This document shows, one piece after another, positions 1 to 64,000 of a stretch of DNA of 64,000 nucleotides. The notes beneath the pieces are model-generated. The model did no database searches and had not been told where the DNA came from. It saw nothing but the letters and a program-made list of their open reading frames with translations. Origin of the DNA: Escherichia phage EP01; sequence record OM135583.1; one strand, written 5' to 3'. Numbering within the stretch: position 1 is the first letter of the stretch; the number at the start of each line of letters is the position of its first letter. The position numbers and the translations under genes are program-made.

Positions 1-964
1 GCGTTGAAAGCTGTTCAAATGAATGCGTACATTCAGAAACTTTATCTTTAATTTTAGAAACAACTTTATCACCAGAACTTAATTGTGACAAACAGGTTGG
101 ACATAATCCACCTTCGTGATACATATTAATGACTTTATTATACGAGTCAATTTTTGATTTAATTAAAAATGCTTCTTGACCGATTTTATTAAATGCATCA
201 GTCGGGTCTTCATCCAAAACAATATTAACTAATCTTTCATTAGCTTCTTCTATTTCCGATTTTAGCGTTCTAGCTTCTTTTGCCAAATCATCATACATAT
301 TCTGCAGACGAGTAAGGTTATCACCAGTTAATTTTTTCTGGCGTTCAACGTTATCATTATATATTTTAATTTGTTGGATAATACTATCTTTTTTAACATC
401 AAGCACTTGGTTTTGTGAATTTAATTCACGTATTAGTGCTTTATTAAGCTTATCCATTTCAGCTAATGTTCCTACCTCAAGCAGGTCTTCCACAAGCTTT
501 CTTCGCGCAGGGGTCGACAAACCCATGAAAGGGGTATACCCTGCTGTACCAAGGACAACAATCTGCTTGAAACTGGCATATGACATTCCGATAAGCTGTT
601 CAAATTCTGCTTGGAAATCTTTACTGCTGGCAGATTCATTAAGACGTGTACCGTTAACGGTGATTTCGAAAACGTTTGGTTTTTGTCCTCTTTTGATATA
701 GTACTTTTTCTCATCATATTCCATCCACAGTTCAACTAAAAGTTCTTTCTTATTTGTGCTGTTTATTAATTGACCTTTCTTTACATCACGGAATGGCTTG
801 CCAAAAAGCCCAAATGTGATGGCTTCTAACATAGTAGACTTACCACCGCCATTTCGTCCAGTAATAAGAGTTTTTTGAACCTTATCTAATTGAATGTCAA
901 CTCCATTTTGACCAACTGACATTATATTTTTATATTTTACTCTATTAAGTTTAAATGATTTCAT
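1..964 (-). CDS. 46: Recombination endonuclease subunit gp46 (Rad50/SbcC-like ATPase), N-terminal ~321 codons; continues beyond window start
   Basis: Minus-strand frame open from ATG at 964 to position 1 (absent from ORF track because no stop in window); begins MKSFKLNRVKYKNIMSVGQNGVDIQLDKVQKTLITGRNGGGKST (Walker A); adjacent to gp47 as in T4. Confidence 0.85.
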   Translation of the reverse strand, partial: MKSFKLNRVKYKNIMSVGQNGVDIQLDKVQKTLITGRNGGGKSTMLEAITFGLFGKPFRDVKKGQLINSTNKKELLVELWMEYDEKKYYIKRGQKPNVFEITVNGTRLNESASSKDFQAEFEQLIGMSYASFKQIVVLGTAGYTPFMGLSTPARRKLVEDLLEVGTLAEMDKLNKALIRELNSQNQVLDVKKDSIIQQIKIYNDNVERQKKLTGDNLTRLQNMYDDLAKEARTLKSEIEEANERLVNIVLDEDPTDAFNKIGQEAFLIKSKIDSYNKVINMYHEGGLCPTCLSQLSSGDKVVSKIKDKVSECTHSFEQLST

Positions 965-979
965 TTTGTATCCAATTGT

Positions 980-1834
980 TCACAATGAAGAAAATTCTTT
1001 AACTAAAGCCTGTAATGAAGCCTCTATTGGATATCCATTCTTAACTAACATTTTCCTAAACATCACATGTTTAGGACGATTATATGATATCCACAATTCA
1101 TACAATTTATCTTTATTATCCCAATGATAGCCTTTTCGTCTAGATGCTATATGAGCTTTTCTAATCTCCGGATTTTTCCAACTAGCAGCTACTGAATTTG
1201 ATATAGCTATTTTATATTCAGGTTTTGATAAAGCAGCACGAACAGCCTTTTGGTGTTTAATTTTATTTTCTTCGTTATTAAACCATTCCCTTGAAGCCAT
1301 TGAAATTTTTTGTTTTGTTTTAAAATTATTTAATCTTTCTTTGTTATCTTTCCTATTTTTTGCTACTGAAAAATATTTTAATGCCCTTTCTCTAGCAGCA
1401 TTTCTATTTTGCGGATTTGAATAATACTGTTGAAGCCTTTTTGATATTGTGTCACTTACATCTTGTTTTATAAAACTATATTCAGCAGCTATTAAATCAA
1501 CTTCGGCTAAAGATAAATTTTTATATGTTTTTCCTGACATCATTCTATTTAAAGCATTTAGCATTTTTCCATTTTTACCTTTTGCTAATAAGAAGTGTGC
1601 TTTAAAATGATTAAAATGACTTAAATTAACTAAATTCCATGTAGATTTTAAATATTCAGGAAATATTGATTTAGGAAGCACGTGGTGTGCTTCCGTTTTA
1701 CCTGGAGTTTTAACAGTTGAATTCATAGAAATAAAATTAATGTAAGACTTGGCGTCTTCTTCACTCAACGCTAATTTTTCAACTAATTCCTTTATTAAAA
1801 ATTCATCATTAATGTCAAGTTTAAAATTCTTCAC
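980..1834 (-). CDS. Free-standing HNH homing endonuclease (mob-like)
   Basis: 284 aa; EAHHVLPKS...N...H HNH-type motif; basic C-terminal region; inserted between genes 47 and 46. Confidence 0.75.
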   Translation of the reverse strand: MKNFKLDINDEFLIKELVEKLALSEEDAKSYINFISMNSTVKTPGKTEAHHVLPKSIFPEYLKSTWNLVNLSHFNHFKAHFLLAKGKNGKMLNALNRMMSGKTYKNLSLAEVDLIAAEYSFIKQDVSDTISKRLQQYYSNPQNRNAARERALKYFSVAKNRKDNKERLNNFKTKQKISMASREWFNNEENKIKHQKAVRAALSKPEYKIAISNSVAASWKNPEIRKAHIASRRKGYHWDNKDKLYELWISYNRPKHVMFRKMLVKNGYPIEASLQALVKEFSSL

Positions 1835-2094
1835 AAAAGATTCCTTTTAATGTATCTTTTAGACCATTCTATCATATCATCATAATCTAAAAAGTATTCA
1901 TCAAATTCAGCCATGCAAACAACACCTTGTGCTGCTTTTGATGTGATATAAATTATTCCAACATATCTAGAATCTTCTTCGGTGTAATCAATATTTGCTA
2001 TGAATTCATCGTTAATGTCAAATGTCGAAAACTTCACAGTATGCATCCTTAATACAAGATACAGCCATATCTTGTAATGATTTAGGTGTGTCAT
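1831..2094 (-). CDS. Hypothetical protein
   Basis: 87-aa ORF on coding strand; N-terminus VKFSTFDINDEF resembles N-terminus of adjacent HNH gene; start uncertain. Confidence 0.5.
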   Translation of the reverse strand: MTHLNHYKIWLYLVLRMHTVKFSTFDINDEFIANIDYTEEDSRYVGIIYITSKAAQGVVCMAEFDEYFLDYDDMIEWSKRYIKRNLL

Positions 2095-2281
2095 TATCTA
2101 AAATGTTGAAGTTAAAAGATACAGCCCAGTCAGTGCAGACCGTGACCTTTTTAATACAATTATCTTCAACCTCTAACGGTTCAAACCAATATTCAATAAT
2201 TTCTTTATGCCCAATATCATCTTTTACTTCACATTCAAAATGCTGACTCATCATAACATTTTTAAATTCATCAAAAGTCAT
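2018..2281 (-). CDS. Hypothetical protein
   Basis: 87-aa ORF immediately downstream of gp47, same strand. Confidence 0.55.
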   Translation of the reverse strand: MTFDEFKNVMMSQHFECEVKDDIGHKEIIEYWFEPLEVEDNCIKKVTVCTDWAVSFNFNILDNDTPKSLQDMAVSCIKDAYCEVFDI

Positions 2282-3297
2282 TGTGTTGCCTCTACATATA
2301 ACTGATTTGCATATTGAATAAGTGCTTCGCGATCAGAATCAGTGATGTCTGGAATTGCATTAATGTATTCTTCCATCAACGTCTGAAGAGATTGAACTTC
2401 AACTTCTTCGCTATCATCTGACTCGACAGAGTTATCAATCTTTGACACAACTCGTAATGAATGCACAACTTTTTCTAGTTCAGATTCGAACTTCGTCAGA
2501 TTTTTGTCTACCTCAGTTACTATAACACGTACTGATAGATTTGTAAAATCTTTATAGTCAATTTTTCCCTTAAATGGATATTGAATTCGACGATGCCAGG
2601 TAGTGTTGTTTGGAATAAATTCCATTCGTTCTGTTTCTGTATCAAACATCCAGAACCCGCGAGGGTCATTCTCGTCACCTGCAGTTAATGTCCATGGTGT
2701 CCCAATATATCTGACGTTAGCAGCCTCAGAGATAGTATGGAAGTGACCAGACCACACTTCTTTGTAAGTCTTAAGGAAATCAGGTTCAAGACCATGAGAT
2801 TTCATTCCTTTATAAAAATAGAATCCATTCAGTTCCCAGTGACCGACACAAAAAGAAGCAGATGAAGTTTTGATGTGTTCAAGAATTTCGCCAGTATTTT
2901 CTTCACACATCCAAGGAATTAAATCAATCAAACATCCGTCAAAATCTACTGTAGTAGGCTTATCATATACTTTAACATTAGGATATTTAGCCAAAAGCTC
3001 AGTAGAAGCATTTGGATGCATTACATTTTTATAGTGGAGATCGTGATTTCCTACAATAGTATGTAATGTGATTCCAGCGTCATCAAGCATTTGAACTATT
3101 TCACGTGCAAACTCCATAGTTTTATGCGTAATCGCTTTTCGCACATCAAAAATATCACCGTATTGAATCCATGTAGTAATTCCGTTTTTCTTAGAATATT
3201 CTATCGCTTGCTTAATTCCGTCAAGTTGAATACCGCGAATCCATTCATCGTCAGCTTTAACGCCTAAATGCCAATCACCTAAATTTAAAATTTTCAT
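2278..3297 (-). CDS. 47: Recombination endonuclease subunit gp47 (Mre11-like metallophosphatase)
   Basis: 339 aa (same length as T4 gp47); N-terminal GDWHLG phosphoesterase motif, GNHD motif. Confidence 0.93.
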   Translation of the reverse strand: MKILNLGDWHLGVKADDEWIRGIQLDGIKQAIEYSKKNGITTWIQYGDIFDVRKAITHKTMEFAREIVQMLDDAGITLHTIVGNHDLHYKNVMHPNASTELLAKYPNVKVYDKPTTVDFDGCLIDLIPWMCEENTGEILEHIKTSSASFCVGHWELNGFYFYKGMKSHGLEPDFLKTYKEVWSGHFHTISEAANVRYIGTPWTLTAGDENDPRGFWMFDTETERMEFIPNNTTWHRRIQYPFKGKIDYKDFTNLSVRVIVTEVDKNLTKFESELEKVVHSLRVVSKIDNSVESDDSEEVEVQSLQTLMEEYINAIPDITDSDREALIQYANQLYVEATQ

Positions 3298-3473
3298 ATA
3301 TCAAGAACCGTCATTGAAATGCAAAATAAAATTATTGAAATAAATCCATCTGGAGTACTAAAGAACCCAATCCAACATGCTCTAGTGAATAGATAAAATG
3401 CAAGAAAAAGTATCACATATCCAAGAAATATCATTATATCAAACTCCGTATAAAGCTAAAGGGCCGAAGCCCT

Positions 3474-4676
3474 TTATTTTGTAATAATGTCAAACTGTTC
3501 TTTAAAGCAGAAGCTTGAATCTTGATGCTGATACAGAAATTCATAAGCTTTTTCACGTTCACGGTCATAAAGAGCTCGATCAGATGACAGTTCTTTAATA
3601 CGTTCAAATGTTGATTCCATGTCATTTTCATCAAACCAAACGATACCGCTATCATGAGAAATTAACGGAGTATTATCAACACGGAATTTTAAATTTTCAC
3701 CAGTAGATTTCCAAAATACTGGAATTGTTCCGCATGCACCAAGCTCGAGATGAGTGTATTCTAAAGAACGTTGTAGATATTTTTTATCTAATTTACTCAG
3801 CTGATAACCAAATCCGGATTTACTCATACGTTCAAGCATTTCGCTATTTACATAACGATCGAGAATTTGCGTTGGCAAATTAGGAGCAATTTTAATTTGG
3901 TCTACTTGATGAAGACGATAATACTCATATGGAATTCCTTTTTCTTTAATAGGAATGAATGCTGGAGAACGTTCCAGACCTTCCATAATAGTACTTAGTC
4001 CTGCAGGTTTAAGATGTTTTTCGTGAAAATCAAACATCTGGTAAAAACCTTTCCATGTAGTCGTACGACCAATCCAACGGTTGATATTCATGTTAATTTC
4101 AGAAACATCTTTCCAGTAGGTTGATCGAACCTTCGCAATATCCATAGGAGGCTGAAAGTTATATACGGTCGGTGCTTCTTCAATATCATCAAACAAAGAA
4201 ACAGTTTCCGGATACCATTCTTTCATTAAAACTTTATTAAAATCGCCATTATCAGAATGACTAAAAATAACATCAGCTCGACGAACAGTTTCTTCTAATC
4301 CCAAATTTCGGCGTAAAGAAAGAGAAGAATGGTCATGCTGATAAACTACAACACGAACCGAAGGTTTAATATTATCAATAATTTTTTTATAGTTATTAAT
4401 TGTGTCTTCTTCGACTGAAGTAGCAGGAACTGAATTGATAATTAGAATATCACAATCATTTACCAGCTTAAGTGTTTTATCGTATTCTTTTGCCAATAAA
4501 ACCGGAATTGAAAATGATTTATAATCATGCGCGCAATTACGAGTAAATGATTTATCTTTAGCATAAACCAAAGTTACTTCATGACCATTTTTAATAAACC
4601 AATCACGTTGCTCAAGAGAAAATTTAGTTACACCGCAACCTTCAAGACCTCGAGCCATAAAAATACATACTTTCAT
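3474..4676 (-). CDS. a-gt: DNA alpha-glucosyltransferase
   Basis: 400 aa (T4 a-gt length), position between 47 and 55 as in T4. Confidence 0.85.
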   Translation of the reverse strand: MKVCIFMARGLEGCGVTKFSLEQRDWFIKNGHEVTLVYAKDKSFTRNCAHDYKSFSIPVLLAKEYDKTLKLVNDCDILIINSVPATSVEEDTINNYKKIIDNIKPSVRVVVYQHDHSSLSLRRNLGLEETVRRADVIFSHSDNGDFNKVLMKEWYPETVSLFDDIEEAPTVYNFQPPMDIAKVRSTYWKDVSEINMNINRWIGRTTTWKGFYQMFDFHEKHLKPAGLSTIMEGLERSPAFIPIKEKGIPYEYYRLHQVDQIKIAPNLPTQILDRYVNSEMLERMSKSGFGYQLSKLDKKYLQRSLEYTHLELGACGTIPVFWKSTGENLKFRVDNTPLISHDSGIVWFDENDMESTFERIKELSSDRALYDREREKAYEFLYQHQDSSFCFKEQFDIITK

Positions 4677-4919
4677 TTAATATCCTCATTGTTTTGGTTT
4701 ATTTTACCAAAAATTTATAAAGCAATATAGGAGCCGAGGCTCCTATCCACATAATACACCATACAGAGGCTCATTAGAGCTTCTAAATTTTATGCGCTTA
4801 TACGTTATAGTTCCTTCTGCTTTAGCTTTATCGTGAGCCTCTTTAAAGCGCCTCATCATTTCTACTTTAGAGGAACGAATTTTATTATAATCTATTTCAG
4901 AAGTCTGGGTGTTCATCTT

Positions 4920-5126
4920 TCACAGTTGCCACCATTTTTTGACTTGATAGGAATCAACCCACACTTTCATATTAGGGTCTGCTCTTACAATAGGAGGATT
5001 AACTTCTTTAATTGAACTATCATGGTATTCTTTTTCAGAAATTTTCACACAAAGATGGCCGTTCAAAGATTCAGTAAATCCTGCATTAATTTTAAGACGC
5101 TTGAATTTTACGTGTGTAAGCATCAA
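4920..5126 (-). CDS. Hypothetical protein
   Basis: 68-aa ORF on coding strand between a-gt and gene 55 region. Confidence 0.45.
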   Translation of the reverse strand: MMLTHVKFKRLKINAGFTESLNGHLCVKISEKEYHDSSIKEVNPPIVRADPNMKVWVDSYQVKKWWQL

Positions 5127-5409
5127 TCATATCCTCAATCTGTGATCTAGTAGTCTTCCAAAGAATACTAATGAGTTCATCGTTATATGGCTGTTTTAGA
5201 ATATCCCGACTTTTCTTGATAGCATATTCGTATTGAGCAAAATTATTGTTTTCAGCTGCAATTTGAGCGTGTTTATAAAGACGGTTCAGTTCGCGTTTAT
5301 TTTTAGACAATAACTTATTTGCTTTTCTTTCTGCTTCAAGACGGTTCTTTTCTTCAATAGAAGAAATAAGCTTTTCCACTTCATCATTAATTTCGGGTTT
5401 ATCAGTCAT
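5092..5409 (-). CDS. Hypothetical protein (coiled-coil)
   Basis: 105-aa ORF, charged helical sequence. Confidence 0.6.
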   Translation of the reverse strand: MTDKPEINDEVEKLISSIEEKNRLEAERKANKLLSKNKRELNRLYKHAQIAAENNNFAQYEYAIKKSRDILKQPYNDELISILWKTTRSQIEDMIDAYTRKIQAS

Positions 5410-5410
5410 A

Positions 5411-5629
5411 TTATTTCTCTAATATAAAATAAAAATCATCATCTGTTAAATGATACCGATAGTTTAATTCTACACCATTAGATTTAAAAGCGGTATCATA
5501 CGGATTTTCTGGATCAATATCAATGTCAAGAGCTAAAACTTCCCTGAGATACATTTTAAGTAAATAGGGAATAGCTTCAACTTCAGGTATTTCTTCCAAG
5601 AATCCGGAGAGGTTAATCGTTAGCCTCAT
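5411..5629 (-). CDS. Hypothetical protein
   Basis: 72-aa ORF directly downstream of gene 55. Confidence 0.6.
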
Positions 5630-6170
5630 ATAAAAAATCCAAACTAGGAGAATCGTCTACAACACTTTTCTTTTCAGCCCCTGGTGTTCTATAGGTTGAT
5701 TCTTCGTAATGCGTCATTTTATCGTAGATGTCTTGAATAAAAGTTTCATCTACTAACGCAACCATATCGTCGTCACGACTGTCATAGACATTGTGAACGA
5801 AGTAACTATATTTCTTTGCAACTTCCTTACGTTCTTTTTTAATACGTTGGACGAATGCATTAAAACAAGCTTGAGTTATATATGCATGTGGGTTTTTATA
5901 TTTCGTTTCATCAAAATTATGAAGCCCCTTAATAGAAGCTTCTATACCATCTGCAATCATTTCTTGTTTCCAGGATTGGGTGTATCCTGAAAAGTTGAAA
6001 CGTTTAGATAAGCCTTCTGCAATAAGCATAATGGCTAATCCGATAGTATCATTCTGACGAACTACTTTATTTGGGTCTTTATTATTTGCTAATTCTGTTT
6101 TCCAATCAATAATAGCTTGTAAAAGCTCTTTATTGTTTACGTAATTATATTTAGGCTTAGTTTCTGACAT
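5613..6170 (-). CDS. 55: Late-transcription sigma factor gp55
   Basis: ATG at 6170 preceded by GAGGTG SD gives 185 aa (T4 gp55 length); track start at 6176 is GTG; [21 protein letters not shown]. Confidence 0.9.
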
Positions 6171-6252
6171 TTTCACCTCTTAGCTCAATTCATAGATCTA
6201 TTATATCATAATATTTGAAGATCTATCTTAAAGCATAGAGGATGAATCAATT

Positions 6253-6474
6253 TCACGCATTCATTAAGTTAGCCGCTTCAAGAGCTGCATCTAGTGAATC
6301 AAATTGGTCAACGTATTCAATCAATTCGCCGTAATTAGCATATAACCACCATTGGCTAAATTCATACTCAAGGATAAATCCGTTTCCTTCAATTTGAGTT
6401 AAACCAATGCCATTTGTATTTACTTCATATCCGGCAAGACGCAAATCGTTAATAAGAGCTTCATTCATATTCAT
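6253..6474 (-). CDS. Hypothetical protein
   Basis: 73-aa ORF, ATGA overlap with upstream gene. Confidence 0.6.
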   Translation of the reverse strand: MNMNEALINDLRLAGYEVNTNGIGLTQIEGNGFILEYEFSQWWLYANYGELIEYVDQFDSLDAALEAANLMNA

Positions 6475-6797
6475 ACCTTAGTAATTTTCAGATCAGCAAA
6501 TTTTTTCTTGCGTTGATTTTTCATACGACGAATAGTTTTATCGGAAATTTCATGTTTTTGATAAGCTTTAGATTCTACACCAAAAGCTTTAACATCAAAT
6601 TCTGACAGGATATATTGAACCAACAATTCACGGACAGTATTTCGTCCAATCTTCTGATCATTCTGTTTCATCGTCTGATGAAGCTCTTTTTCCCATTTAT
6701 CCAAAATTTGAGGAGTTACAATATCGCCTTTTTCTAGCAGAGAAACTACTTTATCATATGCATAAGAATTGATGGCGTTTTTAATTTGAATAGTCAT
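6471..6797 (-). CDS. Hypothetical protein
   Basis: 108-aa ORF on coding strand. Confidence 0.6.
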   Translation of the reverse strand: MTIQIKNAINSYAYDKVVSLLEKGDIVTPQILDKWEKELHQTMKQNDQKIGRNTVRELLVQYILSEFDVKAFGVESKAYQKHEISDKTIRRMKNQRKKKFADLKITKV

Positions 6798-6832
6798 ACA
6801 TTATCCTCAATTGCGTTAAAATTTTATTATCC

Positions 6833-6850
6833 AAAAAGGGCCGAAGCCCT
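6833..6850 (-). terminator. Hairpin terminator
   Basis: Minus strand AGGGC-TTCG-GCCCT followed by TTTTT. Confidence 0.5.
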
Positions 6851-7053
6851 TAGCTAAACTGTTTGGCACCTTTCCAGCCTTCATACATCATTGCAGCTGA
6901 TATTAATATTGCTCCTGAGCAACTTGAATATTTGTGATTCCAAAACCAGTTTAGAAAAACTTCGTCATCAATACCCTGGGCTATCATATTTTCAAAGAAC
7001 TGACGACGAGCTTCGGCAATTCGTTGCGATAATTTAGATTCAGGATTCATATT
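6850..7053 (-). CDS. Hypothetical protein
   Basis: Track ORF 6850..7134 trimmed to internal Met (MNPESKL) to avoid overlap with upstream gene. Confidence 0.5.
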   Translation of the reverse strand, partial: NMNPESKLSQRIAEARRQFFENMIAQGIDDEVFLNWFWNHKYSSCSGAILISAAMMYEGWKGAKQFS

Positions 7054-7057
7054 TTCC

Positions 7058-7351
7058 TCAGCTATAACGATAGCACTCGTTTGATTTGCGCTTAGCAACT
7101 CGTTGAGAAGTATTGTAATCAAAATCGTCATCAATGTAAACTGATTTTTTCAACTTTCTTACTTCACTACGCAATTGACGATTTAGCTCATCTTTAACTT
7201 CTGAATCAATGCCTTTCATTCTACGCCATTTATCAGAGCGAAAAATGTTTTCAACCATATCTTTATGACTTACACCATCAGGAGCTTTACGCTTTCCGAA
7301 ATAGTCATAATCACGTACTTTTAAATCTTTACGACGATACGTTTTACCCAT
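7058..7351 (-). CDS. Hypothetical basic protein
   Basis: Track ORF 7058..7396 trimmed to internal Met (MGKTYRRK); lysine/arginine rich. Confidence 0.5.
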   Translation of the reverse strand: MGKTYRRKDLKVRDYDYFGKRKAPDGVSHKDMVENIFRSDKWRRMKGIDSEVKDELNRQLRSEVRKLKKSVYIDDDFDYNTSQRVAKRKSNECYRYS

Positions 7352-7520
7352 GGAGTTTAATTTCCTTAGCAACTGAACTAAATACAGCACGGTCACAAAT
7401 CATGTGTTTGTTCCATTTAAGTACAGTATAATGAACATCTAGATCATCTACTGCTGTAACAATAACAATATGTCCGTTAACACGATAATACTGGTCCCTT
7501 TTAATCTCTTTATCAACCAT
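7344..7520 (-). CDS. Hypothetical small protein (58 aa, below track threshold)
   Basis: ATG at 7520 about 30 nt downstream of an early-promoter -10; MVDKEIKRDQYYRV... Confidence 0.4.
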   Translation of the reverse strand: MVDKEIKRDQYYRVNGHIVIVTAVDDLDVHYTVLKWNKHMICDRAVFSSVAKEIKLHG

Positions 7521-7548
7521 ATCAAATCCTCAAAGGCAATTCATATGT

Positions 7549-7581
7549 TAATAATACCACAGTTTGAACTTCTTGTAAACA
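7549..7581 (-). promoter_or_regulatory. T4-type early promoter
   Basis: Minus strand GTTTAC (7580-7575), 18 bp, TATTAT (7556-7551); precedes 58-aa ORF. Confidence 0.55.
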
Positions 7582-7652
7582 ACTTTGTGAAAATTATTTT
7601 AGGGAATGATAAGAAGTGAATGATAGTTAGAATGGTAATATACAGAATGTGA

Positions 7653-7674
7653 GAAAGAAAGGCCCAGAGGGCCC
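7653..7674 (-). terminator. Hairpin terminator downstream of nrdH
   Basis: Minus strand GGCCC-TCT-GGGCC followed by T-rich tract. Confidence 0.45.
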
Positions 7675-7677
7675 GTC

Positions 7678-8001
7678 TTAGTCTTCTATGATATCTCTAT
7701 CATATCCAAGTGAAATGAGAGTTTCTTTGAAGTGTTTAATGTTCTTTTGTCTAGAATCATTGATGAAAATGACTGGATAACGAATGTTAAGAGATGTGAA
7801 TCCAGCGCGTTTAGCAAGAGATACAATCAGTGGACGATCATACTCAATCTTACCATTATTTGTAAGAACTTTATAGAAAGTAAAAGGAGCATTGAGCTCC
7901 TTTAGAAGTTTTGTAACTGATTGACATCCAGGACAACGACCTACTTCATCTGGAATTCCATAGACTTCAATCTTATTCTTTAAGTTCGAGTTTTGTTCCA
8001 C
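7678..8001 (-). CDS. nrdH: Glutaredoxin-like protein NrdH
   Basis: CPGCQ redox motif in KIEVYGIPDEVGRCPGCQSV; start uncertain (in-frame GTG at 8001; longer track ORF overlaps upstream gene). Confidence 0.7.
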   Translation of the reverse strand: MEQNSNLKNKIEVYGIPDEVGRCPGCQSVTKLLKELNAPFTFYKVLTNNGKIEYDRPLIVSLAKRAGFTSLNIRYPVIFINDSRQKNIKHFKETLISLGYDRDIIED

Positions 8002-8284
8002 GAGAAATAATTCCTTGATAAGCCCAGTATGGCGGGTTAACAGAATCATCGCCAGAATTTTCTTCAGGAAAATAAACCTGGATAACAAATCCAGATGCAT
8101 CAAAGGTAAAATAAACCGTAGGTAATTCACCTAACAATTCAGCGCGGTTATTAATTTCTTCAAGTTCTCGTTCTCGTCCAGCCCAAAAACTAGGATTTAG
8201 ACTACATTCATAGAAATAATAGTCATTACCGAACATATCAAAACCCTTCCAACTCTCTACCACATACCGCTCAAAACTAATCAT
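7973..8284 (-). CDS. Hypothetical protein
   Basis: 103-aa ORF on coding strand. Confidence 0.6.
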   Translation of the reverse strand: MISFERYVVESWKGFDMFGNDYYFYECSLNPSFWAGRERELEEINNRAELLGELPTVYFTFDASGFVIQVYFPEENSGDDSVNPPYWAYQGIISRGTKLELKE

Positions 8285-8286
8285 AA

Positions 8287-8526
8287 TTAAGCCTTTTTAT
8301 CAAGAACAGCATTCAGTTTGTTAGTAATTTTATCCAGACGCTCATTGAACTCGCTAGAAGATAGTCCTTTTTCTGGAGAAATTAAGCTAATCACGAAAAA
8401 TATAGCAATAAAAGGAATAAGAAAAATAGCACCAACTGCCATAAACAAAAAGAACGTTACAGTTGTAAGAAAATCAGCTAAACCTTTACGAAATTTATAC
8501 ATATTTACCCTTAATTGATTAACCAA
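8287..8526 (-). CDS. Small membrane protein
   Basis: 79 aa with a long hydrophobic segment TTVTFFLFMAVGAIFLIPFIAIFFVISLI. Confidence 0.6.
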   Translation of the reverse strand: MVNQLRVNMYKFRKGLADFLTTVTFFLFMAVGAIFLIPFIAIFFVISLISPEKGLSSSEFNERLDKITNKLNAVLDKKA

Positions 8527-8616
8527 GCATTGATAAGTACTAAACTATACTGCGAATAAAATTCTGGACCAAAATGAAAAATCATATCATTTATAGTATC
8601 AATAATATAATTCAGT

Positions 8617-9087
8617 TTAATCATGTTTCCACACCCCATCGGTATTTGACCAAAGTCGCTGATTATCTGAACCTCGCCACAGCTTTTTGGTCGGAAGATT
8701 TTTCTCATACTTCCCATCAATAATAACATCAACATATTTAAGCATTTCTAGTTGTTTAATATCTTCAAATTTATATCCTGTCCACAACCAAATGCTTTTA
8801 TTTGGATAAAGATTTTTTACCGTTTGAACAATGCAATGAACAGCATCTCGGTTATCAGGATAAAGAGGGTCACCTCCAGTTATAGTTAATCCTTCTATAT
8901 AATCATTATTCAAACATTCAATTAATTGTTCTAGTGTTTCACCAGTGAATGGAACGCCATTTCTAGCATTCCATGTTGATTTATTATAACACCCTTCACA
9001 TTTATGCAAACACCCCGTAACGAAAAGAACGACCCTGCATCCAGGGCCATTCACAAAATCGCAGGGATAAAATCTATCGTAATTCAT
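8617..9087 (-). CDS. nrdG: Anaerobic ribonucleotide reductase activating protein (radical SAM)
   Basis: 156 aa; CLHKCEGCYNK cysteine cluster; directly downstream of nrdD. Confidence 0.92.
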   Translation of the reverse strand: MNYDRFYPCDFVNGPGCRVVLFVTGCLHKCEGCYNKSTWNARNGVPFTGETLEQLIECLNNDYIEGLTITGGDPLYPDNRDAVHCIVQTVKNLYPNKSIWLWTGYKFEDIKQLEMLKYVDVIIDGKYEKNLPTKKLWRGSDNQRLWSNTDGVWKHD

Positions 9088-10901
9088 TGGTGTTTAATCC
9101 TATGCATGATTTCTTTATTTTTGCCAAGATTAAATCCGCGCTCGTTCGGATTTCCCAAATAGCCACATGTTCTTCTTATTGTGTTCATCTTTTTAGGATC
9201 AGTTTCTCCACAAATAGAACAAACAAATCCGTTTTCAGTAGGAGTCATTTCATGGGTACTTCCACATGTAAAACATTTATCTACTGGCATATTAACACCA
9301 AAATAATCTAAATGTTGTGCAGCATAATCCCATACAGCCTCAAGACCTTTTAGGTTATTTTTCATATCAGGAAGTTCAACATAAGAAATGTGACCACCTG
9401 TCGCAATGAAATGATATGGTGCTTCACGAGAAATCTTTTCAAATGGAGTAATATTTTCTTCTACCGAAACGTGGAAACTGTTAGTGTACCAGCCTTTATC
9501 GGTAACATCTTTTACACTTCCATATTTTTCGGTATCAAGTTTACAGAAGCGGTAGCACAGGTTTTCAGCAGGTGTAGAATACAAACTAAAAGCAAAACCG
9601 GTTCTTTCGGTCCACTGCTTAAGACGAGCATTCATTTTAGTTAAAATTTCTTGTCCAATATCACGACCGACAAGAATATTCAATTCGTGAATACCAATGT
9701 ATCCTAGGGACACTGAACTTCTACCGTTTTTAAATAACTCAATTATGTCATCGTCAGGTTTAAGACGAACCCCGAATGCACCTTCTTGATAAAGAATAGG
9801 AGCAACAGTCGCTTTAACTCCTTTTAAGGAACTGATTCTACACATCAAAGCTTCAAAACATAAATCCATTCGTTCATTGAACAATTCGGCAAATTTCTGT
9901 TCATTGAACTGTGTTCCAATATAAGAATCTAACGCAATTCGAGGAAGATTCAGTGTTACAACACCAAGATTATTACGTCCATCAAGAATTTCATTACCAG
10001 TCGAATCTTTCCATACGCCCAAGAAACTACGGCAACCCATTGGAGAAACAGGAATAGATGAACCAGTGATAGCTTTATTGTTCTTAGCCGAAATGATGTC
10101 AGGATACATTCTTTTGCTTGCACACTCTAGAGCAAGCTGCTTAATATCATAGTTCGGATCGTCTTTATAAAGATTAACACCTTCTTCAACGAACATAACA
10201 AGTTTAGGGAAAATAGGAGTTATCCCGTCACGACCAAGACCTTTAATACGATTTTTCAGAATTGCTTTCTGAATCATTCGTTCAGTCCAGTCAGTTCCCG
10301 TACCAAATGTAATTGTTACAAAAGGCGTTTGTCCGTTTGAGCTAAAGAGAGTATTTACTTCGTATTCATAAGCTTGGAATGCATCGTATACGTCTTTTTC
10401 TGTTTTAGATTGGGCATAATTCAATGCATCAGCGATTTGCCATTTTTCTGCGTCCTCAATATGTTTTGCGTAGGTGCGTTTAACATAAGGAGAAAGGACT
10501 TTATCTACATTCGCAAAAGTCGTTCCGCCATATTGATGGGAAGCAACCTGCGCAGTAATTTGTGCCATAATTGCAGTAGCAACGCCGATTGATTTAGGAG
10601 TTTCAATCTGCGCATTACCGAGCTTAAATCCGTTCTCAAGCATTCCTTTTAAATCTACTAAACAGCAATTAGTAAATGGAAGAGCGGGGGAATAATCAAT
10701 ATCATGGAAATGGATAATTCCGCTTTCATGCGCTTTCATAATAAAAGACGGGACCATATTTTTGGCAATGTGTTTAGACACAATACCAGCCATAAGGTCC
10801 CGTTGAGTTGGAAAAACACGAGAATCTTTATTAGCATTCTCGTTTAAAAGGTCTTTATTAGTTTTATGAATTAATCCTTCAATTTCTTTTTCAATTGTCA
10901 T
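9084..10901 (-). CDS. nrdD: Anaerobic ribonucleoside-triphosphate reductase (glycyl radical enzyme)
   Basis: 605 aa uninterrupted; C-terminal glycyl radical motif RRTCGYLG; Cys-rich zinc ribbon CFTCGSTHE...CSICG. Confidence 0.95.
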   Translation of the reverse strand: MTIEKEIEGLIHKTNKDLLNENANKDSRVFPTQRDLMAGIVSKHIAKNMVPSFIMKAHESGIIHFHDIDYSPALPFTNCCLVDLKGMLENGFKLGNAQIETPKSIGVATAIMAQITAQVASHQYGGTTFANVDKVLSPYVKRTYAKHIEDAEKWQIADALNYAQSKTEKDVYDAFQAYEYEVNTLFSSNGQTPFVTITFGTGTDWTERMIQKAILKNRIKGLGRDGITPIFPKLVMFVEEGVNLYKDDPNYDIKQLALECASKRMYPDIISAKNNKAITGSSIPVSPMGCRSFLGVWKDSTGNEILDGRNNLGVVTLNLPRIALDSYIGTQFNEQKFAELFNERMDLCFEALMCRISSLKGVKATVAPILYQEGAFGVRLKPDDDIIELFKNGRSSVSLGYIGIHELNILVGRDIGQEILTKMNARLKQWTERTGFAFSLYSTPAENLCYRFCKLDTEKYGSVKDVTDKGWYTNSFHVSVEENITPFEKISREAPYHFIATGGHISYVELPDMKNNLKGLEAVWDYAAQHLDYFGVNMPVDKCFTCGSTHEMTPTENGFVCSICGETDPKKMNTIRRTCGYLGNPNERGFNLGKNKEIMHRIKHQ

Positions 10902-11371
10902 TTTAAACTCTTTCTAAGCTGCTTCTTAAATGAAGCTATTAATTGTGTTTTAGTGTCAGATTCATTATATTCAAATCCTCTTTGAAGCATCTCAGCCATC
11001 ATTTCCTCTTTTCCTAAACGAGAAAATTCCTTTGATTTATCTCCAACAAAGTTAGGGTGAATATTGTTTTGGGTGTAATCGGATTTTAAATAAGTAAGTA
11101 AATTTTCTAACCATTCAAGATAATCAACACCTTGTCCCTTTAAGCCAGAACGATTAAATTTATGCTTCATTTGACCTTCTGCAGCATTACAGAGATTACA
11201 CAGCAACCCACGTACCTTTCCTGCTTTTGGTCCATTTAATTCATGGTCATGGTCAAGGTGATTAGCTTGAACATCAGGATTTAGTTCTCGTTGGCAAATT
11301 AAGCATTTACCGTTTTGTGCATTATAAAATTTTTGTTTTTCTTCTTTGTACAATTTGCCAGTCAATAACAT
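10898..11371 (-). CDS. 49: Endonuclease VII (Holliday junction resolvase)
   Basis: 157 aa (T4 gp49 length); Cys cluster CLICQ...CNLCN; position next to nrdD. Confidence 0.9.
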   Translation of the reverse strand: MLLTGKLYKEEKQKFYNAQNGKCLICQRELNPDVQANHLDHDHELNGPKAGKVRGLLCNLCNAAEGQMKHKFNRSGLKGQGVDYLEWLENLLTYLKSDYTQNNIHPNFVGDKSKEFSRLGKEEMMAEMLQRGFEYNESDTKTQLIASFKKQLRKSLK

Positions 11372-11589
11372 AATAAAACCCTTACCTTGAATAGATAAGG
11401 GTATTTATTATTTTCAAGTATTGTAAAACATTCGATGCAATCGCTTATATTGTCGAATCATCTTTTTAGTAGGACGAGAATAAGTTCCTATACAAGTGGT
11501 CATATTAGGGTCAGTAGGACTTCCTTTAATAAAAAGTTTCCAAACCTTACCACCATTTAACTTTTCAGTATAAACCAATTCAGTTTTCA

Positions 11590-12054
11590 TTAAAATGCTC
11601 GGTCAGAAAAAGAAATTTGAGTTTCAAGCCATTCAATATATTCTGCCGCAGCTTGCATCAAATTTCCTTCATAGCCATCGTTGTTTTCTTGCGCAGCTAA
11701 TTTAGCTAATGCATATGAAATGCGTTCACCTTGAAAAGCGGCTTTAGGTTTATGAATAGCTTGATCAACTCGTTCTACAACTTCTTCAATCTCGCCATTT
11801 TCTACTGATTCAGTGTTCCATAGGCACCAATATGTAATTGGCTTATCATAGATGTTAATAACCTTTCCGTCAGAAAGTTCAATTTCAATAATTCCAGTAT
11901 CAGGTTCTATATCATCTTCACATTCTTTTGCAAGTTCACGAACTTTAAAGACAGTACCTGCACTAAGTTCCGGCCAGTAATTACACAGACCTTTATCAGC
12001 ATGATTAATTCTAAACCACTTATCTACTGTAATCATGTCCCATCTCCATATCAA
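11590..12054 (-). CDS. Hypothetical protein (occupies the T4 pin position)
   Basis: 154-aa ORF between gene 49 and nrdC; identity with Pin not verifiable by eye. Confidence 0.5.
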   Translation of the reverse strand: MIWRWDMITVDKWFRINHADKGLCNYWPELSAGTVFKVRELAKECEDDIEPDTGIIEIELSDGKVINIYDKPITYWCLWNTESVENGEIEEVVERVDQAIHKPKAAFQGERISYALAKLAAQENNDGYEGNLMQAAAEYIEWLETQISFSDRAF

Positions 12055-12159
12055 TTAAGTCATTTATCGTAGGTTCATTATATACTGTTTCTTCATCAGT
12101 GTAAACCGGTTCTTCCGGCTCTGGCTCTACAGTTTCCCATCTAGCCGCCCACCAAGGTT

Positions 12160-12480
12160 TTATAGCGTAATCCATTCTCGTATTGTCTGAGTTACTACAC
12201 GTTCACGGGGCTCGACTAGTTCAACAGTCGGAACTGCATAATACCAGTCAGAATAGTAAGAACCTGAGCGAGATTCATTTACAGACACATGAACGTTATG
12301 TTTTGGACTAAAATAAACGCACTGCCGATATTGGCATTTGCCATCTTGTACCCAATCTTCTATTTCGACAGGTTTAAGATAATCCGAAAAATCGAAATCA
12401 TAATTTTCTGAAAATGCATCATGGTCTTCGATGATTTCACTCAGAACTGCATCAACATCTAATTTATTTTCAATAGTCAT
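12160..12480 (-). CDS. Hypothetical protein
   Basis: 106-aa ORF on coding strand. Confidence 0.6.
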   Translation of the reverse strand: MTIENKLDVDAVLSEIIEDHDAFSENYDFDFSDYLKPVEIEDWVQDGKCQYRQCVYFSPKHNVHVSVNESRSGSYYSDWYYAVPTVELVEPRERVVTQTIREWITL

Positions 12481-12490
12481 TTGTCACCAA

Positions 12491-12661
12491 TTAATTTCGC
12501 AATTTATTAAGTTCTTCATAATCAATCCAGGATTCTAATCCTGATGGCAAATCAGATTCAATTTCCCAAAGAAGCTCTTCAATTTTCTGAAGACGATCTA
12601 ATTCTTCAGCTGGAATAGTAACCATTGACGGAGTTCTTGATACACTAATATCGTAAATCAT
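12491..12661 (-). CDS. Hypothetical protein
   Basis: Track ORF 12491..12700 trimmed to internal Met to remove overlap. Confidence 0.5.
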   Translation of the reverse strand: MIYDISVSRTPSMVTIPAEELDRLQKIEELLWEIESDLPSGLESWIDYEELNKLRN

Positions 12662-12663
12662 AT

Positions 12664-12879
12664 TTACCCCAGTTTGACCATGCAATCGCCATATTTCCAT
12701 TTAGAAATAGACTTTTCACCGTTAGAATAATAAACTTCGAGTTTAGCACGATTATTTTTAATTTGAATAACCTTTGCTGTCATCAAAGTTCCATACCCGT
12801 AATAAACTGCAACCTCATCACCTACATATACCGCGCTTCCGCGGTAGTCATGGATATAATCAGTTCCTTCGAGCATCAT
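12664..12879 (-). CDS. Hypothetical protein
   Basis: 71-aa ORF, ATGA overlap with nrdC. Confidence 0.55.
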   Translation of the reverse strand: MMLEGTDYIHDYRGSAVYVGDEVAVYYGYGTLMTAKVIQIKNNRAKLEVYYSNGEKSISKWKYGDCMVKLG

Positions 12880-13139
12880 TTAAAGTATTCCCGCAATTGG
12901 TCAAATCCACCAATATGACTTCCATCAGGAGCAAATACTTGTGGCATCGTCAGTCCAATTTGAGTATCACGACCCAGTTTAGTTAGAAGCTCAGCGATTT
13001 TCTCATCATCAAAAACACCTTTTTCCGGCATAATGTTGATAAATTCAAACGGCTGTTTCTTCACAGTCAAGAGACGTTTTGCATTATCGCAATACACACA
13101 TTTATGGATGTTGCTATCATAACCATATACTTTAAACAT
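12876..13139 (-). CDS. nrdC: Thioredoxin/glutaredoxin NrdC
   Basis: 87 aa (T4 NrdC length) with CVYC active site. Confidence 0.92.
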   Translation of the reverse strand: MFKVYGYDSNIHKCVYCDNAKRLLTVKKQPFEFINIMPEKGVFDDEKIAELLTKLGRDTQIGLTMPQVFAPDGSHIGGFDQLREYFK

Positions 13140-13140
13140 A

Positions 13141-13383
13141 TTATTCCTTAATTCCTAGTACTTGTTTAAAAGTCTCGTCGTAATCAAGACTTTGACCTGT
13201 TTGTTCTTTATGTTTGTATATAATATCACTTACTTCTGATAGCATATTTTTATATGAACGAGTTAAAGCAGATTTAAGCACGCTGTATCTATCAGGAAAT
13301 TTACCATGTTCATTATAATAAGCTATTGCTAATTCACGGACTGCTTTTTCAGCAATCTCCATATATTCTTTACGCTTTGTCAT
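13141..13383 (-). CDS. Hypothetical protein
   Basis: 80-aa ORF. Confidence 0.6.
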
Positions 13384-13687
13384 TTTCTTCTCGGTTAAAT
13401 CGGTGTTTGCAATGACGACATTTATAACAAAGATTACTAGTCTGCCAATGAACTAATTGTACCTGTTCGGTACCACATTTTGGGCAGTTCGGAACATTCT
13501 TAGAAGCCCTTTCGCGGCGTTCAACCATAACCATAATGGCATCCCAAGCAGGAGGTTTAAAATCTAAATCGTCACAACCATGAATCTTTCCACGCATTTC
13601 CAGATCGTCTTCTTCACCAGCCATAATAATTTTAATTAGACTGGAATTACTTGAAGCTGCAATATCTTCTAATAAGCGCTTTTTCAT
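13370..13687 (-). CDS. Zinc-ribbon protein
   Basis: 105 aa; C-terminal [11 protein letters not shown]...[11 protein letters not shown] four-Cys ribbon. Confidence 0.6.
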
Positions 13688-14613
13688 TTCAATACCTCAA
13701 TAGCATTACGTAAACCATTTGCTTTGGCGGTTAAAGCCTTAAAAACTTTAGTATGCTCTTCAATCTGTTTTTCAACTTCAATTAAGCGTGTATTAAGATA
13801 TTCACGTTCTTCACTCAGGTTATCAACCTTTTCTACTTTAGGTTCTTTTACAACTGGCTTATATGTATTAGGGTTCTTCAGTTTAATTAGAATGCGTGAA
13901 CTGTACAGCATTGAACCATTATCTTCGGTTTCGTCATACATTTCCACTACGTCCATCATCTCCACCATCGTGCAGAGTTTATAAGACAACGAACGAATAG
14001 TTTTGTTATGCTTATTAATTTCTCTAGCTGTCATGGTGCCGAGATTACGTGAGTAATAATAAGGAACCTGGATATTAATTAATACTGATGAACCACCTGG
14101 CTTGTGTGTTACTTCATCAGCAATAACCCAGTCCTTAACATGAACTGTATTTGTACGGTCATCGCCCGCGGTAAATAGTTTACGAGCATGCTTAAAAAGC
14201 ATATTCACTTGGTCATTGAATTGACAAGCGAATTTATCAGCAAATTTAGTTTCAGGAATGGTAGATAACCAATCAGCCAAATGGGTCTTTTTAACATCGT
14301 TAACAATGGTAAATTCAACCAAATCGGTTATAGATGTCGCAGATTTAATGAAGCTCGGCTTCATAAAGTTTTTAATGTTATCACTAGCTACAGTAGAAGA
14401 TAACAGACGAGAACGTTTAAACCATTGAAGCAAATTGCCTAACGAATGAGAATAAGCGTTTTGAGTATCTTTACAGATATGATTTTCCTGCCCAACATAT
14501 TGAAGGAAATCACGAAGAATATTATTGATTACTGTTCTGTGTCCGATCTGATAATTACGGTGTTTAGTAATAAGACTGTCAAAATAATCAATATAATGTT
14601 TACGAGTTTTCAT
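13684..14613 (-). CDS. Hypothetical protein, member 1 of tandem paralog family (C-terminal coiled coil)
   Basis: 309 aa; shares internal motif (YKLCTMVEMMDVV) and C-terminal heptad-rich tail with next three genes. Confidence 0.65.
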   Translation of the reverse strand: MKTRKHYIDYFDSLITKHRNYQIGHRTVINNILRDFLQYVGQENHICKDTQNAYSHSLGNLLQWFKRSRLLSSTVASDNIKNFMKPSFIKSATSITDLVEFTIVNDVKKTHLADWLSTIPETKFADKFACQFNDQVNMLFKHARKLFTAGDDRTNTVHVKDWVIADEVTHKPGGSSVLINIQVPYYYSRNLGTMTAREINKHNKTIRSLSYKLCTMVEMMDVVEMYDETEDNGSMLYSSRILIKLKNPNTYKPVVKEPKVEKVDNLSEEREYLNTRLIEVEKQIEEHTKVFKALTAKANGLRNAIEVLK

Positions 14614-14665
14614 GTTCTTCTCACTTGGTTAATGATTTATGCTCCGAGCCATCCTTGGCTTTAAA

Positions 14666-15667
14666 TTACTTAATTAGCTGTAAAGCTTGTTCCAAACGAT
14701 CAAGGCGATTAACAGATTCTTCCCAAATCATTTTAGCCTGCTCATATTCTTTCTGCGCTTTATTAGAAATTTCTAGAGCATCTTTATAAGCTTTTTCTAG
14801 TGCAATAACTTCTGGACGAATTTCTATCGGTTCAGGTGAATCATCAAGATTATCCATTAGTTCCTCAAGGGTAGTTTCTTCTTTAGGAGTATTCACAATT
14901 TCATCACATTTTTGTTGGTAAATTTCTTTATCAGTCGGTGAATAAGCGCATTTCACTTCACGAAGGCTAATTATAATTTTATATCCTTCCCAACCACACA
15001 TATTCTTAAAAGGATAAGTATGAATATTTTCTACCGTTTCCATACAAAGTAATGCGGTTTCTAATTGACGAGTTATAGTGCTAGCAATTGAGAAAAATTT
15101 ATTAATATTCTTTTGGTTAGTTTCTGGTGTAAAAAATCCATAATTCACAAAAATAGATACTTTATTTTTATCAAGTTCATATTCTTTTATGATAATCATA
15201 TCAGAAGCCAAAGGATGAATTTGACGATAATCGCCATAACATAATTTAGAAGCTGATTTTAGAATCTGTCCTTTGAAAAGTCTGAAATTACTAATCCAAC
15301 GACGAGTAAAAATATTCTCAGGGTCTTCTTTATTATTAAGATGATAAGAATTAACATCACCGAACCAATTATATCCTACTACATCTTTGGTTCGTTTAAT
15401 TTCTTTCCCAAAATTACCAAGAATATCCCGATTAACCAAATATGAAAGAAGACGAGACTCTTTAAAGGTTTTCTTGATAACATCTTTATCTACACGGCTA
15501 GAAATTTTACGAATTTCATGAATAAATTTAGCAGAAGAAACAATACTCGCGTCAACGCTATTGAGCCATTGATTGATAATAGAAATAACGCTATTTTGAC
15601 CAAACACCGGTATAGCTTTATCATCAATAACACTATTGAATGATTTGATATATTCGTTACGAGTCAT
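14666..15667 (-). CDS. Hypothetical protein, paralog family member 2
   Basis: ATG at 15667 with GAGGAG SD (track start 15718 lies inside promoter); motif F..GQILKSASKL and C-terminal coiled coil. Confidence 0.65.
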   Translation of the reverse strand: MTRNEYIKSFNSVIDDKAIPVFGQNSVISIINQWLNSVDASIVSSAKFIHEIRKISSRVDKDVIKKTFKESRLLSYLVNRDILGNFGKEIKRTKDVVGYNWFGDVNSYHLNNKEDPENIFTRRWISNFRLFKGQILKSASKLCYGDYRQIHPLASDMIIIKEYELDKNKVSIFVNYGFFTPETNQKNINKFFSIASTITRQLETALLCMETVENIHTYPFKNMCGWEGYKIIISLREVKCAYSPTDKEIYQQKCDEIVNTPKEETTLEELMDNLDDSPEPIEIRPEVIALEKAYKDALEISNKAQKEYEQAKMIWEESVNRLDRLEQALQLIK

Positions 15668-15693
15668 ATTAATCTCCTCAGTAGAAAGTAAGA

Positions 15694-15726
15694 ACATTAT
15701 ACCACATCCTTGTGGCAAAGTAAACT
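15694..15726 (-). promoter_or_regulatory. T4-type early promoter
   Basis: Minus strand GTTTAC, 18 bp, TATAAT (15701-15696), then GAGGAG SD and ATG 15667. Confidence 0.6.
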
Positions 15727-16753
15727 AGTTCAGTGCATTTAGTGCATTGTTCAGTTTAGAACGTTGCTTCGTAAGATTTTTGACTTTTTCTTGAGCTTTT
15801 TCTAGCATCTTTTCAGCTTCTAACACTTCATTAGTTGCTTTAACTAGTTCATCATCTACTGCTTTAAGAGAATTCTCAATCGCATCTGCATGCCATTTTT
15901 CAACAGGTTTAAGACTCGGATTTTCAACAGGAAGAAAACTCACTTTATTAAGTTTACATGCATCTATATTGCTTGAGCTATACATCCAAAATTTAGGATC
16001 GTTTGATGAGTAATTGGATAAATTTAAATTTAAGTTATCTTGCACTTCCTGCTTTTTCTCTTGCGGGACTTCGTCCTTTCTCAAAAAATCGTATTTAAAT
16101 GAAACGATCATATCAAGTTCATATGTTGTTGTGTCTAATTTAAATCGCTCAAAACGAGGTAAAATCTTAGACTGAACATCGGCAACAACATCCATATACT
16201 TAAATGCTTCTGTCAACTGCGATTTAAGGCATTCGCAAATTGAAAGAGAATTTTTTGTATTAGGTTTAAAGCTAATTCGTGCAGTTCTATTATTTTCTTT
16301 TAATGGTCTTACTTCCATCTGAAGAGTATAACCATCAAATTTCAGATTCTTTAAGTTAATATCAGAACCTTTTAATCGACTCGCAGTTGATAAAATTTGC
16401 TTTAATTGTCTACGGAACAGAGCAATAAATCTCCATTCAATACGATAATGATTTGGATTGAAAAATCCAGATGATAAATCGACCTTACTTTGACCAACGC
16501 CTTGAACAAATAGAGGATTTTTATAATCAATAGTTTTACAGAAATCGGTGAGCTGCTCACGAGCAGTCATTTGCGTAATATACCCTGCTTTACTAAAATT
16601 ACGCACCCATTCACTGCTATTCGTATACTTAAAGTGATGAATAACACGATTAACTTTATCAGGGTCTAAATTATTTTCACACAAAAATGTCATAACATCA
16701 CGAGTATAACTGGCATTACGAACCTTATCTTCAATTTGAGAACGAGTTTTCAT
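15725..16753 (-). CDS. Hypothetical protein, paralog family member 3
   Basis: 342 aa; motif FRRQLKQILSTASRL, C-terminal coiled coil. Confidence 0.65.
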   Translation of the reverse strand: MKTRSQIEDKVRNASYTRDVMTFLCENNLDPDKVNRVIHHFKYTNSSEWVRNFSKAGYITQMTAREQLTDFCKTIDYKNPLFVQGVGQSKVDLSSGFFNPNHYRIEWRFIALFRRQLKQILSTASRLKGSDINLKNLKFDGYTLQMEVRPLKENNRTARISFKPNTKNSLSICECLKSQLTEAFKYMDVVADVQSKILPRFERFKLDTTTYELDMIVSFKYDFLRKDEVPQEKKQEVQDNLNLNLSNYSSNDPKFWMYSSSNIDACKLNKVSFLPVENPSLKPVEKWHADAIENSLKAVDDELVKATNEVLEAEKMLEKAQEKVKNLTKQRSKLNNALNALN

Positions 16754-16761
16754 AGTGTTCC

Positions 16762-17667
16762 TTAAGATTTAAGTAAATCAACAATTTTAATTAATTTTTC
16801 ACGCTCAGATTTAGCTTTATTACTCAATCCAGATAGTCTGAAAATTTCATCGTCATACTGTTGAATAGAAATATTCAGCTCTTCAATTTGCTTATTAAAA
16901 TAATCAATTTGTTCAGAATGTTTTTCATTACTACGAACTGGTACAGGTTTCGTAAGCAATTTAGTTGAACTGGATTCATCCGGGCGATAAATCAAAATAC
17001 AATTTGAACCAATCGGGCATTTTGTACCAGATGAATATTCTAATGTTCCAGCTTCTTTTAAAACTTCAAAAGCTAAACAGAGATGATGCCCCATATTAAC
17101 ATAATCTGTAGAGTGAGCTCTGATGTAATAATCATCTCCACGAATACTAAATTTAAAGCATTTAAGGTCTTCTGTATTATTGGTCTTAAAAATCATTTGT
17201 TTATCTAGACCTTTAGCTAATCGAGCGCCCAATGCTAATAATCGTCGTTGATTTTCCCACAAATCCGCAATCATTTGATCGAATGATAATTTCGGCATTA
17301 GTCGACCATAAAGGTCATATCCTTTATTATAATTACGAAGGATTTCACTCGCATTAATACGAGACAATGCTCCAATTTTATTAAGGGCTTTCATAATGCG
17401 ATTAGATAAACTCATTCCAGATCCGCTTGTTCGCTGTAAATGTTTTTCTAATCCAAAGCCAATATCAACTTTAAACTTATCTAAAATTTCGGCATGAACA
17501 TCTCTGTCAATAACATTCAAATCCAAAGTTGGGTTAAATCTATGAAAAAATTTATCTGGCTCTCCACGACGAAATACAGTCCATTCATTCATCATTTTTT
17601 TATTAACTAAAGATTTAATTACTGCATTGACATTATTAATTACTACTGACATATTTTCCTCACTCAA
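16762..17667 (-). CDS. Hypothetical protein, paralog family member 4
   Basis: 301 aa; motif WENQRRLLALGARLAKGL, C-terminal coiled coil. Confidence 0.65.
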   Translation of the reverse strand: MSEENMSVVINNVNAVIKSLVNKKMMNEWTVFRRGEPDKFFHRFNPTLDLNVIDRDVHAEILDKFKVDIGFGLEKHLQRTSGSGMSLSNRIMKALNKIGALSRINASEILRNYNKGYDLYGRLMPKLSFDQMIADLWENQRRLLALGARLAKGLDKQMIFKTNNTEDLKCFKFSIRGDDYYIRAHSTDYVNMGHHLCLAFEVLKEAGTLEYSSGTKCPIGSNCILIYRPDESSSTKLLTKPVPVRSNEKHSEQIDYFNKQIEELNISIQQYDDEIFRLSGLSNKAKSEREKLIKIVDLLKS

Positions 17668-18061
17668 TTTTACTAATTACGTGGAATAAGATTGAACAGA
17701 CTATATAAGTACCACATATAGATTGAACTAATGCCATTCCAAAGAACCAAACAATATTATCAAACAGTGTCTGTTTTACGTCGAAAGGACGTAAACTTAC
17801 AGTAATATTATCACCTTTTTCTATTGAAGAATACATCTCTGGGGAAATATATTCACTAAATCTATAACCGTCTTTAAGTTCATATACAGCAATAAACGAT
17901 AAACTAGACCCCTTTCCTTGTGTTCCTGTAATGGTATTAACTACAGTAACATCATAATCTTTATAGTGCATATAATCATTAATTGCGTAATAACCATATG
18001 CAACTACTACACATAAACAACATATCAATAAATTCAATCTTTTAATTATCAACTGTTTCAT
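17660..18061 (-). CDS. Membrane protein
   Basis: 133 aa; N- and C-terminal hydrophobic helices. Confidence 0.6.
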   Translation of the reverse strand: MKQLIIKRLNLLICCLCVVVAYGYYAINDYMHYKDYDVTVVNTITGTQGKGSSLSFIAVYELKDGYRFSEYISPEMYSSIEKGDNITVSLRPFDVKQTLFDNIVWFFGMALVQSICGTYIVCSILFHVISKIE

Positions 18062-18116
18062 AATAATCTCAATTAAAAGTGCTTAGAACCATTATACCAT
18101 CCTTGGTATAAAGCGG

Positions 18117-18644
18117 TTATGCGAGTACCGTCTTTAACCGTTCTTCAAACTTCCGAAGAGTATTTTGGCGTTCAGCTCTTTGCTTTTTGTAAGTTTCAAT
18201 ACGCTCTGAAATGAGAGAGTATCGTTCATTTACTGATTCTTTCATAAAATCAGGAATTTTACGAGAAGCTTTAATCTCATCAAATTTATCAATAACAGCT
18301 TGCTCTTCAGCAATTAAGTTATCATACATTAAAATATCTTTCTTGATGAACTCAATATCTTCTTGAGTTACACGAGATAATTTAGATGCTTTATCCTTTT
18401 TGTACTGTTCGTTAGTATCACGAGACCAGTGTAATGTACGATTTTTATTCGTATTTTTGTAAATTTCGACAATACCAATCTCATCAATAATAACGATCCA
18501 ATTCCAACGGGATTTGTAAATTTGTCCTCCATCAACAGTGATTTCACCTCCGATTGAGATGTCGTTAAAGAACTTGCTTTGTGCTTCAGATTTAAATTTA
18601 CCATCATTGTAATTTACCAAGTTGAAAATATCTTTAGCGTTCAT
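18117..18644 (-). CDS. Hypothetical protein
   Basis: 175 aa; ATG at 18644 with GGAGGAA SD downstream of early promoter. Confidence 0.65.
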   Translation of the reverse strand: MNAKDIFNLVNYNDGKFKSEAQSKFFNDISIGGEITVDGGQIYKSRWNWIVIIDEIGIVEIYKNTNKNRTLHWSRDTNEQYKKDKASKLSRVTQEDIEFIKKDILMYDNLIAEEQAVIDKFDEIKASRKIPDFMKESVNERYSLISERIETYKKQRAERQNTLRKFEERLKTVLA

Positions 18645-18671
18645 TTTCTGTTCCTCCGTAGTTGATAGTTG

Positions 18672-18703
18672 TATAGTACCACAGAGGAACAGTCTTGTAA
18701 ACC
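18672..18703 (-). promoter_or_regulatory. T4-type early promoter (cassette)
   Basis: GTTTAC (18702-18697), 18 bp, TACTAT (18678-18673); SD GGAGGAA and ATG 18644. Confidence 0.6.
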
Positions 18704-18704
18704 A

Positions 18705-19019
18705 CTAAAAGAAACTTCTTTCACAATTTTTTCCACTGAACCATGCGCTCACTGCTTTCTTAGTCTCAGGAGCAGTGTTATCCATAAACCATTCAAAGGC
18801 AGCCTTTTTATGATTCTGGAGGGCTTCTCGGGCTTTAATCTGCTCACGGTCTATTAACACTAACATATGAGCCTTTCTTGTCACCATGGGCTTCTTATGA
18901 TTTTTTGAATACTCCCAGTCATTTGTCCATCGCATTGTCGTTGCGAATTGAAATACAGCTTCTTTAATCTTAGTTTCGTAAATTTCACGAGCCTTTGAGT
19001 ATAACATCACTACCTCCAT
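18705..19019 (-). CDS. Hypothetical protein
   Basis: 104-aa ORF. Confidence 0.55.
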   Translation of the reverse strand: MEVVMLYSKAREIYETKIKEAVFQFATTMRWTNDWEYSKNHKKPMVTRKAHMLVLIDREQIKAREALQNHKKAAFEWFMDNTAPETKKAVSAWFSGKNCERSFF

Positions 19020-19108
19020 TCACCTGTTTAATTCTAGTCATCTTTTTAATGGCAGTCCATATAATCTATTTCTGAACTGCCTTTTTGTCATAGAAGTCCT
19101 CTTATGAA

Positions 19109-20077
19109 TTATTTCAGAAGAGTAACCTCAGCAATTTCTTCCCAACCGTTTTTGTCGGTCATAATAAAGTCAGCAAGATAAAGAGCAGTACGCAGTGAAA
19201 CATTTCGTAAACGATTAACATTAACTTTCATCCATGATAATGCTTTATAAGTTTCTTCATCAGAAAGACCGCGCTTTTGCATCATGTCAGTTGAAAGAAT
19301 AACATCTTCAACCCTGACCATAATTTCTTCATTAGTGTGAACACCCAAATCCAAATAAACTGAGCGGGACACTAATGCTTGTAAGTGTGGAGCAAGTTTA
19401 GTACCACGGTCTAATTCGCGGTCAATGTCAACGTTTGTGATAAAAACAATCGTTCCTTTAAATTCAAACTCACGGTCAATGCCTTTTTCTTCTAAGTAAG
19501 AAGATGCAGTGCTCCAGCAGACTTTACGGGTCTCTCCAGTGTCCAGAGCAGCTTTTAGAAGATTAAGAATGTCCATATCAGAGAAAACATCCACATCATC
19601 AATCAAAAGGACAGAATTCTCTTCACGATTATTCCAAAGCTGTTCATAAAGACCAATACCAGAGATTTTACCATTAATGCTTTTATATTCAATGTATCCA
19701 TTATCATTTGCTTTATTTAAAGCTTTATCTAAAGAATACGTTTTACCAATACCTGCTGCGCCAGAGATAATTAATGAACGAATATTTCCATTAATAATAC
19801 CATTCGTCATCATTCCCATAACATTAAATCTTTTATTAATGCGGGTTTTCATATCTTCATATGATTCTTTAACTTCTTCAACTTTTACACCATCATATGA
19901 AATATCTGATTTGTAAACCCAAACACCGCGACGTTTACCGTCAATTTCAACAAAAACTTTACCATCTCCTTGTGCATCTACCGGAGCATTATCTGGGAAC
20001 CATTCGCCTAAAAGCTCAAAAGTTCCAGAGATTTCTTTACCGAAGTAGATACCCTTATTGATAGTTACAGTTTTCAT
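19109..20077 (-). CDS. P-loop NTPase (AAA-like ATPase)
   Basis: Walker A SGAAGIGKT, Walker B VLLIDDVD; ATG at 20077 with GGAG SD (track start 20089 is TTG). Confidence 0.7.
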   Translation of the reverse strand: MKTVTINKGIYFGKEISGTFELLGEWFPDNAPVDAQGDGKVFVEIDGKRRGVWVYKSDISYDGVKVEEVKESYEDMKTRINKRFNVMGMMTNGIINGNIRSLIISGAAGIGKTYSLDKALNKANDNGYIEYKSINGKISGIGLYEQLWNNREENSVLLIDDVDVFSDMDILNLLKAALDTGETRKVCWSTASSYLEEKGIDREFEFKGTIVFITNVDIDRELDRGTKLAPHLQALVSRSVYLDLGVHTNEEIMVRVEDVILSTDMMQKRGLSDEETYKALSWMKVNVNRLRNVSLRTALYLADFIMTDKNGWEEIAEVTLLK

Positions 20078-20113
20078 TTTATTCTCCAAATCTGTATCAG
20101 TAGTTGATAGTTG

Positions 20114-20145
20114 TATAGTACCATAAAGCTTTATGCTTGTAAACC
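20114..20145 (-). promoter_or_regulatory. T4-type early promoter (cassette, directly downstream of hairpin terminator)
   Basis: GTTTAC (20144-20139), 18 bp, TACTAT (20120-20115); near-identical to 18672 and 35519 cassettes. Confidence 0.6.
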
Positions 20146-20163
20146 GTTTTGTGAAAAAATTTT

Positions 20164-20194
20164 AAAATAAAAAAGGGGACCTCTAGGGCCCCCC
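20164..20194 (-). terminator. Rho-independent terminator
   Basis: Minus strand GGGGGGCCC...GGTCCCC hairpin followed by TTTTTTATTTT; just downstream of stop of 20206..20691. Confidence 0.6.
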
Positions 20195-20205
20195 TTTGTG
20201 TTGAT

Positions 20206-20691
20206 TTATTCCATTTCTACTATATGCATGTTCTTTTTGCTATCAAAATATATGTTTTTAACTATTAACTCAGAATTAATTGGCAGTAAAAACTCTCTTT
20301 CATAATCTACCATACAAAGATTATCATAAAGCTTGTTAAGCTTATCATCGTCAGTTTGGCCAGATTCTTCAATTGCGATTAAATTTTCTAAAATGTCAAT
20401 CATAGCAGTCGAATAGTCAAAAACGTTTGCATTTTTTAACACTACTAAAACATTAGTCATATAGCGTTCTGCAGCAAACGTTTCAGCTATATGAGACTCA
20501 CTGCTAAAGGAAGTTATTCTTTTAAATTTGATTCTCCTATTAACTTCAAACTTATAAGATAGCACTTCCTCTATTGTAAGTCCTCTAAAAAGTATGTCTT
20601 TAATCTCAAGTTTGTCTTTAATGTAATCATTAACACGCTTATGATTAAAATCATTAATTTTGTTGCCAAGGCATTGCATTAAAATATGCAT
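20206..20691 (-). CDS. Hypothetical protein
   Basis: 161-aa ORF flanked by hairpin terminators and early promoter. Confidence 0.6.
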   Translation of the reverse strand: MHILMQCLGNKINDFNHKRVNDYIKDKLEIKDILFRGLTIEEVLSYKFEVNRRIKFKRITSFSSESHIAETFAAERYMTNVLVVLKNANVFDYSTAMIDILENLIAIEESGQTDDDKLNKLYDNLCMVDYEREFLLPINSELIVKNIYFDSKKNMHIVEME

Positions 20692-20736
20692 TGTATTCTC
20701 CTCAATTTTTAAAGAGCAATTAATTAACTACACATA

Positions 20737-20768
20737 TATTATAATATGCTTTGCGACAGAAGTAAACA
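20737..20768 (-). promoter_or_regulatory. T4-type early promoter
   Basis: GTTTAC (20767-20762), 18 bp, TATAAT (20743-20738). Confidence 0.55.
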
Positions 20769-20789
20769 ACTTTGTGACGTCATTTTAAA

Positions 20790-20814
20790 CAAAAAAGGGA
20801 GCCCGAAGGCTCCC
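20790..20814 (-). terminator. Rho-independent terminator
   Basis: Minus strand GGGAGCC-TTCG-GGCTCCC followed by TTTTTT; directly after stop of nucleotidyltransferase-like gene. Confidence 0.65.
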
Positions 20815-20816
20815 TA

Positions 20817-21830
20817 TCATTTATAATAACTTCGATGGTTTTCAAGATACACCCTCTCAAGGAAGTCATCCCAGAAACCCATGTCTACTTTTTGCTGCAT
20901 ACCGTTCTTAGAAGCTTCAATTGATGCTGCTTCTACTTGATCGACCACATCTTCCAAAAACTCTTGAACCGTTTTAAATGGATGTTTACCCAACTTCACG
21001 TCGAGAATAAATGGAGCATCTTGGAGTGGATAGACTAAGTCACCAGTTTTGTAAATTTCCAATAGTTGGAGTCCACCGCGGCAAGCATGACTCAGTGCTT
21101 TCCAGTCAATGCCCTCATTCGCTTCAGCTTTACGAGCACGTTCGCCGTATTCAGCATCAAGTTTATTCAAAGACTGCTTAAGCTCAATAAGAGAAAGAGT
21201 TGTCTGATATTTACGACCCAACACAGTATAGAACATTTGTGGGCCTGTTTTCTCATGATTATGGAACACCCATTCACAGAATTCGTTTTCTGGAAGACGA
21301 TGTTTAATATCTTCTACACGAGTACGACGTTGCTTAGTCGAACCATCTTCTCGGTAATCAACCCACTGATCGGGGATTTGATTAACTACTTTCAATACAT
21401 CACGTAATGCAGCCAAACGAGAACCCTTAACACCATATTTAGAAGCTTGCTTGCGGACATATCCTAAATAGGATTTCATGTTAGTCGTATAAAAACGAGA
21501 ACGATTGTCTTGAATAAACTTCCATACATCAGGCAAATCAGATTTAACCACTAGCTCAGGTGGAGTGTGAAGCATATCCAATGCTACAGTTTCACCATCT
21601 GCTGCTAATTTAAAGAAATACTTAAGACTGTATAGTTCATGGTCAATATCATCTTTAGTGTTTTTAGATGATGTGTTGTTAGTGTTTTTACTCATATGCT
21701 CTTTAACATTTCCGATAAGAATATCACGAGCAGGAGGAACAAAGATTTCTTTAAAATCTACATCAGATTCTGGAGTAGAAGTTCCATAAAGATGACTACC
21801 AAAATAGCTTTTCATTACTGTTTTCATCAT
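20817..21830 (-). CDS. Pol-beta-superfamily nucleotidyltransferase-like protein
   Basis: 337 aa; N-terminal GS-x10-DVD motif (YFGSHLYGTSTPESDVDF) typical of minimal nucleotidyltransferases. Confidence 0.6.
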   Translation of the reverse strand: MMKTVMKSYFGSHLYGTSTPESDVDFKEIFVPPARDILIGNVKEHMSKNTNNTSSKNTKDDIDHELYSLKYFFKLAADGETVALDMLHTPPELVVKSDLPDVWKFIQDNRSRFYTTNMKSYLGYVRKQASKYGVKGSRLAALRDVLKVVNQIPDQWVDYREDGSTKQRRTRVEDIKHRLPENEFCEWVFHNHEKTGPQMFYTVLGRKYQTTLSLIELKQSLNKLDAEYGERARKAEANEGIDWKALSHACRGGLQLLEIYKTGDLVYPLQDAPFILDVKLGKHPFKTVQEFLEDVVDQVEAASIEASKNGMQQKVDMGFWDDFLERVYLENHRSYYK

Positions 21831-22288
21831 TCAGCCTTATATTCAATAACAGGACATACTTTAGCTTTACGAGCTTTTAAAAATTCGACGATAATAGATT
21901 TCTTGGGTTTAATAGGAGGTAAACCTTTATACGCCCTATCAATATTTTCTACATGTAAAGCATAATCCTTTTTCCATTTATAATCTTTATATTTTTCATG
22001 TAGTTGTGCAGGAATAACAAATGAACCAATAATAAGTAAAACAAGCAAAATGGCAAGTATAAATGCTGATGGAATAAGAGTCCATAAACTACCAAAAATA
22101 AGCCATTTCTGCATGATTTCTGCGCAGATGATAGTTAGACCTGCGAGTATAGTACATCCGAAAAAAGAAACGAAAAATGTAGGAATAACAATAGACCAAA
22201 AATATGCACACAGTGTCTTAGGTCGTTTCCATTCATCATTAAACATTTTGAATAATTTATAGTGCCAAGAGCTTTCATTAATAATCAT
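21827..22288 (-). CDS. Membrane protein
   Basis: 153 aa with at least two hydrophobic helices. Confidence 0.6.
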   Translation of the reverse strand: MIINESSWHYKLFKMFNDEWKRPKTLCAYFWSIVIPTFFVSFFGCTILAGLTIICAEIMQKWLIFGSLWTLIPSAFILAILLVLLIIGSFVIPAQLHEKYKDYKWKKDYALHVENIDRAYKGLPPIKPKKSIIVEFLKARKAKVCPVIEYKAE

Positions 22289-22290
22289 AA

Positions 22291-22812
22291 TTATCCTTTC
22301 ATTGAAGGTGTAACAGTTGTTAAATACTTAATCATAGCTTCAGCTTCTGATTTTGATAATGAAATTTCTCCATTGTTTTGACGAATAGAAATAAAATCCG
22401 GATGACGGTCACCACCAGCTTTTAAAACACACATATAAGTATCAGTTTCATCTTCAATATCTGAAATGATTGAAGCAGTTCCGCATGAATGTGGTTTTTG
22501 ATAAATCAATACAGCTTTTCTTCCGCCATTTGACTGTTCATAAACTTTTAACACATCAAACAAATCACTTCTTTTATCAATAGCTAAAATGTTATTTTCA
22601 TCTTCAATGTTAAATCCTTCGGATACTTCATAAAGTGTCACCCATAAATCACCGATGTCAATAACAGCATTTACTTTTCCATGACTTTCAAGAGCACGGC
22701 AAATTTTCTTGATTTCGTCATAACTCATTTTAATAATATCATCTCCTTGAATAAGGAAGATGTCATTTTTAAATTCAACACGAATTAAACCGCTTTCACT
22801 TGAAATAAACAT
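22291..22812 (-). CDS. Hypothetical protein (tandem paralog A)
   Basis: 173 aa; C-terminus SKSEAEAMIKYLTTVTPSM similar to next gene. Confidence 0.6.
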   Translation of the reverse strand: MFISSESGLIRVEFKNDIFLIQGDDIIKMSYDEIKKICRALESHGKVNAVIDIGDLWVTLYEVSEGFNIEDENNILAIDKRSDLFDVLKVYEQSNGGRKAVLIYQKPHSCGTASIISDIEDETDTYMCVLKAGGDRHPDFISIRQNNGEISLSKSEAEAMIKYLTTVTPSMKG

Positions 22813-22818
22813 ATTTCC

Positions 22819-23376
22819 TCACTTTGAAATCATAGTTGGAATGACAGAATCAAGATAAGTCTTTAGCGCAATAGCTTCGTCTTTGGTAAATGTGACAATA
22901 TGTGATCGAAAATCGTCAATTTGACGAATAGTTAAGACATCTCCTTCTTCATAACATTTTGATACATTTAAAACAGTTTCATCATTCTGATTGCAAGCGT
23001 TAGTAATAATAGCATTGCAATTTTTGAGCCATTTTAAACTATGTTTTCTTTCATTAGAATAATAAAAATATTTAATCTTATCTATAAAACTATCCCAATG
23101 GATAACTGATAAGCATATTGACTCGCTTTCAATATTAAATCCTGGGCATGAAGAATAAAAATGAATTTTATGCTCATCATTAATGCTTACAATTTTATCA
23201 GTATAAGGATTTTCAATTTGGGTTAAATGAATGATTTCACTAGGCGTAAAATATAGCATATCGTCTTCTTGCGTCAAACGATACATATTATTTACTTTTT
23301 CTATAGCCAATTCACCAAAAAGTGAACTAACTTCTAATACTAATCGTTTCATATTGATTCTCTTCGACTCACTCAC
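22819..23376 (-). CDS. Hypothetical protein (tandem paralog B)
   Basis: 185 aa; C-terminus TKDEAIALKTYLDSVIPTM. Confidence 0.6.
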   Translation of the reverse strand: MSESKRINMKRLVLEVSSLFGELAIEKVNNMYRLTQEDDMLYFTPSEIIHLTQIENPYTDKIVSINDEHKIHFYSSCPGFNIESESICLSVIHWDSFIDKIKYFYYSNERKHSLKWLKNCNAIITNACNQNDETVLNVSKCYEEGDVLTIRQIDDFRSHIVTFTKDEAIALKTYLDSVIPTMISK

Positions 23377-23510
23377 AATTACATACTCCTTTGAATAATA
23401 TCAATAATGTTGTTCACCAGATTATAAGTAAACATTGGGTAATTATATTGAATCATCACATACACAACAAACAAAACTTTCATTCTCTTCTCCTTGGCAG
23501 TTGACAAGAT

Positions 23511-23542
23511 TACTATATCATAACCTTGCCAACTTGTAAACC
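23511..23542 (-). promoter_or_regulatory. T4-type early promoter
   Basis: GTTTAC (23541-23536), 18 bp, TATAGT (23517-23512). Confidence 0.5.
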
Positions 23543-23706
23543 ATTAAATGACGTTTTCAATAAAATTCTGAAGCTTTGTGTGAGCATCAATCATGATTTT
23601 CATTTCTTCCTTTGCGAAAGCTGTACCTCTTTCACGAGAAGAATACTCATAATCAGAAACTGCATTAGCATATTCTTCAATTAGCTTCATTAAAAACATC
23701 TGCTTT

Positions 23707-23901
23707 TCAGTTTTCATTATTCCACCTAATCATTTCAAGATATTGAACTAACTTAGCTTTGGATTTATCCAAATCCTTTTTAGCCGCTTCTATACCATCG
23801 TATGAATATCCTTCACAATGCTCAACTGCCAATTGGTATGAATCTATTTCAATATCACGTGCTAATTTAATGATTTTTTCAAACTGTTCACGTGTTAGCA
23901 T
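23707..23901 (-). CDS. Hypothetical protein
   Basis: 64-aa ORF. Confidence 0.5.
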   Translation of the reverse strand: MLTREQFEKIIKLARDIEIDSYQLAVEHCEGYSYDGIEAAKKDLDKSKAKLVQYLEMIRWNNEN

Positions 23902-23903
23902 AC

Positions 23904-24107
23904 TTAAACTCTCGTATTGTGATCGATAATTTCATCAAGAAACATATCTAAAGCTTCTACAGCATTATCAACTTTAGCTTCAAGTTCTTCAGCGCCTTTA
24001 TTTGCAATGCCTGCCGAAAACCAAGCAAAGTCACTAAGTTCCTCGTCTGCTTTGCGAATTAAAGCTACCAATTCTTTAATTTTATCTGCTTGTTCTATAC
24101 TAAGCAT
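23904..24107 (-). CDS. Hypothetical protein
   Basis: Track ORF 23904..24143 trimmed to internal Met. Confidence 0.5.
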   Translation of the reverse strand: MLSIEQADKIKELVALIRKADEELSDFAWFSAGIANKGAEELEAKVDNAVEALDMFLDEIIDHNTRV

Positions 24108-24295
24108 TATTCCACCACATATGAAAGAGAGAACATTGCACACGCCATATGAGTTGCAGCTTCATCACACATATCATAACGTTTCTTAAGAAGTTCTACA
24201 AGCTCTTCACTGGTAACTTCATCCATGTCGACGAAAAAATCACCATTAATGATGACGTAGATATTTCCTTCTTGATTAAGTGCTTCAATTTTCAT
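24107..24295 (-). CDS. Hypothetical protein
   Basis: ATG at 24295 with GAGGAGAA SD just downstream of early promoter (track start further upstream). Confidence 0.55.
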
Positions 24296-24312
24296 GATGT
24301 TCTCCTCTTTAT

Positions 24313-24344
24313 CCGATGGTTGTATAGTATCACAGCTCAAATGG
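24313..24344 (-). promoter_or_regulatory. T4-type early promoter
   Basis: GTTTAC (24343-24338), 18 bp, TACTAT (24319-24314); SD and ATG 24295. Confidence 0.55.
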
Positions 24345-24363
24345 AAAGTAAACCGGTAAAATG

Positions 24364-24385
24364 AAAAAAGTCTCCCGAAGGAGAC
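24364..24385 (-). terminator. Rho-independent terminator
   Basis: Minus strand GTCTCC-TTCG-GGAGAC followed by TTTTTT. Confidence 0.6.
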
Positions 24386-24390
24386 TAATG

Positions 24391-24777
24391 TTATTCGAGG
24401 GAAAGAAGATACTTACTTTGATAAAACATTCCAGTAATATCATCTATCGTGCTTTGAATGGCTGGAGGCATTTCTTTGTAAATGCTGTTAGATTGGTCTA
24501 GTATACGATCAATCATTTTAATTGTGTCGGTAGGAAGTTTACTAGCATCTGGAATTGAAGGTGTGTATTTTCTACCAGAATACCCCAAATATTGCTCACC
24601 AAATTTATCAATCAAATCTGGCAACTCGGAGAAAATAAAATCGTATGCTTTGTGTCTAGCATAACTTTTAGTTTCAAAATGTGCAGAATGAAAATAAGCT
24701 TGTGCAGCCATTAATAAACCTAAGTATTCATCTGCCTTTGAAGGTTTTCCACTTTGTGAAAAGTCGCTGAATTTCAT
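24391..24777 (-). CDS. Hypothetical protein
   Basis: 128-aa ORF followed by hairpin terminator. Confidence 0.6.
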
Positions 24778-25067
24778 TCAGTCTCCAATTTAATGTTCAT
24801 AATTCTAGCGTATGATTGTGCCATCTCCGCGCCTCGCTCTATACATTCAAAATCGGAAGAGCACGGGTCATTTTTATAGGTCGTTCGCATAAAACTATAG
24901 AACTGTTCAGATGATTCTACGCTTTTATTTTCAAAAAGCATATAAACGTGTCTAATACCAGATTCCATAAATTTATCAAAATGAGGATCGACATTCGCTT
25001 CAATCGATGGAGATAAAACAAATGACAATCCTAGCATGGCAAAAAGTGCCGTTGCTTTTAAGGCCAT
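24774..25067 (-). CDS. Secreted/periplasmic protein (signal peptide)
   Basis: 97 aa; N-terminal MALKATALFAMLGLSFVLSPSIEA signal-like sequence, Cys pair. Confidence 0.6.
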   Translation of the reverse strand: MALKATALFAMLGLSFVLSPSIEANVDPHFDKFMESGIRHVYMLFENKSVESSEQFYSFMRTTYKNDPCSSDFECIERGAEMAQSYARIMNIKLETE

Positions 25068-25079
25068 AAAGGCCTCCTA

Positions 25080-25292
25080 TCATTTTTGTCCTGTATTTAC
25101 TTTGTGCCGGTGCACGGCCTTAACTTTATCAAGGTATTTTTCAAAATTTCGCAATCTAGTATAGTCTGCCGGAGATTGGTTGAGCGATACTTCTCGACGC
25201 AAAGCTGAAATGATATTTCCAACTTCCCTACGAATTTCATCTAATTGAAGCACAGTAAGATTGCGAAGTTGCTTTTCAGTTAATTGTAGCAT
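25080..25292 (-). CDS. Hypothetical protein
   Basis: 70-aa ORF. Confidence 0.5.
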
Positions 25293-25334
25293 ATATACCC
25301 CTTTAGTTAGATAAACCTATTTATAACTTTTGTA

Positions 25335-25916
25335 CTAACCAAGCTTTTTAGTTAATTCATTCCAATGTTTTCTACACAAAGAAACATAAATTTCATCACC
25401 AATACAGATTTGATCACCTTCTTTAACTGGTGTTCCATCTTCCATTAATCGAGCTGTCATAATCGCTTTTTTACCGCAATGACAAACTGCCTTCAGTTCA
25501 ATAAGTTTATCTGCAATCGCCAAAAGTTCTTTAGAACCTTCAAATAATTTTCCGGCGAAATCAGTCCTTAGACCATAAGCCATAACAGGAACATTATATG
25601 TATCGACAATTCGGCTTAATTGATGCACCTGTTCAGTTTTTAAAAACTGTGCTTCATCTACAAATACACAATGAATATCTTTTTGTGCTTCAGCCCATTT
25701 ATAGAACTCAAAAATATCCATATCATCTGTAATAATATTCGCTTCCTGTTTAATTCCAATGCGAGAAACGACTTCACAGACAGAATCGCGAGTATCAATA
25801 GCAGGCTTAAGAACTAATACACTCATTCCACGTTCTTTATAATTATGCGCAGCAGTCAAAAGAGAAGCAGATTTTCCAGCATTCATTGCTGCATAAGTAA
25901 AAATTAAACTCGCCAT
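25335..25916 (-). CDS. tk: Thymidine kinase
   Basis: 193 aa (T4 Tk length); P-loop AAMNAGKS; zinc site CHCG...C. Confidence 0.92.
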   Translation of the reverse strand: MASLIFTYAAMNAGKSASLLTAAHNYKERGMSVLVLKPAIDTRDSVCEVVSRIGIKQEANIITDDMDIFEFYKWAEAQKDIHCVFVDEAQFLKTEQVHQLSRIVDTYNVPVMAYGLRTDFAGKLFEGSKELLAIADKLIELKAVCHCGKKAIMTARLMEDGTPVKEGDQICIGDEIYVSLCRKHWNELTKKLG

Positions 25917-25917
25917 C

Positions 25918-26106
25918 TTAGTCCTTAGTTAAATTTTCTAAATATGTTTCTAAATCATTTTCAGCTTTATCGATAGATTTTACTAATTCGTAGTATGTTT
26001 CAGCATCTCCATAATCCGAAGCCAATTCAAAAGATAAATCTCGTTCTAAACTAATAATTTCGCTGATTAAAAATCGTATTTCATTCTTTTGTTCGCGAGT
26101 AATCAT
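25918..26106 (-). CDS. Hypothetical protein
   Basis: 62-aa ORF downstream of tk. Confidence 0.5.
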   Translation of the reverse strand: MITREQKNEIRFLISEIISLERDLSFELASDYGDAETYYELVKSIDKAENDLETYLENLTKD

Positions 26107-26309
26107 AAGGAATTTATATAATCAATAAGTTCTTGTTCTTTATCGTCGAAATCTTTACACAGTTCTTCGTATTCGTCGGTATTAAAAGGACCGCATTCAT
26201 CGCAAACTTTTTCCAATTCACTATTTTTATCAATAACTTCGTGAATAAGAGAAAACAGTCTGTCTTTTTGTTCTTTACTTAAACTCATAACCATGTAACC
26301 TTTAAGCAA
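26103..26309 (-). CDS. Hypothetical protein
   Basis: 68-aa acidic ORF. Confidence 0.5.
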   Translation of the reverse strand: MLKGYMVMSLSKEQKDRLFSLIHEVIDKNSELEKVCDECGPFNTDEYEELCKDFDDKEQELIDYINSL

Positions 26310-26497
26310 TATTCTTCTACATGTTGTTTACGACCTTTCCTATCAATAAAGGTATATTCAACGAATGTTCCAATATAGTCTTTATCTACATCATGTGGAC
26401 TATTAATTGGGCATTTAGTACGGCAAATGCGTTCCCATTGACGAATAATTTCCGCTTTATTTTTAGGGTCAAACGGATGCGGGTAATGTGCTTTCAT
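26285..26497 (-). CDS. Hypothetical protein
   Basis: 70-aa ORF. Confidence 0.5.
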   Translation of the reverse strand: MKAHYPHPFDPKNKAEIIRQWERICRTKCPINSPHDVDKDYIGTFVEYTFIDRKGRKQHVEEYCLKVTWL

Positions 26498-26948
26498 AAT
26501 CCACCACTATTAAATCAATATCAGGAGTAAACATGTCGATTAATTTAGAAACCTTATCCCAATCGCCTCCAGCAATACCGCAACCTATGCGTGGAATGTA
26601 AATTACTGGTTTAAACAAAAGGGTTTCTGCCTGTAAATTTAATTCTATCATGCAATTTACTAAAGCACCATAATCAAGATTAGGACCCGGTTCGTATTGC
26701 GTATACAGATTATAGCATATACCAAATCCCGTAGGACTATGCTTAAAAACAATAGACATATCGCCTAATTTATCACGAGAACCGTATTCGGTAGTGGTTT
26801 TATCTATTTCTAAAATTTTGGGATAGGCTCTTGCTAATTGACCCGCTACGCCAGAGCCCATTGTGTGGAAGCAGTTGCACCCATGCGCAATAATATTACC
26901 TTGAAGAAATAGGGCGACAATATCGCCCTTGATATATTTTACAATCAT
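26469..26948 (-). CDS. Macro-domain protein (Poa1p-like, Macro_2 type)
   Basis: 159 aa; HGCNCFHTMGSGVAGQLARAYP matches the HxCNC...GxG(I/V)A signature of Poa1p-like ADP-ribose-processing macro domains. Confidence 0.7.
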   Translation of the reverse strand: MIVKYIKGDIVALFLQGNIIAHGCNCFHTMGSGVAGQLARAYPKILEIDKTTTEYGSRDKLGDMSIVFKHSPTGFGICYNLYTQYEPGPNLDYGALVNCMIELNLQAETLLFKPVIYIPRIGCGIAGGDWDKVSKLIDMFTPDIDLIVVDYESTLPASV

Positions 26949-27286
26949 CTAGTACTCAATCCTCGATTATAAGAATCTACCAAACGGTCAACCATTGAAT
27001 GACAAGCGGCTTTATCTTTCTCCTCCGCAACTGAACATTCTAAGGTATTCCACTTTTTAGCATATCGTTTTAATAAAGTATCATTTTTGTATCTGCTTGA
27101 TTTATCTCTTTCTCCGTCTTTATATGCATATATTAATTTCTGCGCAAATTCAGCTTGGCATGCTTTATTTTTCCCGCAATAATCCGCGGCAGTACGGTTT
27201 ACATACTCTCTAACTTCAGAATATGATATATCTGCTAACGCAGAAAATGAAATTAATCCTACACATAAAACCAAAATTTTAGTCAT
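26945..27286 (-). CDS. Secreted protein (signal peptide)
   Basis: 113 aa; MTKILVLCVGLISFSALA signal-like N-terminus. Confidence 0.6.
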   Translation of the reverse strand: MTKILVLCVGLISFSALADISYSEVREYVNRTAADYCGKNKACQAEFAQKLIYAYKDGERDKSSRYKNDTLLKRYAKKWNTLECSVAEEKDKAACHSMVDRLVDSYNRGLSTR

Positions 27287-27824
27287 TTACTATTTCCAGT
27301 AGTTTATTATTTTTAAGGTAGTTAGCCTTTTCTAGGACTTCAGAAGCATATTTAGAACCTGCTTTAACATTCCATCCCGAATTATAAGAGGATATTGCCT
27401 TTCTTATATCGCCCTTATGTATATTTAACCAATAAGAAAGTTCAATGTACGCCCAGGAAGCTGAATTGGACCGTTTATTCAACATTCTTTTTATTTCGGC
27501 ATCGGTCATATTATAACCAAGTTCCTTAACTCTTGCTCGCATAGTCGGCAAATAATTTTGGAACATTCCATAGGCATGATGCTTTGGTTTAGATTTTAAA
27601 TTAACTCCGGCAGAGCTTTCTTGCCATAAAATAGCAGCCATTATATGACCTAATCCGCTCTTGTGGATATTTTTGTGTGTTTTATATTTTCCATCCTTAG
27701 AAAATTGTTCCCCGAATTGATACGCGTAACGCATGTTATCGAGTTGGACATTACTGAAAGTATGCTCGGAGCTATGTGCCATCATAGAAATGGCCAATAG
27801 ACCAGCGAGTAGTGCTTTTCTCAT
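27279..27824 (-). CDS. Lytic transglycosylase-like protein (SLT domain) with signal peptide
   Basis: 181 aa; signal-like N-terminus MRKALLAGLLAISMMAHS; AILWQESS catalytic-type motif. Confidence 0.65.
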   Translation of the reverse strand: MRKALLAGLLAISMMAHSSEHTFSNVQLDNMRYAYQFGEQFSKDGKYKTHKNIHKSGLGHIMAAILWQESSAGVNLKSKPKHHAYGMFQNYLPTMRARVKELGYNMTDAEIKRMLNKRSNSASWAYIELSYWLNIHKGDIRKAISSYNSGWNVKAGSKYASEVLEKANYLKNNKLLEIVND

Positions 27825-27831
27825 GCTTACC

Positions 27832-28293
27832 TCATTGAGTTTTAATTACTGCTTTAGAAGCCTTTCCTGGTAAACGACGACTGTTGATAATTGCCATCCT
27901 GCACTGAAGTGACGGGTCTTTGAACTTCGCATTAGGTTTACAAACTGTAAATCCAAGCCAAAGATTTCCATCTGTGATTTCTAAACGTCCAGGACGATAT
28001 TCAACCCCATCAATAAAATCCTCATCAATGTCAGGACGTGGAGGCATACTCAGGAATTCATTAACTTCTAAAACGTGGTCTTTTATTTTATGGAATAATT
28101 CAAAAACATATGTCTCATCAATCTCCCGTTGAATTGCACGATCAAGAAGATGCTGAGAATATTTTAGATGAAACGATGAGACCCCTGCTGCTTTTGATGC
28201 CTCACGAATCTCATTGTTAATTTGACGAAACTCCGACTCAAAGTGACGACGGAGCTTATTTCGACGGATAAAAACTTCTGTGTTGATAGTCAT
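27832..28293 (-). CDS. regB: Site-specific endoribonuclease RegB
   Basis: 153 aa (T4 RegB length); position after tk; classical early promoter directly upstream. Confidence 0.8.
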   Translation of the reverse strand: MTINTEVFIRRNKLRRHFESEFRQINNEIREASKAAGVSSFHLKYSQHLLDRAIQREIDETYVFELFHKIKDHVLEVNEFLSMPPRPDIDEDFIDGVEYRPGRLEITDGNLWLGFTVCKPNAKFKDPSLQCRMAIINSRRLPGKASKAVIKTQ

Positions 28294-28319
28294 GTTATTC
28301 TCCTCTTAACTGATAGAAA

Positions 28320-28351
28320 AATTATACCACAGTCAAGAGGAAAAGTAAACA
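28320..28351 (-). promoter_or_regulatory. T4-type early promoter of regB
   Basis: GTTTAC (28350-28345), 18 bp, TATAAT (28326-28321), then GAGGAGAA SD before regB ATG. Confidence 0.7.
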
Positions 28352-28352
28352 G

Positions 28353-28631
28353 TTATTCTTTAAATCTAATCAATTTATTCATAGACTTTGAAACTTCTGC
28401 ACGAACCTCATGTAAGTTTTTAAGCTGTTCAAGACGCTGCTCATAGTAAGCAATTTCATCTTCTTCGAGACAGTCCTGTGAATCTTCTTTAAGATAACGC
28501 GCATAGTCCTGGAAAGCGTTACGAATTACTTCCTGGAAATCATCAAGACTTTGAATTTTCTTAGGAGCAACAGATACACGACGAGGGGCAGTATAATACT
28601 CATAACCAAGCCCTGCGCTTAATTGAGCCAT
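28353..28631 (-). CDS. Hypothetical protein
   Basis: Track ORF 28353..28673 trimmed to internal Met (MAQLSAG). Confidence 0.5.
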
Positions 28632-28897
28632 TAATATTTTTCCTCTGGTTGGAACACAGCACGACAAGCCCACATACTGGCTTCTTTGAGTTTAGTTTTA
28701 GCAATAGTTAACTGATCAAGGCTTTCAGCATAATTCTTCGCGAATTCACAGTCTTCACAATTATCTAGTGCTTCCCAGAATTCATCATATAAAGCATCAA
28801 AGATAAGTCCTAAACGAACTTCAGCATCTTTGATAGCATTCACTTTACCGATTTTCTCTTCAGTATGTGGCTTATAACCCTTAATATCTTCAATCAT
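28631..28897 (-). CDS. Hypothetical protein (vs.4/Acb2-position small protein; identity unverified)
   Basis: 88-aa ORF in the vs-regB gene block; cannot confirm Acb2 homology by eye. Confidence 0.5.
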
Positions 28898-29111
28898 ATT
28901 TTACTTCCTCACCAGTACCCAAATCATATTCAACTAAACGAATAGGTTCATGAATGCCATATCCCTGAACAGAAATTTCTGTCGTAGGATAAATTCCACT
29001 AATATCACCCATGTTCCACGCTTCATTAAATTGCTGTTCGCCTGAATTACTAAACCACTCGGCGAAAGCATTTAGCACATCTTCAGAACCTTCAATAATT
29101 ATCTTTGCCAT
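28890..29111 (-). CDS. Hypothetical protein
   Basis: 73-aa ORF. Confidence 0.5.
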   Translation of the reverse strand: MAKIIIEGSEDVLNAFAEWFSNSGEQQFNEAWNMGDISGIYPTTEISVQGYGIHEPIRLVEYDLGTGEEVKYD

Positions 29112-29485
29112 TACAAACTCTCAGTAAAGGTACGAGCGATAACGTCGCGCTGCTGTTCCGGAGTCAGAGAGTTAAAGCGAACTGCATAACCGGATACACG
29201 GATGGTCAGCTGCGGATATTTTTCCGGATGCTTAACTGCATCTTCCAGAGTTTCGCGACGCAGAACGTTAACGTTCAGGTGTTGACCACCTTCAATTTTA
29301 ACTGTAGGTTGTGTTTCAATTTCAATTTCACGGGCATGCAAACCATAGAAAATTTCTGGGTCTACAAAAGAGTCCTCTTTAAAAGTTTTAGAGACAATAA
29401 TTCGTGCTTGAATACCATCTTCAAAATAAATAGTACCTTTATGCGTGCCTTCAAGAATTTGATATGCTTTCATATAACCTCTCAA
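29111..29485 (-). CDS. Autonomous glycyl radical cofactor (GrcA/YfiD-like; T4 Y06I-type)
   Basis: 124 aa; C-terminal ~60 aa [59 protein letters not shown] matches E. coli GrcA with glycyl radical motif RVSGY. Confidence 0.9.
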
Positions 29486-29808
29486 TTAGAAAATAAATTT
29501 ATCCAAGATTGCTCTTTAATTAAAAATGGCTCAGAATCATATGCCATTAAACTTTGGGTGATTAGTCCTTTAAAAGGTCCATCAATAAATTCCATGGCAA
29601 AATATGGAATTTTATTCATTAATCTTGCATTAGGAGCAGTGCACAAAACTCTACATCCTTTGAATACGCCTTTTTGTAATTTGTATTGCTTAGGATAAAA
29701 TTCGCTCAAGACATTGTTATTTGCCAAAATTTCAAAATGATTCACCAATTTATTTTTAATAGTTTTTGGCGAAAAATAAAGATATTCGAAAAGCTGAGTG
29801 TCTGTCAT
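29482..29808 (-). CDS. Hypothetical protein
   Basis: Track ORF 29482..29862 trimmed to Met at 29808. Confidence 0.5.
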
Positions 29809-30395
29809 CATTGCATTCCAATTACGAAAAACTGTGGACGAGTAATACCACCAATGCAGCATTTACTATTGCAACAGTGGTGCACAGTTTCAATATGAAT
29901 ATCGTAAATTTTATCCATATCAGGAGATTTAACAGGCTCATCGATTATATACAAAATCCGCGAAAGCGATAAACCTCTGAACTTGCTTCCTTTATTACCG
30001 ATAAAGCTACGGACAGAATCAGTAAATAAGCGGAATCGAATATCATCGCTAGAATAACGAGAAAATTCTTTTTTAATGTGGCCCGCAGAAATTTTAGCGT
30101 AAGCTGAAGTATTAGAAAGAACAATAACTGTTCCACCATCATACAGCCAATTAGCAGCAAAGTTAGTCACAGCAGTTGATTTACCAGATTGTCTGCCACC
30201 ATCTAAACGAAGTGTGCAATACTGTTTGAGTAAGTCTTCAAATGGTGGGATATAATCGTTTTTACAAATTTCTTCTACTCTAGCATCAGAATGGTGTGTA
30301 AAAGCATTCATCAGGGATAGATAAGGACCAGTTAAAAATGTTCTCATTTTGTTATCTCTAAATTTGGGCCATTCCGTGGCGCATGAATTGTCCAT
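29808..30395 (-). CDS. P-loop NTPase-like protein
   Basis: 195 aa; GGRQSGKST Walker A-like motif; start may be internal Met (MRTFLTG). Confidence 0.55.
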   Translation of the reverse strand: MDNSCATEWPKFRDNKMRTFLTGPYLSLMNAFTHHSDARVEEICKNDYIPPFEDLLKQYCTLRLDGGRQSGKSTAVTNFAANWLYDGGTVIVLSNTSAYAKISAGHIKKEFSRYSSDDIRFRLFTDSVRSFIGNKGSKFRGLSLSRILYIIDEPVKSPDMDKIYDIHIETVHHCCNSKCCIGGITRPQFFVIGMQ

Positions 30396-30524
30396 TTCTG
30401 TATTTACCCATTACCGCACTTGGGCTCGACCTTATTACAGGTTGGCGGGAATCCCTCACAGAATTATGAGGTCCAGCTTGTTCCCATGTTATTTGAATGT
30501 AAATAGGCCTAAGTATAGGCCTTA

Positions 30525-31103
30525 TTAATTACCACGGGCTGCATTAGCAACGGCATAAGCGTACTGAACATTAGCGTCCTTAAACGTACCTTTAGAGGTA
30601 TCTATTTCTGCCTTAAAGCCGCCTTTAGCCATAACATCGGCAAATTCTTTACGGAAAGCCATTGCATCAAGACCTTTCCATGATGATTTGTGCTTGGCGA
30701 ATTCAAGACCAGCGTAGTTGACAGCCTTAGCTAATTTATTATCAATGACCCATTTACCGGCTTTAGGCACAAACTTCGGACCTTTTTGTTTAGAGAACAG
30801 TTTTAAATTCCAGCGACGAAGATCACTGTCGGCTTTAACAAAAGCTGCGTCTAAGTTACTAGCAACAACATCTTCAATATGAGCAAATTTAAGTCCGTCA
30901 ACTTCAATATTTAGATCGTTACGCCAGCGAAGTCCTTCCCAAGCGAAAGCTTTAAAGTCAGAAGCTTTTGTGGCTAGATATCGTTCAAGTGGAGCAGTTT
31001 TAGGGTCAAAGCCGTTTCCGCCACGATAAGTCCACTCATCTTTATTAATGCCTTTGGCCTTTACTACAGAAGCTTCAGCAATAAATTCTTGATACGTTTT
31101 CAT
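30525..31103 (-). CDS. ipIII: Internal head protein with capsid-targeting sequence (IPIII-like)
   Basis: 192 aa; N-terminal MKTYQEFIAEA capsid-targeting sequence; size and position next to e match T4 ipIII. Confidence 0.7.
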   Translation of the reverse strand: MKTYQEFIAEASVVKAKGINKDEWTYRGGNGFDPKTAPLERYLATKASDFKAFAWEGLRWRNDLNIEVDGLKFAHIEDVVASNLDAAFVKADSDLRRWNLKLFSKQKGPKFVPKAGKWVIDNKLAKAVNYAGLEFAKHKSSWKGLDAMAFRKEFADVMAKGGFKAEIDTSKGTFKDANVQYAYAVANAARGN

Positions 31104-31129
31104 TTTTGTTCCTATTGTTTTAATTCATG

Positions 31130-31447
31130 TTATTCTTTAGGGAAGTTTTTAGAGTATGCGTCATAAAGTTTATTACCGATGCGTCGGAAAACTCTAGCTG
31201 CAAAACGGTTTTCAGGGTTTTTAATCATGATTTGCATCATGTAAGTTCCTGCATCCGAAAGAGCTTCTTCATAGTACCCATTAATTTCTTTAAGAGTCCT
31301 ACGTTTACCACCAGGACCATCAACAGTAATTTTCCATTTACCTGTAGAAGTGCGACTTGGCGGCTCAACTTGTTCAATCCAGATATAACCGCCTTCTACA
31401 CGTTGTCCTTGGGCAGATTCTGCAATAAATTCTTTAAACGTTTTCAT
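31130..31447 (-). CDS. ipII: Internal head protein with capsid-targeting sequence (IPII-like)
   Basis: 105 aa; N-terminal MKTFKEFIAES; own early promoter upstream. Confidence 0.65.
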   Translation of the reverse strand: MKTFKEFIAESAQGQRVEGGYIWIEQVEPPSRTSTGKWKITVDGPGGKRRTLKEINGYYEEALSDAGTYMMQIMIKNPENRFAARVFRRIGNKLYDAYSKNFPKE

Positions 31448-31483
31448 ATGGTTCCTTTAAATATTTTAATTAGTAACTATGAA

Positions 31484-31515
31484 TATACTATCACAGTTCT
31501 AGGAGAAAGTAAACA
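31484..31515 (-). promoter_or_regulatory. T4-type early promoter of ipII-like gene
   Basis: GTTTAC (31514-31509), 18 bp, TAGTAT (31490-31485). Confidence 0.55.
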
Positions 31516-31518
31516 ACT

Positions 31519-32049
<531 letters not shown>

Positions 32050-32505
32050 TTAAAAGAGGTTGTTCATTATTCGGTAAAGTGAAGGACCCATCACATATTG
32101 CCACTGAGTACGAGGAATAAGAGCAAAAGCATCCATCTCTGGAATCATAACGCCATCTTTATTTTCAAAATAAGACTCGCAATGGCAATTTCTAAACATC
32201 TCATGCTCTACTGGAATCGTATAATAAAACAGATGTAAGTCTTTATTACTAGAATATTTAAATACACCTAGGTCTTCTAGAAGGTCTGGATTATAATTGT
32301 TAAAACCAGTCTCTTCTAAACATTCTCTTCGTGCTGCATCTAGTGCGCTTAAATCAGAATTTTCTACGCGGCCCTTTGGGATATCCCAGCGATGTGCCAT
32401 CATTCCAGGCTTACGAGAACCAGTAACCCGTCCCATGAATAAATCTTTATCTTCTGTCATAAAGATAATACCAGCTGATAATGTTTTCATTTTAATTTCC
32501 TGCAT
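32050..32505 (-). CDS. nudE: Nudix hydrolase NudE
   Basis: 151 aa; Nudix box GRVENSDLSALDAARRECLEETG. Confidence 0.9.
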   Translation of the reverse strand: MQEIKMKTLSAGIIFMTEDKDLFMGRVTGSRKPGMMAHRWDIPKGRVENSDLSALDAARRECLEETGFNNYNPDLLEDLGVFKYSSNKDLHLFYYTIPVEHEMFRNCHCESYFENKDGVMIPEMDAFALIPRTQWQYVMGPSLYRIMNNLF

Positions 32506-32990
32506 TCAGTGATAAAGTTATTTAAATTTTGAGTATATTTCTTTTCATCAAAAATCTTTTGTTGTCTGCGTAGCCGCCATGGCATTTCAATGAACGTGTA
32601 CCATATCCCAGATAATATTGCTGCTGTAAAAATATTAACAAGTATGGTTAAAAGAATCCAATCTCCTATTCTGTCCATTGGATTTTTTATAAAAAAGTAA
32701 AATACGAATGATGTCACAGGAAAACTAATAATATACCACAGAATCATAATTTTATCTGTGAACCAATCAGCGTTCGTTAACTTAGCGCGGCCATTTTGAA
32801 TACATACAAACTTATCATCTGTTGCAGTAGATGGCTTAACTGGTTGATATCCCATTCTAAACTCCCTAATCAGCAAATTTTTCATATCTTCGGAACAGCC
32901 ATTCCAGTCAACTCTATCAACTGAAATGCCATCATCCCCGTCATCTAAATCATACCAGCGAGTTTTTAAAATCATTTGATTTTCCTGCAA
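32487..32990 (-). CDS. Small membrane protein (tandem family member)
   Basis: 167 aa; two TM helices; C-terminal NNFITECRKLK. Confidence 0.6.
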   Translation of the reverse strand: MQENQMILKTRWYDLDDGDDGISVDRVDWNGCSEDMKNLLIREFRMGYQPVKPSTATDDKFVCIQNGRAKLTNADWFTDKIMILWYIISFPVTSFVFYFFIKNPMDRIGDWILLTILVNIFTAAILSGIWYTFIEMPWRLRRQQKIFDEKKYTQNLNNFITECRKLK

Positions 32991-33346
32991 TCACTCACAA
33001 ACTCTTTCATTGATTCATTTTCAATATAAGACATGTAGTTATTATATTCTTTTAATTGTATTTTGTAATCCTTTTTTCTTTGCCAATTTATTTTAAAATT
33101 ATCATAATGAAAATATAAAATGATACTAAAGAATGAAAATAATGAAATTGCTATAGTATAATGAAGTTCACTCCAAACTTCTATTATATCTACTATACCG
33201 CTGACGTTACTGCGGATGTTTAAAATAATACAGTCAATCATTAATCCAATAAGACTACCAGCAAGAGCTGCAGCCAACGCCACAGCAAAAATTAAAAATG
33301 ACTCAGAAAAAGAATATTTGACTTTATTTAGTTTTGGCTTTTGCAT
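32972..33346 (-). CDS. Small membrane protein (tandem family member)
   Basis: 124 aa; two TM helices; C-terminal KEFVSDCRKIK. Confidence 0.6.
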   Translation of the reverse strand: MQKPKLNKVKYSFSESFLIFAVALAAALAGSLIGLMIDCIILNIRSNVSGIVDIIEVWSELHYTIAISLFSFFSIILYFHYDNFKINWQRKKDYKIQLKEYNNYMSYIENESMKEFVSDCRKIK

Positions 33347-33741
33347 CGTGATTCCTTAACAAATTTCATAATTTCATTAAATTCATACATATTTAGTTTA
33401 AGCTGGTGTTCCTTTTTAATCTTTTTACACTGAGCTTTCCATTCACGTACACGTTTACGATAATGCCTTCCTTGATACCAATATCCTACCCAATTTACAG
33501 GTACCAATAAAAATGGAACTACTAATGGAAGAATTAATACTAACAAAAATATTACGCCAGATTCAATATCAGTCATAAAGTCTATAACCATTCCAACAAT
33601 CAATAGAATTACAAATGATATAGCTGTCACAGGACCTATTAATACATCAGTAGGAATTAGCTGGCGCTTTAATTCATACTTCAAAGGTTTACTTGGAAGG
33701 TATAGTGATGGCTTTGACATATTCTCTACATTCCTTAACAA
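33328..33741 (-). CDS. Small membrane protein (tandem family member)
   Basis: 137 aa; two TM helices; C-terminal IMKFVKESRCK. Confidence 0.6.
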   Translation of the reverse strand: MLRNVENMSKPSLYLPSKPLKYELKRQLIPTDVLIGPVTAISFVILLIVGMVIDFMTDIESGVIFLLVLILPLVVPFLLVPVNWVGYWYQGRHYRKRVREWKAQCKKIKKEHQLKLNMYEFNEIMKFVKESRCKSQN

Positions 33742-34297
33742 ATTTTTCTAGTAATAAATCACTTTCAAAATTAGGATTTTCCACTAATTTATCAAAAAGA
33801 TCATCAACAATATTCAAGATATTTCTTTTACTAAGAATACGTTTATTTTCATGCTTCGTTTCAGAATCAACTATAAGAGTAAAGAAATATTTCTTTCCCT
33901 GAAATTTTACTGTAGTATCAATATAGAATAAATTTGACTTTTGTAAGTTACGTTTAAACCATGCGTCACTTAAACTATAAACACCGAGATAATCAAAATC
34001 GTCGTTTAAATAACATACTGTCCATTCAGGAGAAATGAAATCAGTAAATTCAACATCAAAATCACACGTCAATGAATGAATTGATTCAATACTGTTAATA
34101 AGTATTCCAGGACGTATTAAAGACTTTTTACCTCTGGAAAATCTTCCAGAAAGACTTTCATCAGTTTCATATGAAGAACCCCAATAATAATTACGTCCTT
34201 CTGCCATACGTTTAAGAGCATTTAGTAATTGGTCTGGAACATCAACCTGTCTTTGGAACTCTTCAAACATTGAATTGAAATCATTTTGCATTCTCAT
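33689..34297 (-). CDS. Hypothetical protein
   Basis: 202 aa; C-terminal EKFVKECREYV related to downstream membrane-protein family. Confidence 0.6.
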   Translation of the reverse strand: MRMQNDFNSMFEEFQRQVDVPDQLLNALKRMAEGRNYYWGSSYETDESLSGRFSRGKKSLIRPGILINSIESIHSLTCDFDVEFTDFISPEWTVCYLNDDFDYLGVYSLSDAWFKRNLQKSNLFYIDTTVKFQGKKYFFTLIVDSETKHENKRILSKRNILNIVDDLFDKLVENPNFESDLLLEKFVKECREYVKAITIPSK

Positions 34298-34338
34298 TCC
34301 TATTTACTCCAAGTAATAGGGGCCGAAGCCCCTTATCA

Positions 34339-34932
34339 TTATTTCAGAGAATTAATGTATTCCTGAACATCGGCAGAGGTGGTTTCAACCCCGGAAATAT
34401 TACCGTTAAAGGTTTCAACTCGAGCAAGAGTATCTTCAATATCAACCTTAGTTAGCGCTGCGATTTCAACTACATCATCAGCAGTACTAATTCCAAGGGC
34501 ATTTGCCGCACGAGTTTCACGGATATATTCCAATTTAACTGCAAGTTCTTGGCGAGCATCATCTAACTCAACTACTTTCTTGGCGATTTCAATTCGCATT
34601 TCAGCATACCCATCAGCTTTAGTAGTCAGCTGTTCAGCTGTTCGACGATATAGCAAGCCAAGTTTAGCATGCATTGTTACATCTTGACCTTCGGAAAGAA
34701 GCTTGCGAATTTCACGCTCTTTTGATTCAGCCTGTTTATTCTTTTCAACAATAAGTTCACGAATACGTTTTTCTTCATTAATAGATTTAACAGAAGCAGT
34801 TTTTAGGTCTTTAATTTTATCAAGTAATTTTGCTGCTGCAGCGGTATACTGTTCTTCAACAGATAGATTTTTAGCCATAGCAGAACCAAGTTTAGTGCGA
34901 ATAAAATCAACAATTTTCTTCAGTGTGTTCAT
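34339..34932 (-). CDS. Coiled-coil protein (possibly PspA/IM30-like)
   Basis: 197 aa, extended heptad-like charged helices; PspA resemblance is tentative. Confidence 0.55.
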
Positions 34933-35221
34933 AGTATTTCCTTAGGTTAATTAAGATTTAAAATCCATGAGAGTATTATACTCCGGATAGTTTGTAAACT
35001 ATTTCAACATCGCCTTTTGCTGCTTTATAACCTTCAGCCCAAGATACAACCGAGTTTTTATCTGAAGATTCAAATTCTGGCATTGGACTTTCATCAATGT
35101 TCACACAGTATGTTTCTTCATTTTCGTCAAACCAAATAGTTAAAGTAGTCATTTATTTCTCCGCTTCTGTGATTGTTTTGATAAGTCTATAATAACACCG
35201 TCCTTGGTGTTTGTACACCAC

Positions 35222-35539
35222 TTATTTCATATTATTGAAATATTCTTCTGCGATTTCATCGTTATCGTGGTAAACTTTAGAAGACAGTTTAACATAACCT
35301 TCAGCAGTGAACATATTAATCACAACTTTTACAGTATACCACTGACCGTCTTCATTACCCATTACTGCGTAAGTTTCAAACATCGGATGGTCAGGACCGA
35401 TGACTTTAATATCATTCACTGTACGACCGAAATCTTCTGAAACGCATTTCATAAAGAAGTTGAACAGTTCGCCGTAATTATCCATTTCATTCTCCAAGTT
35501 GTTTTTCTGTATCAGTAGTTGATAGTTGTATAGTACCAT
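35222..35539 (-). CDS. Hypothetical protein
   Basis: 105 aa; early promoter directly upstream. Confidence 0.6.
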   Translation of the reverse strand: MVLYNYQLLIQKNNLENEMDNYGELFNFFMKCVSEDFGRTVNDIKVIGPDHPMFETYAVMGNEDGQWYTVKVVINMFTAEGYVKLSSKVYHDNDEIAEEYFNNMK

Positions 35540-35550
35540 GGAAGAACGGG
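35519..35550 (-). promoter_or_regulatory. T4-type early promoter (cassette)
   Basis: GTTTAC (35549-35544), 18 bp, TACTAT (35525-35520). Confidence 0.6.
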
Positions 35551-35694
35551 GATGTAAACAGTTTTGTGAAAAAAATTTTTTAAAAAGTTTTAGGGAATTC
35601 TAGGACAGGGAGGGGCAATTAAAGGATAGGATAATATATTATAAAGGGTAGAAACTAAATGATTCTTAGAGAGGTCCAGAAAGGCCTAGATACC

Positions 35695-35719
35695 AAAAAG
35701 CCCTATCATTTAGATAGGG
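35695..35719 (-). terminator. Rho-independent terminator after internal-protein-like gene
   Basis: Minus strand CCCTATC-loop-GATAGGG followed by TTTTT. Confidence 0.55.
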
Positions 35720-35727
35720 ATTTAAAA

Positions 35728-36291
35728 TTATTTATCTAGTTTAGCTATTATAGCTTCTGCGGCAGCTTTTAGTTTAGATGCGGTGTTAATACGATTTTTA
35801 ATTTCAGTATACGCATCGCCAAGAACGTCAAGGCTATCAGAATAAACGCTTACACTATTGCGTTCGCTATTTGAAATAGAACCTTTAGTTTTACGATCAA
35901 AATCGATGTACACGTCTTGAAGATCACGGGCTGCCTTCTTTGCATCATCCAATGCATCAAGAGCTTTATTCAAAGCATTAACGTATTTTTTAGTGTCGAA
36001 CATATTCTTAGAAATTTTAACAGGCGCACGTTCAGGAGTAGCTAAGGCAGATTTAGGAACCTGAGCGCCAGATGCCAGTTTCTTAGAAATTTTGAAAAAT
36101 GCTTTATTGAATTTATTTTCTTGACTCATCGTAAAAGAACTATTATCAATGTTATACATTTCAATAGCTTTAGCTTTCCACTTAAGAAAATCGCCACGGT
36201 CTTTTGGGTCCAATTGGAAGAATACTTTAGTAAGTTCTGCTTCAGATGGTAATTTTGCTGCTTCGGTTAAAAATTCGGCATAAGTTTTCAT
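35728..36291 (-). CDS. Internal-protein-like gene with capsid-targeting sequence
   Basis: 187 aa; N-terminal MKTYAEFLTEAAK capsid-targeting-like sequence; hairpin terminator just downstream. Confidence 0.65.
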   Translation of the reverse strand: MKTYAEFLTEAAKLPSEAELTKVFFQLDPKDRGDFLKWKAKAIEMYNIDNSSFTMSQENKFNKAFFKISKKLASGAQVPKSALATPERAPVKISKNMFDTKKYVNALNKALDALDDAKKAARDLQDVYIDFDRKTKGSISNSERNSVSVYSDSLDVLGDAYTEIKNRINTASKLKAAAEAIIAKLDK

Positions 36292-36381
36292 TTAAAATCC
36301 TTGAAATAATCTATCGGTTGGTTATTAATTATTTATTACTTTGTTATTATCCGTAACAGCGTTATCCGAGTGATTCAAACT

Positions 36382-36408
36382 AAAAAGCCCCAACCTTTCG
36401 GTCGGGGC
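36382..36408 (-). terminator. Rho-independent terminator ending the tRNA/small-RNA transcription unit
   Basis: Minus strand GCCCCGACC-GAAA-GGTTGGGGC stem/tetraloop followed by TTTTT. Confidence 0.7.
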
Positions 36409-36412
36409 TAAG

Positions 36413-36725
36413 CCTTGCGGCAACCTTGTCGGGGTTCCACCTGCTAAGGCAAGTGTTTGTACGAAACGCCGGGATTCGAACCCGGTTATTAAGCAGTTGA
36501 CGCTACTTAATATTTTTAAAAGGCCATATCTCGACCATATCCGAACGTTCCGTCAAAAACGCTACTCGGCTTACGGCAAAGATATTTCCTCGAATCGATA
36601 ATTCGGTGCGCCGTTTCTGCTGTGATGTAAGAGGGCATCAACAAATCATAAAGATTTATTAACACAATTCCTTACCCAGGGAACATCAGTCCGACGACTT
36701 ACCGGTAGCGACCCGGTTTCTTGTT
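36413..36725 (-). ncRNA. Candidate small stable RNA(s) (T4 rnaC/rnaD-like) downstream of tRNA-Arg
   Basis: ~310 bp with no ORF, GC-richer than surroundings, contains tRNA-like T-arm (CCGGGTTCGAATCCCGG on minus strand, ~36462-36485) and ends at strong terminator. Confidence 0.35.
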
Positions 36726-36802
36726 TGGTCGAGGCAGAAGGATTCTAACCTTCAACCAACGGATTAGAAATCCGTTGCTCTATACAATTGAGCTATGCCT
36801 CG
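36726..36802 (-). tRNA. tRNA-Arg (anticodon UCU), CCA encoded
   Basis: Hand-folded cloverleaf: acceptor CGAGGCA/TGCCTCG, anticodon loop TTTCTAA, T-loop; 5' end overlaps stop of segB ORF. Confidence 0.8.
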
Positions 36803-37470
36803 TAGTTAAAATTCATTTTTCGACCTTTAAACCATCCTTCTGGAATTGGGTCAGTTTTCTTAATACGTTTAGAAACTTTTTCATCTAATGAATGAATCCA
36901 CATCATACCAAATTGGGAATTCTTTTCACCTTGTTGGTGTTTATTTCTGGCGTGAGATTCTTTCATTTTATTAATAGTTTCAGGAGTATGGGTCTTACCC
37001 AAGAAAGATTTAGTATTTAAAAATTTCTCTCTATACTTAGGATTATCCCAAAGCTGTTTAAACCTTTCTGAACCCATTTTACGGTATTTTTCTTTAAGGT
37101 CTGGGTCGTTCTCAAATCTGATTTTAAAAGCGGCAGCTCCTTTTAAGGAAGCTTCTTTCTTTTTATCCAAATATTCTTTAGTGTTTAAATGGCCCCAACC
37201 ACCTTCACCACCTAATTTCAAATTATAAACATCAGGGCGCTTTAAAAACTCTTCAGTCACAATATTCTTTTCTGACTCAAACATAGAGGTTTTATCGTCA
37301 AAGAACTCTAATATTTCTTTAGAAAAATTTTCTATACCATACTTGTCTTGGGCTCTTTTTAATAATTTACCAGAACCCATATATCCATCATCTAAATTTT
37401 CGGTAGAATGAGCGCCTATATAGATTTTATTATTAATTTTATTTGTTATTTTATAAATGTAATGGAACAT
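36793..37470 (-). CDS. segB: GIY-YIG homing endonuclease (SegB-like) inside tRNA cluster
   Basis: 225 aa; N-terminal YIYKITNKINNKIYIGAHS GIY-YIG motif; located between tRNA-Ile and tRNA-Arg. Confidence 0.85.
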   Translation of the reverse strand: MFHYIYKITNKINNKIYIGAHSTENLDDGYMGSGKLLKRAQDKYGIENFSKEILEFFDDKTSMFESEKNIVTEEFLKRPDVYNLKLGGEGGWGHLNTKEYLDKKKEASLKGAAAFKIRFENDPDLKEKYRKMGSERFKQLWDNPKYREKFLNTKSFLGKTHTPETINKMKESHARNKHQQGEKNSQFGMMWIHSLDEKVSKRIKKTDPIPEGWFKGRKMNFNYEA

Positions 37471-37511
37471 AAATATCTCCTATTTCTAAGAGTATTTATG
37501 CTCCCAAAATA

Positions 37512-37583
37512 TGGCCCTGGGTGGAATTGAACCACCATCTGGCGATTATGAGTCGCTTGCTTGAACCTTCCAGCTACAGGGCC
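37512..37583 (-). tRNA. tRNA with CAU anticodon (T4 tRNA-Ile-like; Met not excluded)
   Basis: Hand-folded: acceptor GGCCCTG/CAGGGCC, anticodon loop CTCATAA, T-arm GGTGGTTCAATTCCACC. Confidence 0.75.
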
Positions 37584-37589
37584 TTGATA

Positions 37590-37662
37590 TGCTGATTGAC
37601 GGAATCGAACCGCCGACGTCCTCATTACAAGTGAGTTGCTCTACCTACTGAGCTAAATCAGC
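37590..37662 (-). tRNA. tRNA-Thr (UGU)
   Basis: Acceptor GCTGATT/AATCAGC, anticodon loop CTTGTAA, T-loop GGTTCGATTCC. Confidence 0.8.
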
Positions 37663-37669
37663 GAAATTA

Positions 37670-37756
37670 CGGAGGCGATAGGATTTGAACCTATGAGTCG
37701 CCGGAGCGACTGCCGGTTTTCAAGACCGGTGCATTAAACCACTCTGCCACGCCTCC
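37670..37756 (-). tRNA. tRNA-Ser (UGA), long variable arm
   Basis: Acceptor GGAGGCG/CGCCTCC, anticodon loop CTTGAAA, long variable arm, T-loop GGTTCAAATCC. Confidence 0.8.
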
Positions 37757-37758
37757 AG

Positions 37759-37832
37759 TCTCCGCGGCAGGATTTGAACCTGCGACATTCTGCTCCCAAA
37801 GCAGACGCTCTACCAAACTGAGCTACACGGAG
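37759..37832 (-). tRNA. tRNA-Pro (UGG)
   Basis: Acceptor CTCCGTG/CGCGGAG, anticodon loop TTTGGGA, T-loop GGTTCAAATCC. Confidence 0.8.
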
Positions 37833-37844
37833 TAAATTAAATTT

Positions 37845-37916
<72 letters not shown>

Positions 37917-37922
37917 AAACTT

Positions 37923-38009
37923 TGGTACGAGAAGTGGGACTCGAACCCACAAGGAAATCATTCCGCAGCATTTTAAGTGCTGTGCCTTTACCAATTTGAC
38001 CATTCTCGC
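37923..38009 (-). tRNA. tRNA-Leu (UAA), long variable arm, CCA encoded
   Basis: Acceptor GCGAGAA/TTCTCGT, anticodon loop CTTAAAA, T-loop GGTTCGAGTCC, ACCA 3' end. Confidence 0.8.
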
Positions 38010-38010
38010 G

Positions 38011-38083
38011 CTGGGAATAAAGGACTCGAACCTTTGCATCCTGGAATCAAAATCCAGTGCCTTACCAACTTGGCTAATTCCCA
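38011..38083 (-). tRNA. tRNA-Gln (UUG)
   Basis: Acceptor TGGGAAT/ATTCCCA, anticodon loop TTTTGAT, T-loop GGTTCGAGTCC; tRNA order Gln-Leu-Gly-Pro-Ser-Thr-Ile...Arg matches T4. Confidence 0.8.
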
Positions 38084-38180
38084 ATTATTAACAAAGGCTC
38101 TCAGGAAAGAACCCTTGATGATAGAGGGTATTAATCAATGCGATATGAGTTAATAATAACAAATAATTCTTAAAGCATAT

Positions 38181-38468
38181 TTACCATTTATGATAATACA
38201 TATTTACGATACATTCAAGACCCAAAGGATTCTTGAAAATATCATATTCAAGAGGACCTTTTTCTGTTTCAATAAAGAAATCAAAATTTACTGTATTAAA
38301 TTTACGGTCTTCCTTCACTAATTTAACTTGAGAAGATGAACGGTCAATGTAAACCTTTTCAACTTCAAAACATGTTAAAATGCCATAATCATCAATCAAG
38401 GCTTTAGCCGCATCTTGATCATATTTATATCCATTTTCAATGGATGATACTTTAGCGTAAAGAATCAT
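38181..38468 (-). CDS. Hypothetical protein
   Basis: 95-aa ORF. Confidence 0.55.
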   Translation of the reverse strand: MILYAKVSSIENGYKYDQDAAKALIDDYGILTCFEVEKVYIDRSSSQVKLVKEDRKFNTVNFDFFIETEKGPLEYDIFKNPLGLECIVNMYYHKW

Positions 38469-38470
38469 TA

Positions 38471-38653
38471 TTAACCTTTAGAAATTTTATCCATAACAAT
38501 AGCGATTAAACCAATTAAAAATGCTACTACAAGTGAAAAAACATTTTCTGCTGTAGTCAATAATCCGCATATAAATCCAACAAACATTGAAAAACTAAAA
38601 GCGGAAGCAGAAATTGCAATAGCAACATTTCGAATTAATTCACAACGTTTCAT
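38471..38653 (-). CDS. Small membrane protein
   Basis: 60 aa, largely hydrophobic; cassette promoter upstream. Confidence 0.55.
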   Translation of the reverse strand: MKRCELIRNVAIAISASAFSFSMFVGFICGLLTTAENVFSLVVAFLIGLIAIVMDKISKG

Positions 38654-38680
38654 TTTATTCTCCTCAGTAGTTGATAGGGT

Positions 38681-38712
38681 AATAGTATCACACTACTACC
38701 CAGAAGTAAACA
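38681..38712 (-). promoter_or_regulatory. Early promoter, internal-protein cassette
   Basis: GTTTAC (38711-38706), 18 bp, TACTAT (38687-38682), conserved UTR ...CAACTACTGAGGAGAATAAAATG. Confidence 0.6.
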
Positions 38713-38714
38713 AC

Positions 38715-38939
38715 TTATTCCGCTCCAGCAGCTTTCAAAAGCTTTTTAAGATTAGCAGTGCCACGAGCAGAAAACGTGACTTTACCATCCTTTTCACTAA
38801 TAGAGCCAGTTAACTTAGAAAGTTTATCGCTAGGAATTTTTTTAAAATCACTTAATGTACCATCAAAAGTTTTCGTAACAATTGGTAGTTCATCTTCATG
38901 TCTTTTAGCTTCAGCGATAAATTTTTGATAAGTTTTCAT
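38715..38939 (-). CDS. Internal-protein-like gene with capsid-targeting sequence (cassette 1)
   Basis: 74 aa; MKTYQKFIAEA N-terminus; own promoter cassette. Confidence 0.7.
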   Translation of the reverse strand: MKTYQKFIAEAKRHEDELPIVTKTFDGTLSDFKKIPSDKLSKLTGSISEKDGKVTFSARGTANLKKLLKAAGAE

Positions 38940-38966
38940 TTTATTCTCCTCAGTAGTTGATAGGGT

Positions 38967-38998
38967 AATAATATCACTACCCTATCTAAAAGTAAACG
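38967..38998 (-). promoter_or_regulatory. Early promoter, internal-protein cassette
   Basis: GTTTAC (38997-38992), 18 bp, TATTAT (38973-38968). Confidence 0.6.
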
Positions 38999-39007
38999 GT
39001 TTATAAA

Positions 39008-39316
39008 CTATTTTATTCCGCGTGATGCAATTGTGTTCTGCCGTTTAGCACCAGTTTGTTTAAAGTCATGATTGTCGATTTGATCGGTACGAGCAACTCC
39101 GAATGATGATTTGATTTTAGCTTTAGATCCTTTAGTTATAGAAATAAACATCTCGGAAGCCCCTTTCTTAAAGTCCGAGGCGATTACTTCAACGCCGTTC
39201 TTAGCAAGTGACCTCAGAATTGCTTCCGCATACTCATCATCAAGACCCGCTTGAGTATAAATAATGAATGTCTTTGGTGCAGCCGCTTCATTGATAAATT
39301 CTTGGTAAGTTTTCAT
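39008..39316 (-). CDS. Internal-protein-like gene with capsid-targeting sequence (cassette 2)
   Basis: 102 aa; MKTYQEFINEAA N-terminus. Confidence 0.7.
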   Translation of the reverse strand: MKTYQEFINEAAAPKTFIIYTQAGLDDEYAEAILRSLAKNGVEVIASDFKKGASEMFISITKGSKAKIKSSFGVARTDQIDNHDFKQTGAKRQNTIASRGIK

Positions 39317-39345
39317 TTTATTTTCCTAATTAATTTTGATAAGGT

Positions 39346-39377
39346 AATAGTACCACAACCCTATTTAAAAGTAAACT
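39346..39377 (-). promoter_or_regulatory. Early promoter, internal-protein cassette
   Basis: GTTTAC (39376-39371), 18 bp, TACTAT (39352-39347). Confidence 0.6.
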
Positions 39378-39649
39378 CATTTTAAATAAATTGCGTATTT
39401 TTTATAACCCGCTGACTCATGACGAAGACCCTTATCATTAGCAAAACGCTCAATGTTGTTAATTTGATTCTGGTCAAGTTCAGAGATGTCAAACACGAAA
39501 TAGTTACGTTTGTTACCAACTGTTACATAGTCAGTTAAATCAATACCATATAGGTAATTGATGTTATCAATCATAGTCTTGACAGCTTTGCTAATTTTTA
39601 CTTTTTCGTTAAAAGTAGCTTCATTGATAAATTCTTTAAATGTTTTCAT
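39377..39649 (-). CDS. Internal-protein-like gene with capsid-targeting sequence (cassette 3)
   Basis: 90 aa; MKTFKEFINEAT N-terminus. Confidence 0.7.
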   Translation of the reverse strand: MKTFKEFINEATFNEKVKISKAVKTMIDNINYLYGIDLTDYVTVGNKRNYFVFDISELDQNQINNIERFANDKGLRHESAGYKKYAIYLK

Positions 39650-39676
39650 TTTATTCTCCTCAGTAGTTGATAGGGT

Positions 39677-39708
39677 AATAGTATCACAACTAAAACCCTA
39701 TGTAAACA
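39677..39708 (-). promoter_or_regulatory. Early promoter, internal-protein cassette
   Basis: GTTTAC (39707-39702), 18 bp, TACTAT (39683-39678). Confidence 0.6.
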
Positions 39709-39725
39709 ACTTTGTGAAATATTTA

Positions 39726-40013
39726 TTACAAAAGATTTTTAGCAATAATCTTGAGATGTGCCGCAGAAATGTGTTTAGCTTTAAACAACGCAGTTTCTTC
39801 AGCAGGAGAGATAATGATTGTAGCACCATCCTTTTTAGCAGACCACCCATCACCTAGGTAAACAGTACCTTTGATTTCTTCGCCATCAACCAAACTAATC
39901 ATTGGTTTACCTTCTCGTCCTTTATTTGCTTTAATAACTTCAGAAGTAAGAGTAGCTTCAGTAATAGTAGAAACCGGGATAGTTGTAGAAGTAAATTCTT
40001 TGAAAGTTTTCAT
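39726..40013 (-). CDS. Internal-protein-like gene with capsid-targeting sequence (cassette 4; ipI position)
   Basis: 95 aa (T4 IPI precursor length), MKTFKEFTSTT N-terminus, adjacent to 57B as ipI is in T4; sequence identity with T4 IPI not verified. Confidence 0.65.
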   Translation of the reverse strand: MKTFKEFTSTTIPVSTITEATLTSEVIKANKGREGKPMISLVDGEEIKGTVYLGDGWSAKKDGATIIISPAEETALFKAKHISAAHLKIIAKNLL

Positions 40014-40042
40014 TTTATTTTCCTAATTAATTTTGATGAGAT

Positions 40043-40074
40043 AATAGTATCACTACCTCATCAGCGTGTAAACA
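40043..40074 (-). promoter_or_regulatory. Early promoter, internal-protein cassette (ipI position)
   Basis: GTTTAC (40073-40068), 18 bp, TACTAT (40049-40044). Confidence 0.6.
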
Positions 40075-40085
40075 ACTTTGTGAAA

Positions 40086-40782
<697 letters not shown>

Positions 40783-40783
<1 letters not shown>

Positions 40784-41508
40784 TATAGTACCTTTAGTGT
40801 ATTTTTAATTTTAGAAAAAAGTTCTTCAAGAGAACCATCGTTTGTAATTACTAAATCACCATCACGAATTGGCAATCCAGCTTCTGTAATATGAGTATCA
40901 TTGGATTTTTGACCAGGACGAACTACATGAATTACTGTAGCACCCATCGCCCTAGCCGCATCCATTTCATGATCTTGACGAGTATCAGGAACGATATAAT
41001 AATCATAACCTGAGTTAAATTTATCAAGATAATCTAAAGCAAATAATTTTACCCAATACATGCGGTCGAAGTTATTAACAATCAAATCCGTACCTAGGGC
41101 TTGCATCAGACGACGGACTGACCATTGATCTTCAATATTATTTATAACGTCAGCAATCTTGTTAAATGCTACGAAAGTAACTGATTCCTTTCCTTCGTCA
41201 TCAAAAACAAACACACCTTTAATTGGGATTTTACTATTAAGATAGCAAAATGCTTGTTCCATAATCGTAATTACTTCTAATTTAGTCAGATTTAAATTAG
41301 TCTCACGATCATAGTCAATTCCTTCAAACTCTTTACGAGTTAAGCAAGGATAGTCAGTGTTTGCTGCAAATACGCCCCATGCATAAGCCAATGCATCCTT
41401 AATAGGACCAGCAAGTTGATATTTAACTGCAGAATAATTATTCATGATAAAATCTGCGGTAGTATCTTTTCCACTACGCTTTACACCACTTAAAAAGATT
41501 AGTTTCAT
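40783..41508 (-). CDS. 1: dNMP kinase gp1
   Basis: 241 aa (T4 gp1 length); P-loop GVKRSGKDT. Confidence 0.93.
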
Positions 41509-41557
41509 ATGTTTCTCCTCAAATTTAGTTAAGATTATAACACATGAAACTGAAGCA

Positions 41558-42088
41558 TTAAACTTCTGCTATAATTTTACCATCTTTTTCTACTTGAAAA
41601 TACGTATAAGGAATCGTTGCTGTACATACTAAAGCTGGGTCTGAATCTTCCGTGTAGCTAAATTCTACTTCAGACAGGTCAGAAACCCAAGGCTTATAAA
41701 AATTTATTGACATCACGATTTCAGTTTTACTATTATCTAAAATGTAAAGCGTAATGTATTCAGGACCTGTTTTTTGGGCAGTATTTTCACCCGTAAGATA
41801 GTTACTAGTTCCTAGCATCCATTCATACATTCCTATCCACGACTTAAGCTCTTCATCAACTATAAATCTCACAATGAGTGGGTCGTACTCAAATGTAACT
41901 CCTGGACGTTGCGCTCTGCCTAGTCCAAACGGCCCAGTCACGGTATCAGTAACAGGTATTCTAATTCCTGGAATAGGAACTGACTGAGCATTTAAAGTAA
42001 AAGCAGATGTAGTATTACTATGTGGTATTGATACTACAAAGTTAGTTGTATTTGCTTGGTTAAAAATTTGTTGTAGTGCTTGCGACAT
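41558..42088 (-). CDS. 3: Tail completion and sheath stabiliser gp3
   Basis: Internal Met (MSQALQQ) gives 176 aa as in T4 gp3; longer track ORF probably overextended. Confidence 0.8.
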   Translation of the reverse strand: MSQALQQIFNQANTTNFVVSIPHSNTTSAFTLNAQSVPIPGIRIPVTDTVTGPFGLGRAQRPGVTFEYDPLIVRFIVDEELKSWIGMYEWMLGTSNYLTGENTAQKTGPEYITLYILDNSKTEIVMSINFYKPWVSDLSEVEFSYTEDSDPALVCTATIPYTYFQVEKDGKIIAEV

Positions 42089-42194
42089 ATATTCCTCATA
42101 ATGCTTTATAAATGTTGGTGGTATAATGGGTCTAAGTCCCTTCCATTCAATTCCAATTAGAACAAACAATAGAAAAGAATGGAAGATAATAGAA

Positions 42195-43019
42195 TTAGAT
42201 ATTTGACCAGACTTTGTTTACAGAGAAACGTTTTCCTTTTGAAACGAACTGCTGAAGTGGCATCAACACAACGTTCGCCCAGTCTTTCGGGGCGATTTCA
42301 ACAAGACTACCCATGATATTACCAGGTATATATGCCTTAATCATTTGGTCTGCACCCCTAAATCCTTTCACTTGACTCCAATCAATTTTTAATTTCGTTT
42401 TATTAGTAATAGTAGGTGTATTTGAATATTGCTTTAAAAGCTCTTCTAGAAACTGTTGACGAGCTTTAGGTGGAATATAGTGCAAGTTCAATCCGTACAT
42501 TAAATTATGTTTACCTAAACCAAGGTAAATTATCAAAGGAAATTTATCCCAATAAGGAAGAGTTTCTTTGTGTTTAGCATCGTAAGCAAAAGCATATATT
42601 CGTCCCGGCTGCGGGCGAACAACTTTATGTCCTTTTACTTGCTTAATAGTTTCAGCAAACCACTTTCTGGTTTTATTATTAATTGCTGCACCTTCATTAC
42701 GAATTTTATCACGCAATGTTTGCCTGAATGAATTTATCATAAGCAGTTGTCTTTCTTGCTTATTGAGTTTATTCATTGGTTTTGATTCAAGCTTTTGAAT
42801 CTTTTCAGCCGTTTTAATTCCTGAAGCATATTTTGACATTGCCGAAGTAAACGTAGAGTATTTGATTCCTCTTTCTTCAGCAAATTGCTTTCCTGTCATT
42901 CCTTTTGCTTTGGCCTTTTTGTATTCAAGACCTATCTGAATCCATTTCTTTTCGTTTAATGATTGCTTAACCTTTGGAACTTGGGGAGTGCTTTCATTAA
43001 TTATTTGAAAAATAGCCAT
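42195..43019 (-). CDS. 2: DNA end protector gp2
   Basis: 274 aa (T4 gp2 length); position. Confidence 0.88.
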
Positions 43020-43471
43020 TATGCCCCCTTAAAGCCAAGAGCTCGTAATCCATCTTCTGTTAAAATTCTAAATTTTATTCCACGCTTTTCAGCTAAAGAT
43101 TGTGCTGCTTTCCATTTGTCAGTATTAACGGAATATGTATAAATTTCATTCATAAATCTTTTCTTCGCTGCAGTTGTTAGATGTGCTGGTTTAACTGGTG
43201 GTTGTGTTTCTTTTTTAGGTTTTATTTCAATAAAAAATTCTTGTCCAGAAGAATCTTTCATCCAAATATCCATGAAGTATCTACGTTTTTTCCCTTCTGC
43301 ATTACAAAAATAAGGAATTACTGCTGTTTCACTACCCCATGCAATAATTTCTGGATTTTTATCTAACCATTCAAAAAAGAATTTTTCCCAATTTGATCTA
43401 TACGTAATTTTTTTAGGGTCACCTCTATATTTTGATATATTTTTAGGAACCCATTTTCCAGAATATGCCAT
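43019..43471 (-). CDS. 4: Head completion protein gp4
   Basis: 150 aa (T4 gp4 length); divergent from gene 53. Confidence 0.88.
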
Positions 43472-43482
43472 TGGATTCTCCT

Positions 43483-43490
43483 TATAAATA
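43483..43490 (+). promoter_or_regulatory. Late promoter (TATAAATA) for gene 53
   Basis: Exact TATAAATA 29 nt upstream of gp53 ATG. Confidence 0.6.
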
Positions 43491-43497
43491 GATAATA

Positions 43498-43505
43498 TAT
43501 TTATA
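43498..43505 (-). promoter_or_regulatory. Late promoter (TATAAATA) for gene 4, divergent from gene 53 promoter
   Basis: Minus-strand TATAAATA 27 nt upstream of gp4 ATG. Confidence 0.5.
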
Positions 43506-43518
43506 AACAGGAGGGCCC

Positions 43519-44109
43519 ATGCTCTTTACATTTTTTGATCCGATTGAATATGCGGCCAAAACGGTGAATAAAAACGCGCCGACTATTCCTATGACAGATA
43601 TTTTTAGAAACTATAAAGACTATTTCAAACGTGCTCTTGCGGGATACCGCTTACGTACTTATTATATTAAAGGTTCACCACGCCCGGAAGAATTAGCAAA
43701 TGCTATATATGGAAATCCACAGTTGTATTGGGTTTTATTGATGTGTAATGATAATTATGATCCGTATTATGGATGGATTACTTCGCAAGAAGCTGCTTAT
43801 CAAGCATCTATACAAAAATACAAAAACGTAGGTGGAGACCAAATAGTATATCACGTGAATGAGAATGGTGAAAAATTTTATAATTTAATATCATACGATG
43901 ATAATCCATATGTTTGGTATGATAAAGGCGATAAAGCTAGAAAATATCCTCAATATGAAGGAGCACTTGCTGCTGTTGATACGTATGAAGCTGCTGTTCT
44001 TGAAAATGAAAAACTTCGTCAAATAAAAATAATAGCAAAATCAGACATCAATTCATTTATGAACGACCTTATACGTATAATGGAGAAATCTTATGGAAAT
44101 GATAAGTAA
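43519..44109 (+). CDS. 53: Baseplate wedge protein gp53
   Basis: 196 aa (T4 gp53 length); late promoter TATAAATA 29 nt upstream. Confidence 0.9.
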   Translation: MLFTFFDPIEYAAKTVNKNAPTIPMTDIFRNYKDYFKRALAGYRLRTYYIKGSPRPEELANAIYGNPQLYWVLLMCNDNYDPYYGWITSQEAAYQASIQKYKNVGGDQIVYHVNENGEKFYNLISYDDNPYVWYDKGDKARKYPQYEGALAAVDTYEAAVLENEKLRQIKIIAKSDINSFMNDLIRIMEKSYGNDK

Positions 44110-45820
44110 TAACCTCAACTGGTTTGTTGGTGTTGTTGAAGATAGAATGGACCCATTAAAATTAGGTCGTGTTCGTGTTCGTGTGGTTGGTCTGCATCCA
44201 CCCCAAAGAGCGCAAGGCGACGTAATGGGTATTCCAACCGATAAATTGCCATGGATGTCAGTTATTCAACCTATAACTTCTGCAGCAATGTCTGGAATTG
44301 GAGGTTCTGTTACAGGGCCAGTAGAAGGAACTAGAGTTTATGGTCATTTTTTAGACAAATGGAAAACTAACGGAATTGTCCTTGGTACTTATGGCGGAAT
44401 AGTTCGCGAAAAACCTAATAGACTTGAAGGATTTTCTGACCCAACTGGACAGTATCCTAGACGTCTAGGAAATGATACTAACGTATTAAACCAAGGCGGA
44501 GAAGTAGGATATGATTCGTCTTCTAATATTATCCAAGATAGTAATCTAGACACTGCGATAAATCCCGATGATAGACCGCTATCAGAGATTCCAACTGATG
44601 ATAATCCAAATATGTCAATGGCTGAAATGCTTCGCCGTGATGAAGGATTAAGACTAAAAGTTTATTGGGATACTGAAGGATATCCGACAATTGGCATTGG
44701 TCATCTTATCATGAAGCAGCCAGTTCGTGATATGGCCCAAATTAATAAAGTTTTATCAAAACAGGTTGGTCGTGAAATTACCGGAAATCCAGGTTCTATT
44801 ACAATGGAAGAAGCGGTAACTTTATTTGAACGTGATTTAGCTGATATGCAACGTGACATTAAATCACATTCTAAAGTTGGCCCAGTTTGGCAAGCAGTTA
44901 ATCGTTCTCGTCAAATGGCATTAGAAAATATGGCATTTCAGATGGGTGTTGGCGGTGTAGCTAAATTTAACACAATGTTAACTGCTATGTTAGCCGGAGA
45001 TTGGGAAAAAGCATATAAAGCTGGTCGTGATTCATTGTGGTATCAACAAACAAAAGGCCGTGCATCCCGTGTTACCATGATTATTCTTACCGGTAATTTG
45101 GAATCATACGGTATTGAAGTGAAAACACCGGCTAGGTCTTTGTCTGCAATGGCTGCTACTGTAGCAAAGTCTTCTGACCCGGCTGACCCTCCTATTCCGA
45201 ATGATTCAAGAATTTTATTCAAAGAACCTGTTTCTTCATATAAAGGTGAATATCCGTATGTTCACACAATGGAAACTGAAAGCGGTCATATTCAGGAATT
45301 TGATGATACCCCTGGGCAAGAACGATACAGATTAGTTCATCCGACTGGAACGTATGAGGAAGTATCACCATCAGGAAGAAGAACAAGAAAAACTGTTGAT
45401 AATTTGTATGATATAACAAATGCTGATGGTAATTTTTTGGTAGCCGGCGATAAAAAGACTAACGTCGGTGGATCAGAAATTTATTACAACATGGATAATC
45501 GTCTTCACCAAATAGATGGAAGCAACACAATATTTGTGCGTGGCGATGAAACTAAGACAGTTGAAGGTAATGGAACTATCCTAGTCAAAGGTAATGTTAC
45601 TATTGTAGTTGAAGGTAATGCTGACATTACAGTTAAAGGAGATGCTACCACTTTAGTTGAAGGAAATCAAACTAACACAGTAAATGGAAACCTTTCTTGG
45701 AAAGTTGCTGGGACAGTTGATTGGGACGTTGGTGGTGATTGGACAGAAAAAATGGCATCTATGAGTTCTATTTCATCTGGTCAATACACAATTGATGGAT
45801 CGAGGATTGACATTGGCTAA
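44093..45820 (+). CDS. 5: Baseplate central spike / tail lysozyme gp5
   Basis: 575 aa; OB-fold N-terminus, internal T4-lysozyme-like domain (MLRRDEGLRLKVYWDTEGYPTIGIGH), C-terminal VEGN beta-helix repeats. Confidence 0.95.
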   Translation: MEMISNNLNWFVGVVEDRMDPLKLGRVRVRVVGLHPPQRAQGDVMGIPTDKLPWMSVIQPITSAAMSGIGGSVTGPVEGTRVYGHFLDKWKTNGIVLGTYGGIVREKPNRLEGFSDPTGQYPRRLGNDTNVLNQGGEVGYDSSSNIIQDSNLDTAINPDDRPLSEIPTDDNPNMSMAEMLRRDEGLRLKVYWDTEGYPTIGIGHLIMKQPVRDMAQINKVLSKQVGREITGNPGSITMEEAVTLFERDLADMQRDIKSHSKVGPVWQAVNRSRQMALENMAFQMGVGGVAKFNTMLTAMLAGDWEKAYKAGRDSLWYQQTKGRASRVTMIILTGNLESYGIEVKTPARSLSAMAATVAKSSDPADPPIPNDSRILFKEPVSSYKGEYPYVHTMETESGHIQEFDDTPGQERYRLVHPTGTYEEVSPSGRRTRKTVDNLYDITNADGNFLVAGDKKTNVGGSEIYYNMDNRLHQIDGSNTIFVRGDETKTVEGNGTILVKGNVTIVVEGNADITVKGDATTLVEGNQTNTVNGNLSWKVAGTVDWDVGGDWTEKMASMSSISSGQYTIDGSRIDIG

Positions 45821-45854
45821 TATACTTCCAATGAGCGCTGATTTAGGAGAATCC

Positions 45855-46349
45855 ATGGAAGGTTCTTCTATCGACGTCACCTTTACCGCTCAGTTAGAAA
45901 CAGGTGAAACGTTAGTATCTATAAATATAACTAGTTACGAAGAAACTCCTGGAGTTTTAGTAGAAGAAAATCGTTTATATGGAACGTATGAATCTGTGTT
46001 TGGATTTGGAAATGACGCATTAAAATATCGTTTAGATGATGAATTTAAAACTGCTGCTTCATGGGAAGACCTTCCAACTGATTCTAATACTCAGTTATAT
46101 TTGTGGAAAGCTCCTCAAAACCTCCAGAAGACATTCACTTACGAAGTAACATTAATATATGACTACCAAGAACAAAGCGAATCTGGAGGTTCTGGCAGTA
46201 ATTCTAGGTCATCTTCTGATACTACTGAACCAACGAATCCTCCAGCTCCAATAAGAAAAACTCTTGTTAAAAATTACACAAAAACTATAGTTGGAAATTG
46301 GAGTCGTTGGGCTAATAAATTGAGAAGCTATGTGTATGAGAGGCCATAA
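45855..46349 (+). CDS. 5.1: gp5.1-like hypothetical protein
   Basis: ATG at 45855 with AGGAGAA SD (track ORF starts 45792 inside gene 5). Confidence 0.6.
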
Positions 46350-46643
46350 ATGTCAGGATTAAGCTATGATAAGTGTGTTACTGCTGGCCATGAAGCGTGG
46401 CCTCCAACAGTTGTGAATGCTACACAAAGTAAAGTATTCACTGGAGGAATTGCTGTTCTCGTAGCAGGTGATCCAATTACAGAACATACAGAAATTAAAA
46501 AGCCATATGAAACACATGGCGGAGTGACACAACCCAGAACTTCTAAGGTATATGTCACTGGAAAGAAAGCTGTTCAAATGGCTGATCCAATATCATGCGG
46601 TGATACTGTGGCTCAGGCATCATCTAAAGTATTCATTAAATAG
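46350..46643 (+). CDS. 5.4: PAAR-repeat spike tip protein gp5.4
   Basis: 97 aa (T4 gp5.4 length). Confidence 0.85.
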
Positions 46644-46651
46644 GATTTAAA

Positions 46652-48634
46652 ATGGCAAATACCCCTGTAAATTATCAATTAACAAGAACAGCAAATGCTA
46701 TTCCCGAGATATTCGTCGGGGGTACATTTGCTGAAATAAAACAAAACCTCATTGAATGGCTTAATGGTCAAAATGAATTTTTGGATTATGATTTTGAAGG
46801 CTCAAGATTAAACGTTCTGTGCGACCTTTTGGCTTATAATACATTATACATTCAGCAGTTTGGTAATGCTGCCGTGTATGAAAGCTTTATGCGTACTGCT
46901 AACTTACGTAGTTCAGTAGTTCAAGCTGCACAAGATAATGGATATTTACCTACTTCAAAATCAGCTGCTCAAACTGAAATTATGCTAACTTGTACAGACG
47001 CATTGAATAGAAATTACATTACTATTCCTCGTGGTACTCGCTTTTTAGCATATGCAAAGGATACTTCTGTTAATCCTTATAACTTTGTCTCTACCGAAGA
47101 TGTTATTGCTATTCGCGATAAAAATAACCAATATTTTCCGCGTTTAAAATTGGCCCAGGGACGTATAGTAAGAACTGAAATCATTTATGATAAATTAACA
47201 CCTATTATCATTTATGACAAAAATATAGATAGAAACCAAGTTAAGCTGTATGTTGATGGAGCAGAATGGATTAACTGGACAAGAAAGTCAATGGTTCATG
47301 CTGGTTCTACATCAACAATTTACTACATGCGTGAAACTATTGATGGAAATACTGAATTTTATTTTGGTGAAGGTGAGATTTCTGTTAACGCGGCAGAAGG
47401 AGCATTGACTGCTAATTATATTGGAGGTCTTAAGCCTACCCAAAACTCTACGATTGTTATTGAGTATATCAGTACTAACGGTGCAGATGCGAATGGTGCA
47501 GTCGGATTTTCATACGCAGATACATTAACAAATATAACTGTCATCAATATTAACGAAAATCCAAATGATGACCCAGATTTTGTTGGGGCAGATGGCGGCG
47601 GCGATCCAGAAGATATTGAGCGTATTCGCGAATTGGGTACTATTAAACGCGAAACCCAGCAACGCTGCGTAACTGCGACTGACTATGATACATTCGTTTC
47701 AGAGAGATTTGGTTCTATTATTCAAGCGGTTCAGACTTTCACTGATTCTACTAAACCTGGTTATGCATTTATTGCTGCTAAACCTAAATCAGGATTATAT
47801 TTAACTACTGTACAACGTGAAGATATTAAAAATTATCTCAAAGATTATAATTTAGCTCCTATTACGCCATCAATTATTTCTCCTAATTATCTTTTTATTA
47901 AGACTAATTTAAAAGTCACATATGCTTTAAATAAGCTGCAAGAATCCGAACAGTGGCTCGAAGGTCAAATAATTGATAAAATTGATCGTTATTATACCGA
48001 AGATGTAGAAATTTTTAACTCATCTTTCGCTAAATCTAAGATGTTGACATATGTAGATGATGCAGATCATTCTATCATTGGCTCATCAGCGACAATTCAA
48101 ATTGTTCGTGAAGTACAAAACTTCTATAAAACGCCTGAAGCAGGTATTAAATACAATAATCAAATAAAAGACCGTTCTATGGAATCTAATACGTTTTCAT
48201 TTAATTCTGGACGAAAGGTTGTAAATCCTGATACTGGTTTAGAAGAAGATGTATTATATGACGTTCGCATAGTATCAACAGACCGAGATTCTAAAGGAAT
48301 TGGTAAAGTTATTATTGGTCCATTTGCTTCTGGTGATGTTACAGAAAATGAAAACATTCAGCCATATACAGGCAATGATTTTAATAAATTAGCAAGTTCC
48401 GATGGACGTGACAAATACTATGTTATCGGTGAAATAAATTATCCAGCTGACATGATTTATTGGAATATCGCTAAAATTAATTTAACATCCGATAAATTTG
48501 AGGTTCAGACTATTGAGCTATATTCTGATCCAATAGACGATGTTATTTTCACACGCGATGGTTCACTGATTGTATTTGAAAATGATTTACGTCCACAATA
48601 CTTAACTATCGATTTGGAGCCTATATCACAATGA
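46652..48634 (+). CDS. 6: Baseplate wedge protein gp6
   Basis: 660 aa (T4 gp6 length). Confidence 0.93.
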   Translation: MANTPVNYQLTRTANAIPEIFVGGTFAEIKQNLIEWLNGQNEFLDYDFEGSRLNVLCDLLAYNTLYIQQFGNAAVYESFMRTANLRSSVVQAAQDNGYLPTSKSAAQTEIMLTCTDALNRNYITIPRGTRFLAYAKDTSVNPYNFVSTEDVIAIRDKNNQYFPRLKLAQGRIVRTEIIYDKLTPIIIYDKNIDRNQVKLYVDGAEWINWTRKSMVHAGSTSTIYYMRETIDGNTEFYFGEGEISVNAAEGALTANYIGGLKPTQNSTIVIEYISTNGADANGAVGFSYADTLTNITVININENPNDDPDFVGADGGGDPEDIERIRELGTIKRETQQRCVTATDYDTFVSERFGSIIQAVQTFTDSTKPGYAFIAAKPKSGLYLTTVQREDIKNYLKDYNLAPITPSIISPNYLFIKTNLKVTYALNKLQESEQWLEGQIIDKIDRYYTEDVEIFNSSFAKSKMLTYVDDADHSIIGSSATIQIVREVQNFYKTPEAGIKYNNQIKDRSMESNTFSFNSGRKVVNPDTGLEEDVLYDVRIVSTDRDSKGIGKVIIGPFASGDVTENENIQPYTGNDFNKLASSDGRDKYYVIGEINYPADMIYWNIAKINLTSDKFEVQTIELYSDPIDDVIFTRDGSLIVFENDLRPQYLTIDLEPISQ

Positions 48635-51600
48635 CAGTAAAAGCACCTTCAGTCACTAGTCTCAGAATTTCCAAGTTATCCGCAAATCAGGTGCAAGTAC
48701 GCTGGGATGACGTTGGTGCTAATTTCTACTATTTTGTAGAAATCGCTGAGACAAAAACAGACTCGGGGGAAAATCTCCCGAGTAATCAATACAAATGGGT
48801 TAACTTAGGATATACTGCAAATAACAGCTTCTTTTTTGATGATGCCGACCCATTGACATCGTACATTATTAGAGTAGCTACAGCTGCGCAGGATTTTGAG
48901 CAGTCTGATTGGATTTATACTGAAGAGTTTGAAACTTTTGCTACAAATGCTTATACATTTCAAAACATGATTGAAATGCAATTAGCTAATAAATTCATTC
49001 AGGAAAAATTTACTCTTAATAATTCTGACTATGTTAATTTTAACAATGACACTATAATGGCTGCATTGATGAATGAATCGTTTCAATTCAGCCCGTCATA
49101 TGTTGATGTTTCATCAATAAGTAATTTTATTATTGGTGAAAATGAGTATCATGAAATACAAGGTTCTATTCAGCAAGTATGTAAGGATATTAACCGAGTT
49201 TATTTGATGGAATCAGAAGGGATTCTATATCTTTTTGAGCGTTATCAACCTGTAGTTAAAGTATCTAATGATAAAGGACAAACCTGGAAAGCTGTAAAGC
49301 TCTTCAATGACCGTGTAGGATATCCTTTATCTAAGACTGTATATTACCAATCTGCGAGCACAACATACGTTCTAGGATACGACAAGATTTTCTATGGCCG
49401 CAAATCTACTGATGTTAGATGGTCAGCTGATGATGTCAGATTTAGTTCGCAGGATATAACATTCGCTAAACTTGGTGATCAACTTCATTTGGGATTTGAT
49501 GTTGAAATCTTTGGTACTTATGCTACATTACCTGCAAATGTGTATCGTATAGCTGAAGCTATTACTTGCACCGATGATTACATTTACGTTGTCGCCAGAG
49601 ACAAAGTTAGATACATAAAAACGAGTAATGCACCTATAGATTCTGATCCATTATCTCCGACATATTCGGAAAGACTTTTTGAACCTGATACAATGACTAT
49701 AACCGGAAATCCTAAAGCAGTATGCTATAAAATGGATTCTGTCGGTGATAAAGTTTTTGCTCTTATTATTGGTGAAGTTGAAACATTAAATGCTAATCCT
49801 AGAACATCAAAAATAATTGATTCTGTTGATAAAGGAATATATGTTTTAAATCATGACACAAAAACGTGGAAAAGAGTTTTTGGCAACACTGAAGAAGAAA
49901 GAAGACGTATTCAACCGGGGTATGCGAATATGTCAACTGATGGTAAATTAGTTTCTTTATCATCGAGTAATTTTAAATTTTTAAGTGATAACGTTGTTAA
50001 TGACCCTGAAACTGTGGTGAAATATCAGTTAATCGGTGCTGTTAAATATGAATTTCCTCGTGAATGGTTAGCTGATAAGCATTATCATATGATGGCATTT
50101 ATAGCAGATGAAAAGTCTGATTGGGAAACTTTTACTCCTCAGCCGATGAAATACTACGCTGAACCATTCTTTAACTGGTCTAAAAAATCTAACACACGTT
50201 GTTGGATAAACAACTCTGATAGGGTTGTAGTAGTTTATGCTGATTTAAAATATACTAAAGTTATAGAAAACATTCCTGAAACATCACCAGATAGATTAGT
50301 TCATGAATACTGGGATGATGGCGATTGTACTATAGTAATGCCAAATGTTAAATTCACTGGATTTAAAAAATATGCATCTGGGATGCTTTTCTATAAAGCC
50401 TCTGGTGAAATAATTTCTTACTATGATTTTAACTATCGTGTTAGAGACACTGTCGAAATTATTTGGAAGCCAACTGAAGTATTTTTAAAAGCATTTTTAC
50501 AAAATCAAGAGCATGAAACTCCTTGGTCGCCTGAAGAAGAGCGTGGATTAGCTGACCCTGATTTAAGACCATTGATTGGCACAATGATGCCTGATTCTTA
50601 TTTGTTACAGGATTCGAATTTTGAAGCATTTTGCGAAGCATATATTCAATATCTTTCTGATGGATATGGAACTCAGTATAACAATTTACGAAATTTAATT
50701 CGTAACAAATATCCGCGAGAAGAGCACGCGTGGGAATATTTGTGGTCAGAGATATATAAAAGAAACATTTATTTAAATGCTGATAAACGTGATGCTGTTG
50801 CAAGATTTTTCGAATCACGCAGCTATGATTTTTATTCCACTAAAGGAATTGAAGCATCATACAAATTTCTTTTTAAAGTTCTTTATAATGAAGAAGTTGA
50901 AATTGAAATTGAATCTGGGGCTGGTACTGAATATGATATAATCGTTCAATCTGATTCTTTGACTGAAGACTTAGTAGGACAAACGATTTATACAGCTACA
51001 GGAAGATGTAATGTTACTTATATAGAAAGAAGCTATTCTAACGGTAAATTGCAATGGACCGTAACTATTCATAATCTTTTGGGAAGATTAATTGCTGGTC
51101 AAGAAGTTAAAGCAGAAAGACTCCCTAGTTTTGAAGGCGAAATTATTCGTGGGGTTAAAGGAAAGGATTTGCTTCAAAATAATATAGACTATATTAATAG
51201 AAGTCGATCATATTATGTAATGAAAATTAAATCCAATTTACCTTCTTCCCGCTGGAAATCTGACGTTATTCGTTTTGTTCATCCAGTAGGATTTGGATTT
51301 ATAGCAATTACCCTTTTAACGATGTTTATTAATGTTGGTTTAACTCTTAAACACACAGAGACTATAATTAATAAATACAAAAACTATAAATGGGATTCTG
51401 GATTGCCTACTGAATATGCTGATAGAGTAGCTAAATTGACTCCAACCGGTGAAATTGAGCATGATTCGGTAACAGGCGAAGCAATTTATGAACCTGGCCC
51501 AATGGCTGGTGTAAAATATCCTCTTCCTGATGACTATAATGCTGAAAATAATAATTCAATATTTCAAGGTCAATTGCCATCTGAACGACGTAAATTAATG

Positions 51601-51729
51601 AGTCCTCTATTTGATGCATCTGGAACAACATTTGCACAATTTAGGGATTTAGTTAATAAACGTCTAAAAGATAATATAGGAAATCCAAGAGACCCTGAAA
51701 ATCCAACACAGGTTAAAATAGATGAATGA
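48631..51729 (+). CDS. 7: Baseplate wedge protein gp7
   Basis: 1032 aa (T4 gp7 length). Confidence 0.93.
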   Translation: MTVKAPSVTSLRISKLSANQVQVRWDDVGANFYYFVEIAETKTDSGENLPSNQYKWVNLGYTANNSFFFDDADPLTSYIIRVATAAQDFEQSDWIYTEEFETFATNAYTFQNMIEMQLANKFIQEKFTLNNSDYVNFNNDTIMAALMNESFQFSPSYVDVSSISNFIIGENEYHEIQGSIQQVCKDINRVYLMESEGILYLFERYQPVVKVSNDKGQTWKAVKLFNDRVGYPLSKTVYYQSASTTYVLGYDKIFYGRKSTDVRWSADDVRFSSQDITFAKLGDQLHLGFDVEIFGTYATLPANVYRIAEAITCTDDYIYVVARDKVRYIKTSNAPIDSDPLSPTYSERLFEPDTMTITGNPKAVCYKMDSVGDKVFALIIGEVETLNANPRTSKIIDSVDKGIYVLNHDTKTWKRVFGNTEEERRRIQPGYANMSTDGKLVSLSSSNFKFLSDNVVNDPETVVKYQLIGAVKYEFPREWLADKHYHMMAFIADEKSDWETFTPQPMKYYAEPFFNWSKKSNTRCWINNSDRVVVVYADLKYTKVIENIPETSPDRLVHEYWDDGDCTIVMPNVKFTGFKKYASGMLFYKASGEIISYYDFNYRVRDTVEIIWKPTEVFLKAFLQNQEHETPWSPEEERGLADPDLRPLIGTMMPDSYLLQDSNFEAFCEAYIQYLSDGYGTQYNNLRNLIRNKYPREEHAWEYLWSEIYKRNIYLNADKRDAVARFFESRSYDFYSTKGIEASYKFLFKVLYNEEVEIEIESGAGTEYDIIVQSDSLTEDLVGQTIYTATGRCNVTYIERSYSNGKLQWTVTIHNLLGRLIAGQEVKAERLPSFEGEIIRGVKGKDLLQNNIDYINRSRSYYVMKIKSNLPSSRWKSDVIRFVHPVGFGFIAITLLTMFINVGLTLKHTETIINKYKNYKWDSGLPTEYADRVAKLTPTGEIEHDSVTGEAIYEPGPMAGVKYPLPDDYNAENNNSIFQGQLPSERRKLMSPLFDASGTTFAQFRDLVNKRLKDNIGNPRDPENPTQVKIDE

Positions 51730-52726
51730 TTCAAGTGTTATCTATCGTGCGATAGTTACTTCAAAATTTAGAACAGAAAAAATGTTGAATTTTTATAATT
51801 CAATTGGAAGTGGTCCGGATAAAAACACTATCTTTATCACATTTGGAAGATCAGAACCGTGGTCATCAAATGAAAATGAGGTGGGATTTGCCCCACCTTA
51901 TCCCACCGATTCTGTATTAGGTGTAACTGACATGTGGACTCATATGATGGGAACCGTGAAGGTTCTTCCATCTATGCTTGATGCAGTTATTCCTCGTCGA
52001 GATTGGGGAGATACTAGATATCCGGATCCATACACATTTAGAATTAACGATATTGTAGTATGTAACTCAGCTCCTTACAATGCTACCGAATCAGGCGCAG
52101 GCTGGTTAGTATATCGTTGTTTAGATGTTCCTGATACCGGAATGTGTTCAATTGAGTCTTTAACTAATAAGGATGAATGCCTTAAGTTAGGTGGAAAATG
52201 GACTCCTTCCGCGAGGTCAATGACTCCTCCTGAAGGTCGAGGAGACGCAGAAGGAACAATCGAGCCTGGAGACGGATATGTTTGGGAATATCTTTTTGAG
52301 ATTCCGCCTGATGTGTCTATAAATAGATGCACGAATGAATATATCGTGGTTCCTTGGCCTGAGGAATTAAAAGAAGACCCGACTAGATGGGGATATGAAG
52401 ATAATCTCACATGGCAGCAAGATGATTTTGGATTAATTTATCGGGTTAAGGCAAATACTATCCGTTTTAAAGCATATTTAGATTCAGTTTATTTTCCTGA
52501 AGCTGCATTGCCGGGAAATAAAGGATTTAGGCAAATATCAATAATCACGAATCCTCTTGAAGCTAAAGCTCATCCAAATGACCCAAACGTTAAAGCTGAA
52601 AAGGATTATTATGATCCAGAAGATTTAATGAGGCATTCGGGCGAAATGATTTATATGGAAAATAGGCCACCTATTATTATGGCAATGGATCAAACAGAAG
52701 AAATCAATATTCTGTTTACATTTTAA
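51722..52726 (+). CDS. 8: Baseplate wedge protein gp8
   Basis: 334 aa (T4 gp8 length). Confidence 0.93.
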   Translation: MNDSSVIYRAIVTSKFRTEKMLNFYNSIGSGPDKNTIFITFGRSEPWSSNENEVGFAPPYPTDSVLGVTDMWTHMMGTVKVLPSMLDAVIPRRDWGDTRYPDPYTFRINDIVVCNSAPYNATESGAGWLVYRCLDVPDTGMCSIESLTNKDECLKLGGKWTPSARSMTPPEGRGDAEGTIEPGDGYVWEYLFEIPPDVSINRCTNEYIVVPWPEELKEDPTRWGYEDNLTWQQDDFGLIYRVKANTIRFKAYLDSVYFPEAALPGNKGFRQISIITNPLEAKAHPNDPNVKAEKDYYDPEDLMRHSGEMIYMENRPPIIMAMDQTEEINILFTF

Positions 52727-52730
52727 CTTA

Positions 52731-52756
52731 AGGGAGCCCATGGGCTCCCTTTTTCT
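52731..52756 (+). terminator. Rho-independent terminator after gene 8
   Basis: GGGAGCCC-ATG-GGCTCCC hairpin followed by TTTTT. Confidence 0.65.
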
Positions 52757-52757
52757 T

Positions 52758-52765
52758 TATAAATA
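52758..52765 (+). promoter_or_regulatory. Late promoter (TATAAATA) for gene 9
   Basis: Exact TATAAATA 25 nt upstream of gp9 ATG, just after hairpin terminator. Confidence 0.6.
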
Positions 52766-52789
52766 CTATAAACTCATAAGGAAACCGCT

Positions 52790-53656
52790 ATGTTCATTCA
52801 AGAACCAAAGAAATTGATTGATACCGGCGAAATTGGTAACGCTTCTACTGGTGATATCTTATTCGACGGTGGTAATAAAATTAATAGTGATTTTAACGCA
52901 ATTTATAATGCGTTTGGCGATCAACGTAAAATGGCAGTAGCAAATGGCACTGGAGCAGATGGCCAAATTATCCATGCTACTGGATATTATCAAAAACACT
53001 CTATTGCAGAGTACGCAACTCCAGTGAAAGTTGGCACTAGGCATGATATTGATACCTCTACTGTAGGTGTTAAAGTTATCATTGAAAGAGGCGAACTTGG
53101 CGACTGCGTTGAATTTATTAACTCAAATGGATCAATATCAGTTACTAATCCTTTAACGATTCAAGCTATTGATTCAATTAAAGGCGTTTCAGGTAATTTG
53201 GTAGTAACTAGCCCATATAGTAAAGTAACTTTACGCTGTATTTCATCTGATAATTCTACATCTGTTTGGAATTATTCTATTGAAAGTATGTTTGGACAAA
53301 AGGAATCACCAGCTGAAGGTACATGGAATATTTCTACATCCGGATCAGTTGATATTCCACTATTTCATCGTATTGAATATAACATGGCTAAATTGTTAGT
53401 TACATGTCAATCGGTAGATGGAAGAAAAATTAAAACGGCAGAAATAAATATTCTTGTGGATACTGTTAATTCAGCGGTCATTTCTTCTGAATATGCTGTC
53501 ATGCGGGTTGGGAATGAAACCGAAGAAGACGAAATCGCTAATATTGCATTTAGTATTAAAGAAAATTATGTAACGGCGACTATAAGTTCTTCAACTGTCG
53601 GTATGAGAGCAGCAGTTAAAGTTATCGCTACGCAGAAAATCGGGGTGGCTCAATAA
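52790..53656 (+). CDS. 9: Baseplate wedge / long tail fiber socket protein gp9
   Basis: 288 aa (T4 gp9 length); late promoter upstream. Confidence 0.93.
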   Translation: MFIQEPKKLIDTGEIGNASTGDILFDGGNKINSDFNAIYNAFGDQRKMAVANGTGADGQIIHATGYYQKHSIAEYATPVKVGTRHDIDTSTVGVKVIIERGELGDCVEFINSNGSISVTNPLTIQAIDSIKGVSGNLVVTSPYSKVTLRCISSDNSTSVWNYSIESMFGQKESPAEGTWNISTSGSVDIPLFHRIEYNMAKLLVTCQSVDGRKIKTAEINILVDTVNSAVISSEYAVMRVGNETEEDEIANIAFSIKENYVTATISSSTVGMRAAVKVIATQKIGVAQ

Positions 53657-55461
53657 TGAAACAAAATATTAATATCGGTAATGTTGTTGATGATGGTACC
53701 GGTGACTACCTGCGTAAAGGTGGTATAAAAATAAATGAAAACTTTGATGAACTTTATTATGAACTTGGTGATGGAGATGTTCCATATTCAGCCGGTGCCT
53801 GGAAAACTTATAATGCTTCATCTGGACAAACACTAACGGCAGAATGGGGAAAATCATATGCCATTAATACTTCGTCTGGAAGAGTAACTCTACAACTTCC
53901 TAAAGGAACTGTTAATGATTACAACAAGGTAATTAGAGCTAGAGACGTATTCGCTACATGGAACATCAATCCAGTTACTTTAGTAGCTGCTTCCGGAGAT
54001 ACAATTAAAGGGTCGTCATCATCGGTTGAAATTAATGTTCAATTTAGTGATTTAGAGTTAGTTTATTGCGCTCCAGGACGTTGGGAATATGTCAAAAACA
54101 AACAAATTGACAAAATTGCTAGTTCAGATATTAGTAATGTAGCTCGCAAAGAATTTTTAGTTGAAGTTCAAGGACAAACTGACTTTTTAGATGTTTTCAA
54201 TGGAACTAGTTATAATGTCAATAACATCAGAGTAAAACATCGTGGTAACGAATTGTATTACGGTGATGTATTTAGCGAAAACAGTGACTTTGGCTCTCCG
54301 GGCGAAAATGAAGGCGAATTAGTTCCTCTTGATGGATTTAATATTAGGCTAAGACAGCCATGTAATATTGGTGACACCGTTCAAATTGAAACATTTATGG
54401 ATGGTGTATCACAATGGAGAAGTTCATATACAAGACGCCAAATAAAAGTACTAGATTCAAAACTAACATCAAAGACTTCTTTAGAAGGAAGCATTTATGT
54501 TACTGATTTATCGGCGATGAAATCAATTCCATTTTCTGCATTTGGATTAATTCCTGGTGAACCCATTAATCCTAACTCTCTTGAGGTTCGTTTTAATGGA
54601 ATTTTACAGCAGCAGGCTGGAACAGCTGGATATCCTCTGTTTTTGTGTGAAGGCGCTAATTCAGATACGCAAGAAGGATGTATATCTCTTGGTGGCGAAT
54701 GGAAAGAATCAAACACCGATTATTCTATAGAATATGAAGACGGAAAACCTATCAGTCTTTTATTTGATAGAAAATTTGAATCCGGTGACATTATCGTTAT
54801 AACATGGTTCAATAATGATTTAGGAACTCTTTTAGAAAAAGATGACATCATTGAATTGACTGATGACCGTTATGTTAGTAAAGGGTCAGCTACTGAAGTT
54901 ACCGGTGATGTGGCCTTAACAGATTTTGATAAAATCGGTTGGCCAAATGTTGAAAAAGTTGATTCTTATACTAGAACGTATAATTCAATATCATCTATTT
55001 TCGACAGCATTTATCCTGTTGGTTCAATTTATGAAAATGCTATAAACCCAAATAATCCGGTGACTTATATGGGATTTGGTTCATGGAAATTATTTGGTAA
55101 AGGACAAGTTTTAGTAGGATGGAATGATGATGTTACGGATCCAAACTTTGCTTTAAACAATAATGATTTAGATTCTAGCGGAAATCCTTCACATACTGCC
55201 GGTGGAACAGTTGGAACAACATCAGTAACGCTTGAAAACGCAAATCTTCCTGCGACTAAAACCGACGAAAGAGTTTTAATTGAAGACGAAAATGGATCGG
55301 TTATTATTGGAGGTTGCCAATATGATCCAGATGAAACTGGTCCTATATATACAAAATATCGTGAAGATTACGCAACAACAAACTCTTCACATACTCCTCC
55401 TGCTAATATTAGTAATATTCAACCGTCTATTACTGTATACCGTTGGATAAGGATTGCATAA
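53656..55461 (+). CDS. 10: Baseplate wedge protein gp10
   Basis: 601 aa (T4 gp10 is 602 from memory). Confidence 0.93.
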
Positions 55462-56120
55462 TGAGTTTACTTAATAATAAAGCGGGAGTTATTTCCCGCT
55501 TAGCAGATTTTCTTGGTTTTAGAACTAAGAAAAATGATATTTCGGTTATGAATAATCAGCCAGTAGGCGCTGTAACAATTTCACAAATAGCAAAAGGTTT
55601 TTATGACCCAAATGTAGAATCTGCTATTAATGATGTTAGAAATATGGCAGAGCAACAGGTTGGAACTGTATTAGTTAATATAAGTGGCGTATCTCCTACT
55701 GGCGTGCAGCAAACAGACTACTGGTCATTTGAAGGAACTGTCAATGATACTTCAGCCAAACCAGGTGACCCAGTTATTGTTAACATGTTTGGCATTCCTG
55801 TTAAAGCTACTAATGGAATGACTTCAATCGAATTTACCAGTGCCGTTAGAATAGCTCTACAGGAAATGGTAGCAAAATTTATTGCAATTGATTCATTTGA
55901 AGACCATCCTACCATAGGAAATAAAATACAAGTTAAGTATTTAGATAACCAAGAACATATCTTAGAACAATACTCTGATAAAGGAATTACTTTCAAACAG
56001 GAAATAATTTCTCCTTCTAAACCTGGGTACGGAACTTGGCAATTATTAGGTGCGCAAACTGTTACGCTAGATAGCCACACACAACCTACAGTATTTTATT
56101 ATTTTGAGAGAGTAGCATGA
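55461..56120 (+). CDS. 11: Baseplate wedge / short tail fiber connector gp11
   Basis: Start at MSLLNNKAG (TAATG overlap with gp10 stop) gives 219 aa as in T4. Confidence 0.9.
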
Positions 56121-57673
56121 GTAACAATACATATCAGCACGTATCAAATGAATCAAAATATGTTAAATTCGATCCTACTGGATCGAATTTTCCTAACACT
56201 GTTACGACAGTGCAGTCTGCATTATCAAAAATAAGTAATATCGGCGTAAATGGTATTCCTGATGCAACTATGGAAGTTAAAGGAATAGCAATGATTGCGT
56301 CAGAACAAGAGGTTTTAGATGGAACTAATAATTCTAAAATCGTTACGCCAGCTACATTAGCAACAAGGTTATTATACCCAAATGCTACTGAAACTAAATA
56401 TGGTTTAACGCGTTATTCAACAAATGAAGAAACGTTAGAAGGCTCAGATAATAATTCATCAATAACGCCGCAAAAACTGAAATACCATACTGACGATGTG
56501 TTCCAAAATAGATATTCGTCTGAGTCATCAAACGGGGTTATTAAAATATCATCTACACCTGCAGCTTTAGCTGGAGTTGATGATACTACGGCAATGACTC
56601 CATTAAAAACGCAAAAACTTGCAATAAAATTAATTTCACAAATAGCTCCTTCCGAAGATACTGCATCAGAATCTGTGAGAGGTGTAGTTCAATTATCTAC
56701 TGTTGCGCAAACTCGTCAAGGAACTCTCCGCGAAGGATATGCAATTTCTCCGTATACCTTTATGAATTCTGTTGCAACACAAGAATATAAGGGTGTTATA
56801 CGTTTAGGAACACAATCGGAAATTAACAGTAATTTGGGAGATGTTGCAGTAACGGGTGAAACACTAAATGGTCGAGGAGCTACTGGTTCTATGCGTGGAG
56901 TAGTTAAATTAACGACGCAAGCCGGTATTGCCCCTGAAGGTGATAGCTCTGGTGCATTAGCATGGAACGCAGATGTAATTAATACTCGTGGTGGACAAAC
57001 TATTAATGGTTCTTTAAATTTAGACCATCTTACAGCAAATGGAATTTGGTCACGCGGCGGTATGTGGAAAAATGGCGATCAACCTGTTGCCACTGAAAGA
57101 TATGCGTCCGAAAGGGTTCCAGTCGGAACTATTATGATGTTTGCGGGTGATTCAGCACCTCCTGGTTGGATTATGTGCCACGGTGGAACCGTCTCAGGTG
57201 CCCAATTTCCTGATTATAGAAACACAGTTGGAACAAGATTTGGTGGTGATTGGAATAATCCTGGTATTCCTGATATGCGAGGTCTTTTTGTTAGAGGAGC
57301 TGGCACAGGCAGTCATATTTTAAATCAACGCGGACAAAATGGTTATGGGAAGGATAGACTTGGTGTAGGATGCGACGGAATGCATGTTGGTGGTGTTCAG
57401 GCACAACAAATGTCATACCATAAACATGCTGGTGCCTGGGGGGAAAATGGAAATAACAGAGGTTATGCACCGTTTGGCGCATCTAATCGCAGTGGATATT
57501 TAGGCAATGGTAAAAGCGCCGACTGGGACAACCATTTGTTCTTTACTAACGACGGATTTGAAATGGGTGGTGCTCGTGACTCGTTTGGCACGTTAAACCG
57601 TGAAGGATTAATTGGTTATGAAACTAGACCATGGAATATATCATTAAACTATATTATTAAAGTTCATTACTAA
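56117..57673 (+). CDS. 12: Short tail fiber protein gp12
   Basis: 518 aa; position and T4-like C-terminus. Confidence 0.92.
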
Positions 57674-57682
57674 GGATTACAA

Positions 57683-59140
57683 ATGATTGAATTAAAAGAG
57701 TTACCTTTTGTTGATAGCGTTCCTGGCGAAGGCCAGGAACGTATTTCATGGATTAAAAATGGTGAAGAAGTATTAGGAGCTAGTACTAAGTATGGAAATG
57801 ATGGATCAATGAATAGACCAATTGTTTCCGTGTTTAAAAACGTCGAAGTTCTTGATGAAAATGTGGGAATTCTTAAAACTGCCATTGAAACATCACAGAA
57901 AGATATTAAAACAATTCAAGGAGTTTTAGATGTATCTGGTGATATTGAAGCTTTGGCCCAAATAAGTATCAATAAAAAGGATATTTCTGACCTTAAAACG
58001 CTAACCAGTGAACATACAGAAATATTAAATGGGACTAATAGTACGGTTGACAGCATTCTTGCTGATATTGGTCCATTTAACTCCGAGGCCAACTCTGTAT
58101 ACAGAACGATCAGAAATGATTTACTATGGATAAAGCGTGAACTTGGACAATATACAGGCCAAGATATTAATGGTCTTCCTGTTGTAGGAAATCCTAGCAC
58201 AGGAATGAAGCATCGCATTATTAATAATACTGATGTCATTACTTCACAGGGAATACGTTTAAGCGAATTAGAAACAAAATTTATTGAATCTGATGTAGGT
58301 TCTTTAACTATTGAAGTTGGTAATCTTCGTGAAGAGCTTGGACCAAAACCACCATCATTTTCACAAACCGTTTACAGTCGCTTAAATGAAATTGACACTA
58401 AACAGACAACAGTTGAGTCTGACATTAGTGCTATTAAGACCTCAATAGGATATCCAGGAAATAATTCGATTATTACGAGTGTTAATACAAACACTGATAA
58501 TATTGCATCTATTAATTTAGAGCTAAATCAAAGTGGAGGTATTAAACAGCGTTTAACCGTTATTGAAACTTCTATTGGTTCAGATGATATTCCTTCGAGT
58601 ATTAAAGGCCAAATCAAAGATAATACAACTTCAATCGAAGCTCTAAATGGAATCGTCGGTGAAAACACTTCATCCGGTTTAAGAGCGAATGTTTCGTGGT
58701 TAAACCAAATTGTTGGAACTGATTCTAGCGGTGGACAACCTTCTCCTCCTGGGTCTCTTTTAAACCGAGTTTCTACAATTGAAACTTCTGTTTCAAGCTT
58801 GAACAACGATGTTCAAAACCTACAAGTAGAGATTGGTAATAACAGCACAGGAATTAAAGGACAAGTTGTAGCGTTAAATACTTTAGTAAATGGAACTAAT
58901 CCAAACGGTTCAACTGTCGAAGAACGTGGATTAACCAATTCAATAAAAGCTAACGAAACCAACCTTGCATCAGTTACACAAGAAGTGAATACAGCCAAAG
59001 GTAGTATATCTTCTCTGCAAGGTGATGTTCAAGCTCTACAAGAAGCAGGTTATATTCCTGAAGCTCCAAAAGATGGTCAAGCTTACGTTCGTAAAGACGG
59101 CGAATGGGTATTACTTTCTACCTTTTTATCACCAGCATAA
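57683..59140 (+). CDS. wac: Fibritin (whisker antigen control)
   Basis: 485 aa coiled coil; C-terminal foldon [27 protein letters not shown]. Confidence 0.97.
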
Positions 59141-59145
59141 CATGG

Positions 59146-59161
59146 GGCCGCAAGGCCCCAA
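59146..59161 (+). terminator. Hairpin downstream of wac (weak terminator or RNA stability element)
   Basis: GGGGCC-GCAA-GGCCCC tetraloop hairpin; no clean U-tract. Confidence 0.35.
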
Positions 59162-59172
59162 AGGATTTTTAA

Positions 59173-60874
<1,702 letters not shown>

Positions 60875-60915
60875 TAAATATTATAAACTAATTAAAGCCC
60901 AGATTAGGAGAAATC

Positions 60916-64000
<3,085 letters not shown>

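Follow-up and report, generated by a model that had tools for sequence, protein, structure and literature searches.

How has a homing endonuclease gene (HEG) come to lie directly upstream of gene 46 in Escherichia phage EP01, and why does its beginning resemble that of a small neighbouring gene? The product of gene 46 is the Rad50-like subunit of the phage's recombination nuclease. The window analysed is a 64,000-nucleotide stretch of this phage (OM135583.1), and every feature described below lies on its minus strand. The gene order is 47, 46.2, 46.1, HEG, 46. Gene 47 (Mre11/SbcD-like subunit, 2278–3297; ORF call and T4 annotation) provides the context and is followed by gene 46.2 (87 residues, 2018–2281; Pfam T4_Y03C, E=1e-43, and T4 annotation), whose final 20 nt overlap the start of gene 46.1. 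Gene 46.1 (68 residues, GTG start, 1831–2037; Pfam DUF5487, E=2e-48 over ORF residues 20–85) is intact and has the length annotated for 46.1 in T4 and RB51. Its TGA stop overlaps the HEG start in a shared GTGA. HEG itself (980–1834) is an intact, free-standing gene of 284 codons with a GTG start. A 15-nt spacer, ACAATTGGATACAAA (965–979, read from the sequence), with a weak GGA Shine-Dalgarno-like element, separates the HEG stop (980–982) from the ATG of gene 46, which begins at 964. A sequence-only reading of this DNA had described an intact 284-residue HNH endonuclease between gp47 and gp46: the open reading frame is as described, but it does not adjoin gene 47.

The HEG product belongs with known phage enzymes. 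It matches phrog_655 ('homing endonuclease', E=8e-45) and phrog_12434 ('HNH endonuclease', E=4e-15), and its closest T4 protein is MobD (E=2e-18, 30% identity, 243 residues spanned), with similarity that takes in the C-terminal region as well as the HNH core. The protein shares 99% identity with the T6 copy and, in a search of 5.8 billion proteins, with a cluster of 85 members; RefSeq records of relatives annotate it as 'homing endonuclease'. The HNH core (residues ~47–84, TEAHHVLPKS...NLVNLSHFNHFKAHFLL, 1583–1696) was delimited by alignment of homologues and by matches of the family profile to the PDB. The motif is present: H50, H51, P54, N67, H76 and H80 are invariant among nine homologues. 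The top five PDB matches of the profile all align on the HNH segment and are either HNH domains or nucleases of the HNH family (E=0.011–0.08), and they include 6me0 (E=0.011), Cas8f-HNH and McrA; the single HEG sequence found no match in the PDB. An AlphaFold2 model built on a five-sequence alignment (mean pLDDT 53) shows, at low confidence, strands at 48–52 and 68–72 and a helix at 73–84. Foldseek matches of this model to the PDB all have E>1, an outcome set aside because the model is poor. The earlier HNH assignment stands through PHROG, MobD homology and the conserved motif but not through Pfam, which gave no HNH match at E≤0.1; NCBIfam gave none at E≤1. These missing matches reflect library coverage of the subfamily and are not evidence against membership. 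By its sequence, we place the protein in the T4 Mob (HNH) family, as an uncharacterised enzyme of a known kind. Mosigvirus and Gelderlandvirus have related endonucleases (43–44% identity) directly upstream of their gene 46, and the window's copy belongs to a distinct clade that is specific to this site. HEG is a reading frame of its own, closed by a stop codon 15 nt before the point at which gene 46 restarts, and it is not embedded in an intron or intein; an Rfam scan of 700–2500 gave no group I or group II intron match at E≤1, only chance matches below threshold.

The insertion point was located by aligning seven HEG-bearing with six HEG-less alleles. Identity runs up to GTGAAGAATTTTAAACT(T) and is taken up again at TTTAAACTTAATAGA; compared with T4 and other HEG-less alleles, gene 46 has gained an insert of about 870 nt behind its codon 6. 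The earlier reading had proposed comparison with T4 and its relatives to define the empty site, and intact empty sites are found in T4, RB9 and others. The present junction does not lie in 46.1, as that reading implied: it falls after gene 46 codon 6 and leaves 46.1 whole. The ribosome-binding site, GTG and first 18 nt of HEG are those of gene 46: the 18 nt agree with T4 at 18/18 positions, and up to the junction the region matches the gene 46 starts of T4, RB9, slur04, Ozark, Shfl2 and ESh33. This captured translation initiation region (1817–1848), recognised by its identity to HEG-less gene 46 starts, comprises the Shine-Dalgarno sequence AAAAGGAA (1841–1848), the GTG (1832–1834) and gene 46 codons 1–6. 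To judge from the alignment, HEG has no start of its own and is read from the original gene 46 Shine-Dalgarno sequence and GTG, with the N-terminus MKNFKL.

What HEG takes from gene 46 at one end is replaced at the other. The 3' end of the cassette consists of the spacer, an ATG, recoded codons 2–3 and a variant of gene 46 nt 1 to ~63. Allele alignments assign 902–964 to this replacement 5' end, with the new ATG at 962–964, the N-terminus MKSFKL and a variant patch; the rest of gene 46 (Rad50/SbcC-like subunit, 1–901), which leaves the window, is ~99% identical to HEG-less congeners. The spacer is identical in all seven HEG-bearing alleles, including the otherwise recoded Ac3. HEG is flanked by two gene 46 beginnings, a second duplication formed by HEG codons 1–6 (GTGAAGAATTTTAAACTT, 1817–1834) and new gene 46 codons 1–6 (ATGAAATCATTTAAACTT, 947–964), which are identical at 13/18 positions with 9 nt exact. 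The right flanking copy agrees with the way gene 46 begins in another genus, for example in Mosigvirus APCEc01 (ATGAAATCATTTAAA). A transposable element with target-site duplication was considered and rejected: the flanking copies are not an exact duplication, and no transposase or terminal inverted repeats were found. The sequence-only reading overlooked the second duplication, the replacement gene 46 5' end and the diverged patch linked to it; the last two are the functionally important parts.

The linked patch spans gene 46 nt 10–63, with KYKNIMSVGQNG in place of RYQNIMSVGGNP. Three genera show the same pattern, in which HEG-bearing alleles are sharply diverged only within nt ~10–63 and ~99% identical downstream. 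Compared with an HEG-less congener, the HEG-bearing allele matches at 41/54 positions of the patch and then at 532/537 in Tequatrovirus, at 43/54 and then 527/537 in Mosigvirus, and at 29/54 and then 531/537 in Gelderlandvirus. The Gelderlandvirus patch is closer to the Tequatrovirus patch (45/54, with 24 nt identical, against a background of 72%) than to its own congeners, and T4, which lacks HEG, matches the HEG-bearing patch at 53/54. The diagnostic differences are CAR to AAA or TCT at codon 12, GTR to GTT at codon 17 and GGN to CAA at codon 19. Such a patch fits a predicted immunity or co-conversion tract, and the replacement beginning of gene 46 is probably cut-resistant. The diverged patch could also have come passively from a foreign donor by co-conversion, carried along rather than selected as an immunity determinant.

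The resemblance to 46.1 has a more complex origin. The claim that the first codons of HEG are repeated in the upstream small reading frame is borne out: a repeat search in the window aligned the HEG start region (1791–1835) with the 46.1 start region (TGTGAAGTTTTCGACATTTGACATTAACGATGAATTCATAGCAAA, 1994–2038) at 76% identity over 45 nt, and ungapped comparison from both GTG codons gives 28/36 identical positions. Nowhere else in the 64-kb window does the HEG start have so good a match outside itself (128 kb on both strands; runner-up 24/36). The self-comparison and the randomised control that had been suggested agree, as 28/36 was reached by none of 200 first-order-Markov random 64-kb sequences (maximum 27). 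T4, T6 and many other genomes have AAT for AAC in the 46.1 copy, which yields a 19-nt exact match, TTGACATTAATGATGAATT. The two halves of the 36 nt differ in descent. The 46.1 and 46 starts share 12/18 positions already in HEG-less T4 (hand count). Since the first 18 nt of HEG belong to gene 46 and 46.1 is untouched, this half of the repeat would be the older likeness of the two resident genes, and only the next 18 nt would derive from 46.1. HEG codons 7–12, GACATTAATGATGAATTT (DINDEF, 1799–1816), match 46.1 codons 7–12 at 17/18 positions in T4 and 16/18 in the window's own 46.1. DINDEF is native to 46.1, where it runs on into IANIDYTEED; it recurs in 46.1 orthologues of other genera, and the closest relatives of HEG are without it.

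We consider the following explanation likely as a whole: HEG is a promoter-less, free-standing Mob-family cassette that targets the 5' end of gene 46, where it captured the start, brought the patch and retained a vestige of 46.1. The repeat had been read as the footprint of a homing insertion that copied or fused to the 5' end of the resident small gene. What survives of this claim is the insertion itself, with its endonuclease-free alleles, and the 46.1 origin of codons 7–12; a present fusion to 46.1 does not. A single homing event at the present site, with the repeat as a direct footprint resembling a target-site duplication, would account for a significant repeat that begins at both start codons and for the 46.1-derived codons. 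We nevertheless regard it as unlikely: against HEG-less alleles the junction is in gene 46 and not in an interrupted 46.1, HEG codons 1–6 match gene 46 at 18/18 positions and 46.1 at only 12/18, and the true flanks of the insert are two gene 46 starts differing at 5/18, unlike a transposition duplication. Moreover, homing by break repair makes no target duplications (PMC2988022), which disfavours the footprint reading. A tandem duplication of 46.1 is ruled out on the same two grounds, the gene 46 identity of HEG codons 1–6 and the 5/18 differences between the flanking copies.

The block of 46.1 might instead have arrived after the insertion, when short-patch conversion or ectopic recombination placed ~18 nt of 46.1 in the 5' end of HEG, or the repeat might be maintained as a shared operator or protein-binding site. 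The 12/18 likeness of the two starts would have offered a place for such exchange, and the 17/18 identity of the block to resident Tequatrovirus 46.1 suggests that exchange is recent or ongoing; a shared operator has a precedent in I-TevI, whose HEG has an operator resembling the homing site (PMC2988022). Still, the sequence 3' of the block offers no homology at which a conversion tract could be resolved, and a true fusion of 46.1 to HEG exists within the HEG clade, in phiEC1. The promoter and terminator scan likewise found no element tied to the repeat; its sigma-70 part, a type of search that does not cover T4 middle and late promoters, gave 14 promoter-like sites against 13.9 expected in shuffled sequence. 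Terminator-like matches were few. Either variant has, in our judgement, a low probability. Chance similarity of two AT-rich gene starts, both of which read GTG AAG, is highly improbable even though short two-copy repeats often are chance matches, being refuted by the shuffle test and by the 19 nt exact at equal codon offset in both genes of T4/T6-type genomes.

With the start-capturing cassette as the preferred explanation, codons 7–12 of HEG are probably what remains of a former 46.1::HEG fusion, such as phiEC1 has now. The HEG of this Mosigvirus starts MTKTDYE, which equals 46.1 codons 1–7 of the HEG-less APCEc01, and the body of its 46.1 is gone. In that earlier state, 46.1 codons 1–12 would have been joined to HEG. 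Microhomology-mediated repair, one-sided and involving GTGAAGTTTTCGACATTT in 46.1 and GTGAAGAATTTTAAACTT in gene 46, would then produce exactly the present junction; illegitimate one-sided repair of double-strand breaks at microhomologies has been reviewed (PMC2988022). This part of the history is less certain than the cut-and-repair part. A 46.1(1–12)::HEG fusion, if met, could equally have arisen later by deletion between the 19-nt repeats. The pattern of this junction had no match in IMG/VR, and the matches listed for a synthetic junction sequence in GenBank phages all showed the usual two-piece arrangement. Scans of IMG/VR viral contigs and of JGI metagenome contigs found no HEG relative, and the search of 5.8 billion proteins gave five matches only, with no intermediate forms.

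The proposed cycle begins with the enzyme, which is predicted to cut or nick naive gene 46 alleles within about nt 30–65. During mixed infection the break would be repaired from the HEG-bearing genome, and repair would copy HEG together with the linked resistant patch, leaving the carrier protected. T4-type empty alleles, with the patch but without HEG, would have arisen in one of two ways, through repair of a short tract or through a deletion between the TTTAAACTT repeats on either side. The distribution of the element can be set beside this scheme. HEG is present in 71 of 518 matching Tequatrovirus records (~14%), and the empty alleles are of a T4 type (~70) and an RB9 type (~375). It is found on two gene 47 haplotypes, each also common to HEG-less phages, and its junction is identical across all HEG-bearing alleles examined. 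The T6 copy is intact, and frameshifted copies occur in T2, RB51, G2133 and Ac3, as is expected in the life cycle of an HEG. Our literature searches found no description of a gene 46 HEG.

Several known systems resemble parts of this architecture, and promoter-less, translationally coupled Mob genes have been reviewed (PMC2988022). First, the T4 MobA cassette, between genes 39 and 60, is likewise a free-standing Mob-family HNH gene, and it carries a homologous replacement (homR) of its own nick site (bioRxiv 10.1101/2022.08.31.505936). A different homologous copy borne by the insert thus replaces the nick-site region, the host gene remains functional and the carrier is presumably protected. 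MobA differs in splitting its gene mid-way and adding extensions and a translational bypass, whereas the gene 46 HEG enters six codons in, takes the start codon and ribosome-binding site and supplies a new ATG, with no splitting and no bypass. Second, MobC and the HEGs of UFV-AREG1 and Roth04 at the nrdD-nrdG junction, which is also the SegH site, share the family and the architecture. They begin at the position of their target with its first codons, and a diverged copy of the target's 5' end lies behind them. The UFV-AREG1 and Roth04 genes start with nrdG codons 1–13, followed downstream by the diverged nrdG copy; seven codons are shared in MobC. They differ in the target gene and in having no second-layer vestige from another gene. 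T4 MobC (MNYDRIY, as in NrdG) was downgraded from a clean 5' capture to an ambiguous one because MNYxRIY-type N-termini occur in Mob-like HEGs at unrelated loci (MobD, E33, Acinetobacter PhT2), and its N-terminus may be partly native to the family. Third, intronless homing by T4 SegF, SegG and MobE also involves presence/absence polymorphism among close relatives, a promoter-less operon cassette and a linked polymorphic tract (PMC2988022). These free-standing enzymes cut a gene next to their insertion points in HEG-less relatives, and flanking markers are co-converted; a cut close to the insertion point is likewise predicted for the gene 46 HEG. Their activity is demonstrated, whereas that of the gene 46 HEG is predicted, and the linked tract of the latter is very short (~55 nt) and common to several genera. 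MobD, for its part, occupies a different locus, mobD.1/nrdC.11.

A broader possibility, which we put forward tentatively, is that the N-termini of Mob enzymes are layered records of the sites they have occupied: for this HEG, 46.1 and then 46. Each move would proceed by one-sided microhomology-mediated break repair, in which the start-less HEG body, with whatever codons it already carried, is joined, with the reading frame kept, to the opening codons of its new target, while the 3' arm of the cassette supplies a cut-resistant replacement 5' end. The cassette and its ~55-nt immunity patch would have passed jointly from one genus to another, and laboratory T4 would bear the scar, an immune patch without HEG.

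This element targets the gene of a Rad50-like nuclease subunit with which T4-type phages process double-strand breaks; that function is among those believed to contribute to homing. The classical phages T2 and T6 carry the element, defective in the former, and T4 carries only the patch, and therefore the predictions are cheap to test with stock phages. For annotation, the arrangement accounts for the frequency with which gene 46 and HEG are mis-started or unannotated in these genomes. For the biology of these elements, it shows how an insert that lacks both a promoter and a ribosome-binding site can settle in an essential operon with the host gene surviving: the start codon and ribosome-binding site are captured and a replacement 5' end is brought along. 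The same architecture may let the earlier insertion sites of an element be deduced from its N-terminus.

In EP01 the genes around 47 and 46 all lie on the minus strand. EP01 is a Tequatrovirus (T4-like) phage, and its DNA at 700-2600 is 98-99.5% identical to that of many Escherichia, Shigella and Salmonella T-even phages. The order is a-gt (3474-4676), 47.1 (3294-3434), gene 47 (2278-3297), 46.2 (2018-2281; Pfam T4_Y03C), 46.1 (1831-2037; GTG start, 68 aa, Pfam DUF5487), the homing endonuclease gene (HEG; 980-1834, 284 aa) and gene 46, which runs from an ATG at 964 beyond the window edge. The HEG is intact, as the sequence-only reading had stated, and shares 99% identity with both the T6 copy and a cluster of 85 database proteins. 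The protein finds no match in Pfam or NCBIfam; its PHROG hits are phrog_655 ('homing endonuclease', E=8e-45) and phrog_12434 ('HNH endonuclease'). T4 MobD is 30% identical over 243 residues (E=2e-18), and H50, H51, P54, N67, H76 and H80 are invariant in an alignment of the HEG with eight relatives. The best five hits of a family-profile PDB search are HNH domains or HNH-family nucleases aligned exactly on the HNH segment, with marginal E-values but consistent matches; the matches include a group II intron maturase (E=0.011), Cas8f-HNH fusions and McrA. The structure model is poor (pLDDT 53). No intron was found at the locus, so the gene is free-standing. RefSeq already labels its orthologues 'homing endonuclease', and it is an uncharacterised free-standing Mob-type HNH homing endonuclease of a known kind. 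A near-perfect palindrome (1674-1694, 9-bp stem, GGAAGCACGTGGTGTGCTTCC), flagged by a terminator scan on the antisense strand, lies exactly over the codons of the catalytic EAHHVLP motif. Elsewhere in the window, a 225-aa minus-strand ORF (36793-37470) that begins MFHYIYKITNKINNKIYIGAH has a GIY-YIG-like (Seg-type) N-terminus and probably encodes another free-standing homing endonuclease, the second in the window.

The insertion point is defined by comparison with HEG-less T4, where the 46.1 stop overlaps the gene 46 start (...AAAAGGAATCTTTTGTGAAGAATTTTAAACTT/AATAGAGTAAAATAT...). The window matches T4 unchanged through GTGAAGAATTTTAAACTT, after which GACATTAATGATGAATTT... leads into the HEG; the HEG stop is followed by ACAATTGGATACAAA, ATGAAATCATTTAAACTT and then AATAGAGTAAAATAT... 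These junctions place the insert after codon 6 of gene 46, and they are identical in all six natural HEG+ genomes compared (the window, T6, RB51, BCPShso_001, G2133 and T2). The HEG lacks initiation signals of its own and is read from the gene 46 Shine-Dalgarno and GTG, the captured GTG being coupled to 46.1 via a GTGA overlap. A new ATG restores gene 46, whose codons 2-3 are altered (MKNFKL to MKSFKL), and a second duplication, which the sequence-only reading had not described, pairs 1817-1834 with 947-964 (13/18, 9 nt exact). The motif MK(N/S/T)FKLNRV.Y.NIMSVG is retained across genera and has an ATG or GTG at that position, and because of this conservation the upstream start is favoured as the true start of gene 46. 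In many HEG-less genomes (RB9, slur04, Ozark, Shfl2, ESh33; position 2509 versus 2467) the annotated gene 46 starts 42 nt past the conserved GTG, at an internal ATG (MSVGG...), and so loses 14 conserved N-terminal residues. The 47-46 interval is variable even without the HEG, since in Gelderlandvirus a 46.1-like ORF is present in S16 (690-896) and absent in STML-198 (690), where the GTG of gene 46 overlaps the gene 47 stop. Ozark carries a further annotated homing endonuclease directly downstream of gene 46 (4148-4483, opposite strand), absent from the other genomes examined.

The HEG 5' end had been reported as repeated in 46.1, and this repeat is real. A repeat search aligned 1791-1835 with 1994-2038 (45 nt, 76% identity), and 28/36 bases match without gaps from the two GTG starts. 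No other non-self match of the HEG start, on either strand of the window, scores as high (next best 24/36); the proposed shuffle control gives significance, as none of 200 composition-matched random 64-kb sequences reaches 28 (mean maximum 23.4, highest 27). The 46.1 copy in T4, T6 and many other genomes has one difference fewer, giving a 19-nt exact match. Nucleotides 1-18 of the repeat pair the 46.1 start (GTGAAGTTTTCGACATTT) with the gene 46 start that now serves the HEG, and the two starts share 12/18 already in HEG-less T4 (hand count). The next 18 nt encode HEG codons 7-12 (DINDEF) and match codons 7-12 of 46.1 in T4-type genomes at 17/18. In 46.1 the DINDEF block runs on into IANIDYTEED; at its place 46.1 reads NLDDEFVANIDYTEED in Gaprivervirus, and (H/D)(E/D)F is retained in the orthologues of Mosigvirus and Karamvirus. 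Alignment found no such block in the closest HEG relatives. On this evidence the block is native to 46.1, and the HEG N-terminus is a mosaic of gene 46 codons 1-6, 46.1 codons 7-12 and a Mob body. The earlier proposal that the HEG copied or fused to the small gene's 5' end is therefore correct for codons 7-12 only; the present fusion is to gene 46's own start. Other direct-repeat families in the window (31071-31447 and 38620-40086; up to 92 nt, 76-83% identity) join an early-promoter-like block (TTGATAGGGTAATAGTATCAC ... GTAAAC, plus strand) to the first ~11 codons of small minus-strand genes (MKTYQEFI(A/N)EA or MKTFKEFI), a 5' cassette reused by at least six genes.

How the 46.1 block was acquired is suggested by Mosigvirus. 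In APCEc01, which lacks the HEG, 46.2 is followed by 46.1 (MTKTDYEIHRHEF...) and then 46; in HEG+ phiEC1, a HEG beginning MTKTDYE/TQIYKIL... comes next after 46.2. The first 22 nt of this HEG match 46.1 exactly, the remainder of 46.1 is lost, and the HEG abuts gene 46. A similar Tequatrovirus state, 46.1(1-12)::HEG, would account for the DINDEF block. If, during one-sided break repair, a displaced gene 46 start annealed to the 46.1 start that it resembles in a donor of this kind, the product would have exactly the present junction and an intact 46.1. For T4 homing, illegitimate one-sided repair at microhomologies has been documented (Parker et al. 1999, reviewed in PMC2988022). Searches of GenBank phages and IMG/VR did not turn up the intermediate, and no HEG relative was found in JGI metagenomes; for this reason we infer the 46.1::HEG step at about even odds. 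The reverse order of events, or a later short conversion, might instead have supplied the block. Our literature search found no description of the gene-46 HEG, of its architecture or of this possible two-layer history.

The same architecture recurs between nrdD and nrdG. The HEG of UFV-AREG1 (also in KK4 and Klebsiella phage Roth04) begins with nrdG codons 1-13 (MNYDRFYPCDFVN), exactly as nrdG itself begins in genomes without the HEG, the window among them, and a diverged nrdG start (MNYDRIYPCCFVN) lies downstream. Like the gene-46 HEG, these elements start with the target gene's first codons and are followed by a diverged target start. In the window, nrdD (9084-10901) abuts nrdG (8617-9087) directly through an ATGA overlap with no endonuclease between, making it an empty site for MobC/SegH/UFV-AREG1-type elements. 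T4 MobC begins MNYDRIY, resembling NrdG; we treat it as an ambiguous case of 5' capture because similar N-termini occur at other loci (MobD, a Dhakavirus HEG and an Acinetobacter phage HEG). T4 mobD (start ~1107-1131 in the T4 sequence compared) resides at a different locus, yet the 13 nt that lead into and open the gene (ACCAATGAATTAT) are those of the nrdD-stop/nrdG-start junction; this may be a vestige of earlier nrdG residence or a family-native start.

HEG relatives (43-44% identity) are the immediate upstream neighbours of gene 46 in Mosigvirus (phiEC1) and Gelderlandvirus (UoN_LG358_1, Melville, SEA1, CF-SP2), and the Gelderlandviruses S16, STP4-a and STML-198 lack a HEG there. Each HEG+ allele was compared with one HEG-less congener over gene 46 nt 10-63 (the patch) and nt 64-600. 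Identity is 41/54 and 532/537 in Tequatrovirus, 43/54 and 527/537 in Mosigvirus, where the patch is narrower (~nt 31-63), and 29/54 and 531/537 in Gelderlandvirus. The Gelderlandvirus and Tequatrovirus HEG+ patches agree at 45/54 positions, 24 of them in one unbroken run (TTTAAACTTAATAGAGTAAAATAT); the background is 72%. Recurrent HEG+ changes affect codons 12 (CAR to AAA/TCT), 17 (GTR to GTT) and 19 (GGN to CAA), altering YQNIMSVGG to Y(K/S)NIMSVGQ. The data of the three genera therefore indicate that the cassette moves between genera along with a short, variant gene 46 5' end. The most economical reading is that a recognition or cleavage site would lie near gene 46 nt 30-65 (window ~900-935), the patch making carriers putatively resistant, with a parallel in the homR segment of the MobA element. 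Alternatively, the patch could be a passive co-conversion tract. Enzymology, target site, patch immunity and the order of events are all predicted from sequence. The informative features of the locus are the replacement gene 46 start and the linked patch.

Homing insertion with endonuclease-free alleles, as first proposed, is borne out by the empty site in T4 and by the HEG-less majority of records. By approximate counts from which partial matches were subtracted, ~71 of ~515 Tequatrovirus records are HEG+, ~70 carry T4-type empty alleles and ~375 are RB9-type or close variants. T4 lacks the HEG and carries the HEG-type patch (53/54), with the sequence that deletion between the two TTTAAACTT repeats would produce; short-tract repair of a cut would yield the same sequence. 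The Ac3 copy (Enterobacteria phage, OK040907.1) stands apart: at 1967-3571, corresponding to window ~230-1834, recoding seems to have affected the HEG together with 600 nt or more from the gene 46 start. Its gene 46 is 75% identical in DNA and 100% in protein, with GC 0.48 versus 0.35 and codons preferred in E. coli (CTG, AAC, ATC); neither the 15-nt spacer nor the upstream 46.1 is changed, and the HEG start is GTT for GTG, as though a codon optimiser took it for valine. An origin as synthetic or engineered DNA, or as an assembly artefact, looks likelier than natural divergence. Among seven HEG copies inspected, three are intact (the window, T6, BCPShso_001) and four frameshifted (RB51, T2, G2133, Ac3), and the HEG occurs on two gene-47 haplotypes that are both also found in HEG-less phages. 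The alleles follow the well-known cycle in which such a gene invades, decays and is lost.

Follow-up and report, generated by a model that had tools for sequence, protein, structure and literature searches.

By its sequence, the window (the whole stretch of 64,000 nucleotides from Escherichia phage EP01, OM135583.1, that was analysed) comes from a Tequatrovirus (T4-like) genome. It harbors four consecutive minus-strand ORFs, A, B, C and D, which are the orthologues of T4 nrdC.3, nrdC.4, nrdC.5 and nrdC.6 and lie in the same order as in T4 (NC_000866; Table 1). The preliminary description listed four consecutive genes of 300-350 aa; the four adjacent ORFs were retained, but the starts of B and D were corrected, and D falls just below that range. 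The listed ORF of B (14666-15718) began with a TTG at 15718 and was restarted at the ATG at 15667, which has a GAGGAG Shine-Dalgarno sequence 6 nt upstream and agrees with the T4 annotation. The start of D was placed at the ATG at 17652 (listed ORF, 16762-17667). Gene A belongs to a divergent allele class, with conserved ends and a middle that diverged from T4; its dS is approximately 0.9 against T4 and 0.15-0.18 against other isolates. The promoter-like site lies just upstream of nrdC.4, inside the 57-nt gap past the nrdC.5 stop codon. A scan of the 81 ORFs in the window with 100 aa or more gave no further family member.

Table 1. Genes, conserved blocks and promoter-like site of the nrdC.3-nrdC.6 array (positions in the window).
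Feature	Position	Strand	Basis
Gene A, nrdC.3 orthologue, 309 aa	13684..14613	-	ORF; 62% aa identity to T4 NrdC.3; phrog_1435; homologues carry PF26897
Gene B, nrdC.4 orthologue, 333 aa	14666..15667	-	96% to T4 NrdC.4; phrog_1435 like A
Gene C, nrdC.5 orthologue, 342 aa	15725..16753	-	94% to T4 NrdC.5; DUF7235; phrog_2351
Gene D, nrdC.6 orthologue, 296 aa	16762..17652	-	97% to T4 NrdC.6; PF26899 (Phage_T4_Y05B); phrog_2257
Block 1, F-K-x-S-R-L-L-S...N-F helix in A	A 14365..14421; B 15410-15466; C 16541-16597; D 17329-17385	-	Superfamily and HHalign alignments
Block 2, helix then G-D/N-x-R loop	A 14152..14220; B 15218-15286; C 16349-16417; D 17194-17262	-	Alignments
Block 3, helix between two beta-hairpins, L..AL..M(D/E).VE	A 13942..13998; B 15029-15076; C 16181-16228; D 17038-17088	-	Alignments
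Helical heptad-patterned C-terminal tail	A 13687..13812; B 14669-14815; C 15728-15904; D 16765-16926	-	Alignment, heptad score
Promoter-like site, sigma-70/early type, TTTACT-17-TATAAT with extended TG	15696..15724	-	Consensus match only

Pfam and PHROGs split the array into three families (PF26897/1435, DUF7235/2351 and PF26899/2257). Gene C matched the Pfam model PF23882 (DUF7235) over its full length (residues 1-342; E 4.8e-123; 410.9 bits, cut-off 30), and A, B and D gave no match to this model. The searches of Pfam, NCBIfam, PADLOC and PDB resulted in no enzyme or known-domain match for the four proteins, and the profiles of C and D found nothing when run against the PDB sequences. The NCBIfam XerD N-terminal-domain match of A scored 17.7 bits where the cut-off is 279 (E 0.0016) and was rejected as noise, as were the Pfam PHL and DUF3905 matches, all far under threshold. 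Against the PADLOC defence models, the only match was a BrxC-tail hit of B in a coiled-coil region (E 0.006, 12.6 bits), also noise.

For the paralogy analysis, the four proteins were compared by BLASTP, which linked A and B alone (25% identity over 271 aa). A and B are also joined by their common PHROG and by HHalign (98%, E 2e-13), and HHalign joined B to C (81%, E 1.2e-5). The direct B-D and C-D comparisons were not significant, and D had no direct link to A, B or C. The search of 1.84 billion representatives with the D profile provided intermediate proteins, termed X, which bridge D to the rest (X-D, 98.6%, E 5e-16; X-C, 96.9%, E 1.6e-10); the link of NrdC.6 to the other three depends entirely on them. 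The merged A+B profile aligned with the merged C+X+D profile at 96.9% (E 1.8e-10) over 242 columns. Additionally, the X HMM, which holds no window sequence, gave its three highest scores among the 81 window ORFs to D, C and B.

As a control for a coiled-coil artefact, the C-terminal tails were cut off before the families were compared again. Each family against the others resulted in 92-97% (E 1e-7 to 5e-10) over 113-159 columns: 94.4% (E 9e-8) for C against A, B, X and D; 93.7% for B against C, X and D; 93.9% for A and B against X and D; 94.9% for X against A, B and C; and 96.6% for D against A, B, C and X. Without X, D against A, B and C reached only 17% (E 0.0015); A alone against C, X and D reached only 44%, though A-B gave 98%; and the pairwise values were 56% for B-C and 35% for X-C. 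These lower tailless values (B-C, X-C and D against A, B and C), the non-significant direct B-D and C-D alignments and the three separate database families are what would be expected if nrdC.5 and nrdC.6 resembled nrdC.3 and nrdC.4 through composition and convergence (amphipathic helices and a coiled-coil tail), with nrdC.3 and nrdC.4 as the only true paralogs. We consider this very improbable in view of the tailless leave-one-family-out profiles, the single order of the blocks in each independent comparison, the ranking by the X HMM, and the position of the genes, which lie side by side on one strand, differ little in length and fill a slot occupied in other genera by a single X-type gene.

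With profiles and intermediates from T4-like phages, nrdC.3-nrdC.6 are confirmed, at the level of sequence comparison, as one superfamily of anciently diverged paralogs. The paralogy proposed in the preliminary description was significant in the pairwise and profile alignments (A-B by BLASTP, all four by HHalign with X), and the diversification of the family by duplication is borne out by the profiles and intermediate sequences. The preliminary description had named a correspondence to already characterised T-even nrdC.x proteins as a ground against its reading, and this is in part the case: nrdC.3-nrdC.6 are long-annotated ORFs, one of them partly characterised. The genes themselves are known; no earlier report of their paralogy, or of what it implies, seems to exist.

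When 13 representatives were aligned with MAFFT, all members showed the same four collinear blocks, in order, and a terminal motif. Block 2 is the best-conserved feature of the superfamily. The terminal motif, L..A(L/I)..L(K/N), is followed by 0-1 residue before every protein stops. The internal motif noticed earlier belongs to blocks that hold up and run collinearly through all four proteins, but its exact form, Q-(I/L)-L-x-(S/T)-A-S-x-L, is found only in B and C. The N-terminal two thirds, described as strongly diverged, are so in relative terms, although conserved blocks are present there too. Sharing limited to one internal block and the C-terminus was an understatement, as the core homology covers approximately 130-160 aligned columns.

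The AF2 model of NrdC.6 (D) had a pLDDT of 76 and a pTM of 0.65, whereas that of NrdC.5 (C) had a pLDDT of 46, from a shallow alignment of 17 sequences, mostly more than 88% identical, and was not used for the fold search. Because the NrdC.5 model is poor, the common architecture rests on one model and the alignments. In the D model, residues 171-227 form a strand-strand-helix-strand-strand unit, and the loop after the block 2 helix is of low confidence (residues 157-167). The heptad-rich C-terminal tail reported earlier is helical in both models (D 251-277 plus 283-300; C 283-341, pLDDT 65-91). Scored for heptads with our own method, the tails of A, C and D had hydrophobic residues at 7-8 of the 8 a/d positions of their best 28-residue windows; B was weaker. 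This helical tail of 45-60 residues probably mediates oligomerisation. The predicted common layout would be that of soluble proteins of approximately 300-340 aa, in which the N-terminal region is helical and variable and is followed by a conserved core, a variable linker and the helical tail. The core would comprise the "LS..A..L.NF" helix, the "(Q/R)..L..A.(R/K)L..G(D/N).R" helix-loop and the strand-strand-helix-strand-strand unit.

The Foldseek search of the NrdC.6 model against BFVD resulted in nine further uncharacterised Straboviridae proteins of 304-335 aa (E 6e-8 to 6e-4), two of which (IME523 and PM2) were confirmed as X-type members by sequence. No solved relative of the fold was found. 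Between genera, NrdC.6 proteins are 45-50% identical and share many invariant polar residues; their polar motifs under strong conservation include NKGYDLYGR and DKQMxFKTN. These motifs could equally be a catalytic or ligand site instead of a protein-binding surface.

The copy number of the family varies among T4-like phages. In two more distant Straboviridae, Kanagawavirus IME523 and Mosugukvirus PM2, this genomic slot is filled by one copy; three copies, in the order D-C-B without A, were found at nine loci of T4-like genomes of approximately 155-172 kb, whose NrdC.6 proteins resemble those of Dhakavirus/Gaprivervirus phages; and Tequatrovirus has four. This series of one, three and four copies in one slot fits in-situ duplication. 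Most likely, the founder was a single gene between nrdC.2 and nrdC.7-.9, and in-place expansion would have raised the number of copies first to three and later to four. The duplication is old, since DNA-level repeats are no longer left among the four genes; the search for repeats or gene conversion turned up nothing beyond chance matches, at most 28 nt long, and a recent duplication or conversion was rejected. The family appears confined to T4-like phages (Straboviridae). The search of viral contigs with the X alignment found no related loci.

The array genes change 2-5 times faster than their neighbors, with a dN/dS of 0.1-0.37 against 0.0-0.1 for 49, nrdC, nrdC.8, nrdC.9 and nrdC.10. These values indicate real coding genes under relaxed or diversifying evolution; as the overall dN/dS is well under 1, they do not directly prove an arms race. 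In natural isolates, the array genes show frameshifts, a fusion-deletion, an internal duplication and allele swaps.

Plasmid-borne T4 nrdC.5 restores infection by a T4 deletion clone on MG1655 with the ECOR17 Dsr1 (Srikant et al., 2022; PMC9391042); the anti-Dsr1 support is this single complementation experiment, with the T4 allele and nrdC.5 only (PMC9391042). The Dsr1 sensor recognises the phage major capsid protein (PMC13581612). We consider it rather probable that the region, the nrdC.3-.6 block of four ancient tandem paralogs, is an array of early, non-enzymatic inhibitors of host immune proteins. NrdC.5 neutralises Dsr1, a SIR2-type NADase, presumably by binding it ahead of the late capsid protein that triggers it, and the products of nrdC.3, nrdC.4 and nrdC.6 would turn this scaffold on other defence proteins or sensor variants. 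The literature search found no published mechanism for NrdC.5 against Dsr1, and it gave nothing relevant on the Pfam families or protein accessions of the array. The idea that the inhibitor mimics a capsid protein was considered and is unsupported, since there were no capsid proteins among the BFVD fold matches. The counter-defence role suggested in the preliminary description is published for nrdC.5 (T4, 94% to gene C); nrdC.3, nrdC.4 and nrdC.6 become candidate counter-defence genes because they are paralogs of nrdC.5, and their accessory status and evolutionary rate point the same way. In a more specific and unlikely version, the array would be a panel of related sensor blockers, in which the single-copy ancestor binds a capsid-sensing domain of the Avs7/Dsr1 type and the Tequatrovirus duplicates are four specialists, each fitting a different variant or effector fusion of this widespread sensor family, or other pattern-recognition defence proteins.

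The genes could also be true paralogs of which nrdC.5 alone is a counter-defence gene, the others using the same oligomeric scaffold for unrelated early functions, for example in host takeover or in modulating host transcription, nucleoid or metabolism. The literature search on nrdC.3, nrdC.4 and nrdC.6 returned a functional result for nrdC.5 alone, the paralogs are very old and share less than 25% identity, which leaves ample time to diverge in function, and the conservation of NrdC.6 looks more housekeeping-like than arms-race-like. However, all four genes are dispensable and liable to frameshift, fusion or allele replacement in natural isolates, and the array evolves faster than its neighbors in a region with known T4 accessory anti-defence genes, and we regard such a restriction to nrdC.5 as rather unlikely. 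Still less probable, in our estimate, is a small-molecule-binding or enzymatic core, maybe of a distant H-NOX/V4R/Bet3 helical-plus-four-strand fold, that acts on a metabolite or signal. H-NOX topology consists of helices followed by strand-strand-helix-strand-strand, and the order of elements in the NrdC.6 model agrees with it; the strongly conserved polar motifs would also suit this reading. In the Foldseek search of the NrdC.6 model against PDB, 14 of the top 50 matches were weak H-NOX matches (best E 0.025, probability 0.89), with weak matches to Bet3/TRAPP subunits too; none to solved members of these folds was significant.

In T4, the best-studied phage, nrdC.3, nrdC.4 and nrdC.6 have counted as hypothetical proteins; they are now paralogs of the only gene of the block with a known phenotype, in a family that spans Straboviridae with one to four copies. 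If the array holds inhibitors of host immune proteins, the block would be an example of a counter-defence repertoire grown by in-place duplication rather than by acquiring unrelated genes. Allele or copy-number differences in it may help explain host-range differences among T-even phages used in phage therapy. If the sensor-blocker panel were true, it would represent a new fold and the first multi-paralog inhibitor family of bacterial pattern-recognition receptors.

Compared with T4 NrdC.5 (DUF7235), gene C has the full-length domain and the same position between nrdC.4 and nrdC.6, whereas A, B and D are its remote paralogs, alike in block order and C-terminal tail but outside DUF7235 and below 25% identity. 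PF26897, PF26899 and PHROGs 1435/2351/2257 are treated as three unrelated families; the profiles described here merge them with DUF7235, which suggests that DUF7235, PF26897 and PF26899 should form one Pfam clan. A functional analogue is DSAD1 of SPbeta, which is reported to repress DSR2 and to counteract its activation by the tail tube (structures in PMC10973363, PMC10981675, PMC11087589). A phage-encoded antagonist of a defence-associated sirtuin NADase, it offers a template for the proposed action of NrdC.5. DSAD1 comes from a Bacillus siphophage, and its target is not Dsr1 but DSR2, which senses the tail tube, whereas Dsr1 senses the capsid protein; the two are likened by function alone, no sequence or fold relationship having been detected. 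Within T4, the accessory counter-defence genes tifA, dmd, adfA/61.2, ipI and ipIII, discussed with the "anti-TA island" idea (PMC9391042), are likewise non-essential, clustered, early or injected, and deletion-prone, with one host system each (PMC9391042). These genes are mutually unrelated in sequence, whereas nrdC.3-.6 are adjacent paralogs of one scaffold that expanded in place.

The window is a segment of a T4-like phage genome. The 3984-nt array region matches 656 phage records, the best being Tequatrovirus isolates at 96-97% nucleotide identity, and it is flanked by ORFs for endonuclease VII, the NrdC thioredoxin and their neighbours, with all relevant genes on the minus strand. Gene names were assigned against the annotated T4 reference NC_000866. 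The preliminary description had placed the family in no known fold; comparison with the T4 nrdC.x ORFs identified its members as nrdC.3 to nrdC.6. The array is not a new system, because these are long-annotated T4 ORFs, one of them with a published phenotype. Two of the ORF starts first reported, those of nrdC.4 and nrdC.6, came from a mechanical ORF list and were wrong; the corrected nrdC.4 start has the ribosome-binding site GAGGAG. The gap after nrdC.5 contains a promoter-like sequence match, TTTACT-17-TATAAT.

Coordinates of array genes, neighbouring elements and variants (window positions unless another record is named)
Feature	Position	Strand	Details
nrdC.3	13684-14613	-	62% aa identity only, vs T4
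nrdC.4	14666-15667	-	start ATG 15667; 96% aa identity vs T4
nrdC.5	15725-16753	-	94% aa identity vs T4
nrdC.6	16762-17652	-	start ATG 17652; 97% aa identity over 259 aa vs T4
nrdC.2	13370-13687	-	C-terminal CxxC...CxxC zinc-ribbon
Terminator-like hairpin	20171-20197	-	strong; 11 pairs, 6 G-C, then T-run; upstream of nrdC.10
Early-promoter-like sites near hairpin	20246-20219, 20143-20115, 18701-18673		
Frameshifted nrdC.4, contig L006	L006 7965-8997		two ORFs, 193 + 158 aa; one 169.6-kb viral contig
NrdC.5::NrdC.3 fusion, protein P0056	~13684-14210 joined to ~15950-16320		299 aa; ~167-kb contigs
nrdC.6 1-nt deletion, T4 reference (L002)	16762-16900 vs L002 9975-10150		
Dispersed members, Yersinia phage fHe-Yen9-01 (L016)	L016 9459-10337 and 16382-17323		

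For the nrdC.2 product there are weak matches to the PaaD zinc beta-ribbon (E 6.6e-5, under the Pfam cut-off) and to a PHROG labelled 'NrdC-like thioredoxin'. The whole nrdC.x block is wrongly named 'thioredoxin' in many database records.

BLASTP among the four proteins supported only the NrdC.3-NrdC.4 pair, with 25% identity over 271 aa. These two form PHROGs family 1435, while NrdC.5 falls in 2351 and NrdC.6 in 2257; in Pfam, NrdC.5 is DUF7235, and newer families cover homologues of NrdC.3 (PF26897) and NrdC.6 (PF26899). Family alignments were built from three large-database searches and the ORFs of 13 related viral contigs. HHalign joined NrdC.3 to NrdC.4 (probability 98%, E 2e-13) and NrdC.4 to NrdC.5 (81%, E 1.2e-5). 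NrdC.6 had no significant match to NrdC.3, NrdC.4 or NrdC.5, although its non-significant alignment with the NrdC.3/NrdC.4 profile has the same motifs in register. Searching 1.84 billion representative proteins with the NrdC.6 profile yielded three proteins of 288-345 aa from other T4-like phages (P0205, P0207 and P0208; family X), which match NrdC.6 (98.6%, E 5e-16) and NrdC.5 (96.9%, E 1.6e-10) alike. Merged NrdC.3 and NrdC.4 then aligned with merged NrdC.5, X and NrdC.6 at 96.9% (E 1.8e-10, 242 columns).

Since coiled-coil tails can inflate profile scores, the tails were cut off and all comparisons rerun. NrdC.5 matched all others at 94.4% (E 9e-8), NrdC.4 matched NrdC.5, X and NrdC.6 at 93.7%, NrdC.3 and NrdC.4 matched X and NrdC.6 at 93.9%, and X matched NrdC.3, NrdC.4 and NrdC.5 at 94.9%. 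NrdC.6 matched the rest at 96.6% with X included but at 17% without it, and X is therefore the hub that joins the superfamily. An X model built without window sequences had NrdC.6, NrdC.5 and NrdC.4 as its three best matches among the 81 window ORFs of at least 100 aa, and a family HMM scan of the same ORFs found no further member. The four-gene tandem paralogy of the preliminary description thus holds, by BLASTP for NrdC.3-NrdC.4 and by profiles together with X for the rest. Judged from these sequence comparisons, all four genes very probably share a common ancestor.

The shared features were read from a 13-sequence alignment. NrdC.3, NrdC.4 and NrdC.5 have a short N-terminal K-T-R-x-E-Y motif in common, followed in the family by an LS..A..L.NF helix (block 1), a (Q/R)..L..A.(R/K)L..G(D/N).R helix-loop (block 2) and an L..AL..M(D/E).VE helix (block 3); in every aligned protein, the tail motif L..A(L/I)..L(K/N) lies at most one residue from the end. 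An AlphaFold2 model of NrdC.6 from an 18-sequence alignment was usable (pLDDT 76, pTM 0.65). It is helical over residues 1-157, strand-strand-helix-strand-strand over 171-227 and, after a low-confidence linker, a helix-turn-helix tail over 251-300; after the block-2 helix, the highly conserved segment G-x-D-K-Q-M-x-F-K-T-N runs partly through a low-confidence loop. In the failed NrdC.5 model (pLDDT 46), only a 59-residue C-terminal helix was resolved. A simple heptad count gave 7-8 of 8 hydrophobic a/d positions in the tails of NrdC.3, NrdC.5 and NrdC.6, which, with the two models, supports the heptad-rich C-terminal tail described previously.

A Foldseek search of predicted viral structures with the NrdC.6 model recovered relatives of NrdC.6 and nine uncharacterised proteins of 304-335 aa (E 6e-8 to 6e-4) from T4-like phages of Pectobacterium, Enterobacter, Acinetobacter, Citrobacter, Klebsiella and Yersinia. 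Against the PDB there was no significant match; H-NOX made up 14 and Bet3/TRAPP subunits 4 of the top 50, with E of at least 0.01 and TM of at most 0.35. The order of helices followed by strand-strand-helix-strand-strand resembles the H-NOX topology.

With an X protein as query, tblastn located single genes in Kanagawavirus, Kosakonia, Edwardsiella and Mosugukvirus phages; in IME523 (gp085) and PM2 (gp092), the lone gene occupies the slot of the array, with nrdC.9/.10 on one side and nrdC.2/nrdC on the other. Nine T4-like contigs of ~155-172 kb (L007-L015) carry the order nrdC.6-nrdC.5-nrdC.4 with no separate nrdC.3; their NrdC.4-like protein also matches NrdC.3, and their NrdC.6 is akin to that of Dhakavirus and Gaprivervirus. 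Tequatroviruses have all four copies. This 1-3-4 pattern is as expected for tandem duplication in place, in which nrdC.3 would have arisen last, from nrdC.4. At the DNA level no repeat above 28 nt was found between the four genes, so the duplications are old; this also rules out gene conversion in recent times. The Tegunavirus fHe-Yen9-01 has two dispersed members ~6 kb apart, not in tandem: gp94 is X-like (E 1e-10), and gp111 is a BFVD fold match that is weak by sequence.

Pairwise dN/dS against six relatives was 0.1-0.37 for the four genes, which are under purifying selection and hence functional. The values for 49, nrdC, nrdC.8, nrdC.9 and nrdC.10 were 0.0-0.1, and the four genes evolve faster than these neighbours by a factor of two to five. 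nrdC.3 falls into two deeply diverged allele classes (62% aa identity, dS ~0.9) in genomes whose flanking genes are otherwise 94-99% identical, which points to allele replacement by recombination. Variation is unusually high in the adjoining nrdC.2 as well (70-95% identity), suggesting a recombination cassette that covers both genes. In phage T2 (H43), nrdC.4 matches in three pieces; this copy and the frameshifted one in L006 are probably pseudogenised. P0056 is a natural in-frame fusion due to a deletion of nrdC.4 and parts of both neighbours, with NrdC.5 from residue 146 joined to NrdC.3 from about residue 136. Because its junction does not follow the register of the paralog alignment, illegitimate recombination is the apparent origin. 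Additionally, NrdC.6 of Shigella phage Sf25 (P0058, 378 aa) contains an internal tandem duplication of ~82 aa, with IRAHSTDY...QIEEL present twice. The T4 reference nrdC.6 reads GAGCTG-ATATT against GAGCTGAATATT in the window; the resulting frameshift removes the conserved C-terminal helical tail (275 aa vs 296 aa), and the deletion arose either by mutation in the lab strain or as an old sequencing error. Together, the rates, the allele swap and the disruptions are what accessory genes under fluctuating selection typically show.

The preliminary description also proposed a role in host interaction or counter-defence; for counter-defence there is direct evidence in the T4 orthologue of one gene. 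An evolved T4 clone with deletions no longer plates on ECOR17, and deleting dsr1 from ECOR17 restores plating; cloned dsr1 protects MG1655 against this clone, and T4 nrdC.5 in trans restores infection (Srikant, Guegler & Laub 2022, PMC9391042). There, nrdC.5 is presented as an uncharacterised early gene able to overcome Dsr1, and no mechanism is given; in the strain table of that study it is the only nrdC.x gene cloned. Literature searches found no other functional data for nrdC.3-nrdC.6. The nrdC.5 of the window is very likely a functional anti-Dsr1 orthologue. For nrdC.3, nrdC.4 and nrdC.6 the role is predicted from paralogy, and the balance tips slightly towards at least one of them being a counter-defence gene as well. 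This prediction, the superfamily link and the series of one, three and four copies at a constant position all appear unreported, as Pfam and PHROGs each list three families apart and literature searches returned nothing. The result is not very surprising, yet it offers specific, cheap experiments on a model phage.

Because domain-model searches detected neither an enzyme nor a known-domain signature in the four proteins, we propose that they would be early-made, stoichiometric protein inhibitors, with the C-terminal helices mediating oligomerisation. The Dsr1 sensor, a homologue of that of Avs7, is triggered by a phage major capsid protein (2026 Nature paper, PMC13581612). NrdC.5 may occupy or lock Dsr1 before any of the late-made capsid protein is present, and NrdC.3, NrdC.4 and NrdC.6 would turn the same scaffold against other immune proteins. 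The specific binding mechanism is the more tentative part of this proposal, ranking below the counter-defence role of the paralogs. The action of NrdC.5 on Dsr1 would then be analogous to that of DSAD1 on DSR2.

Follow-up and report, generated by a model that had tools for sequence, protein, structure and literature searches.

Early promoters of T4 type dispersed in the accessory region of Escherichia phage EP01, and their probable use as patches of homology in gene gain and loss

The 64,000-nt stretch of DNA analysed here (the window; Escherichia phage EP01, record OM135583.1) comes from a T2/T4-like Tequatrovirus. Its 18–22 kb part is matched over at least 80% of its length by 466 phage records, with 96–98% identity to ECO07P1, HMD-9, HY01 and T2. 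Over 20–44 kb, the maximum coverage by any one of 50,697 records is 89%, and the best match is split into 11 pieces. By comparison with annotated T2 and T4, the minus strand carries, in order, genes 46, 47, a-gt, 55, nrdH/G/D, 49, pin and nrdC to nrdC.11; these are followed by mobD.x, rI, tk, vs, regB, vs.3–8, ipIII, e and e.x, and then by tRNAs, the internal-protein (ip) locus, 57B/A, 1, 3, 2 and 4. The late genes of the plus strand begin at 43.5 kb. An Rfam search of 1–44 kb returned 8 tRNAs only, and no Rfam family overlaps any of the cassettes described below in this region.

A sequence-only reading of the window had listed recurrent promoter-like units in front of accessory genes. A position weight matrix was built from these sites, and the window was scanned with it on both strands. 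The matrix matches exactly 16 sites, which span 7580 to 40073 on the minus strand; the plus strand and the DNA past 40.1 kb have none, and the scores leave a gap between 12 and 27 bits that no site occupies. The G of GTTTAC lies at 7580, 15725, 18702, 20144, 20767, 23541, 24353, 28350, 31514, 35218, 35559, 38711, 38997, 39376, 39707 and 40073. All 15 of the coordinates that had been listed are real sites, and one more, the GTGTAC variant at 35218, was absent from the list. The pattern GTTTAC-N15-TGnTAnnnT with at most one mismatch has 20 matches, none of them on the plus strand; shuffled sequence has 1.98 ± 1.36, and 20 or more were reached in 0 of 100 shuffles. The matches beyond the matrix sites (2548, 31623, 34999 and 41563) may be weaker promoters. 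The cassettes, designated by the position of the G, are listed here together with a hairpin that lies near the first of them.

7518..7605, minus strand: P7580 cassette, with UP tract, GTTTAC, 17-nt spacer, TGn plus -10, leader, and ATG at 7520
7660..7674, minus strand: G+C hairpin GGGCCCTCTGGGCC with a T-rich run after it, some 80 nt upstream of P7580 (-13.5 kcal/mol, z -3.0)
15665..15750, minus strand: P15725 cassette (nrdC.4), with a short stem in the spacer; begins at the stop codon of the upstream gene
18642..18727, minus strand: P18702 cassette (nrdC.8), with a 15-bp stem and the -10 in its loop (-23.2 kcal/mol, z -5.7)
20075..20197, minus strand: P20144 composite of predicted terminator and promoter (nrdC.10), with hairpin at 20171-20197, T-run, UP tract, GTTTAC at 20144, -10 at 20115-20120, RegB-type ribosome-binding site, and ATG at 20077
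20689..20815, minus strand: P20767 composite of predicted terminator and promoter, with hairpin at 20796-20815; ahead of an extra 161-aa ORF
23482..23566, minus strand: P23541 cassette (mobD.2 region), with a 15-bp stem around the -10 (-19.0 kcal/mol, z -6.1)
24293..24386, minus strand: P24353 composite of predicted terminator and promoter (mobD.5), with hairpin at 24369-24386
28291..28375, minus strand: P28350 cassette (regB; -21.6 kcal/mol, z -5.5)
31445..31539, minus strand: P31514 cassette, ahead of a 105-aa gene with capsid-targeting sequence; at one end of a 3.15-kb segment that T6 lacks
35150..35243, minus strand: P35218 cassette, the GTGTAC variant; borders the e.7 replacement seen in comparison with T4 and T6
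35483..35584, minus strand: P35559 cassette (e.8), of a long-leader sub-family together with P20144
38651..38736, minus strand: P38711 cassette (trna.4), at the downstream end of the internal-protein module array
38937..39022, minus strand: P38997 cassette, ahead of a 74-aa internal protein (-16.4 kcal/mol, z -5.2)
39314..39401, minus strand: P39376 cassette, ahead of a 102-aa internal protein (Ip7-like)
39647..39732, minus strand: P39707 cassette, ahead of a 90-aa internal protein (Ip9-like)
40011..40098, minus strand: P40073 cassette, ahead of ipI (-14.8 kcal/mol, z -5.3)

The -35 box is an exact GTTTAC in 15 sites and GTGTAC in one, the -35/-10 spacing is a constant 17 nt in 16 of 16, and TGnTAnnnT is exact in 14, with one mismatch in the other two. 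Upstream of GTTTAC there is a UP-like A/T-rich tract (consensus AAAAaatTTTCAcAAAGTT), which ends in TTTCAcAAAGTT and holds information above background to about -25 from GTTTAC. Downstream, conservation runs through tGTG-TAcTAT and then ccTATCAAcTAct, as far as GAGGAGAATAAAATG. The sequence-only reading would have been contradicted by a motif search that found nothing over-represented beyond the generic -35 and -10 hexamers; the 20 matches against about 2 expected, and a conservation profile that extends far past the two hexamers, support it in this respect. The profile coincides with known polymerase contact regions.

T4 early promoters have GTTTAC at -36 to -31, an A-rich tract and a GT-rich stretch before -12 (Nolan, 2006; PMC1524935), and have been termed ‘uber UP/-35/TGn/-10’ promoters with extra consensus regions (Hinton, 2010; PMC2988021). 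The T4 consensus of Liebig and Rueger and of Wilkens and Rueger is taken here as these two reviews give it. The elements of the window share with the T4 promoters the GTTTAC box, the A-rich UP-like tract, the GT-rich, TGn-extended -10 and TAnnnT at 17 nt, and like them they precede early genes on the early-gene strand; nothing essential differs. Unlike T4, the window has extra copies ahead of the 161-aa ORF and of three further internal-protein genes. With the same matrix, 32 sites are found in the T4 genome, all on one strand, and most window sites are positional orthologues of T4 sites. Dhakavirus WG01 yields only 4 matrix sites; the matrix is therefore Tequatrovirus-specific, and distant genomes were left out of matrix scans. 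The T4 records NC_000866 and AF158101 carry no promoter features, and the annotation of fPS-65 was used for comparison instead. P7580 is the orthologue of the T4 55.6 promoter, and its fPS-65 orthologue is annotated as ‘predicted early promoter’; the fPS-65 site orthologous to P24353 is annotated with both a terminator and an early promoter. Matrix, pattern and consensus thus agree with published T4 descriptions, as had been proposed, and we infer that the 16 repeats are T4-type early promoters, with activity predicted from the consensus and the T4 orthologues. Orthology to T4 and the regB literature (PMC3014915) suggest that they would be transcribed immediately by unmodified host polymerase.

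Ungapped comparison of the copies from -30 to +60 gives a mean pairwise identity of 48% and a maximum of 72% (P20144 vs P35559), and random 90-mers give 27% ± 5%. In the spacers, identity is 31%. Functional constraint, rather than recent copying, therefore accounts for much of the similarity. A repeat search finds sub-families, the cassettes of the ip locus included, with 76–91% identity over 66–92 nt, and leaders within sub-families are up to 100% identical. The description of the units as near-identical over about 60–70 bp is correct within sub-families but does not apply to the set as a whole.

A quarter of the promoters lie just behind a putative intrinsic terminator. A tight G+C hairpin with a T-run is found directly upstream of three (P20144, P20767 and P24353), and P7580 has one about 80 nt upstream; the folding z-scores of the hairpins at these four promoters are -2.7 to -4.5. 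T-runs follow these upstream G+C hairpins only, not the stems that span the -10, and the terminator role is predicted. No upstream G+C hairpin with T-run is present at the remaining 12 promoters, most of which abut the stop codon of the preceding gene within a few bases. The cassette had been described as a unit of hairpin terminator and early promoter, which is correct for three of the 16, with the fourth hairpin some distance away, but incorrect for the other 12. Over 89 nt that include the hairpin, the P20144 cassette has 97.8% identity to T4 146837-146925, where the gene 32 terminator and the frd.3 promoter are located, and four more T4 loci are matched by other segments of the cassette. 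Thus, the combined hairpin and promoter recurs genome-wide, though not at most of the sites that had been listed.

At its 5′ side, the cassette includes the upstream stop codon in the A/T-rich part, and at its 3′ end the ribosome-binding site and start codon of the downstream gene. GGAG is present in 12 of 16 leaders. In four leaders (P20144, P38711, P38997 and P39707), GGAGAATAAAA is a perfect copy of GGAGRAYARAA, and these are the only four perfect copies in the 64-kb window on both strands. GGAGRAYARAA is the consensus for strong RegB/S1 cleavage at the ribosome-binding site (PMC3014915), and therefore the conservation through this site has a known functional reading.

Eleven genes of the window start with MKT, and seven of these have a shared 33-nt start (repeat family D2), as follows.

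39981..40013, minus strand: capsid-targeting codons of ipI (MKTFKEF...; Pfam IPI_T4, E=2e-53)
39617..39649, minus strand: targeting codons MKTFKEFINEA of the 90-aa internal head protein (phrog_7673)
39284..39316, minus strand: targeting codons MKTYQEFINEA of the 102-aa internal head protein (phrog_2667)
38907..38939, minus strand: targeting codons MKTYQKFIAEA of the 74-aa internal virion protein (phrog_8765)
36259..36291, minus strand: targeting-like codons MKTYAEFLTEA of a 187-aa ORF (phrog_2280, unknown function); without early promoter
31415..31447, minus strand: targeting codons MKTFKEFIAES of a 105-aa ORF between e and ipIII (phrog_3966); a T4 junction lies here
31071..31103, minus strand: targeting codons MKTYQEFIAEA of the ipIII homologue (phrog_5341, E=1e-117); without early promoter directly upstream

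The shared start encodes MKT(Y/F)x(E/K)F(I/L)xE, with the full pattern in six of the seven; ipI has MKTFKEF and then diverges. The capsid-targeting motif is an N-terminal MKT(Y/F)xEF(I/L)xE, which ends in the (L/I)xE motif of the prohead protease. Five of the seven genes belong to five different ‘internal head/virion protein’ PHROG families, ipI also to Pfam IPI_T4, and the 187-aa and 105-aa proteins match families of unknown function only. As five families have one N-terminus, the latter is best seen as a capsid-targeting signal on unrelated proteins. Tandem duplication as the source of the repeats at 38.6–40.1 kb is ruled out, since the protein bodies are in different families. The only MKT gene behind a cassette that does not encode an internal protein is nrdC.10. 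Conservation of the promoter into the first codons had been offered as the reason why many accessory genes begin with MKT; this has to be abandoned, as seven of the 11 carry the capsid-targeting sequence and two of those seven have no early promoter.

In the region from 57B to trna.4, the nine phages compared have between 1 and 4 modules, each consisting of promoter, capsid-targeting sequence and ip body, and among 891 records only 5 share the internal-protein arrangement of the window. Internal-protein loci that are polymorphic among T-even phages are known (Repoila et al., 1994, EMBO J 13:4181, as cited in PMC2839356 and PMC4122927). As presented in the citing papers, these loci have in common with the window unrelated small proteins with a shared leader and N-terminal targeting sequence, an early promoter for each, and a number and identity that vary among close relatives. 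The 187-aa ORF without early promoter (35728-36291), which bears a similar targeting sequence, sets the window apart from the loci so described: it belongs to neither of the two classical internal-protein loci but occupies a third site, with e.8 on one side and the stable-RNA/tRNA cluster on the other.

The window was compared with T2, T4, T6 and fPS-65 by blastn, and three junctions were read base by base. There are differences for which the two flanks overlap in the relative by 14–71 nt exactly at cassettes. T6 is without 3.15 kb that comprise vs.3 to vs.8, ipIII and the extra ip gene; its junction follows the upstream flank of P31514 to the shared TGTTTACTTT in the -35 box, and continues as P28350. 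T4 has no 161-aa ORF between nrdC.11 and nrdC.10, and there the P20767 hairpin is kept and the switch to the P20144 promoter takes place in the T-run. The T4 ip locus, which lacks three of the ip genes, switches within 44 identical nt between the -10 and the ATG, and these 44 nt are identical in three internal-protein cassettes. In fPS-65, the nrdC.10/11 slot has two small ORFs between annotated terminator and early promoters. Some internal-protein promoters are chimeric: their stem arms do not match, which is what crossovers within the -10 region would produce; the stem of P39376 is degenerate, as though its arms derived from two different cassettes. Each of these events may be either an insertion or a deletion.

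In the comparison with related genomes, which the sequence-only reading had suggested as a check, gene-content junctions thus repeatedly lie inside cassettes. Of 47 unique breakpoints, 12 fall in cassette zones, which make up 6.5% of the sequence (p = 3e-5 with a uniform null); relative to a null of any gene boundary, the enrichment is weak (p about 0.09–0.29). Many differences from the relatives are unrelated to cassettes, and at least five of these involve homing-endonuclease genes or an intron: T4 has mobC and I-TevII inserted and mobD replaced, T6 has additional endonuclease genes, and the 980-1834 ORF belongs here too. The denV/ipII gap is not at a cassette but at a hairpin (30505-30522). 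The proposal that such units mediate modular shuffling is borne out by three in-cassette junctions and by the 1–4 ip modules, but only a modest enrichment is left when gene boundaries serve as the null.

Promoter-early stem-loop (PeSL) cassettes were described in RB49 and phi1 (Arbiol, 2010; PMC2839356), and the concept was extended to PST/T4 and nt-1/KVP40, with a PST/T4 promoter form TTTACW-N17-TAYWAT (Comeau, 2014; PMC4122927). This form fits 16 of 16 window sites. PeSLs and the window elements both consist of an A/T-rich tract, early promoter, stem-loop, ribosome-binding site and start codon; both are intergenic and situated in hyperplastic regions, and both adjoin indels between close relatives, with crossovers inside the element. 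A stem-loop of PeSL type, upstream, in the spacer or overlapping the -10, is present in 12 of the 16 sites. Stem-loops that overlap the -10 are the commonest class in RB49/phi1, and the window has such stems. There are also differences: four of 16 window sites have no convincing stem-loop, the stems are A/T-rich and variable in sequence rather than polyG/polyC, and several include the ribosome-binding site and have no T-run. Judged by sequence, the window elements fit the published PeSL-type regulatory cassettes (PMC2839356; PMC4122927).

The elements are very probably T4-type early promoters that double as patches of homology for gene gain and loss, with the promoter activity and the mechanism of recombination as the predicted parts of this reading. 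The motif and its statistics, the anatomy of the cassettes and the junctions inside them are direct observations. Host sigma-70 RNA polymerase would use all 16 promoters in the first minutes of infection. The composite signal would consist of an A/T-rich UP-like tract, GTTTAC at -35, a 17-nt spacer and a TGn-extended -10 (TAcTAT), followed by a conserved start region TATCAAC, a GGAG ribosome-binding site and the start codon. This long functional consensus, together with sub-families identical over 30–90 nt, accounts for the dispersed direct repeats before small accessory genes. The very active homologous recombination of the phage would use the promoters as crossover points, and at the internal-protein loci the homology would run on into the first 11 codons, i.e. 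the capsid-targeting sequence. For recombination of T4 type, short homology of less than 50 bp is sufficient (Singer, 1982, as cited by Arbiol; PMC2839356). Modules of promoter plus gene would be deleted, inserted or swapped, and expression of neighbouring genes would be undisturbed.

It can be asked whether convergence alone would suffice, i.e. whether these are independently optimised strong promoters with no special role in recombination, as differences fall at gene boundaries anyway. The low identity between copies (48%, and 31% in spacers), a conservation concentrated at polymerase and ribosome contacts, and a breakpoint enrichment that is not significant over the gene-boundary null are all consistent with this. 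It is nevertheless unlikely, because sub-families are identical where no constraint is known (44 nt from the -10 to the ATG, and 89 nt at 97.8% between distant loci), because the overlaps of 14–71 nt between matched blastn segments of the relative are situated exactly at cassettes, and because some promoters are chimeras in which the stem arms do not match. Arbiol et al. raised another possibility for PeSL stem-loops (PMC2839356): in place of general homologous recombination, an integron-like system in which the stem-loops are recognised by a site-specific recombinase or DNA-binding protein dedicated to them. The maintenance of stems by compensatory change might be seen in this light. But the three junctions are at three different places (the -35 box, the T-run, and the stretch from -10 to ATG), which points to no fixed site, stem sequences vary widely among cassettes, and no candidate recombinase was noticed incidentally in the window, so that a dedicated enzyme is highly improbable. 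The promoter with an added role as a homology patch is therefore the preferred reading.

The stem-loops deserve separate consideration. Eight of the 16 promoters have a stem that brackets the -10, with the hexamer in the loop, or that is located in the spacer, and all eight are in the lowest 5% of background windows; the z-scores of the -10-bracketing stems are -5.2 to -6.1. In P18702, the spacer sequence CTGTTCCTCTG pairs with the ribosome-binding site CGGAGGAACAG, and in P28350 the spacer anti-Shine-Dalgarno sequence TTCCTCTTGACTG pairs with the regB ribosome-binding site CAGTTAAGAGGAG. The P38997 stem (GATAGGGTA/TACCCTATC) brackets the -10 hexamer, and the P40073 stem (GATGAGGTA/TATCTCATC) shows two compensatory double changes relative to it. 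The stem is weak or absent at 35218, 35559, 39376 and 31514. Native folding energies have a mean of -11.8 kcal/mol vs -8.2 ± 0.6 for randomly re-paired halves, none of which (0/7383) is as low. In T4, 14 of 32 early promoters have the -10 in a stem loop, with -12.65 vs -8.34 ± 0.44 kcal/mol for re-paired halves, and anti-Shine-Dalgarno tetramers are found in 8 of 32 T4 spacers vs a background of 5%. Strong stems are present at 14 of 25 T4 promoters without an upstream terminator and at 0 of 7 with one (hypergeometric p = 0.009, at a post hoc threshold); by a criterion of at least 7 bracketing pairs, no significant avoidance of terminator promoters is seen (Fisher p = 1), and the folding energies give a Mann-Whitney p of 0.14.

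Stem arms were compared directly between lineages as sequences, as a MAFFT alignment of regB leaders put the arms out of register. Two lineages, whose proteins are 77% and 68% identical, have TTCTCCTCTAGTTG/CAACTAGAGGAGAA and TCTCCTGTAAG/CTTACAGGAGA, respectively, in place of the regB arms TTCCTCTTGACTG/CAGTTAAGAGGAG found here; WG01 has TCTCCTGTAG/CTACAGGAGA. At nrdC.8, the arms are CTGTTCCTCTG/CGGAGGAACAG here, and both WG01 and the viral-contig relative furthest removed (67%) have TCTCCAGTAG/CTACTGGAGG. Compensatory changes thus keep the regB and nrdC.8 stems across three or four lineages. The ip promoters have five arm types among nine phages, and some are chimeras with broken stems. Arbiol et al. 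(PMC2839356) drew stem-loops located between -35 and -10 or overlapping the -10, which they read as attenuators, and noted weaker A/T-rich analogues at T-even ip loci. No earlier description of anti-Shine-Dalgarno stems in early promoters was found in the literature searched, which does not extend to older print literature and is not proof of novelty. The pairing of an anti-Shine-Dalgarno sequence in the spacer with the gene's own ribosome-binding site, kept by compensatory change, may be new, although its novelty is uncertain.

Several of these stems include the ribosome-binding site and have no T-run, and therefore look like translational switches, not terminators. A tentative suggestion, which we consider possible but on the whole doubtful, is that the stems bracketing the -10 act as promoter-coupled switches of translation and RNA stability. 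The 5′ arm, often an anti-Shine-Dalgarno sequence, would be in the untranscribed -35/-10 spacer. With a predicted start about 7 nt after the -10, proximal transcripts are without the 5′ arm; the transcript from the proximal early promoter would have a free ribosome-binding site, and would be translatable and open to RegB cleavage at GGAG. In a read-through transcript from an upstream promoter the site would be paired, and modules would be insulated where a terminator is absent. Such a switch could explain why RegB cuts promoter-proximal early mRNAs and spares longer transcripts that bear GGAG. Hairpins with the same logic are known in T4 e, soc, 49 and I-TevI (PMC3014915). There, the hairpin contains a promoter; transcripts that start at it are without the 5′ arm and can be translated, whereas in those that read through from upstream the ribosome-binding site is paired. 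For gene e, that review describes a late embedded promoter; the window has an early one, and the 5′ arm is located between its -35 and -10 boxes. The reviews examined make no mention of regB or nrdC.8 as hairpins with embedded promoters.

The match to published T4 early promoters, PeSLs and ip loci means that the phenomenon is already known (Repoila, 1994; Arbiol, 2010; Comeau, 2014), and apart from a possible stem result, only the particular gene content of this phage is new. The window represents one more T-even genome with T4 early promoters and PeSL-type shuffling, and in this respect adds little. It has value for annotation in the coordinates of 16 promoters, four predicted terminators and seven genes with the capsid-targeting sequence, and it provides a worked example in which crossover points are placed at base level in a -35 box, a terminator T-run and a leader. 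The only part of potential wider importance is the covarying anti-Shine-Dalgarno stem in early promoters, that of regB included. If the stem is indeed functional, it would give a simple sequence rule for which transcripts are translated or cleaved by RegB.

The early promoters of regB and nrdC.8 contain hairpins whose arms lie in the spacer between the -35 and -10 hexamers and at the ribosome-binding site, with the -10 hexamer in the loop. Some internal-protein promoters combine arms of different cassette types.

28296-28346, minus strand: regB early-promoter stem of 15 bp, in which an anti-Shine-Dalgarno sequence in the spacer pairs with the regB ribosome-binding site
18647-18698, minus strand: nrdC.8 promoter stem, -23.2 kcal/mol, of the same design as the regB stem
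39347-39376: mixed-arm internal-protein promoter

The regB stem is kept by compensatory changes in three other lineages, and finds no mention in the RegB review. In WG01, a Dhakavirus, and in distant viral-contig relatives, the arms of the nrdC.8 stem are a different pair that is again complementary; in a third lineage the stem brackets the -10 hexamer and the ribosome-binding site is unpaired. The mixed-arm promoters, present also in T2, UFV-AREG1 and WG01, join a 5′ arm from one cassette type to a 3′ arm from a second. Pairing in their stems is disrupted, with energies of -1.9 to -8.1 kcal/mol, which is the outcome that crossovers inside the -10 loop would be expected to give.

The T4 promoters of alt.-2 and rnlA (genome positions 123093 and 136336) are nearly identical, including the anti-Shine-Dalgarno stem GTCCCTCGTGTTG...CATGAGGA, and are a further cassette pair that has spread to distant loci.

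The early-promoter pattern has four extra matches, each with one mismatch and under the threshold of the position weight matrix built from the cassette sites.

2519-2548, minus strand: extra promoter match
31594-31623, minus strand: extra promoter match
34970-34999, minus strand: extra promoter match
41534-41563, minus strand: extra promoter match

One is found upstream of gene 1 and another upstream of e.6. The four could represent early or middle promoters of lower strength.

Several gene-content differences lie away from cassettes. T4 denV and ipII (878 bp) are missing in the window, as they are in T2, and the junction (30485-30522) is at a palindromic hairpin, AGGCCTATACTTAGGCCT, not at a promoter. 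Two other differences have no relation to the promoter cassettes.

980-1834, minus strand: 284-aa ORF, missing in fPS-65; a homing endonuclease is annotated at the counterpart position in T6
21827-22812, minus strand: two ORFs in place of T4 mobD

Two further genes begin like the internal-protein genes.

35728-36291, minus strand: 187-aa ORF starting with MKTYAEFLTEA
31130-31447, minus strand: 105-aa ORF with the capsid-targeting sequence MKTFKEFIAES, phrog_3966 (unknown function)

The start of the 187-aa ORF is similar to the capsid-targeting sequence and has the LxE cleavage motif. This ORF is situated apart from both classical internal-protein loci, in the interval from e.8 to the stable-RNA/tRNA cluster, with a hairpin on either side (35701-35719 and 36386-36409). 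It is missing in T4, T2 and T6, is found in 164 phage records, and, in a sample of 30 of these, is termed hypothetical wherever the record is annotated. The 105-aa ORF, flanked by e and the ipIII homologue, is absent from T4, where the junction is within the common targeting-sequence and leader stretch.

Other differences are located at the cassettes themselves.

20206-20691, minus strand: 161-aa ORF in a slot between two cassettes

This ORF shows similarity to a portion of an RNA polymerase ADP-ribosylase (phrog_832, E=1e-23); its annotation in ECO07P1 is modA_2. In T4 and T6 nothing occupies the slot; fPS-65 has two small ORFs there. T6 lacks the entire 3.15-kb segment at 28351-31501, with the genes vs.3 to vs.8 and ipIII and one additional internal-protein gene, and its junction is in the -35 box common to both flanking promoters. 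The only stretch of the internal-protein locus matched by Klebsiella phages, e.g. pKp20 and KpV477, is 38622-38939. The matches (85-91% identity) comprise P38711, one of the early-promoter cassettes, and the trna.4 start, and in some phages the 74-aa internal-protein gene as well. This similarity suggests that a cassette module was transferred between genera.

Follow-up and report, generated by a model that had tools for sequence, protein, structure and literature searches.

A macrodomain protein with a putative Gln-type active site at the tk.4 locus of Escherichia phage EP01, a probable eraser of DarT2 marks

In the 64,000-nucleotide stretch of Escherichia phage EP01 DNA investigated here (sequence record OM135583.1; hereafter the window, to which all coordinates refer), an open reading frame at 26469..26948 on the minus strand encodes a single-domain macrodomain protein of 159 aa, which by synteny, annotation, Pfam Macro match and AlphaFold2 model is the orthologue of T4 tk.4 (adfM). 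We consider it probable, as the best explanation of the available data, that this orthologue erases ADP-ribose placed on DNA by the host toxin DarT2 and does so by a Gln-type catalysis. The feature as such is already known, being annotated in GenBank and genetically characterised for T4; what we add is modest, namely the Gln-type active site, the non-homology with the AdfM of phage PhiKZ beyond the fold class and the sharp divergence of the allele.

The first-pass annotation had placed a macro domain gene on exactly this ORF, and the motif it quoted is present: HGCNCFHTMGSGVAGQLARAYP comprises residues 22-43 (window 26820-26885, codons read against the raw sequence). The ATG of the gene is the first start codon past an in-frame stop. 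In some GenBank records of the Shigella phages SHFML-26 and SHFML-11 (P0002) the gene starts at an internal Met30, leaving 130 aa, which probably is a mis-called start; we rejected this shorter model, because strand 1 and the invariant HGCNC motif would be removed. The vs ORF occupies 26945..27286, and its stop codon overlaps the tk.4 start at 26948 in an ATGA (26945..26948, minus strand; ORF coordinates), arranged alike in T4, by which the translation of vs and tk.4 may be coupled. At its 3' end, tk.4 overlaps the start of tk.3 by 29 nt (26469..26497, minus strand), as seen in the ORF list and in the alignment with T4 DNA. The transcribed order on the minus strand, regB>vs.1>vs>tk.4>tk.3>tk.2>tk.1>tk, is common to the window, phage UFV-AREG1 and T4. 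The description of the gene as lying downstream of tk thus holds on the plus-strand map only; in transcription tk.4 is located 5' of tk, with three small genes between them.

A megablast search with 25300-28300 retrieved 811 phage records, the best with 96-99% identity and all belonging to T4-like Tequatrovirus. The UFV-AREG1 record labels the gene 'tk.4: macro domain-containing protein', while the T4 record carries tk.4 at the same place as 'phosphatase; contains A1pp phosphatase motif', and the window protein matches PHROG 335 with E=1e-71. Synteny of vs, tk.4 and tk.3 together with full-length similarity places it in the T4 Tk.4/AdfM group. On the T4 map, the window as a whole begins at about 34 kb and reaches at least 82 kb, where the T4 sequence used for comparison ended; by extrapolation its far end would lie at about 98 kb of T4.

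The genes around tk.4 run in one direction and are tightly packed, stop codons overlapping with the next starts, and the T4 map suggests that tk.4 is expressed early, from the regB-vs-tk cluster. The best sigma-70/T4-early-like promoter match (TTTACT-17-TATAAT with TG; 28321..28349, minus strand) lies upstream of regB and, as a consensus match, is a candidate promoter of the co-directional cluster from regB to tk. Sigma-70-like sites are no commoner in the window than in shuffles (18 versus 23 expected) and MotA-box-like patterns occur at chance level (25 versus 23.9), and since promoter-like counts are at chance, we claim no promoter beyond this one match. Around the tk.4 start (111 nt), the RNA fold does not significantly exceed that of shuffles in stability (z = -1.8).

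Fold and profile allow us to state with confidence that the window protein is a macrodomain, its similarity to macrodomains being far above chance. The match to Pfam Macro (PF01661), with E=1.3e-7 and positions 2-117 of the 118 in the profile covered, reaches 32 bits, above the gathering cut-off of 22; this is the sole Pfam family found at E<=1. Among PDB chains, the protein matches BT1257 (4e-10), Poa1p (1.6e-9 over residues 3-79) and SCO6735 (8.5e-8). The AlphaFold2 model, computed from an alignment of 58 homologues, reaches a mean pLDDT of 93.9 and a pTM of 0.89; it displays the three-layer alpha/beta/alpha macro fold, on the presence of which the first reading had depended, and Foldseek against the PDB returned TARG1, Poa1p, BT1257, DarG and SCO6735, all with probability 1.0 and TM 0.7-0.8. 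A family profile compared with the PDB ranked BT1257 first (3.5e-20), followed by TARG1 (3e-16), SCO6735 (7e-16) and Poa1p (3e-14), with the DarG proteins of M. tuberculosis (4.5e-11) and T. aquaticus (5e-9) at lower ranks. The resemblance to Poa1p pointed out by the first-pass annotation is therefore real, Poa1p being among the closest solved relatives, and the profile search agrees with its proposal of a macro family; its assignment to the Macro_2 family did not stand, as PF14519 gave no match at E<=1 in the Pfam scan of the window protein. Poa1p, BT1257, TARG1, DarG and T4 Tk.4 all fall in PF01661 only and none in Macro_2, and since Poa1p itself belongs to PF01661 in current Pfam, we reject membership in Macro_2 and regard the label as a slip. 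The nearest neighbours in structure as well as in sequence are members of the TARG1/ALC1-like class, apart from the MacroD and viral types; Tk.4 is a free-standing macrodomain of this class. Conservation of the glycine-rich loops G31-S-G33 and G122-C-G-I-A-G-G128 predicts that the protein binds ADP-ribose.

Three motifs outline the putative active site. The first, H22-G23-C24-N25-C26 (26871..26885, minus strand; sequence and reference alignment), is assigned to the distal-ribose side; all 119 homologues covering the region have H22, G23, N25 and C26, and in the reference alignment H22 corresponds to H24 of SCO6735 and N25 to N27 of SCO6735 as well as N22 of DarG. The remainder of the quoted motif, FHTMGSGVAGQLARAYP (26820..26870, minus strand), comprises the glycine-rich phosphate-binding loop 1 and the next helix (residues 33-41 in the AlphaFold2 model), with G33 and A35 invariant among homologues. 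The second motif, N80-L-Y82-T83-Q84 (26697..26711, minus strand; sequence, profile and multiple alignments), contains three residues, Q84, N80 and Y82, each found in 121 of 121 homologues down to about 38% identity. In profile and MAFFT alignments, Q84 takes the position of the catalytic Lys in TARG1 (K84), DarG (K80) and PhiKZ AdfM gp104 (K78), and aligns with Gln85 of SCO6735 and the Gln of BT1257. The third, P119-R-I-G-C-G-I-A-G-G-D-W130 (26559..26594, minus strand; alignments), corresponds to the diphosphate-binding loop 2; its 'PRIGCG' signature is common to TARG1, BT1257 and SCO6735, whereas DarG-type proteins have PPLG, and P119, G122, G124 and W130 vary little or not at all. A Gln at the TARG1/DarG catalytic-Lys position combined with the Asn of the first motif (Q84, N25) places the protein in the SCO6735/BT1257 subclass. 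Mutational data from relatives underline the importance of these positions: in SCO6735, Q85A is inactive and N27S nearly inactive (PMC9411070), and N23A in PhiKZ AdfM reduces the activity (PMC13309987). Because an invariant Gln sits where DarG, TARG1 and PhiKZ AdfM have their catalytic Lys, the active-site logic of Tk.4 is, as far as alignments can tell, SCO6735-like and not DarG-like, and an active site of this type speaks for the chemistry proposed, for which no catalytic lysine would be needed.

SCO6735 of Streptomyces coelicolor and BT1257 of Bacteroides thetaiotaomicron, both Gln-type and ALC1/TARG1-like, are thus the nearest functional analogues, rather than the phosphatase Poa1p, although they share only about 25-29% identity with the window protein. 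The orphan macrodomain SCO6735 frees DNA of ADP-ribose linked to thymidine, and E. coli as well as Streptomyces are rescued from DarT by it (PMC9411070); it acts on synthetic T-ADPr and U-ADPr too. By analogy, hydrolysis of thymidine-ADP-ribose on single-stranded DNA is predicted for the window protein. Human TARG1 (OARD1), which hydrolyses T-ADPr DNA, is alike in fold (top Foldseek match, TM 0.72-0.83) and shares the PRIGCG loop and the His of the first motif, but its catalytic dyad K84/D125 is Q84/A126 here.

Assignment as an orphan DarG was considered and rejected. The NCBIfam model of DarG (NF048014) scores 27.7 bits against a cut-off of 250 and is covered at positions 2-142 of 338 only; the window protein has LYTQYEPG in place of FPTK(K/R)HW, which in DarG contains the catalytic Lys80, and PRIG in place of PPLG; it lacks the C-terminal DarT-binding domain of DarG, and its gene is flanked by vs and tk.3 of the phage, not by darT. 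Despite belonging to a different family, Tk.4 may function like DarG. The name AdfM has also been given to gp104 of phage PhiKZ, which removes DarT2 marks in vitro (Cell Reports 2026, PMC13309987). Its sequence, obtained as the translation of the construct printed in that paper, matches M. tuberculosis DarG with 9e-25 and, like DarG, contains the FPTK lysine and PPLG, marking it as DarG-type. BLASTP aligns only 23 residues of it with the window protein (E 0.001), and of its N23/K78 pair K78 aligns with Q84; as the two proteins are barely alignable, we reject their identity. It follows that the T4-type and the PhiKZ-type AdfM belong to different TARG1-like branches, and they probably are separate recruitments.

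The functional evidence comes from T4, for which protection against DarTG2 is established in the literature. Screening of T4 transposon insertions on DarTG2-carrying E. coli yielded tk.4 as the only significant hit, its clean deletion rendered T4 sensitive to DarTG2, and the gene was renamed adfM, for anti-DarT factor Macrodomain (bioRxiv 10.1101/2025.11.20.689424, November 2025 preprint). The same preprint proposes, without biochemistry, that AdfM removes ADP-ribose from DNA, and likens Tk.4 to DarG. T-even phages had been found to remain DarTG2-resistant after deletion of adfA and adfN, AdfN (gp30.3) being a NADAR enzyme specific for the guanine marks of DarT1 (PMC11257639); the T4 tk.4 phenotype fills this gap. 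The first-pass idea of an eraser of DarT DNA marks is thus in line with the T4 knock-out and was already in the literature, while no support has so far emerged for its further suggestions, scavenging of Thoeris signals and reversal of Alt, ModA or ModB modifications. It should be noted that the T4 evidence is genetic, derives from a preprint and concerns the T4 allele, and in the literature we found no enzyme assay for any Tk.4-type protein. The window allele, 58% identical, presumably shares the phenotype by analogy, and enzymatic removal of ADP-ribose from DNA is the likely mechanism. According to the mechanism proposed, DarT2 would block replication by modifying single-stranded phage DNA with ADP-ribose at N3 of thymidine; the ADP-ribose would be bound in the macrodomain cleft of Tk.4, its distal ribose positioned by the invariant Q84, itself held by the invariant N25, and hydrolysis of the thymine-ribose bond, without a catalytic Lys, would leave intact DNA and free ADP-ribose.

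Several observations speak against this explanation. Of the residues of the T4 protein that was tested, 42% are different in the window allele. Features specific to SCO6735 are not shared either: Val/Ile25 is replaced by Gly23, of the DNA-positioning lysines Lys34 is replaced by Ser32 and Lys89 by Gly88, and the mobile loop past the Gln, which is 5-6 residues longer in SCO6735, is missing. The net charge of -5, compared with +6 in SCO6735, is unexpected for a DNA-binding enzyme. Furthermore, SCO6735 also inhibits DarT without catalysis, so that protection need not be purely enzymatic.

Among the other readings, the one surviving best is that the protein erases ADP-ribose from protein or RNA, be it Glu/Asp-linked on protein, uracil-linked on RNA or left by other toxins, or that it tunes the modifications by Alt, ModA and ModB; we hold this to be unlikely as the main role, and it may well add to the removal of DNA marks instead of replacing it. 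The substrates of SCO6735 and TARG1 include Glu-linked ADP-ribose on proteins as well as uracil-linked ADP-ribose in RNA (PMC9411070), which favours it, as do the absence of the basic DNA-positioning residues of SCO6735 from an acidic protein and the occurrence of the family in many unrelated phage groups, broader than would be expected for one defence system. Besides DarTG2 sensitivity, no phenotype of T4 tk.4 has been reported, which argues against it. Alt, ModA and ModB write Arg-linked ADP-ribose, and TARG1-like macrodomains are to our knowledge not known to cleave this linkage, which also counts against an eraser of such marks.

Protection could also be brought about mainly by binding and blocking of DarT2 or by shielding of modified sites, instead of hydrolysis, which we regard as improbable. 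Three catalytically dead variants, SCO6735 Q85A, DarG K80A and TARG1 K84A, still act as inhibitors of DarT in vitro, SCO6735 being the strongest of them (PMC9411070), and the sharp allele replacement described below is a pattern expected of a protein co-evolving with a binding partner. Against it stand the single domain of 159 aa, without the dedicated DarT-binding domain of DarG, and the invariance of H22, N25, Q84 and the Gly-rich loops down to 38% identity, which argues for selection on chemistry.

We give hardly any credence to a Poa1p-like small-molecule enzyme, dephosphorylating mainly ADP-ribose-1''-phosphate or acting on other free ADP-ribose derivatives, such as ADPR signals of the Thoeris type or O-acetyl-ADP-ribose: such a role is implied by the shared HxCNC motif, in which H22 aligns with H23 of Poa1p, and by the database label 'phosphatase / A1pp motif', but this label is an inherited annotation and not a test, the sole T4 tk.4 phenotype in a genome-wide screen is DarTG2-specific, and the yeast enzyme, whose known substrate ADP-ribose-1''-phosphate is a small molecule from tRNA splicing, has a Ser at the position of the invariant Gln and a large insertion making it about 20 residues longer. 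S30 and F152 of Poa1p, which to judge from PDB entry titles were probed by its depositors, F152 by mutation, correspond to T29 and A126 here. We also know of no evident source of ADP-ribose-1''-phosphate in T4 infection, which counts against the role of a phosphatase.

Compared with T4, a divergence island spans 26460..26920, with 45-78% nucleotide identity per 60 nt and 95-100% on both sides. At the protein level, rI.-1, rI and rI.1 are 100% identical to T4, tk, vs.1 and regB 99%, vs 94% and tk.3 93%, in contrast to about 58% for tk.4; judged from this pattern, the divergence is a cassette-like allele replacement. The alignment with T4 Tk.4 (155 aa), encoded at the same locus between vs and tk.3, is gapless over 155 aa, and both proteins share every residue invariant in the family, H22, N25 and Q84 among them. 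Loop 2 reads GCGIAGGDW in the window, which is the family consensus, but GAGIGKGNW in T4, and a 13-nt indel at the 3' end gives the window allele a tail longer by 4 aa (residues 156-159, pLDDT <50). Of the phage records, 275 carry the window-type allele (>=95% identity) and many others that of the T4 type. Homologues of tk.4 were detected in 2789 of 50,697 phage records (about 5%), their carriers including Felix-O1-like, rV5-like and PAK_P4-like phages, Ackermannviridae and phages of Vibrio and Bacillus. The one bacterial locus inspected, that of a Pelagimonas homologue, showed no toxin gene beside it, the homologue being an orphan; the second homologue locus examined proved to be another T4-like phage.

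Two further observations concern the borders of the island. Within tk.4 codons 7-13 (26911-26929, minus strand), 17 nt past the stop codon of vs, there is a GC-rich hairpin (AGGGCGA-tattg-TCGCCCT) with a T-rich tail behind it. T4 has this hairpin with 100% conservation and TTTTCGCT as its tail, and the divergence island starts just 3' of the hairpin. This hairpin might be a partial terminator, an RNA-stability element following vs or a recombination boundary. Adjoining tk.4, the tk.1/tk.2 region (window 25980-26280) forms a second, milder divergence zone, Tk.1 being 89% and Tk.2 76% identical to T4; an upstream TTG start extends Tk.2 to 68 aa, compared with 61 aa for T4.

Other parts of the window differ from T4 as well. 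A 284-aa ORF with an HNH-like motif (HHVLPKS...N...H; 980-1834, minus strand) is extra between genes 46 and 46.1, while the window lacks the T4 homing-endonuclease genes mobB, mobC and mobD as well as the I-TevII intron of nrdD. The segments 20177-20762 and 21831-22794 have no blastn match in T4 32-82 kb; a 161-aa ORF is found at 20206-20691, and a 153-aa (membrane-like) and a 173-aa ORF take the place of mobD. In the stretches 30485-30508, 30525-31103, 31130-31447 and 38715-39649, T4 denV and ipII have no counterpart where they would be expected, and several small genes with the internal-protein leader MKT(Y/F)(Q/K)EFI are found instead, two near gene e (192 and 105 aa) and three where T4 has ipI (74, 102 and 90 aa); these are known hypervariable internal-protein loci, occupied by a set different from that of T4. 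Eight tRNA genes (36726-38083, minus strand) for Arg, Ile, Thr, Ser, Pro, Gly, Leu and Gln follow the T4 order, with tRNA-Ile read as Met-CAT by ARAGORN, and Rfam at gathering thresholds found tRNAs only in the whole window. About 5 kb from tk.4, a 151-aa ORF (32050-32505, minus strand) corresponds in position to T4 nudE, which the T4 record describes as a Nudix hydrolase active on ADP-ribose; as a putative NudE by position, its product could, speculatively, dispose of the ADP-ribose freed by the macrodomain.

We tentatively put forward, as an idea we ourselves find rather doubtful, that Tk.4-type proteins were recruited from orphan SCO6735/BT1257-like bacterial enzymes independently of the DarG-derived PhiKZ AdfM, and that behind the cassette-like replacement stand alleles with different targets. 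Candidates for such differing targets are DarT2 variants, direct binding of the toxin, glucosyl-hmC as opposed to plain DNA, or uracil-ADPr RNA and protein marks set by other defence toxins; if this were true, the protection spectrum of the window allele would differ from that of T4.

DarTG systems halt phages by ADP-ribosylation of DNA, and the window gene is another copy of a known counter-defence. T-even phages appear to be armed for each chemistry, with AdfA and AdfN directed against the guanine-modifying DarT1 and Tk.4/AdfM against the thymine-modifying DarT2, and in T4-type candidates for phage therapy the presence of tk.4 predicts resistance to DarTG2. Of wider interest are the Gln-type site, the use of the name AdfM for two unrelated macrodomain lineages and the hot spot of allele exchange at this locus. 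Since homologues are found in about one phage record in twenty, biochemistry on Tk.4 would annotate thousands of proteins, which up to now are labelled 'phosphatase' or 'hypothetical'.

Follow-up and report, generated by a model that had tools for sequence, protein, structure and literature searches.

Host-identical tract in the glycyl radical cofactor gene vs.6 of T4-like phages and its probable origin by gene conversion with host grcA

How does a gene of T4-like phages come to carry, over about half of its length, the exact nucleotides of the grcA gene of living Escherichia coli strains, while the other half is AT-rich and phage-type? The question was raised by a 64,000-nt stretch of DNA from Escherichia phage EP01 (sequence record OM135583.1; hereafter, the window), in which a sequence-only reading had proposed that the 3' part of host grcA was captured relatively recently and fused to a phage-derived 5' part. 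To answer it, we analyzed the gene and its protein, the limits and the donor of the host-like segment, and the occurrence of similar segments in other phages.

The vs.6 gene and its product

The region concerned is a T4-type phage region, with the gene order lysozyme e – internal protein genes – vs.8 – vs.7 – vs.6 – vs.5 – … – regB – vs – tk, as in T4, RB14, and Shigella phage SF2-1. A GrcA-like gene had been predicted here from the sequence, and its presence was borne out: it is vs.6, located on the minus strand with a coding sequence (CDS) at 29111-29473. The same 363-nt CDS is annotated in RB14, T4 (NP_049730), and SF2-1, with an ATG start in all three, and the TTG at 29485 is only the mechanical start of the open reading frame (ORF), not the annotated one. 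T4 Y06I is the product of the same gene as the vs.6 of the window; the two copies differ at 7 of 363 nt, both lie between vs.7 and vs.5, and few residues differ between the proteins. The features of the gene and its immediate surroundings are as follows.

29482-29862, vs.7 ORF, from the ORF list
29478..29483, minus strand, GAGAGG, Shine-Dalgarno-like, 4 nt upstream of the vs.6 ATG and overlapping the vs.7 stop codon
29111..29473, minus strand, vs.6 (Y06I) CDS, 120 amino acids plus stop, ATG at 29473
29296..29473, minus strand, 5' half of vs.6, codons 1-59 plus the first base of codon 60, AT-rich, phage-type
29121..29295, minus strand, probable host-derived conversion tract, gene positions 179-353, codons 60-118, covering the whole PflB-like glycyl radical domain, in E. 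coli codons
29111..29120, minus strand, phage-type 3' tail, the last base of codon 118 followed by AGT TTG TAA
28890-29111, vs.5 ORF, from the ORF list, its ATG overlapping the vs.6 stop (TAATG)

The overlap of GAGAGG with the vs.7 stop codon is consistent with tight polycistronic packing, and a promoter and terminator scan near vs.6 returned nothing above shuffle expectation.

The vs.6 protein has the layout of the GrcA class of "spare part" proteins (about 120-130 amino acids), being a small stand-alone protein of 120 residues with a PflB-like glycyl radical domain and the glycyl radical motif RVSGY, the Gly of which is residue 95. Pfam Gly_radical was matched at residues 60-101 (E = 2.2e-18) and PDB 6OWR (GrcA) at E = 5e-42, and residues 58-120 align to PflB 697-759. 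The NCBIfam model TIGR04365 (GrcA; InterPro IPR011140) aligned residues 20-120 to profile positions 25-126 with 154.6 bits, under its 170-bit equivalog cutoff, because the N terminus of the vs.6 protein has diverged. The RefSeq product name of T4 NP_049730 is "autonomous glycyl radical cofactor GrcA." Both Y06I and YfiD (E. coli GrcA) are activated by pyruvate formate-lyase (PFL) activase and restore the activity of oxygen-cleaved PFL, as stated in the passage of PMC8683613 that cites Wagner et al. 2001, and the earlier description of T4 Y06I as a known autonomous glycyl radical cofactor agrees with that passage. Given its near identity to T4 Y06I, the window protein would likewise be a PflA-activated radical carrier that docks on oxygen-cleaved host pyruvate formate-lyase and restores its activity. 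Judged from sequence, nothing functional would set T4 Y06I or E. coli GrcA apart from vs.6.

The sequence-only reading had further joined the gene with nrdD, nrdG, and nrdH into an anaerobic-infection toolkit, for which the following loci of the window are relevant.

9084-10901, nrdD
8617-9087, nrdG
12876-13139, ORF with a glutaredoxin/thioredoxin fold

Both nrdD and nrdG are thus present, but they lie 18 kb from the vs cluster, are not contiguous with it, and share no locus with vs.6, and nrdH was not confirmed in the window. The toolkit is a thematic grouping only and not a locus.

A host-identical tract between phage-type ends

In the nucleotide alignment, all 175 nt of the tract match grcA of E. 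coli K-12 and many other strains without a mismatch, and identity to the remaining E. coli genomes is 98.3-99.4% (5,426 complete genomes, all of which carry the segment). The C-terminal 61 residues of the vs.6 protein, RVSGY included, are identical to those of E. coli GrcA. The 5' half, on the other hand, shares only 48% of its nucleotides and 18/58 amino acids (about 31%) with E. coli grcA in a protein-guided codon alignment, and this N-terminal half is 7 residues shorter in the phage. Identity to host grcA is therefore far from uniform across the gene, which was the outcome on which the proposed import depended; the claimed match of the C-terminal ∼60 codons likewise held, its coordinates (29111-29285) being about 10 nt off those of the tract. 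The 5' edge of the tract is abrupt and falls just before the EGGQHLNV codons. At the other edge, the final three sense codons are GAG AGT TTG in the phage versus GAA AGC CTG in E. coli, and, given these three synonymous differences, the tract ends within vs.6. The short phage-type tail, which varies somewhat among phages, contains GAGAG 6 nt before the overlapping ATG of vs.5, and this may serve as the Shine-Dalgarno sequence for vs.5. When the whole 64 kb was compared with all E. coli genomes by megablast, no other natural E. coli-like stretch was found. A 68-nt match between the window and strain BE104 was set aside, as it belongs to an engineered cassette beside aadA1 and not to a natural host tract.

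Composition changes along with identity. The tract has a GC content of 0.497, compared with 0.326 for the 5' half and a mean of 0.350 for the window (z = 3.2); only 0.4% of 175-nt segments are as GC-rich as the tract (the tRNA cluster among the others), and no more than 0.5% of positions show a GC step as large as the one at the junction. The GC3 values are 0.44 (tract) and 0.17 (5' half), and all five Leu codons of the tract are CTG and all three Pro codons CCG, choices that make up 6% and 12% of the respective codons in phage ORFs. The sharp compositional shift with host-like codons that had been noticed in the 3' part was thereby confirmed, with the qualification that the protein itself, through its amino acid content, accounts for some of the GC shift: the 3' minus 5' difference in GC is +0.15 to +0.19 in lineages with a host-like tract and still +0.00 to +0.12 in lineages without one. 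Since tract-free lineages are also GC-shifted, nucleotide identity, and not composition, is the decisive evidence. Composition alone was rejected as proof of import, the tract being an outlier that is not unique in the window and is partly driven by amino acid content.

Could such a gene be a chimera, formed when a captured piece of host grcA became linked to a phage ORF of unrelated origin? The junction is sharp in both composition and identity, and the N-terminal 59 residues alone match no Pfam or NCBIfam family, as would be expected of a fusion. However, the N-terminal 57 residues match a hidden Markov model (HMM) of 71 bacterial GrcA N termini with 12.7 bits at E = 5.6e-6, whereas 980 shuffled controls scored no more than 6.7 bits, and when the protein is aligned to GrcA by BLASTP, NCBIfam, or PDB, the similarity begins as early as residues 20-22. 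Among phages, the 5' half is 72-78% identical at the nucleotide level to that of Klebsiella T4-like phages and 88-89% identical to that of Mosigvirus, and it is a diverged GrcA N-terminal homologue inherited within Tevenvirinae. Moreover, related phages (CC31, RB16/RB43, KP15, RB49, and T5 types) possess complete, full-length homologues without the host-identical tract, in which the phage-type 3' half reaches only about 80-85% identity to any host and its exact matches to the sampled hosts, K. pneumoniae included, are at most 35 nt long. The CC31-type gene, with a T4-type N terminus and a phage-type 3' half ∼80% identical to hosts, is what the state before conversion would have resembled. Considering the N-terminal GrcA homology together with the complete tract-free relatives, the gene is therefore better explained by partial conversion of an existing phage grcA homologue than by fusion. 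The phage-type last three sense codons, which leave homology on both sides of the tract, add to the case against a fusion, a reading that is already disfavored and that we regard as improbable. Thus, recent import from the host stands from the original proposal, and the fusion does not, the supposed partner being a GrcA N terminus.

The same tract might also have been read as no import at all, or as an import in the opposite direction. Extreme constraint on the nucleotides, through an RNA element or codon-level selection and with no transfer, finds some support in a C-terminal protein sequence that is nearly invariant over hosts and phages. Yet phages of the RB16/ENT3 type (RB16/RB43/ENT3) encode the identical C-terminal 61 residues with only 82-85% nucleotide identity to any sampled host and a longest exact host run of at most 29 nt, and protein constraint therefore cannot explain an identity of 175 nt. 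In addition, host grcA differs by 8-16% between genera in the tract segment, and every phage group matches its own host species. By these sequence comparisons the constraint reading is refuted, and we give it practically no credence. Regarding direction, the two halves of E. coli grcA diverge alike between genera (84/84% to Salmonella and 85/88% to K. pneumoniae), both have host-like GC content, and the gene sits in a conserved ung-grcA-eamB context, from which it follows that the host was the donor. Two-way exchange has been proposed for cyanophage psbA (PMC1484495) and would lend some plausibility to transfer from phage to host; against it stand the host composition and codon usage of the tract, the constant context and even divergence just mentioned, and the presence of the tract in all 5,426 E. 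coli genomes. A sequencing or assembly artifact is contradicted by the 642 independent phage records that carry the tract, the T4 GenBank entry X04567 among them. Phage-to-host transfer or artifact is thus very improbable as an explanation of the tract, although single polymorphisms could have moved from phage to host. Other candidate donors were also considered and rejected, namely, pflB (only 79.5% identity), tdcE (only 75.9%), and grcA of other host species, the run shared with Escherichia sp. MOD1 being 71 nt long and identity not exceeding 92% for Salmonella, Citrobacter, and others.

Donor species, junctions, and recurrence among phages

The tract is present at ≥95% identity in 642 phage records, with only 2 further records at 90-95%. 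The 642 records belong to Tequatrovirus and Mosigvirus and comprise phages of Escherichia and Shigella and some labeled Yersinia, Salmonella, and Citrobacter; in about 190 of them, the 5' half is only 80-95% identical. The comparison of Mosigvirus with the window separates the parts of the gene as follows.

Flanking 320 nt on each side, 76-77% identity
vs.6 5' half, 88-89% identity
Tract, 97.7-98.3% identity

With the 5' half and the tract differing at a Fisher p of about 5e-5 to 6e-4, the tract is a homogenized island that is younger than the split between Tequatrovirus and Mosigvirus. Tracking of the host is not instantaneous, as the Tequatroviruses labeled Yersinia, Salmonella, and Citrobacter keep the E. 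coli tract. Nor is conversion general to every phage grcA, because no phage in the phage collection exceeds 90% identity to a Salmonella-like tract and E. coli phages of the RB16/RB43/RB49 type are tract-free.

A comparable patch occurs in T4-like phages of Klebsiella, four of which (three annotated as Jiaodavirus) were compared with grcA of K. pneumoniae, K. variicola, K. michiganensis, and K. aerogenes. In these four phages, GC content is 0.36-0.37 in the 5' part of the gene and 0.54-0.57 in the 3' part, and exact runs shared with K. pneumoniae alleles measure 44-131 nt (101-131 nt in three of the four); a contig-end fragment from IMG/VR (L157) shares an exact run of 134 nt with K. pneumoniae grcA. 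Their 5' junction lies at the same codon as in T4, and their 3' junction comes earlier, at about gene positions 325-345. Across the phage collection, the K. pneumoniae segment is 95-99% identical in 94 records and 90-95% identical in 37, and the sampled records in both bands are all Klebsiella phages (the collection totals 128 Klebsiella and 4 Raoultella records). Klebsiella phages are 90-99% identical to K. pneumoniae and 86-88% identical to E. coli, while the values for E. coli phages against the K. pneumoniae segment are 85-87%. Some residues follow the host in the same way, with LEDAVKH in E. coli and its phages and LLDAVEH in Klebsiella and its phages. The donor species thus matches the phage host for E. 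coli and Klebsiella phages, with the exception that a Salmonella-matched tract is missing. Furthermore, one phage from an oral metagenome in IMG/VR (L103) carries a Haemophilus-like patch of ∼77 nt, with 2/77 differences from Haemophilus grcA versus 22/93 in the preceding stretch (p = 4e-5), and its five sister contigs are without that patch. From these sequences, multiple independent events are apparent, in three lineages and with three donors (E. coli, K. pneumoniae, and Haemophilus).

Whether exchange was also repeated within a lineage was assessed from 13 Tequatrovirus/Mosigvirus genes and six host alleles. The tract of the window is the K-12 allele; those of RB14 and two further phages (L085 and L088) are the LF82-type allele, with T at gene position 219; and those of L086 and AV117 are the B4103-1-type allele (T219 plus A282) with one additional change each. 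This match of different phage tract variants to different host alleles suggests more than one event. Phages and E. coli share three of five polymorphic sites, an overlap that is not significant alone (P = 0.10, with only six host alleles sampled). In Klebsiella phages Roth67 and 15882-3-1, which differ at five tract sites, three of the five coincide in site, bases, and phase with the K. pneumoniae alleles L181 and L180 (P = 0.01), which is suggestive of repeated exchange within that lineage.

Alternatively, a single conversion in the ancestor of Tequatrovirus and Mosigvirus, or one event subsequently spread from phage to phage, could have been followed by point mutations with no continuing exchange with the host. 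All 13 sampled genes share an identical 5' junction and a nearly identical 3' tail, which are equally compatible with one conversion and later spread between phages, and T4-like phages recombine with one another very actively; the modest overlap with E. coli polymorphic sites also leans this way. Against a single event, the tract lies 0-5 nt from living E. coli alleles in the 13 genes (0-4 nt except in SF2-1), a spread comparable to that of the sampled E. coli alleles themselves, which are 0-3 nt from the K-12 allele. Despite their near-identical tracts, Tequatrovirus and Mosigvirus are 11-12% apart in the 5' half and 23% apart in the flanks. The identity of different phage tracts to different host alleles, the three in-phase Klebsiella-phage polymorphisms, and the recurrence evident from independent events in other lineages likewise count against it. 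A single event without further exchange therefore appears rather unlikely, and repeated exchange is the likely, though not proven, course.

Proposed mechanism and relation to known systems

We consider it very probable that vs.6 is an old phage grcA homologue, the 3' half of which was overwritten through gene conversion, in Tequatrovirus/Mosigvirus with the grcA copy on the chromosome of the infected E. coli as donor and, independently, in Klebsiella phages with that of K. pneumoniae. What was observed directly is the tract, together with its donor species, junctions, and recurrence, and it is from these observations that we infer the recombination mechanism and any selective benefit. Purifying selection on the glycyl radical domain would keep phage and host copies ∼80-85% identical, with exact runs of 20-35 nt, a similarity that may be enough for the phage recombination machinery to pair vs.6 with fragments of the degraded host chromosome. 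The initial step would be a rare homeologous recombination that installs the host segment, its upstream junction being set where homology ends, just before EGGQHLNV, and its downstream end lying a few codons short of the stop. One reason for the phage-type tail to persist may be that it supplies a ribosome-binding sequence for the overlapping vs.5 start (GAGAG, or GAGG in Klebsiella phages), although T4 itself has GAAAG in place of GAGAG. Once a first event has occurred, the perfect homology over 175 nt would ease further conversions, and the tract could then be refreshed from host alleles and/or spread between phages.

A stronger form of this proposal, which we put forward only tentatively, is that marker rescue from the chromosome of whichever host is being infected keeps renewing the tract. 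Strictly lytic T-even phages would then routinely sample host DNA by homologous recombination, and selection, as the residues LEDAVKH versus LLDAVEH suggest, would keep the cofactor exactly matched to host PflB/PflA. If true, recent hosts could be read from the tract at the level of the species or even of the allele, and the tract would amount to a host tag for T4-like phages. In marker rescue and plasmid-phage recombination, homologous DNA that contains cytosine and is available inside the infected cell is readily copied into the phage genome by the recombination proteins of T4. Marker rescue of this kind is a laboratory phenomenon, whereas at vs.6 the natural chromosome of the host would act as donor, and the initial exchange would, in addition, need pairing at only about 80-85% identity.

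Intragenic recombination between cyanophage and host psbA/psbD was reportedly described by Zeidner et al. 2005. In these cyanophage genes, recombination with the host copy within the gene goes along with patchy GC content (PMC1484495, Sullivan et al. 2006). Similarly, vs.6 is a metabolic gene of T4-like phages with host-derived sequence and patchy GC content in which segments were exchanged with the host, the donor being limited by host range, and it likewise shows a near-identical segment bounded by far lower identity within one homologous gene (175/175 nt versus 48% on one side and phage-type final codons on the other). It differs from psbA/psbD in its enteric host, in having one block with a junction at the edge of a conserved domain, in the identity of the tract to living host alleles, and in the use of the same junction in two phage genera and two host species. 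No earlier description of the vs.6 mosaic was found in the full-text searchable literature, and a prior mention in older subscription papers is possible. The gene and its biochemical role are already known, and the host-matched mosaic of vs.6 is a new example of host-phage intragenic recombination.

The value of the finding therefore lies in the evolutionary mechanism, since it provides a clean, datable case of chromosomal transfer from a living host into strictly lytic, host-DNA-degrading T-even phages, T4 itself included. Caution is needed with trees and codon-usage analyses of vs.6, which mix two histories. With marked grcA alleles, gene flow from host to phage would become directly measurable, and for a T4-like phage the tract may reveal which host species it recently infected. 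More generally, conserved host-derived phage genes may act as landing pads for continuing gene conversion.

Host-type tracts in grcA homologues of other phages

The vs.6 genes of four Klebsiella T4-like phages, 3/4 of which are annotated as Jiaodavirus, were compared with that of the window, the 3' half of which carries a tract identical to E. coli K-12 grcA.

L174-L177, locus 1023-1385: vs.6 of Klebsiella phages 15882-3-1, Roth67, ATCCa and ValerieMcCarty02 (host loci L180 and L181, K. pneumoniae grcA alleles)
L163, 5558-5920: vs.6 of reference T4
L103, 1492-1893: grcA homologue on a phage contig (IMG/VR UViG_3300008607_000007), compared with loci L074/L080
L094-L098 and L173: RB16-, RB43- and ENT3-type phages

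Results revealed an equivalent mosaic in the Klebsiella phages, in which the tract was derived from K. pneumoniae, with exact runs of up to 131 nt and a 3' GC of 0.54-0.57. The 5' junction, between the diverged phage-type half and the host-like tract, lay as in T4, while the 3' junction came earlier than T4's, and different variants of the gene matched different K. pneumoniae alleles. In reference T4, codon 73, inside the tract, is CAT (His) versus CGC (Arg) in the window and E. coli, and codon 118 is GAA, the E. coli type; private changes in and around the tract have therefore built up in individual phages.

The grcA homologue of contig L103 contained a patch of ∼77 nt almost matching Haemophilus grcA, with 2 differences versus 22 in the preceding 93 nt, which was absent from five sister contigs. 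Moreover, the C-terminal glycyl radical domain of RB16- and ENT3-type phages was identical in protein sequence to that of E. coli GrcA, and the RB43-type domain was nearly so; all three types contain the E. coli-specific residues LEDAVKH, with a nucleotide identity of only ∼82-85%. KP15-type Klebsiella phages contain the Klebsiella-type LLDAVEH. Such host-type residues could reflect either older, ameliorated conversions or selection for residues matching those of the host.

Anaerobic genes and GC-rich stretches in the window

8617-10901, minus strand: nrdD and nrdG region
12876-13139, minus strand: ORF with a glutaredoxin/thioredoxin fold near nrdD/nrdG
36726-38083, minus strand: eight clustered tRNA genes (Arg, Met, Thr, Ser, Pro, Gly, Leu and Gln)
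30396-30524: intergenic stretch between an internal-protein-like gene and vs.8 (local GC, ∼0.50)

The nrdD product (605 amino acids, with NRDD and Gly_radical domains) and the radical SAM activase NrdG are encoded 18 kb from vs.6. The nrdH of the sequence-only reading was not confirmed, because the ORFs immediately downstream of nrdG (7973-8284 and 8287-8526) had PHROG matches only to families of unknown function.

Most other GC-rich 175-nt windows were explained by the tRNA cluster. An additional GC-rich stretch was observed at 57023-57227, and the intergenic stretch contains a perfect 7-bp hairpin (AGGCCT…AGGCCT) at 30505-30522 that is terminator-like on both strands. Elsewhere, positions 20126-20193 (68 nt) had a 97% identical counterpart in the genome of one E. 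coli strain, BE104, flanked by truncated msrA and truncated intI1 and adjoined by aadA1. This counterpart appears not to be natural host sequence but a phage-derived piece within an engineered cassette.

Tract type and recorded host

According to the phage-record hit lists, the E. coli-type tract was kept in Tequatroviruses with recorded Yersinia, Salmonella or Citrobacter hosts and also occurred in one record labeled as a Pseudomonas phage (PV654520). The tract may be a better guide to a phage's natural host than the host recorded at isolation.
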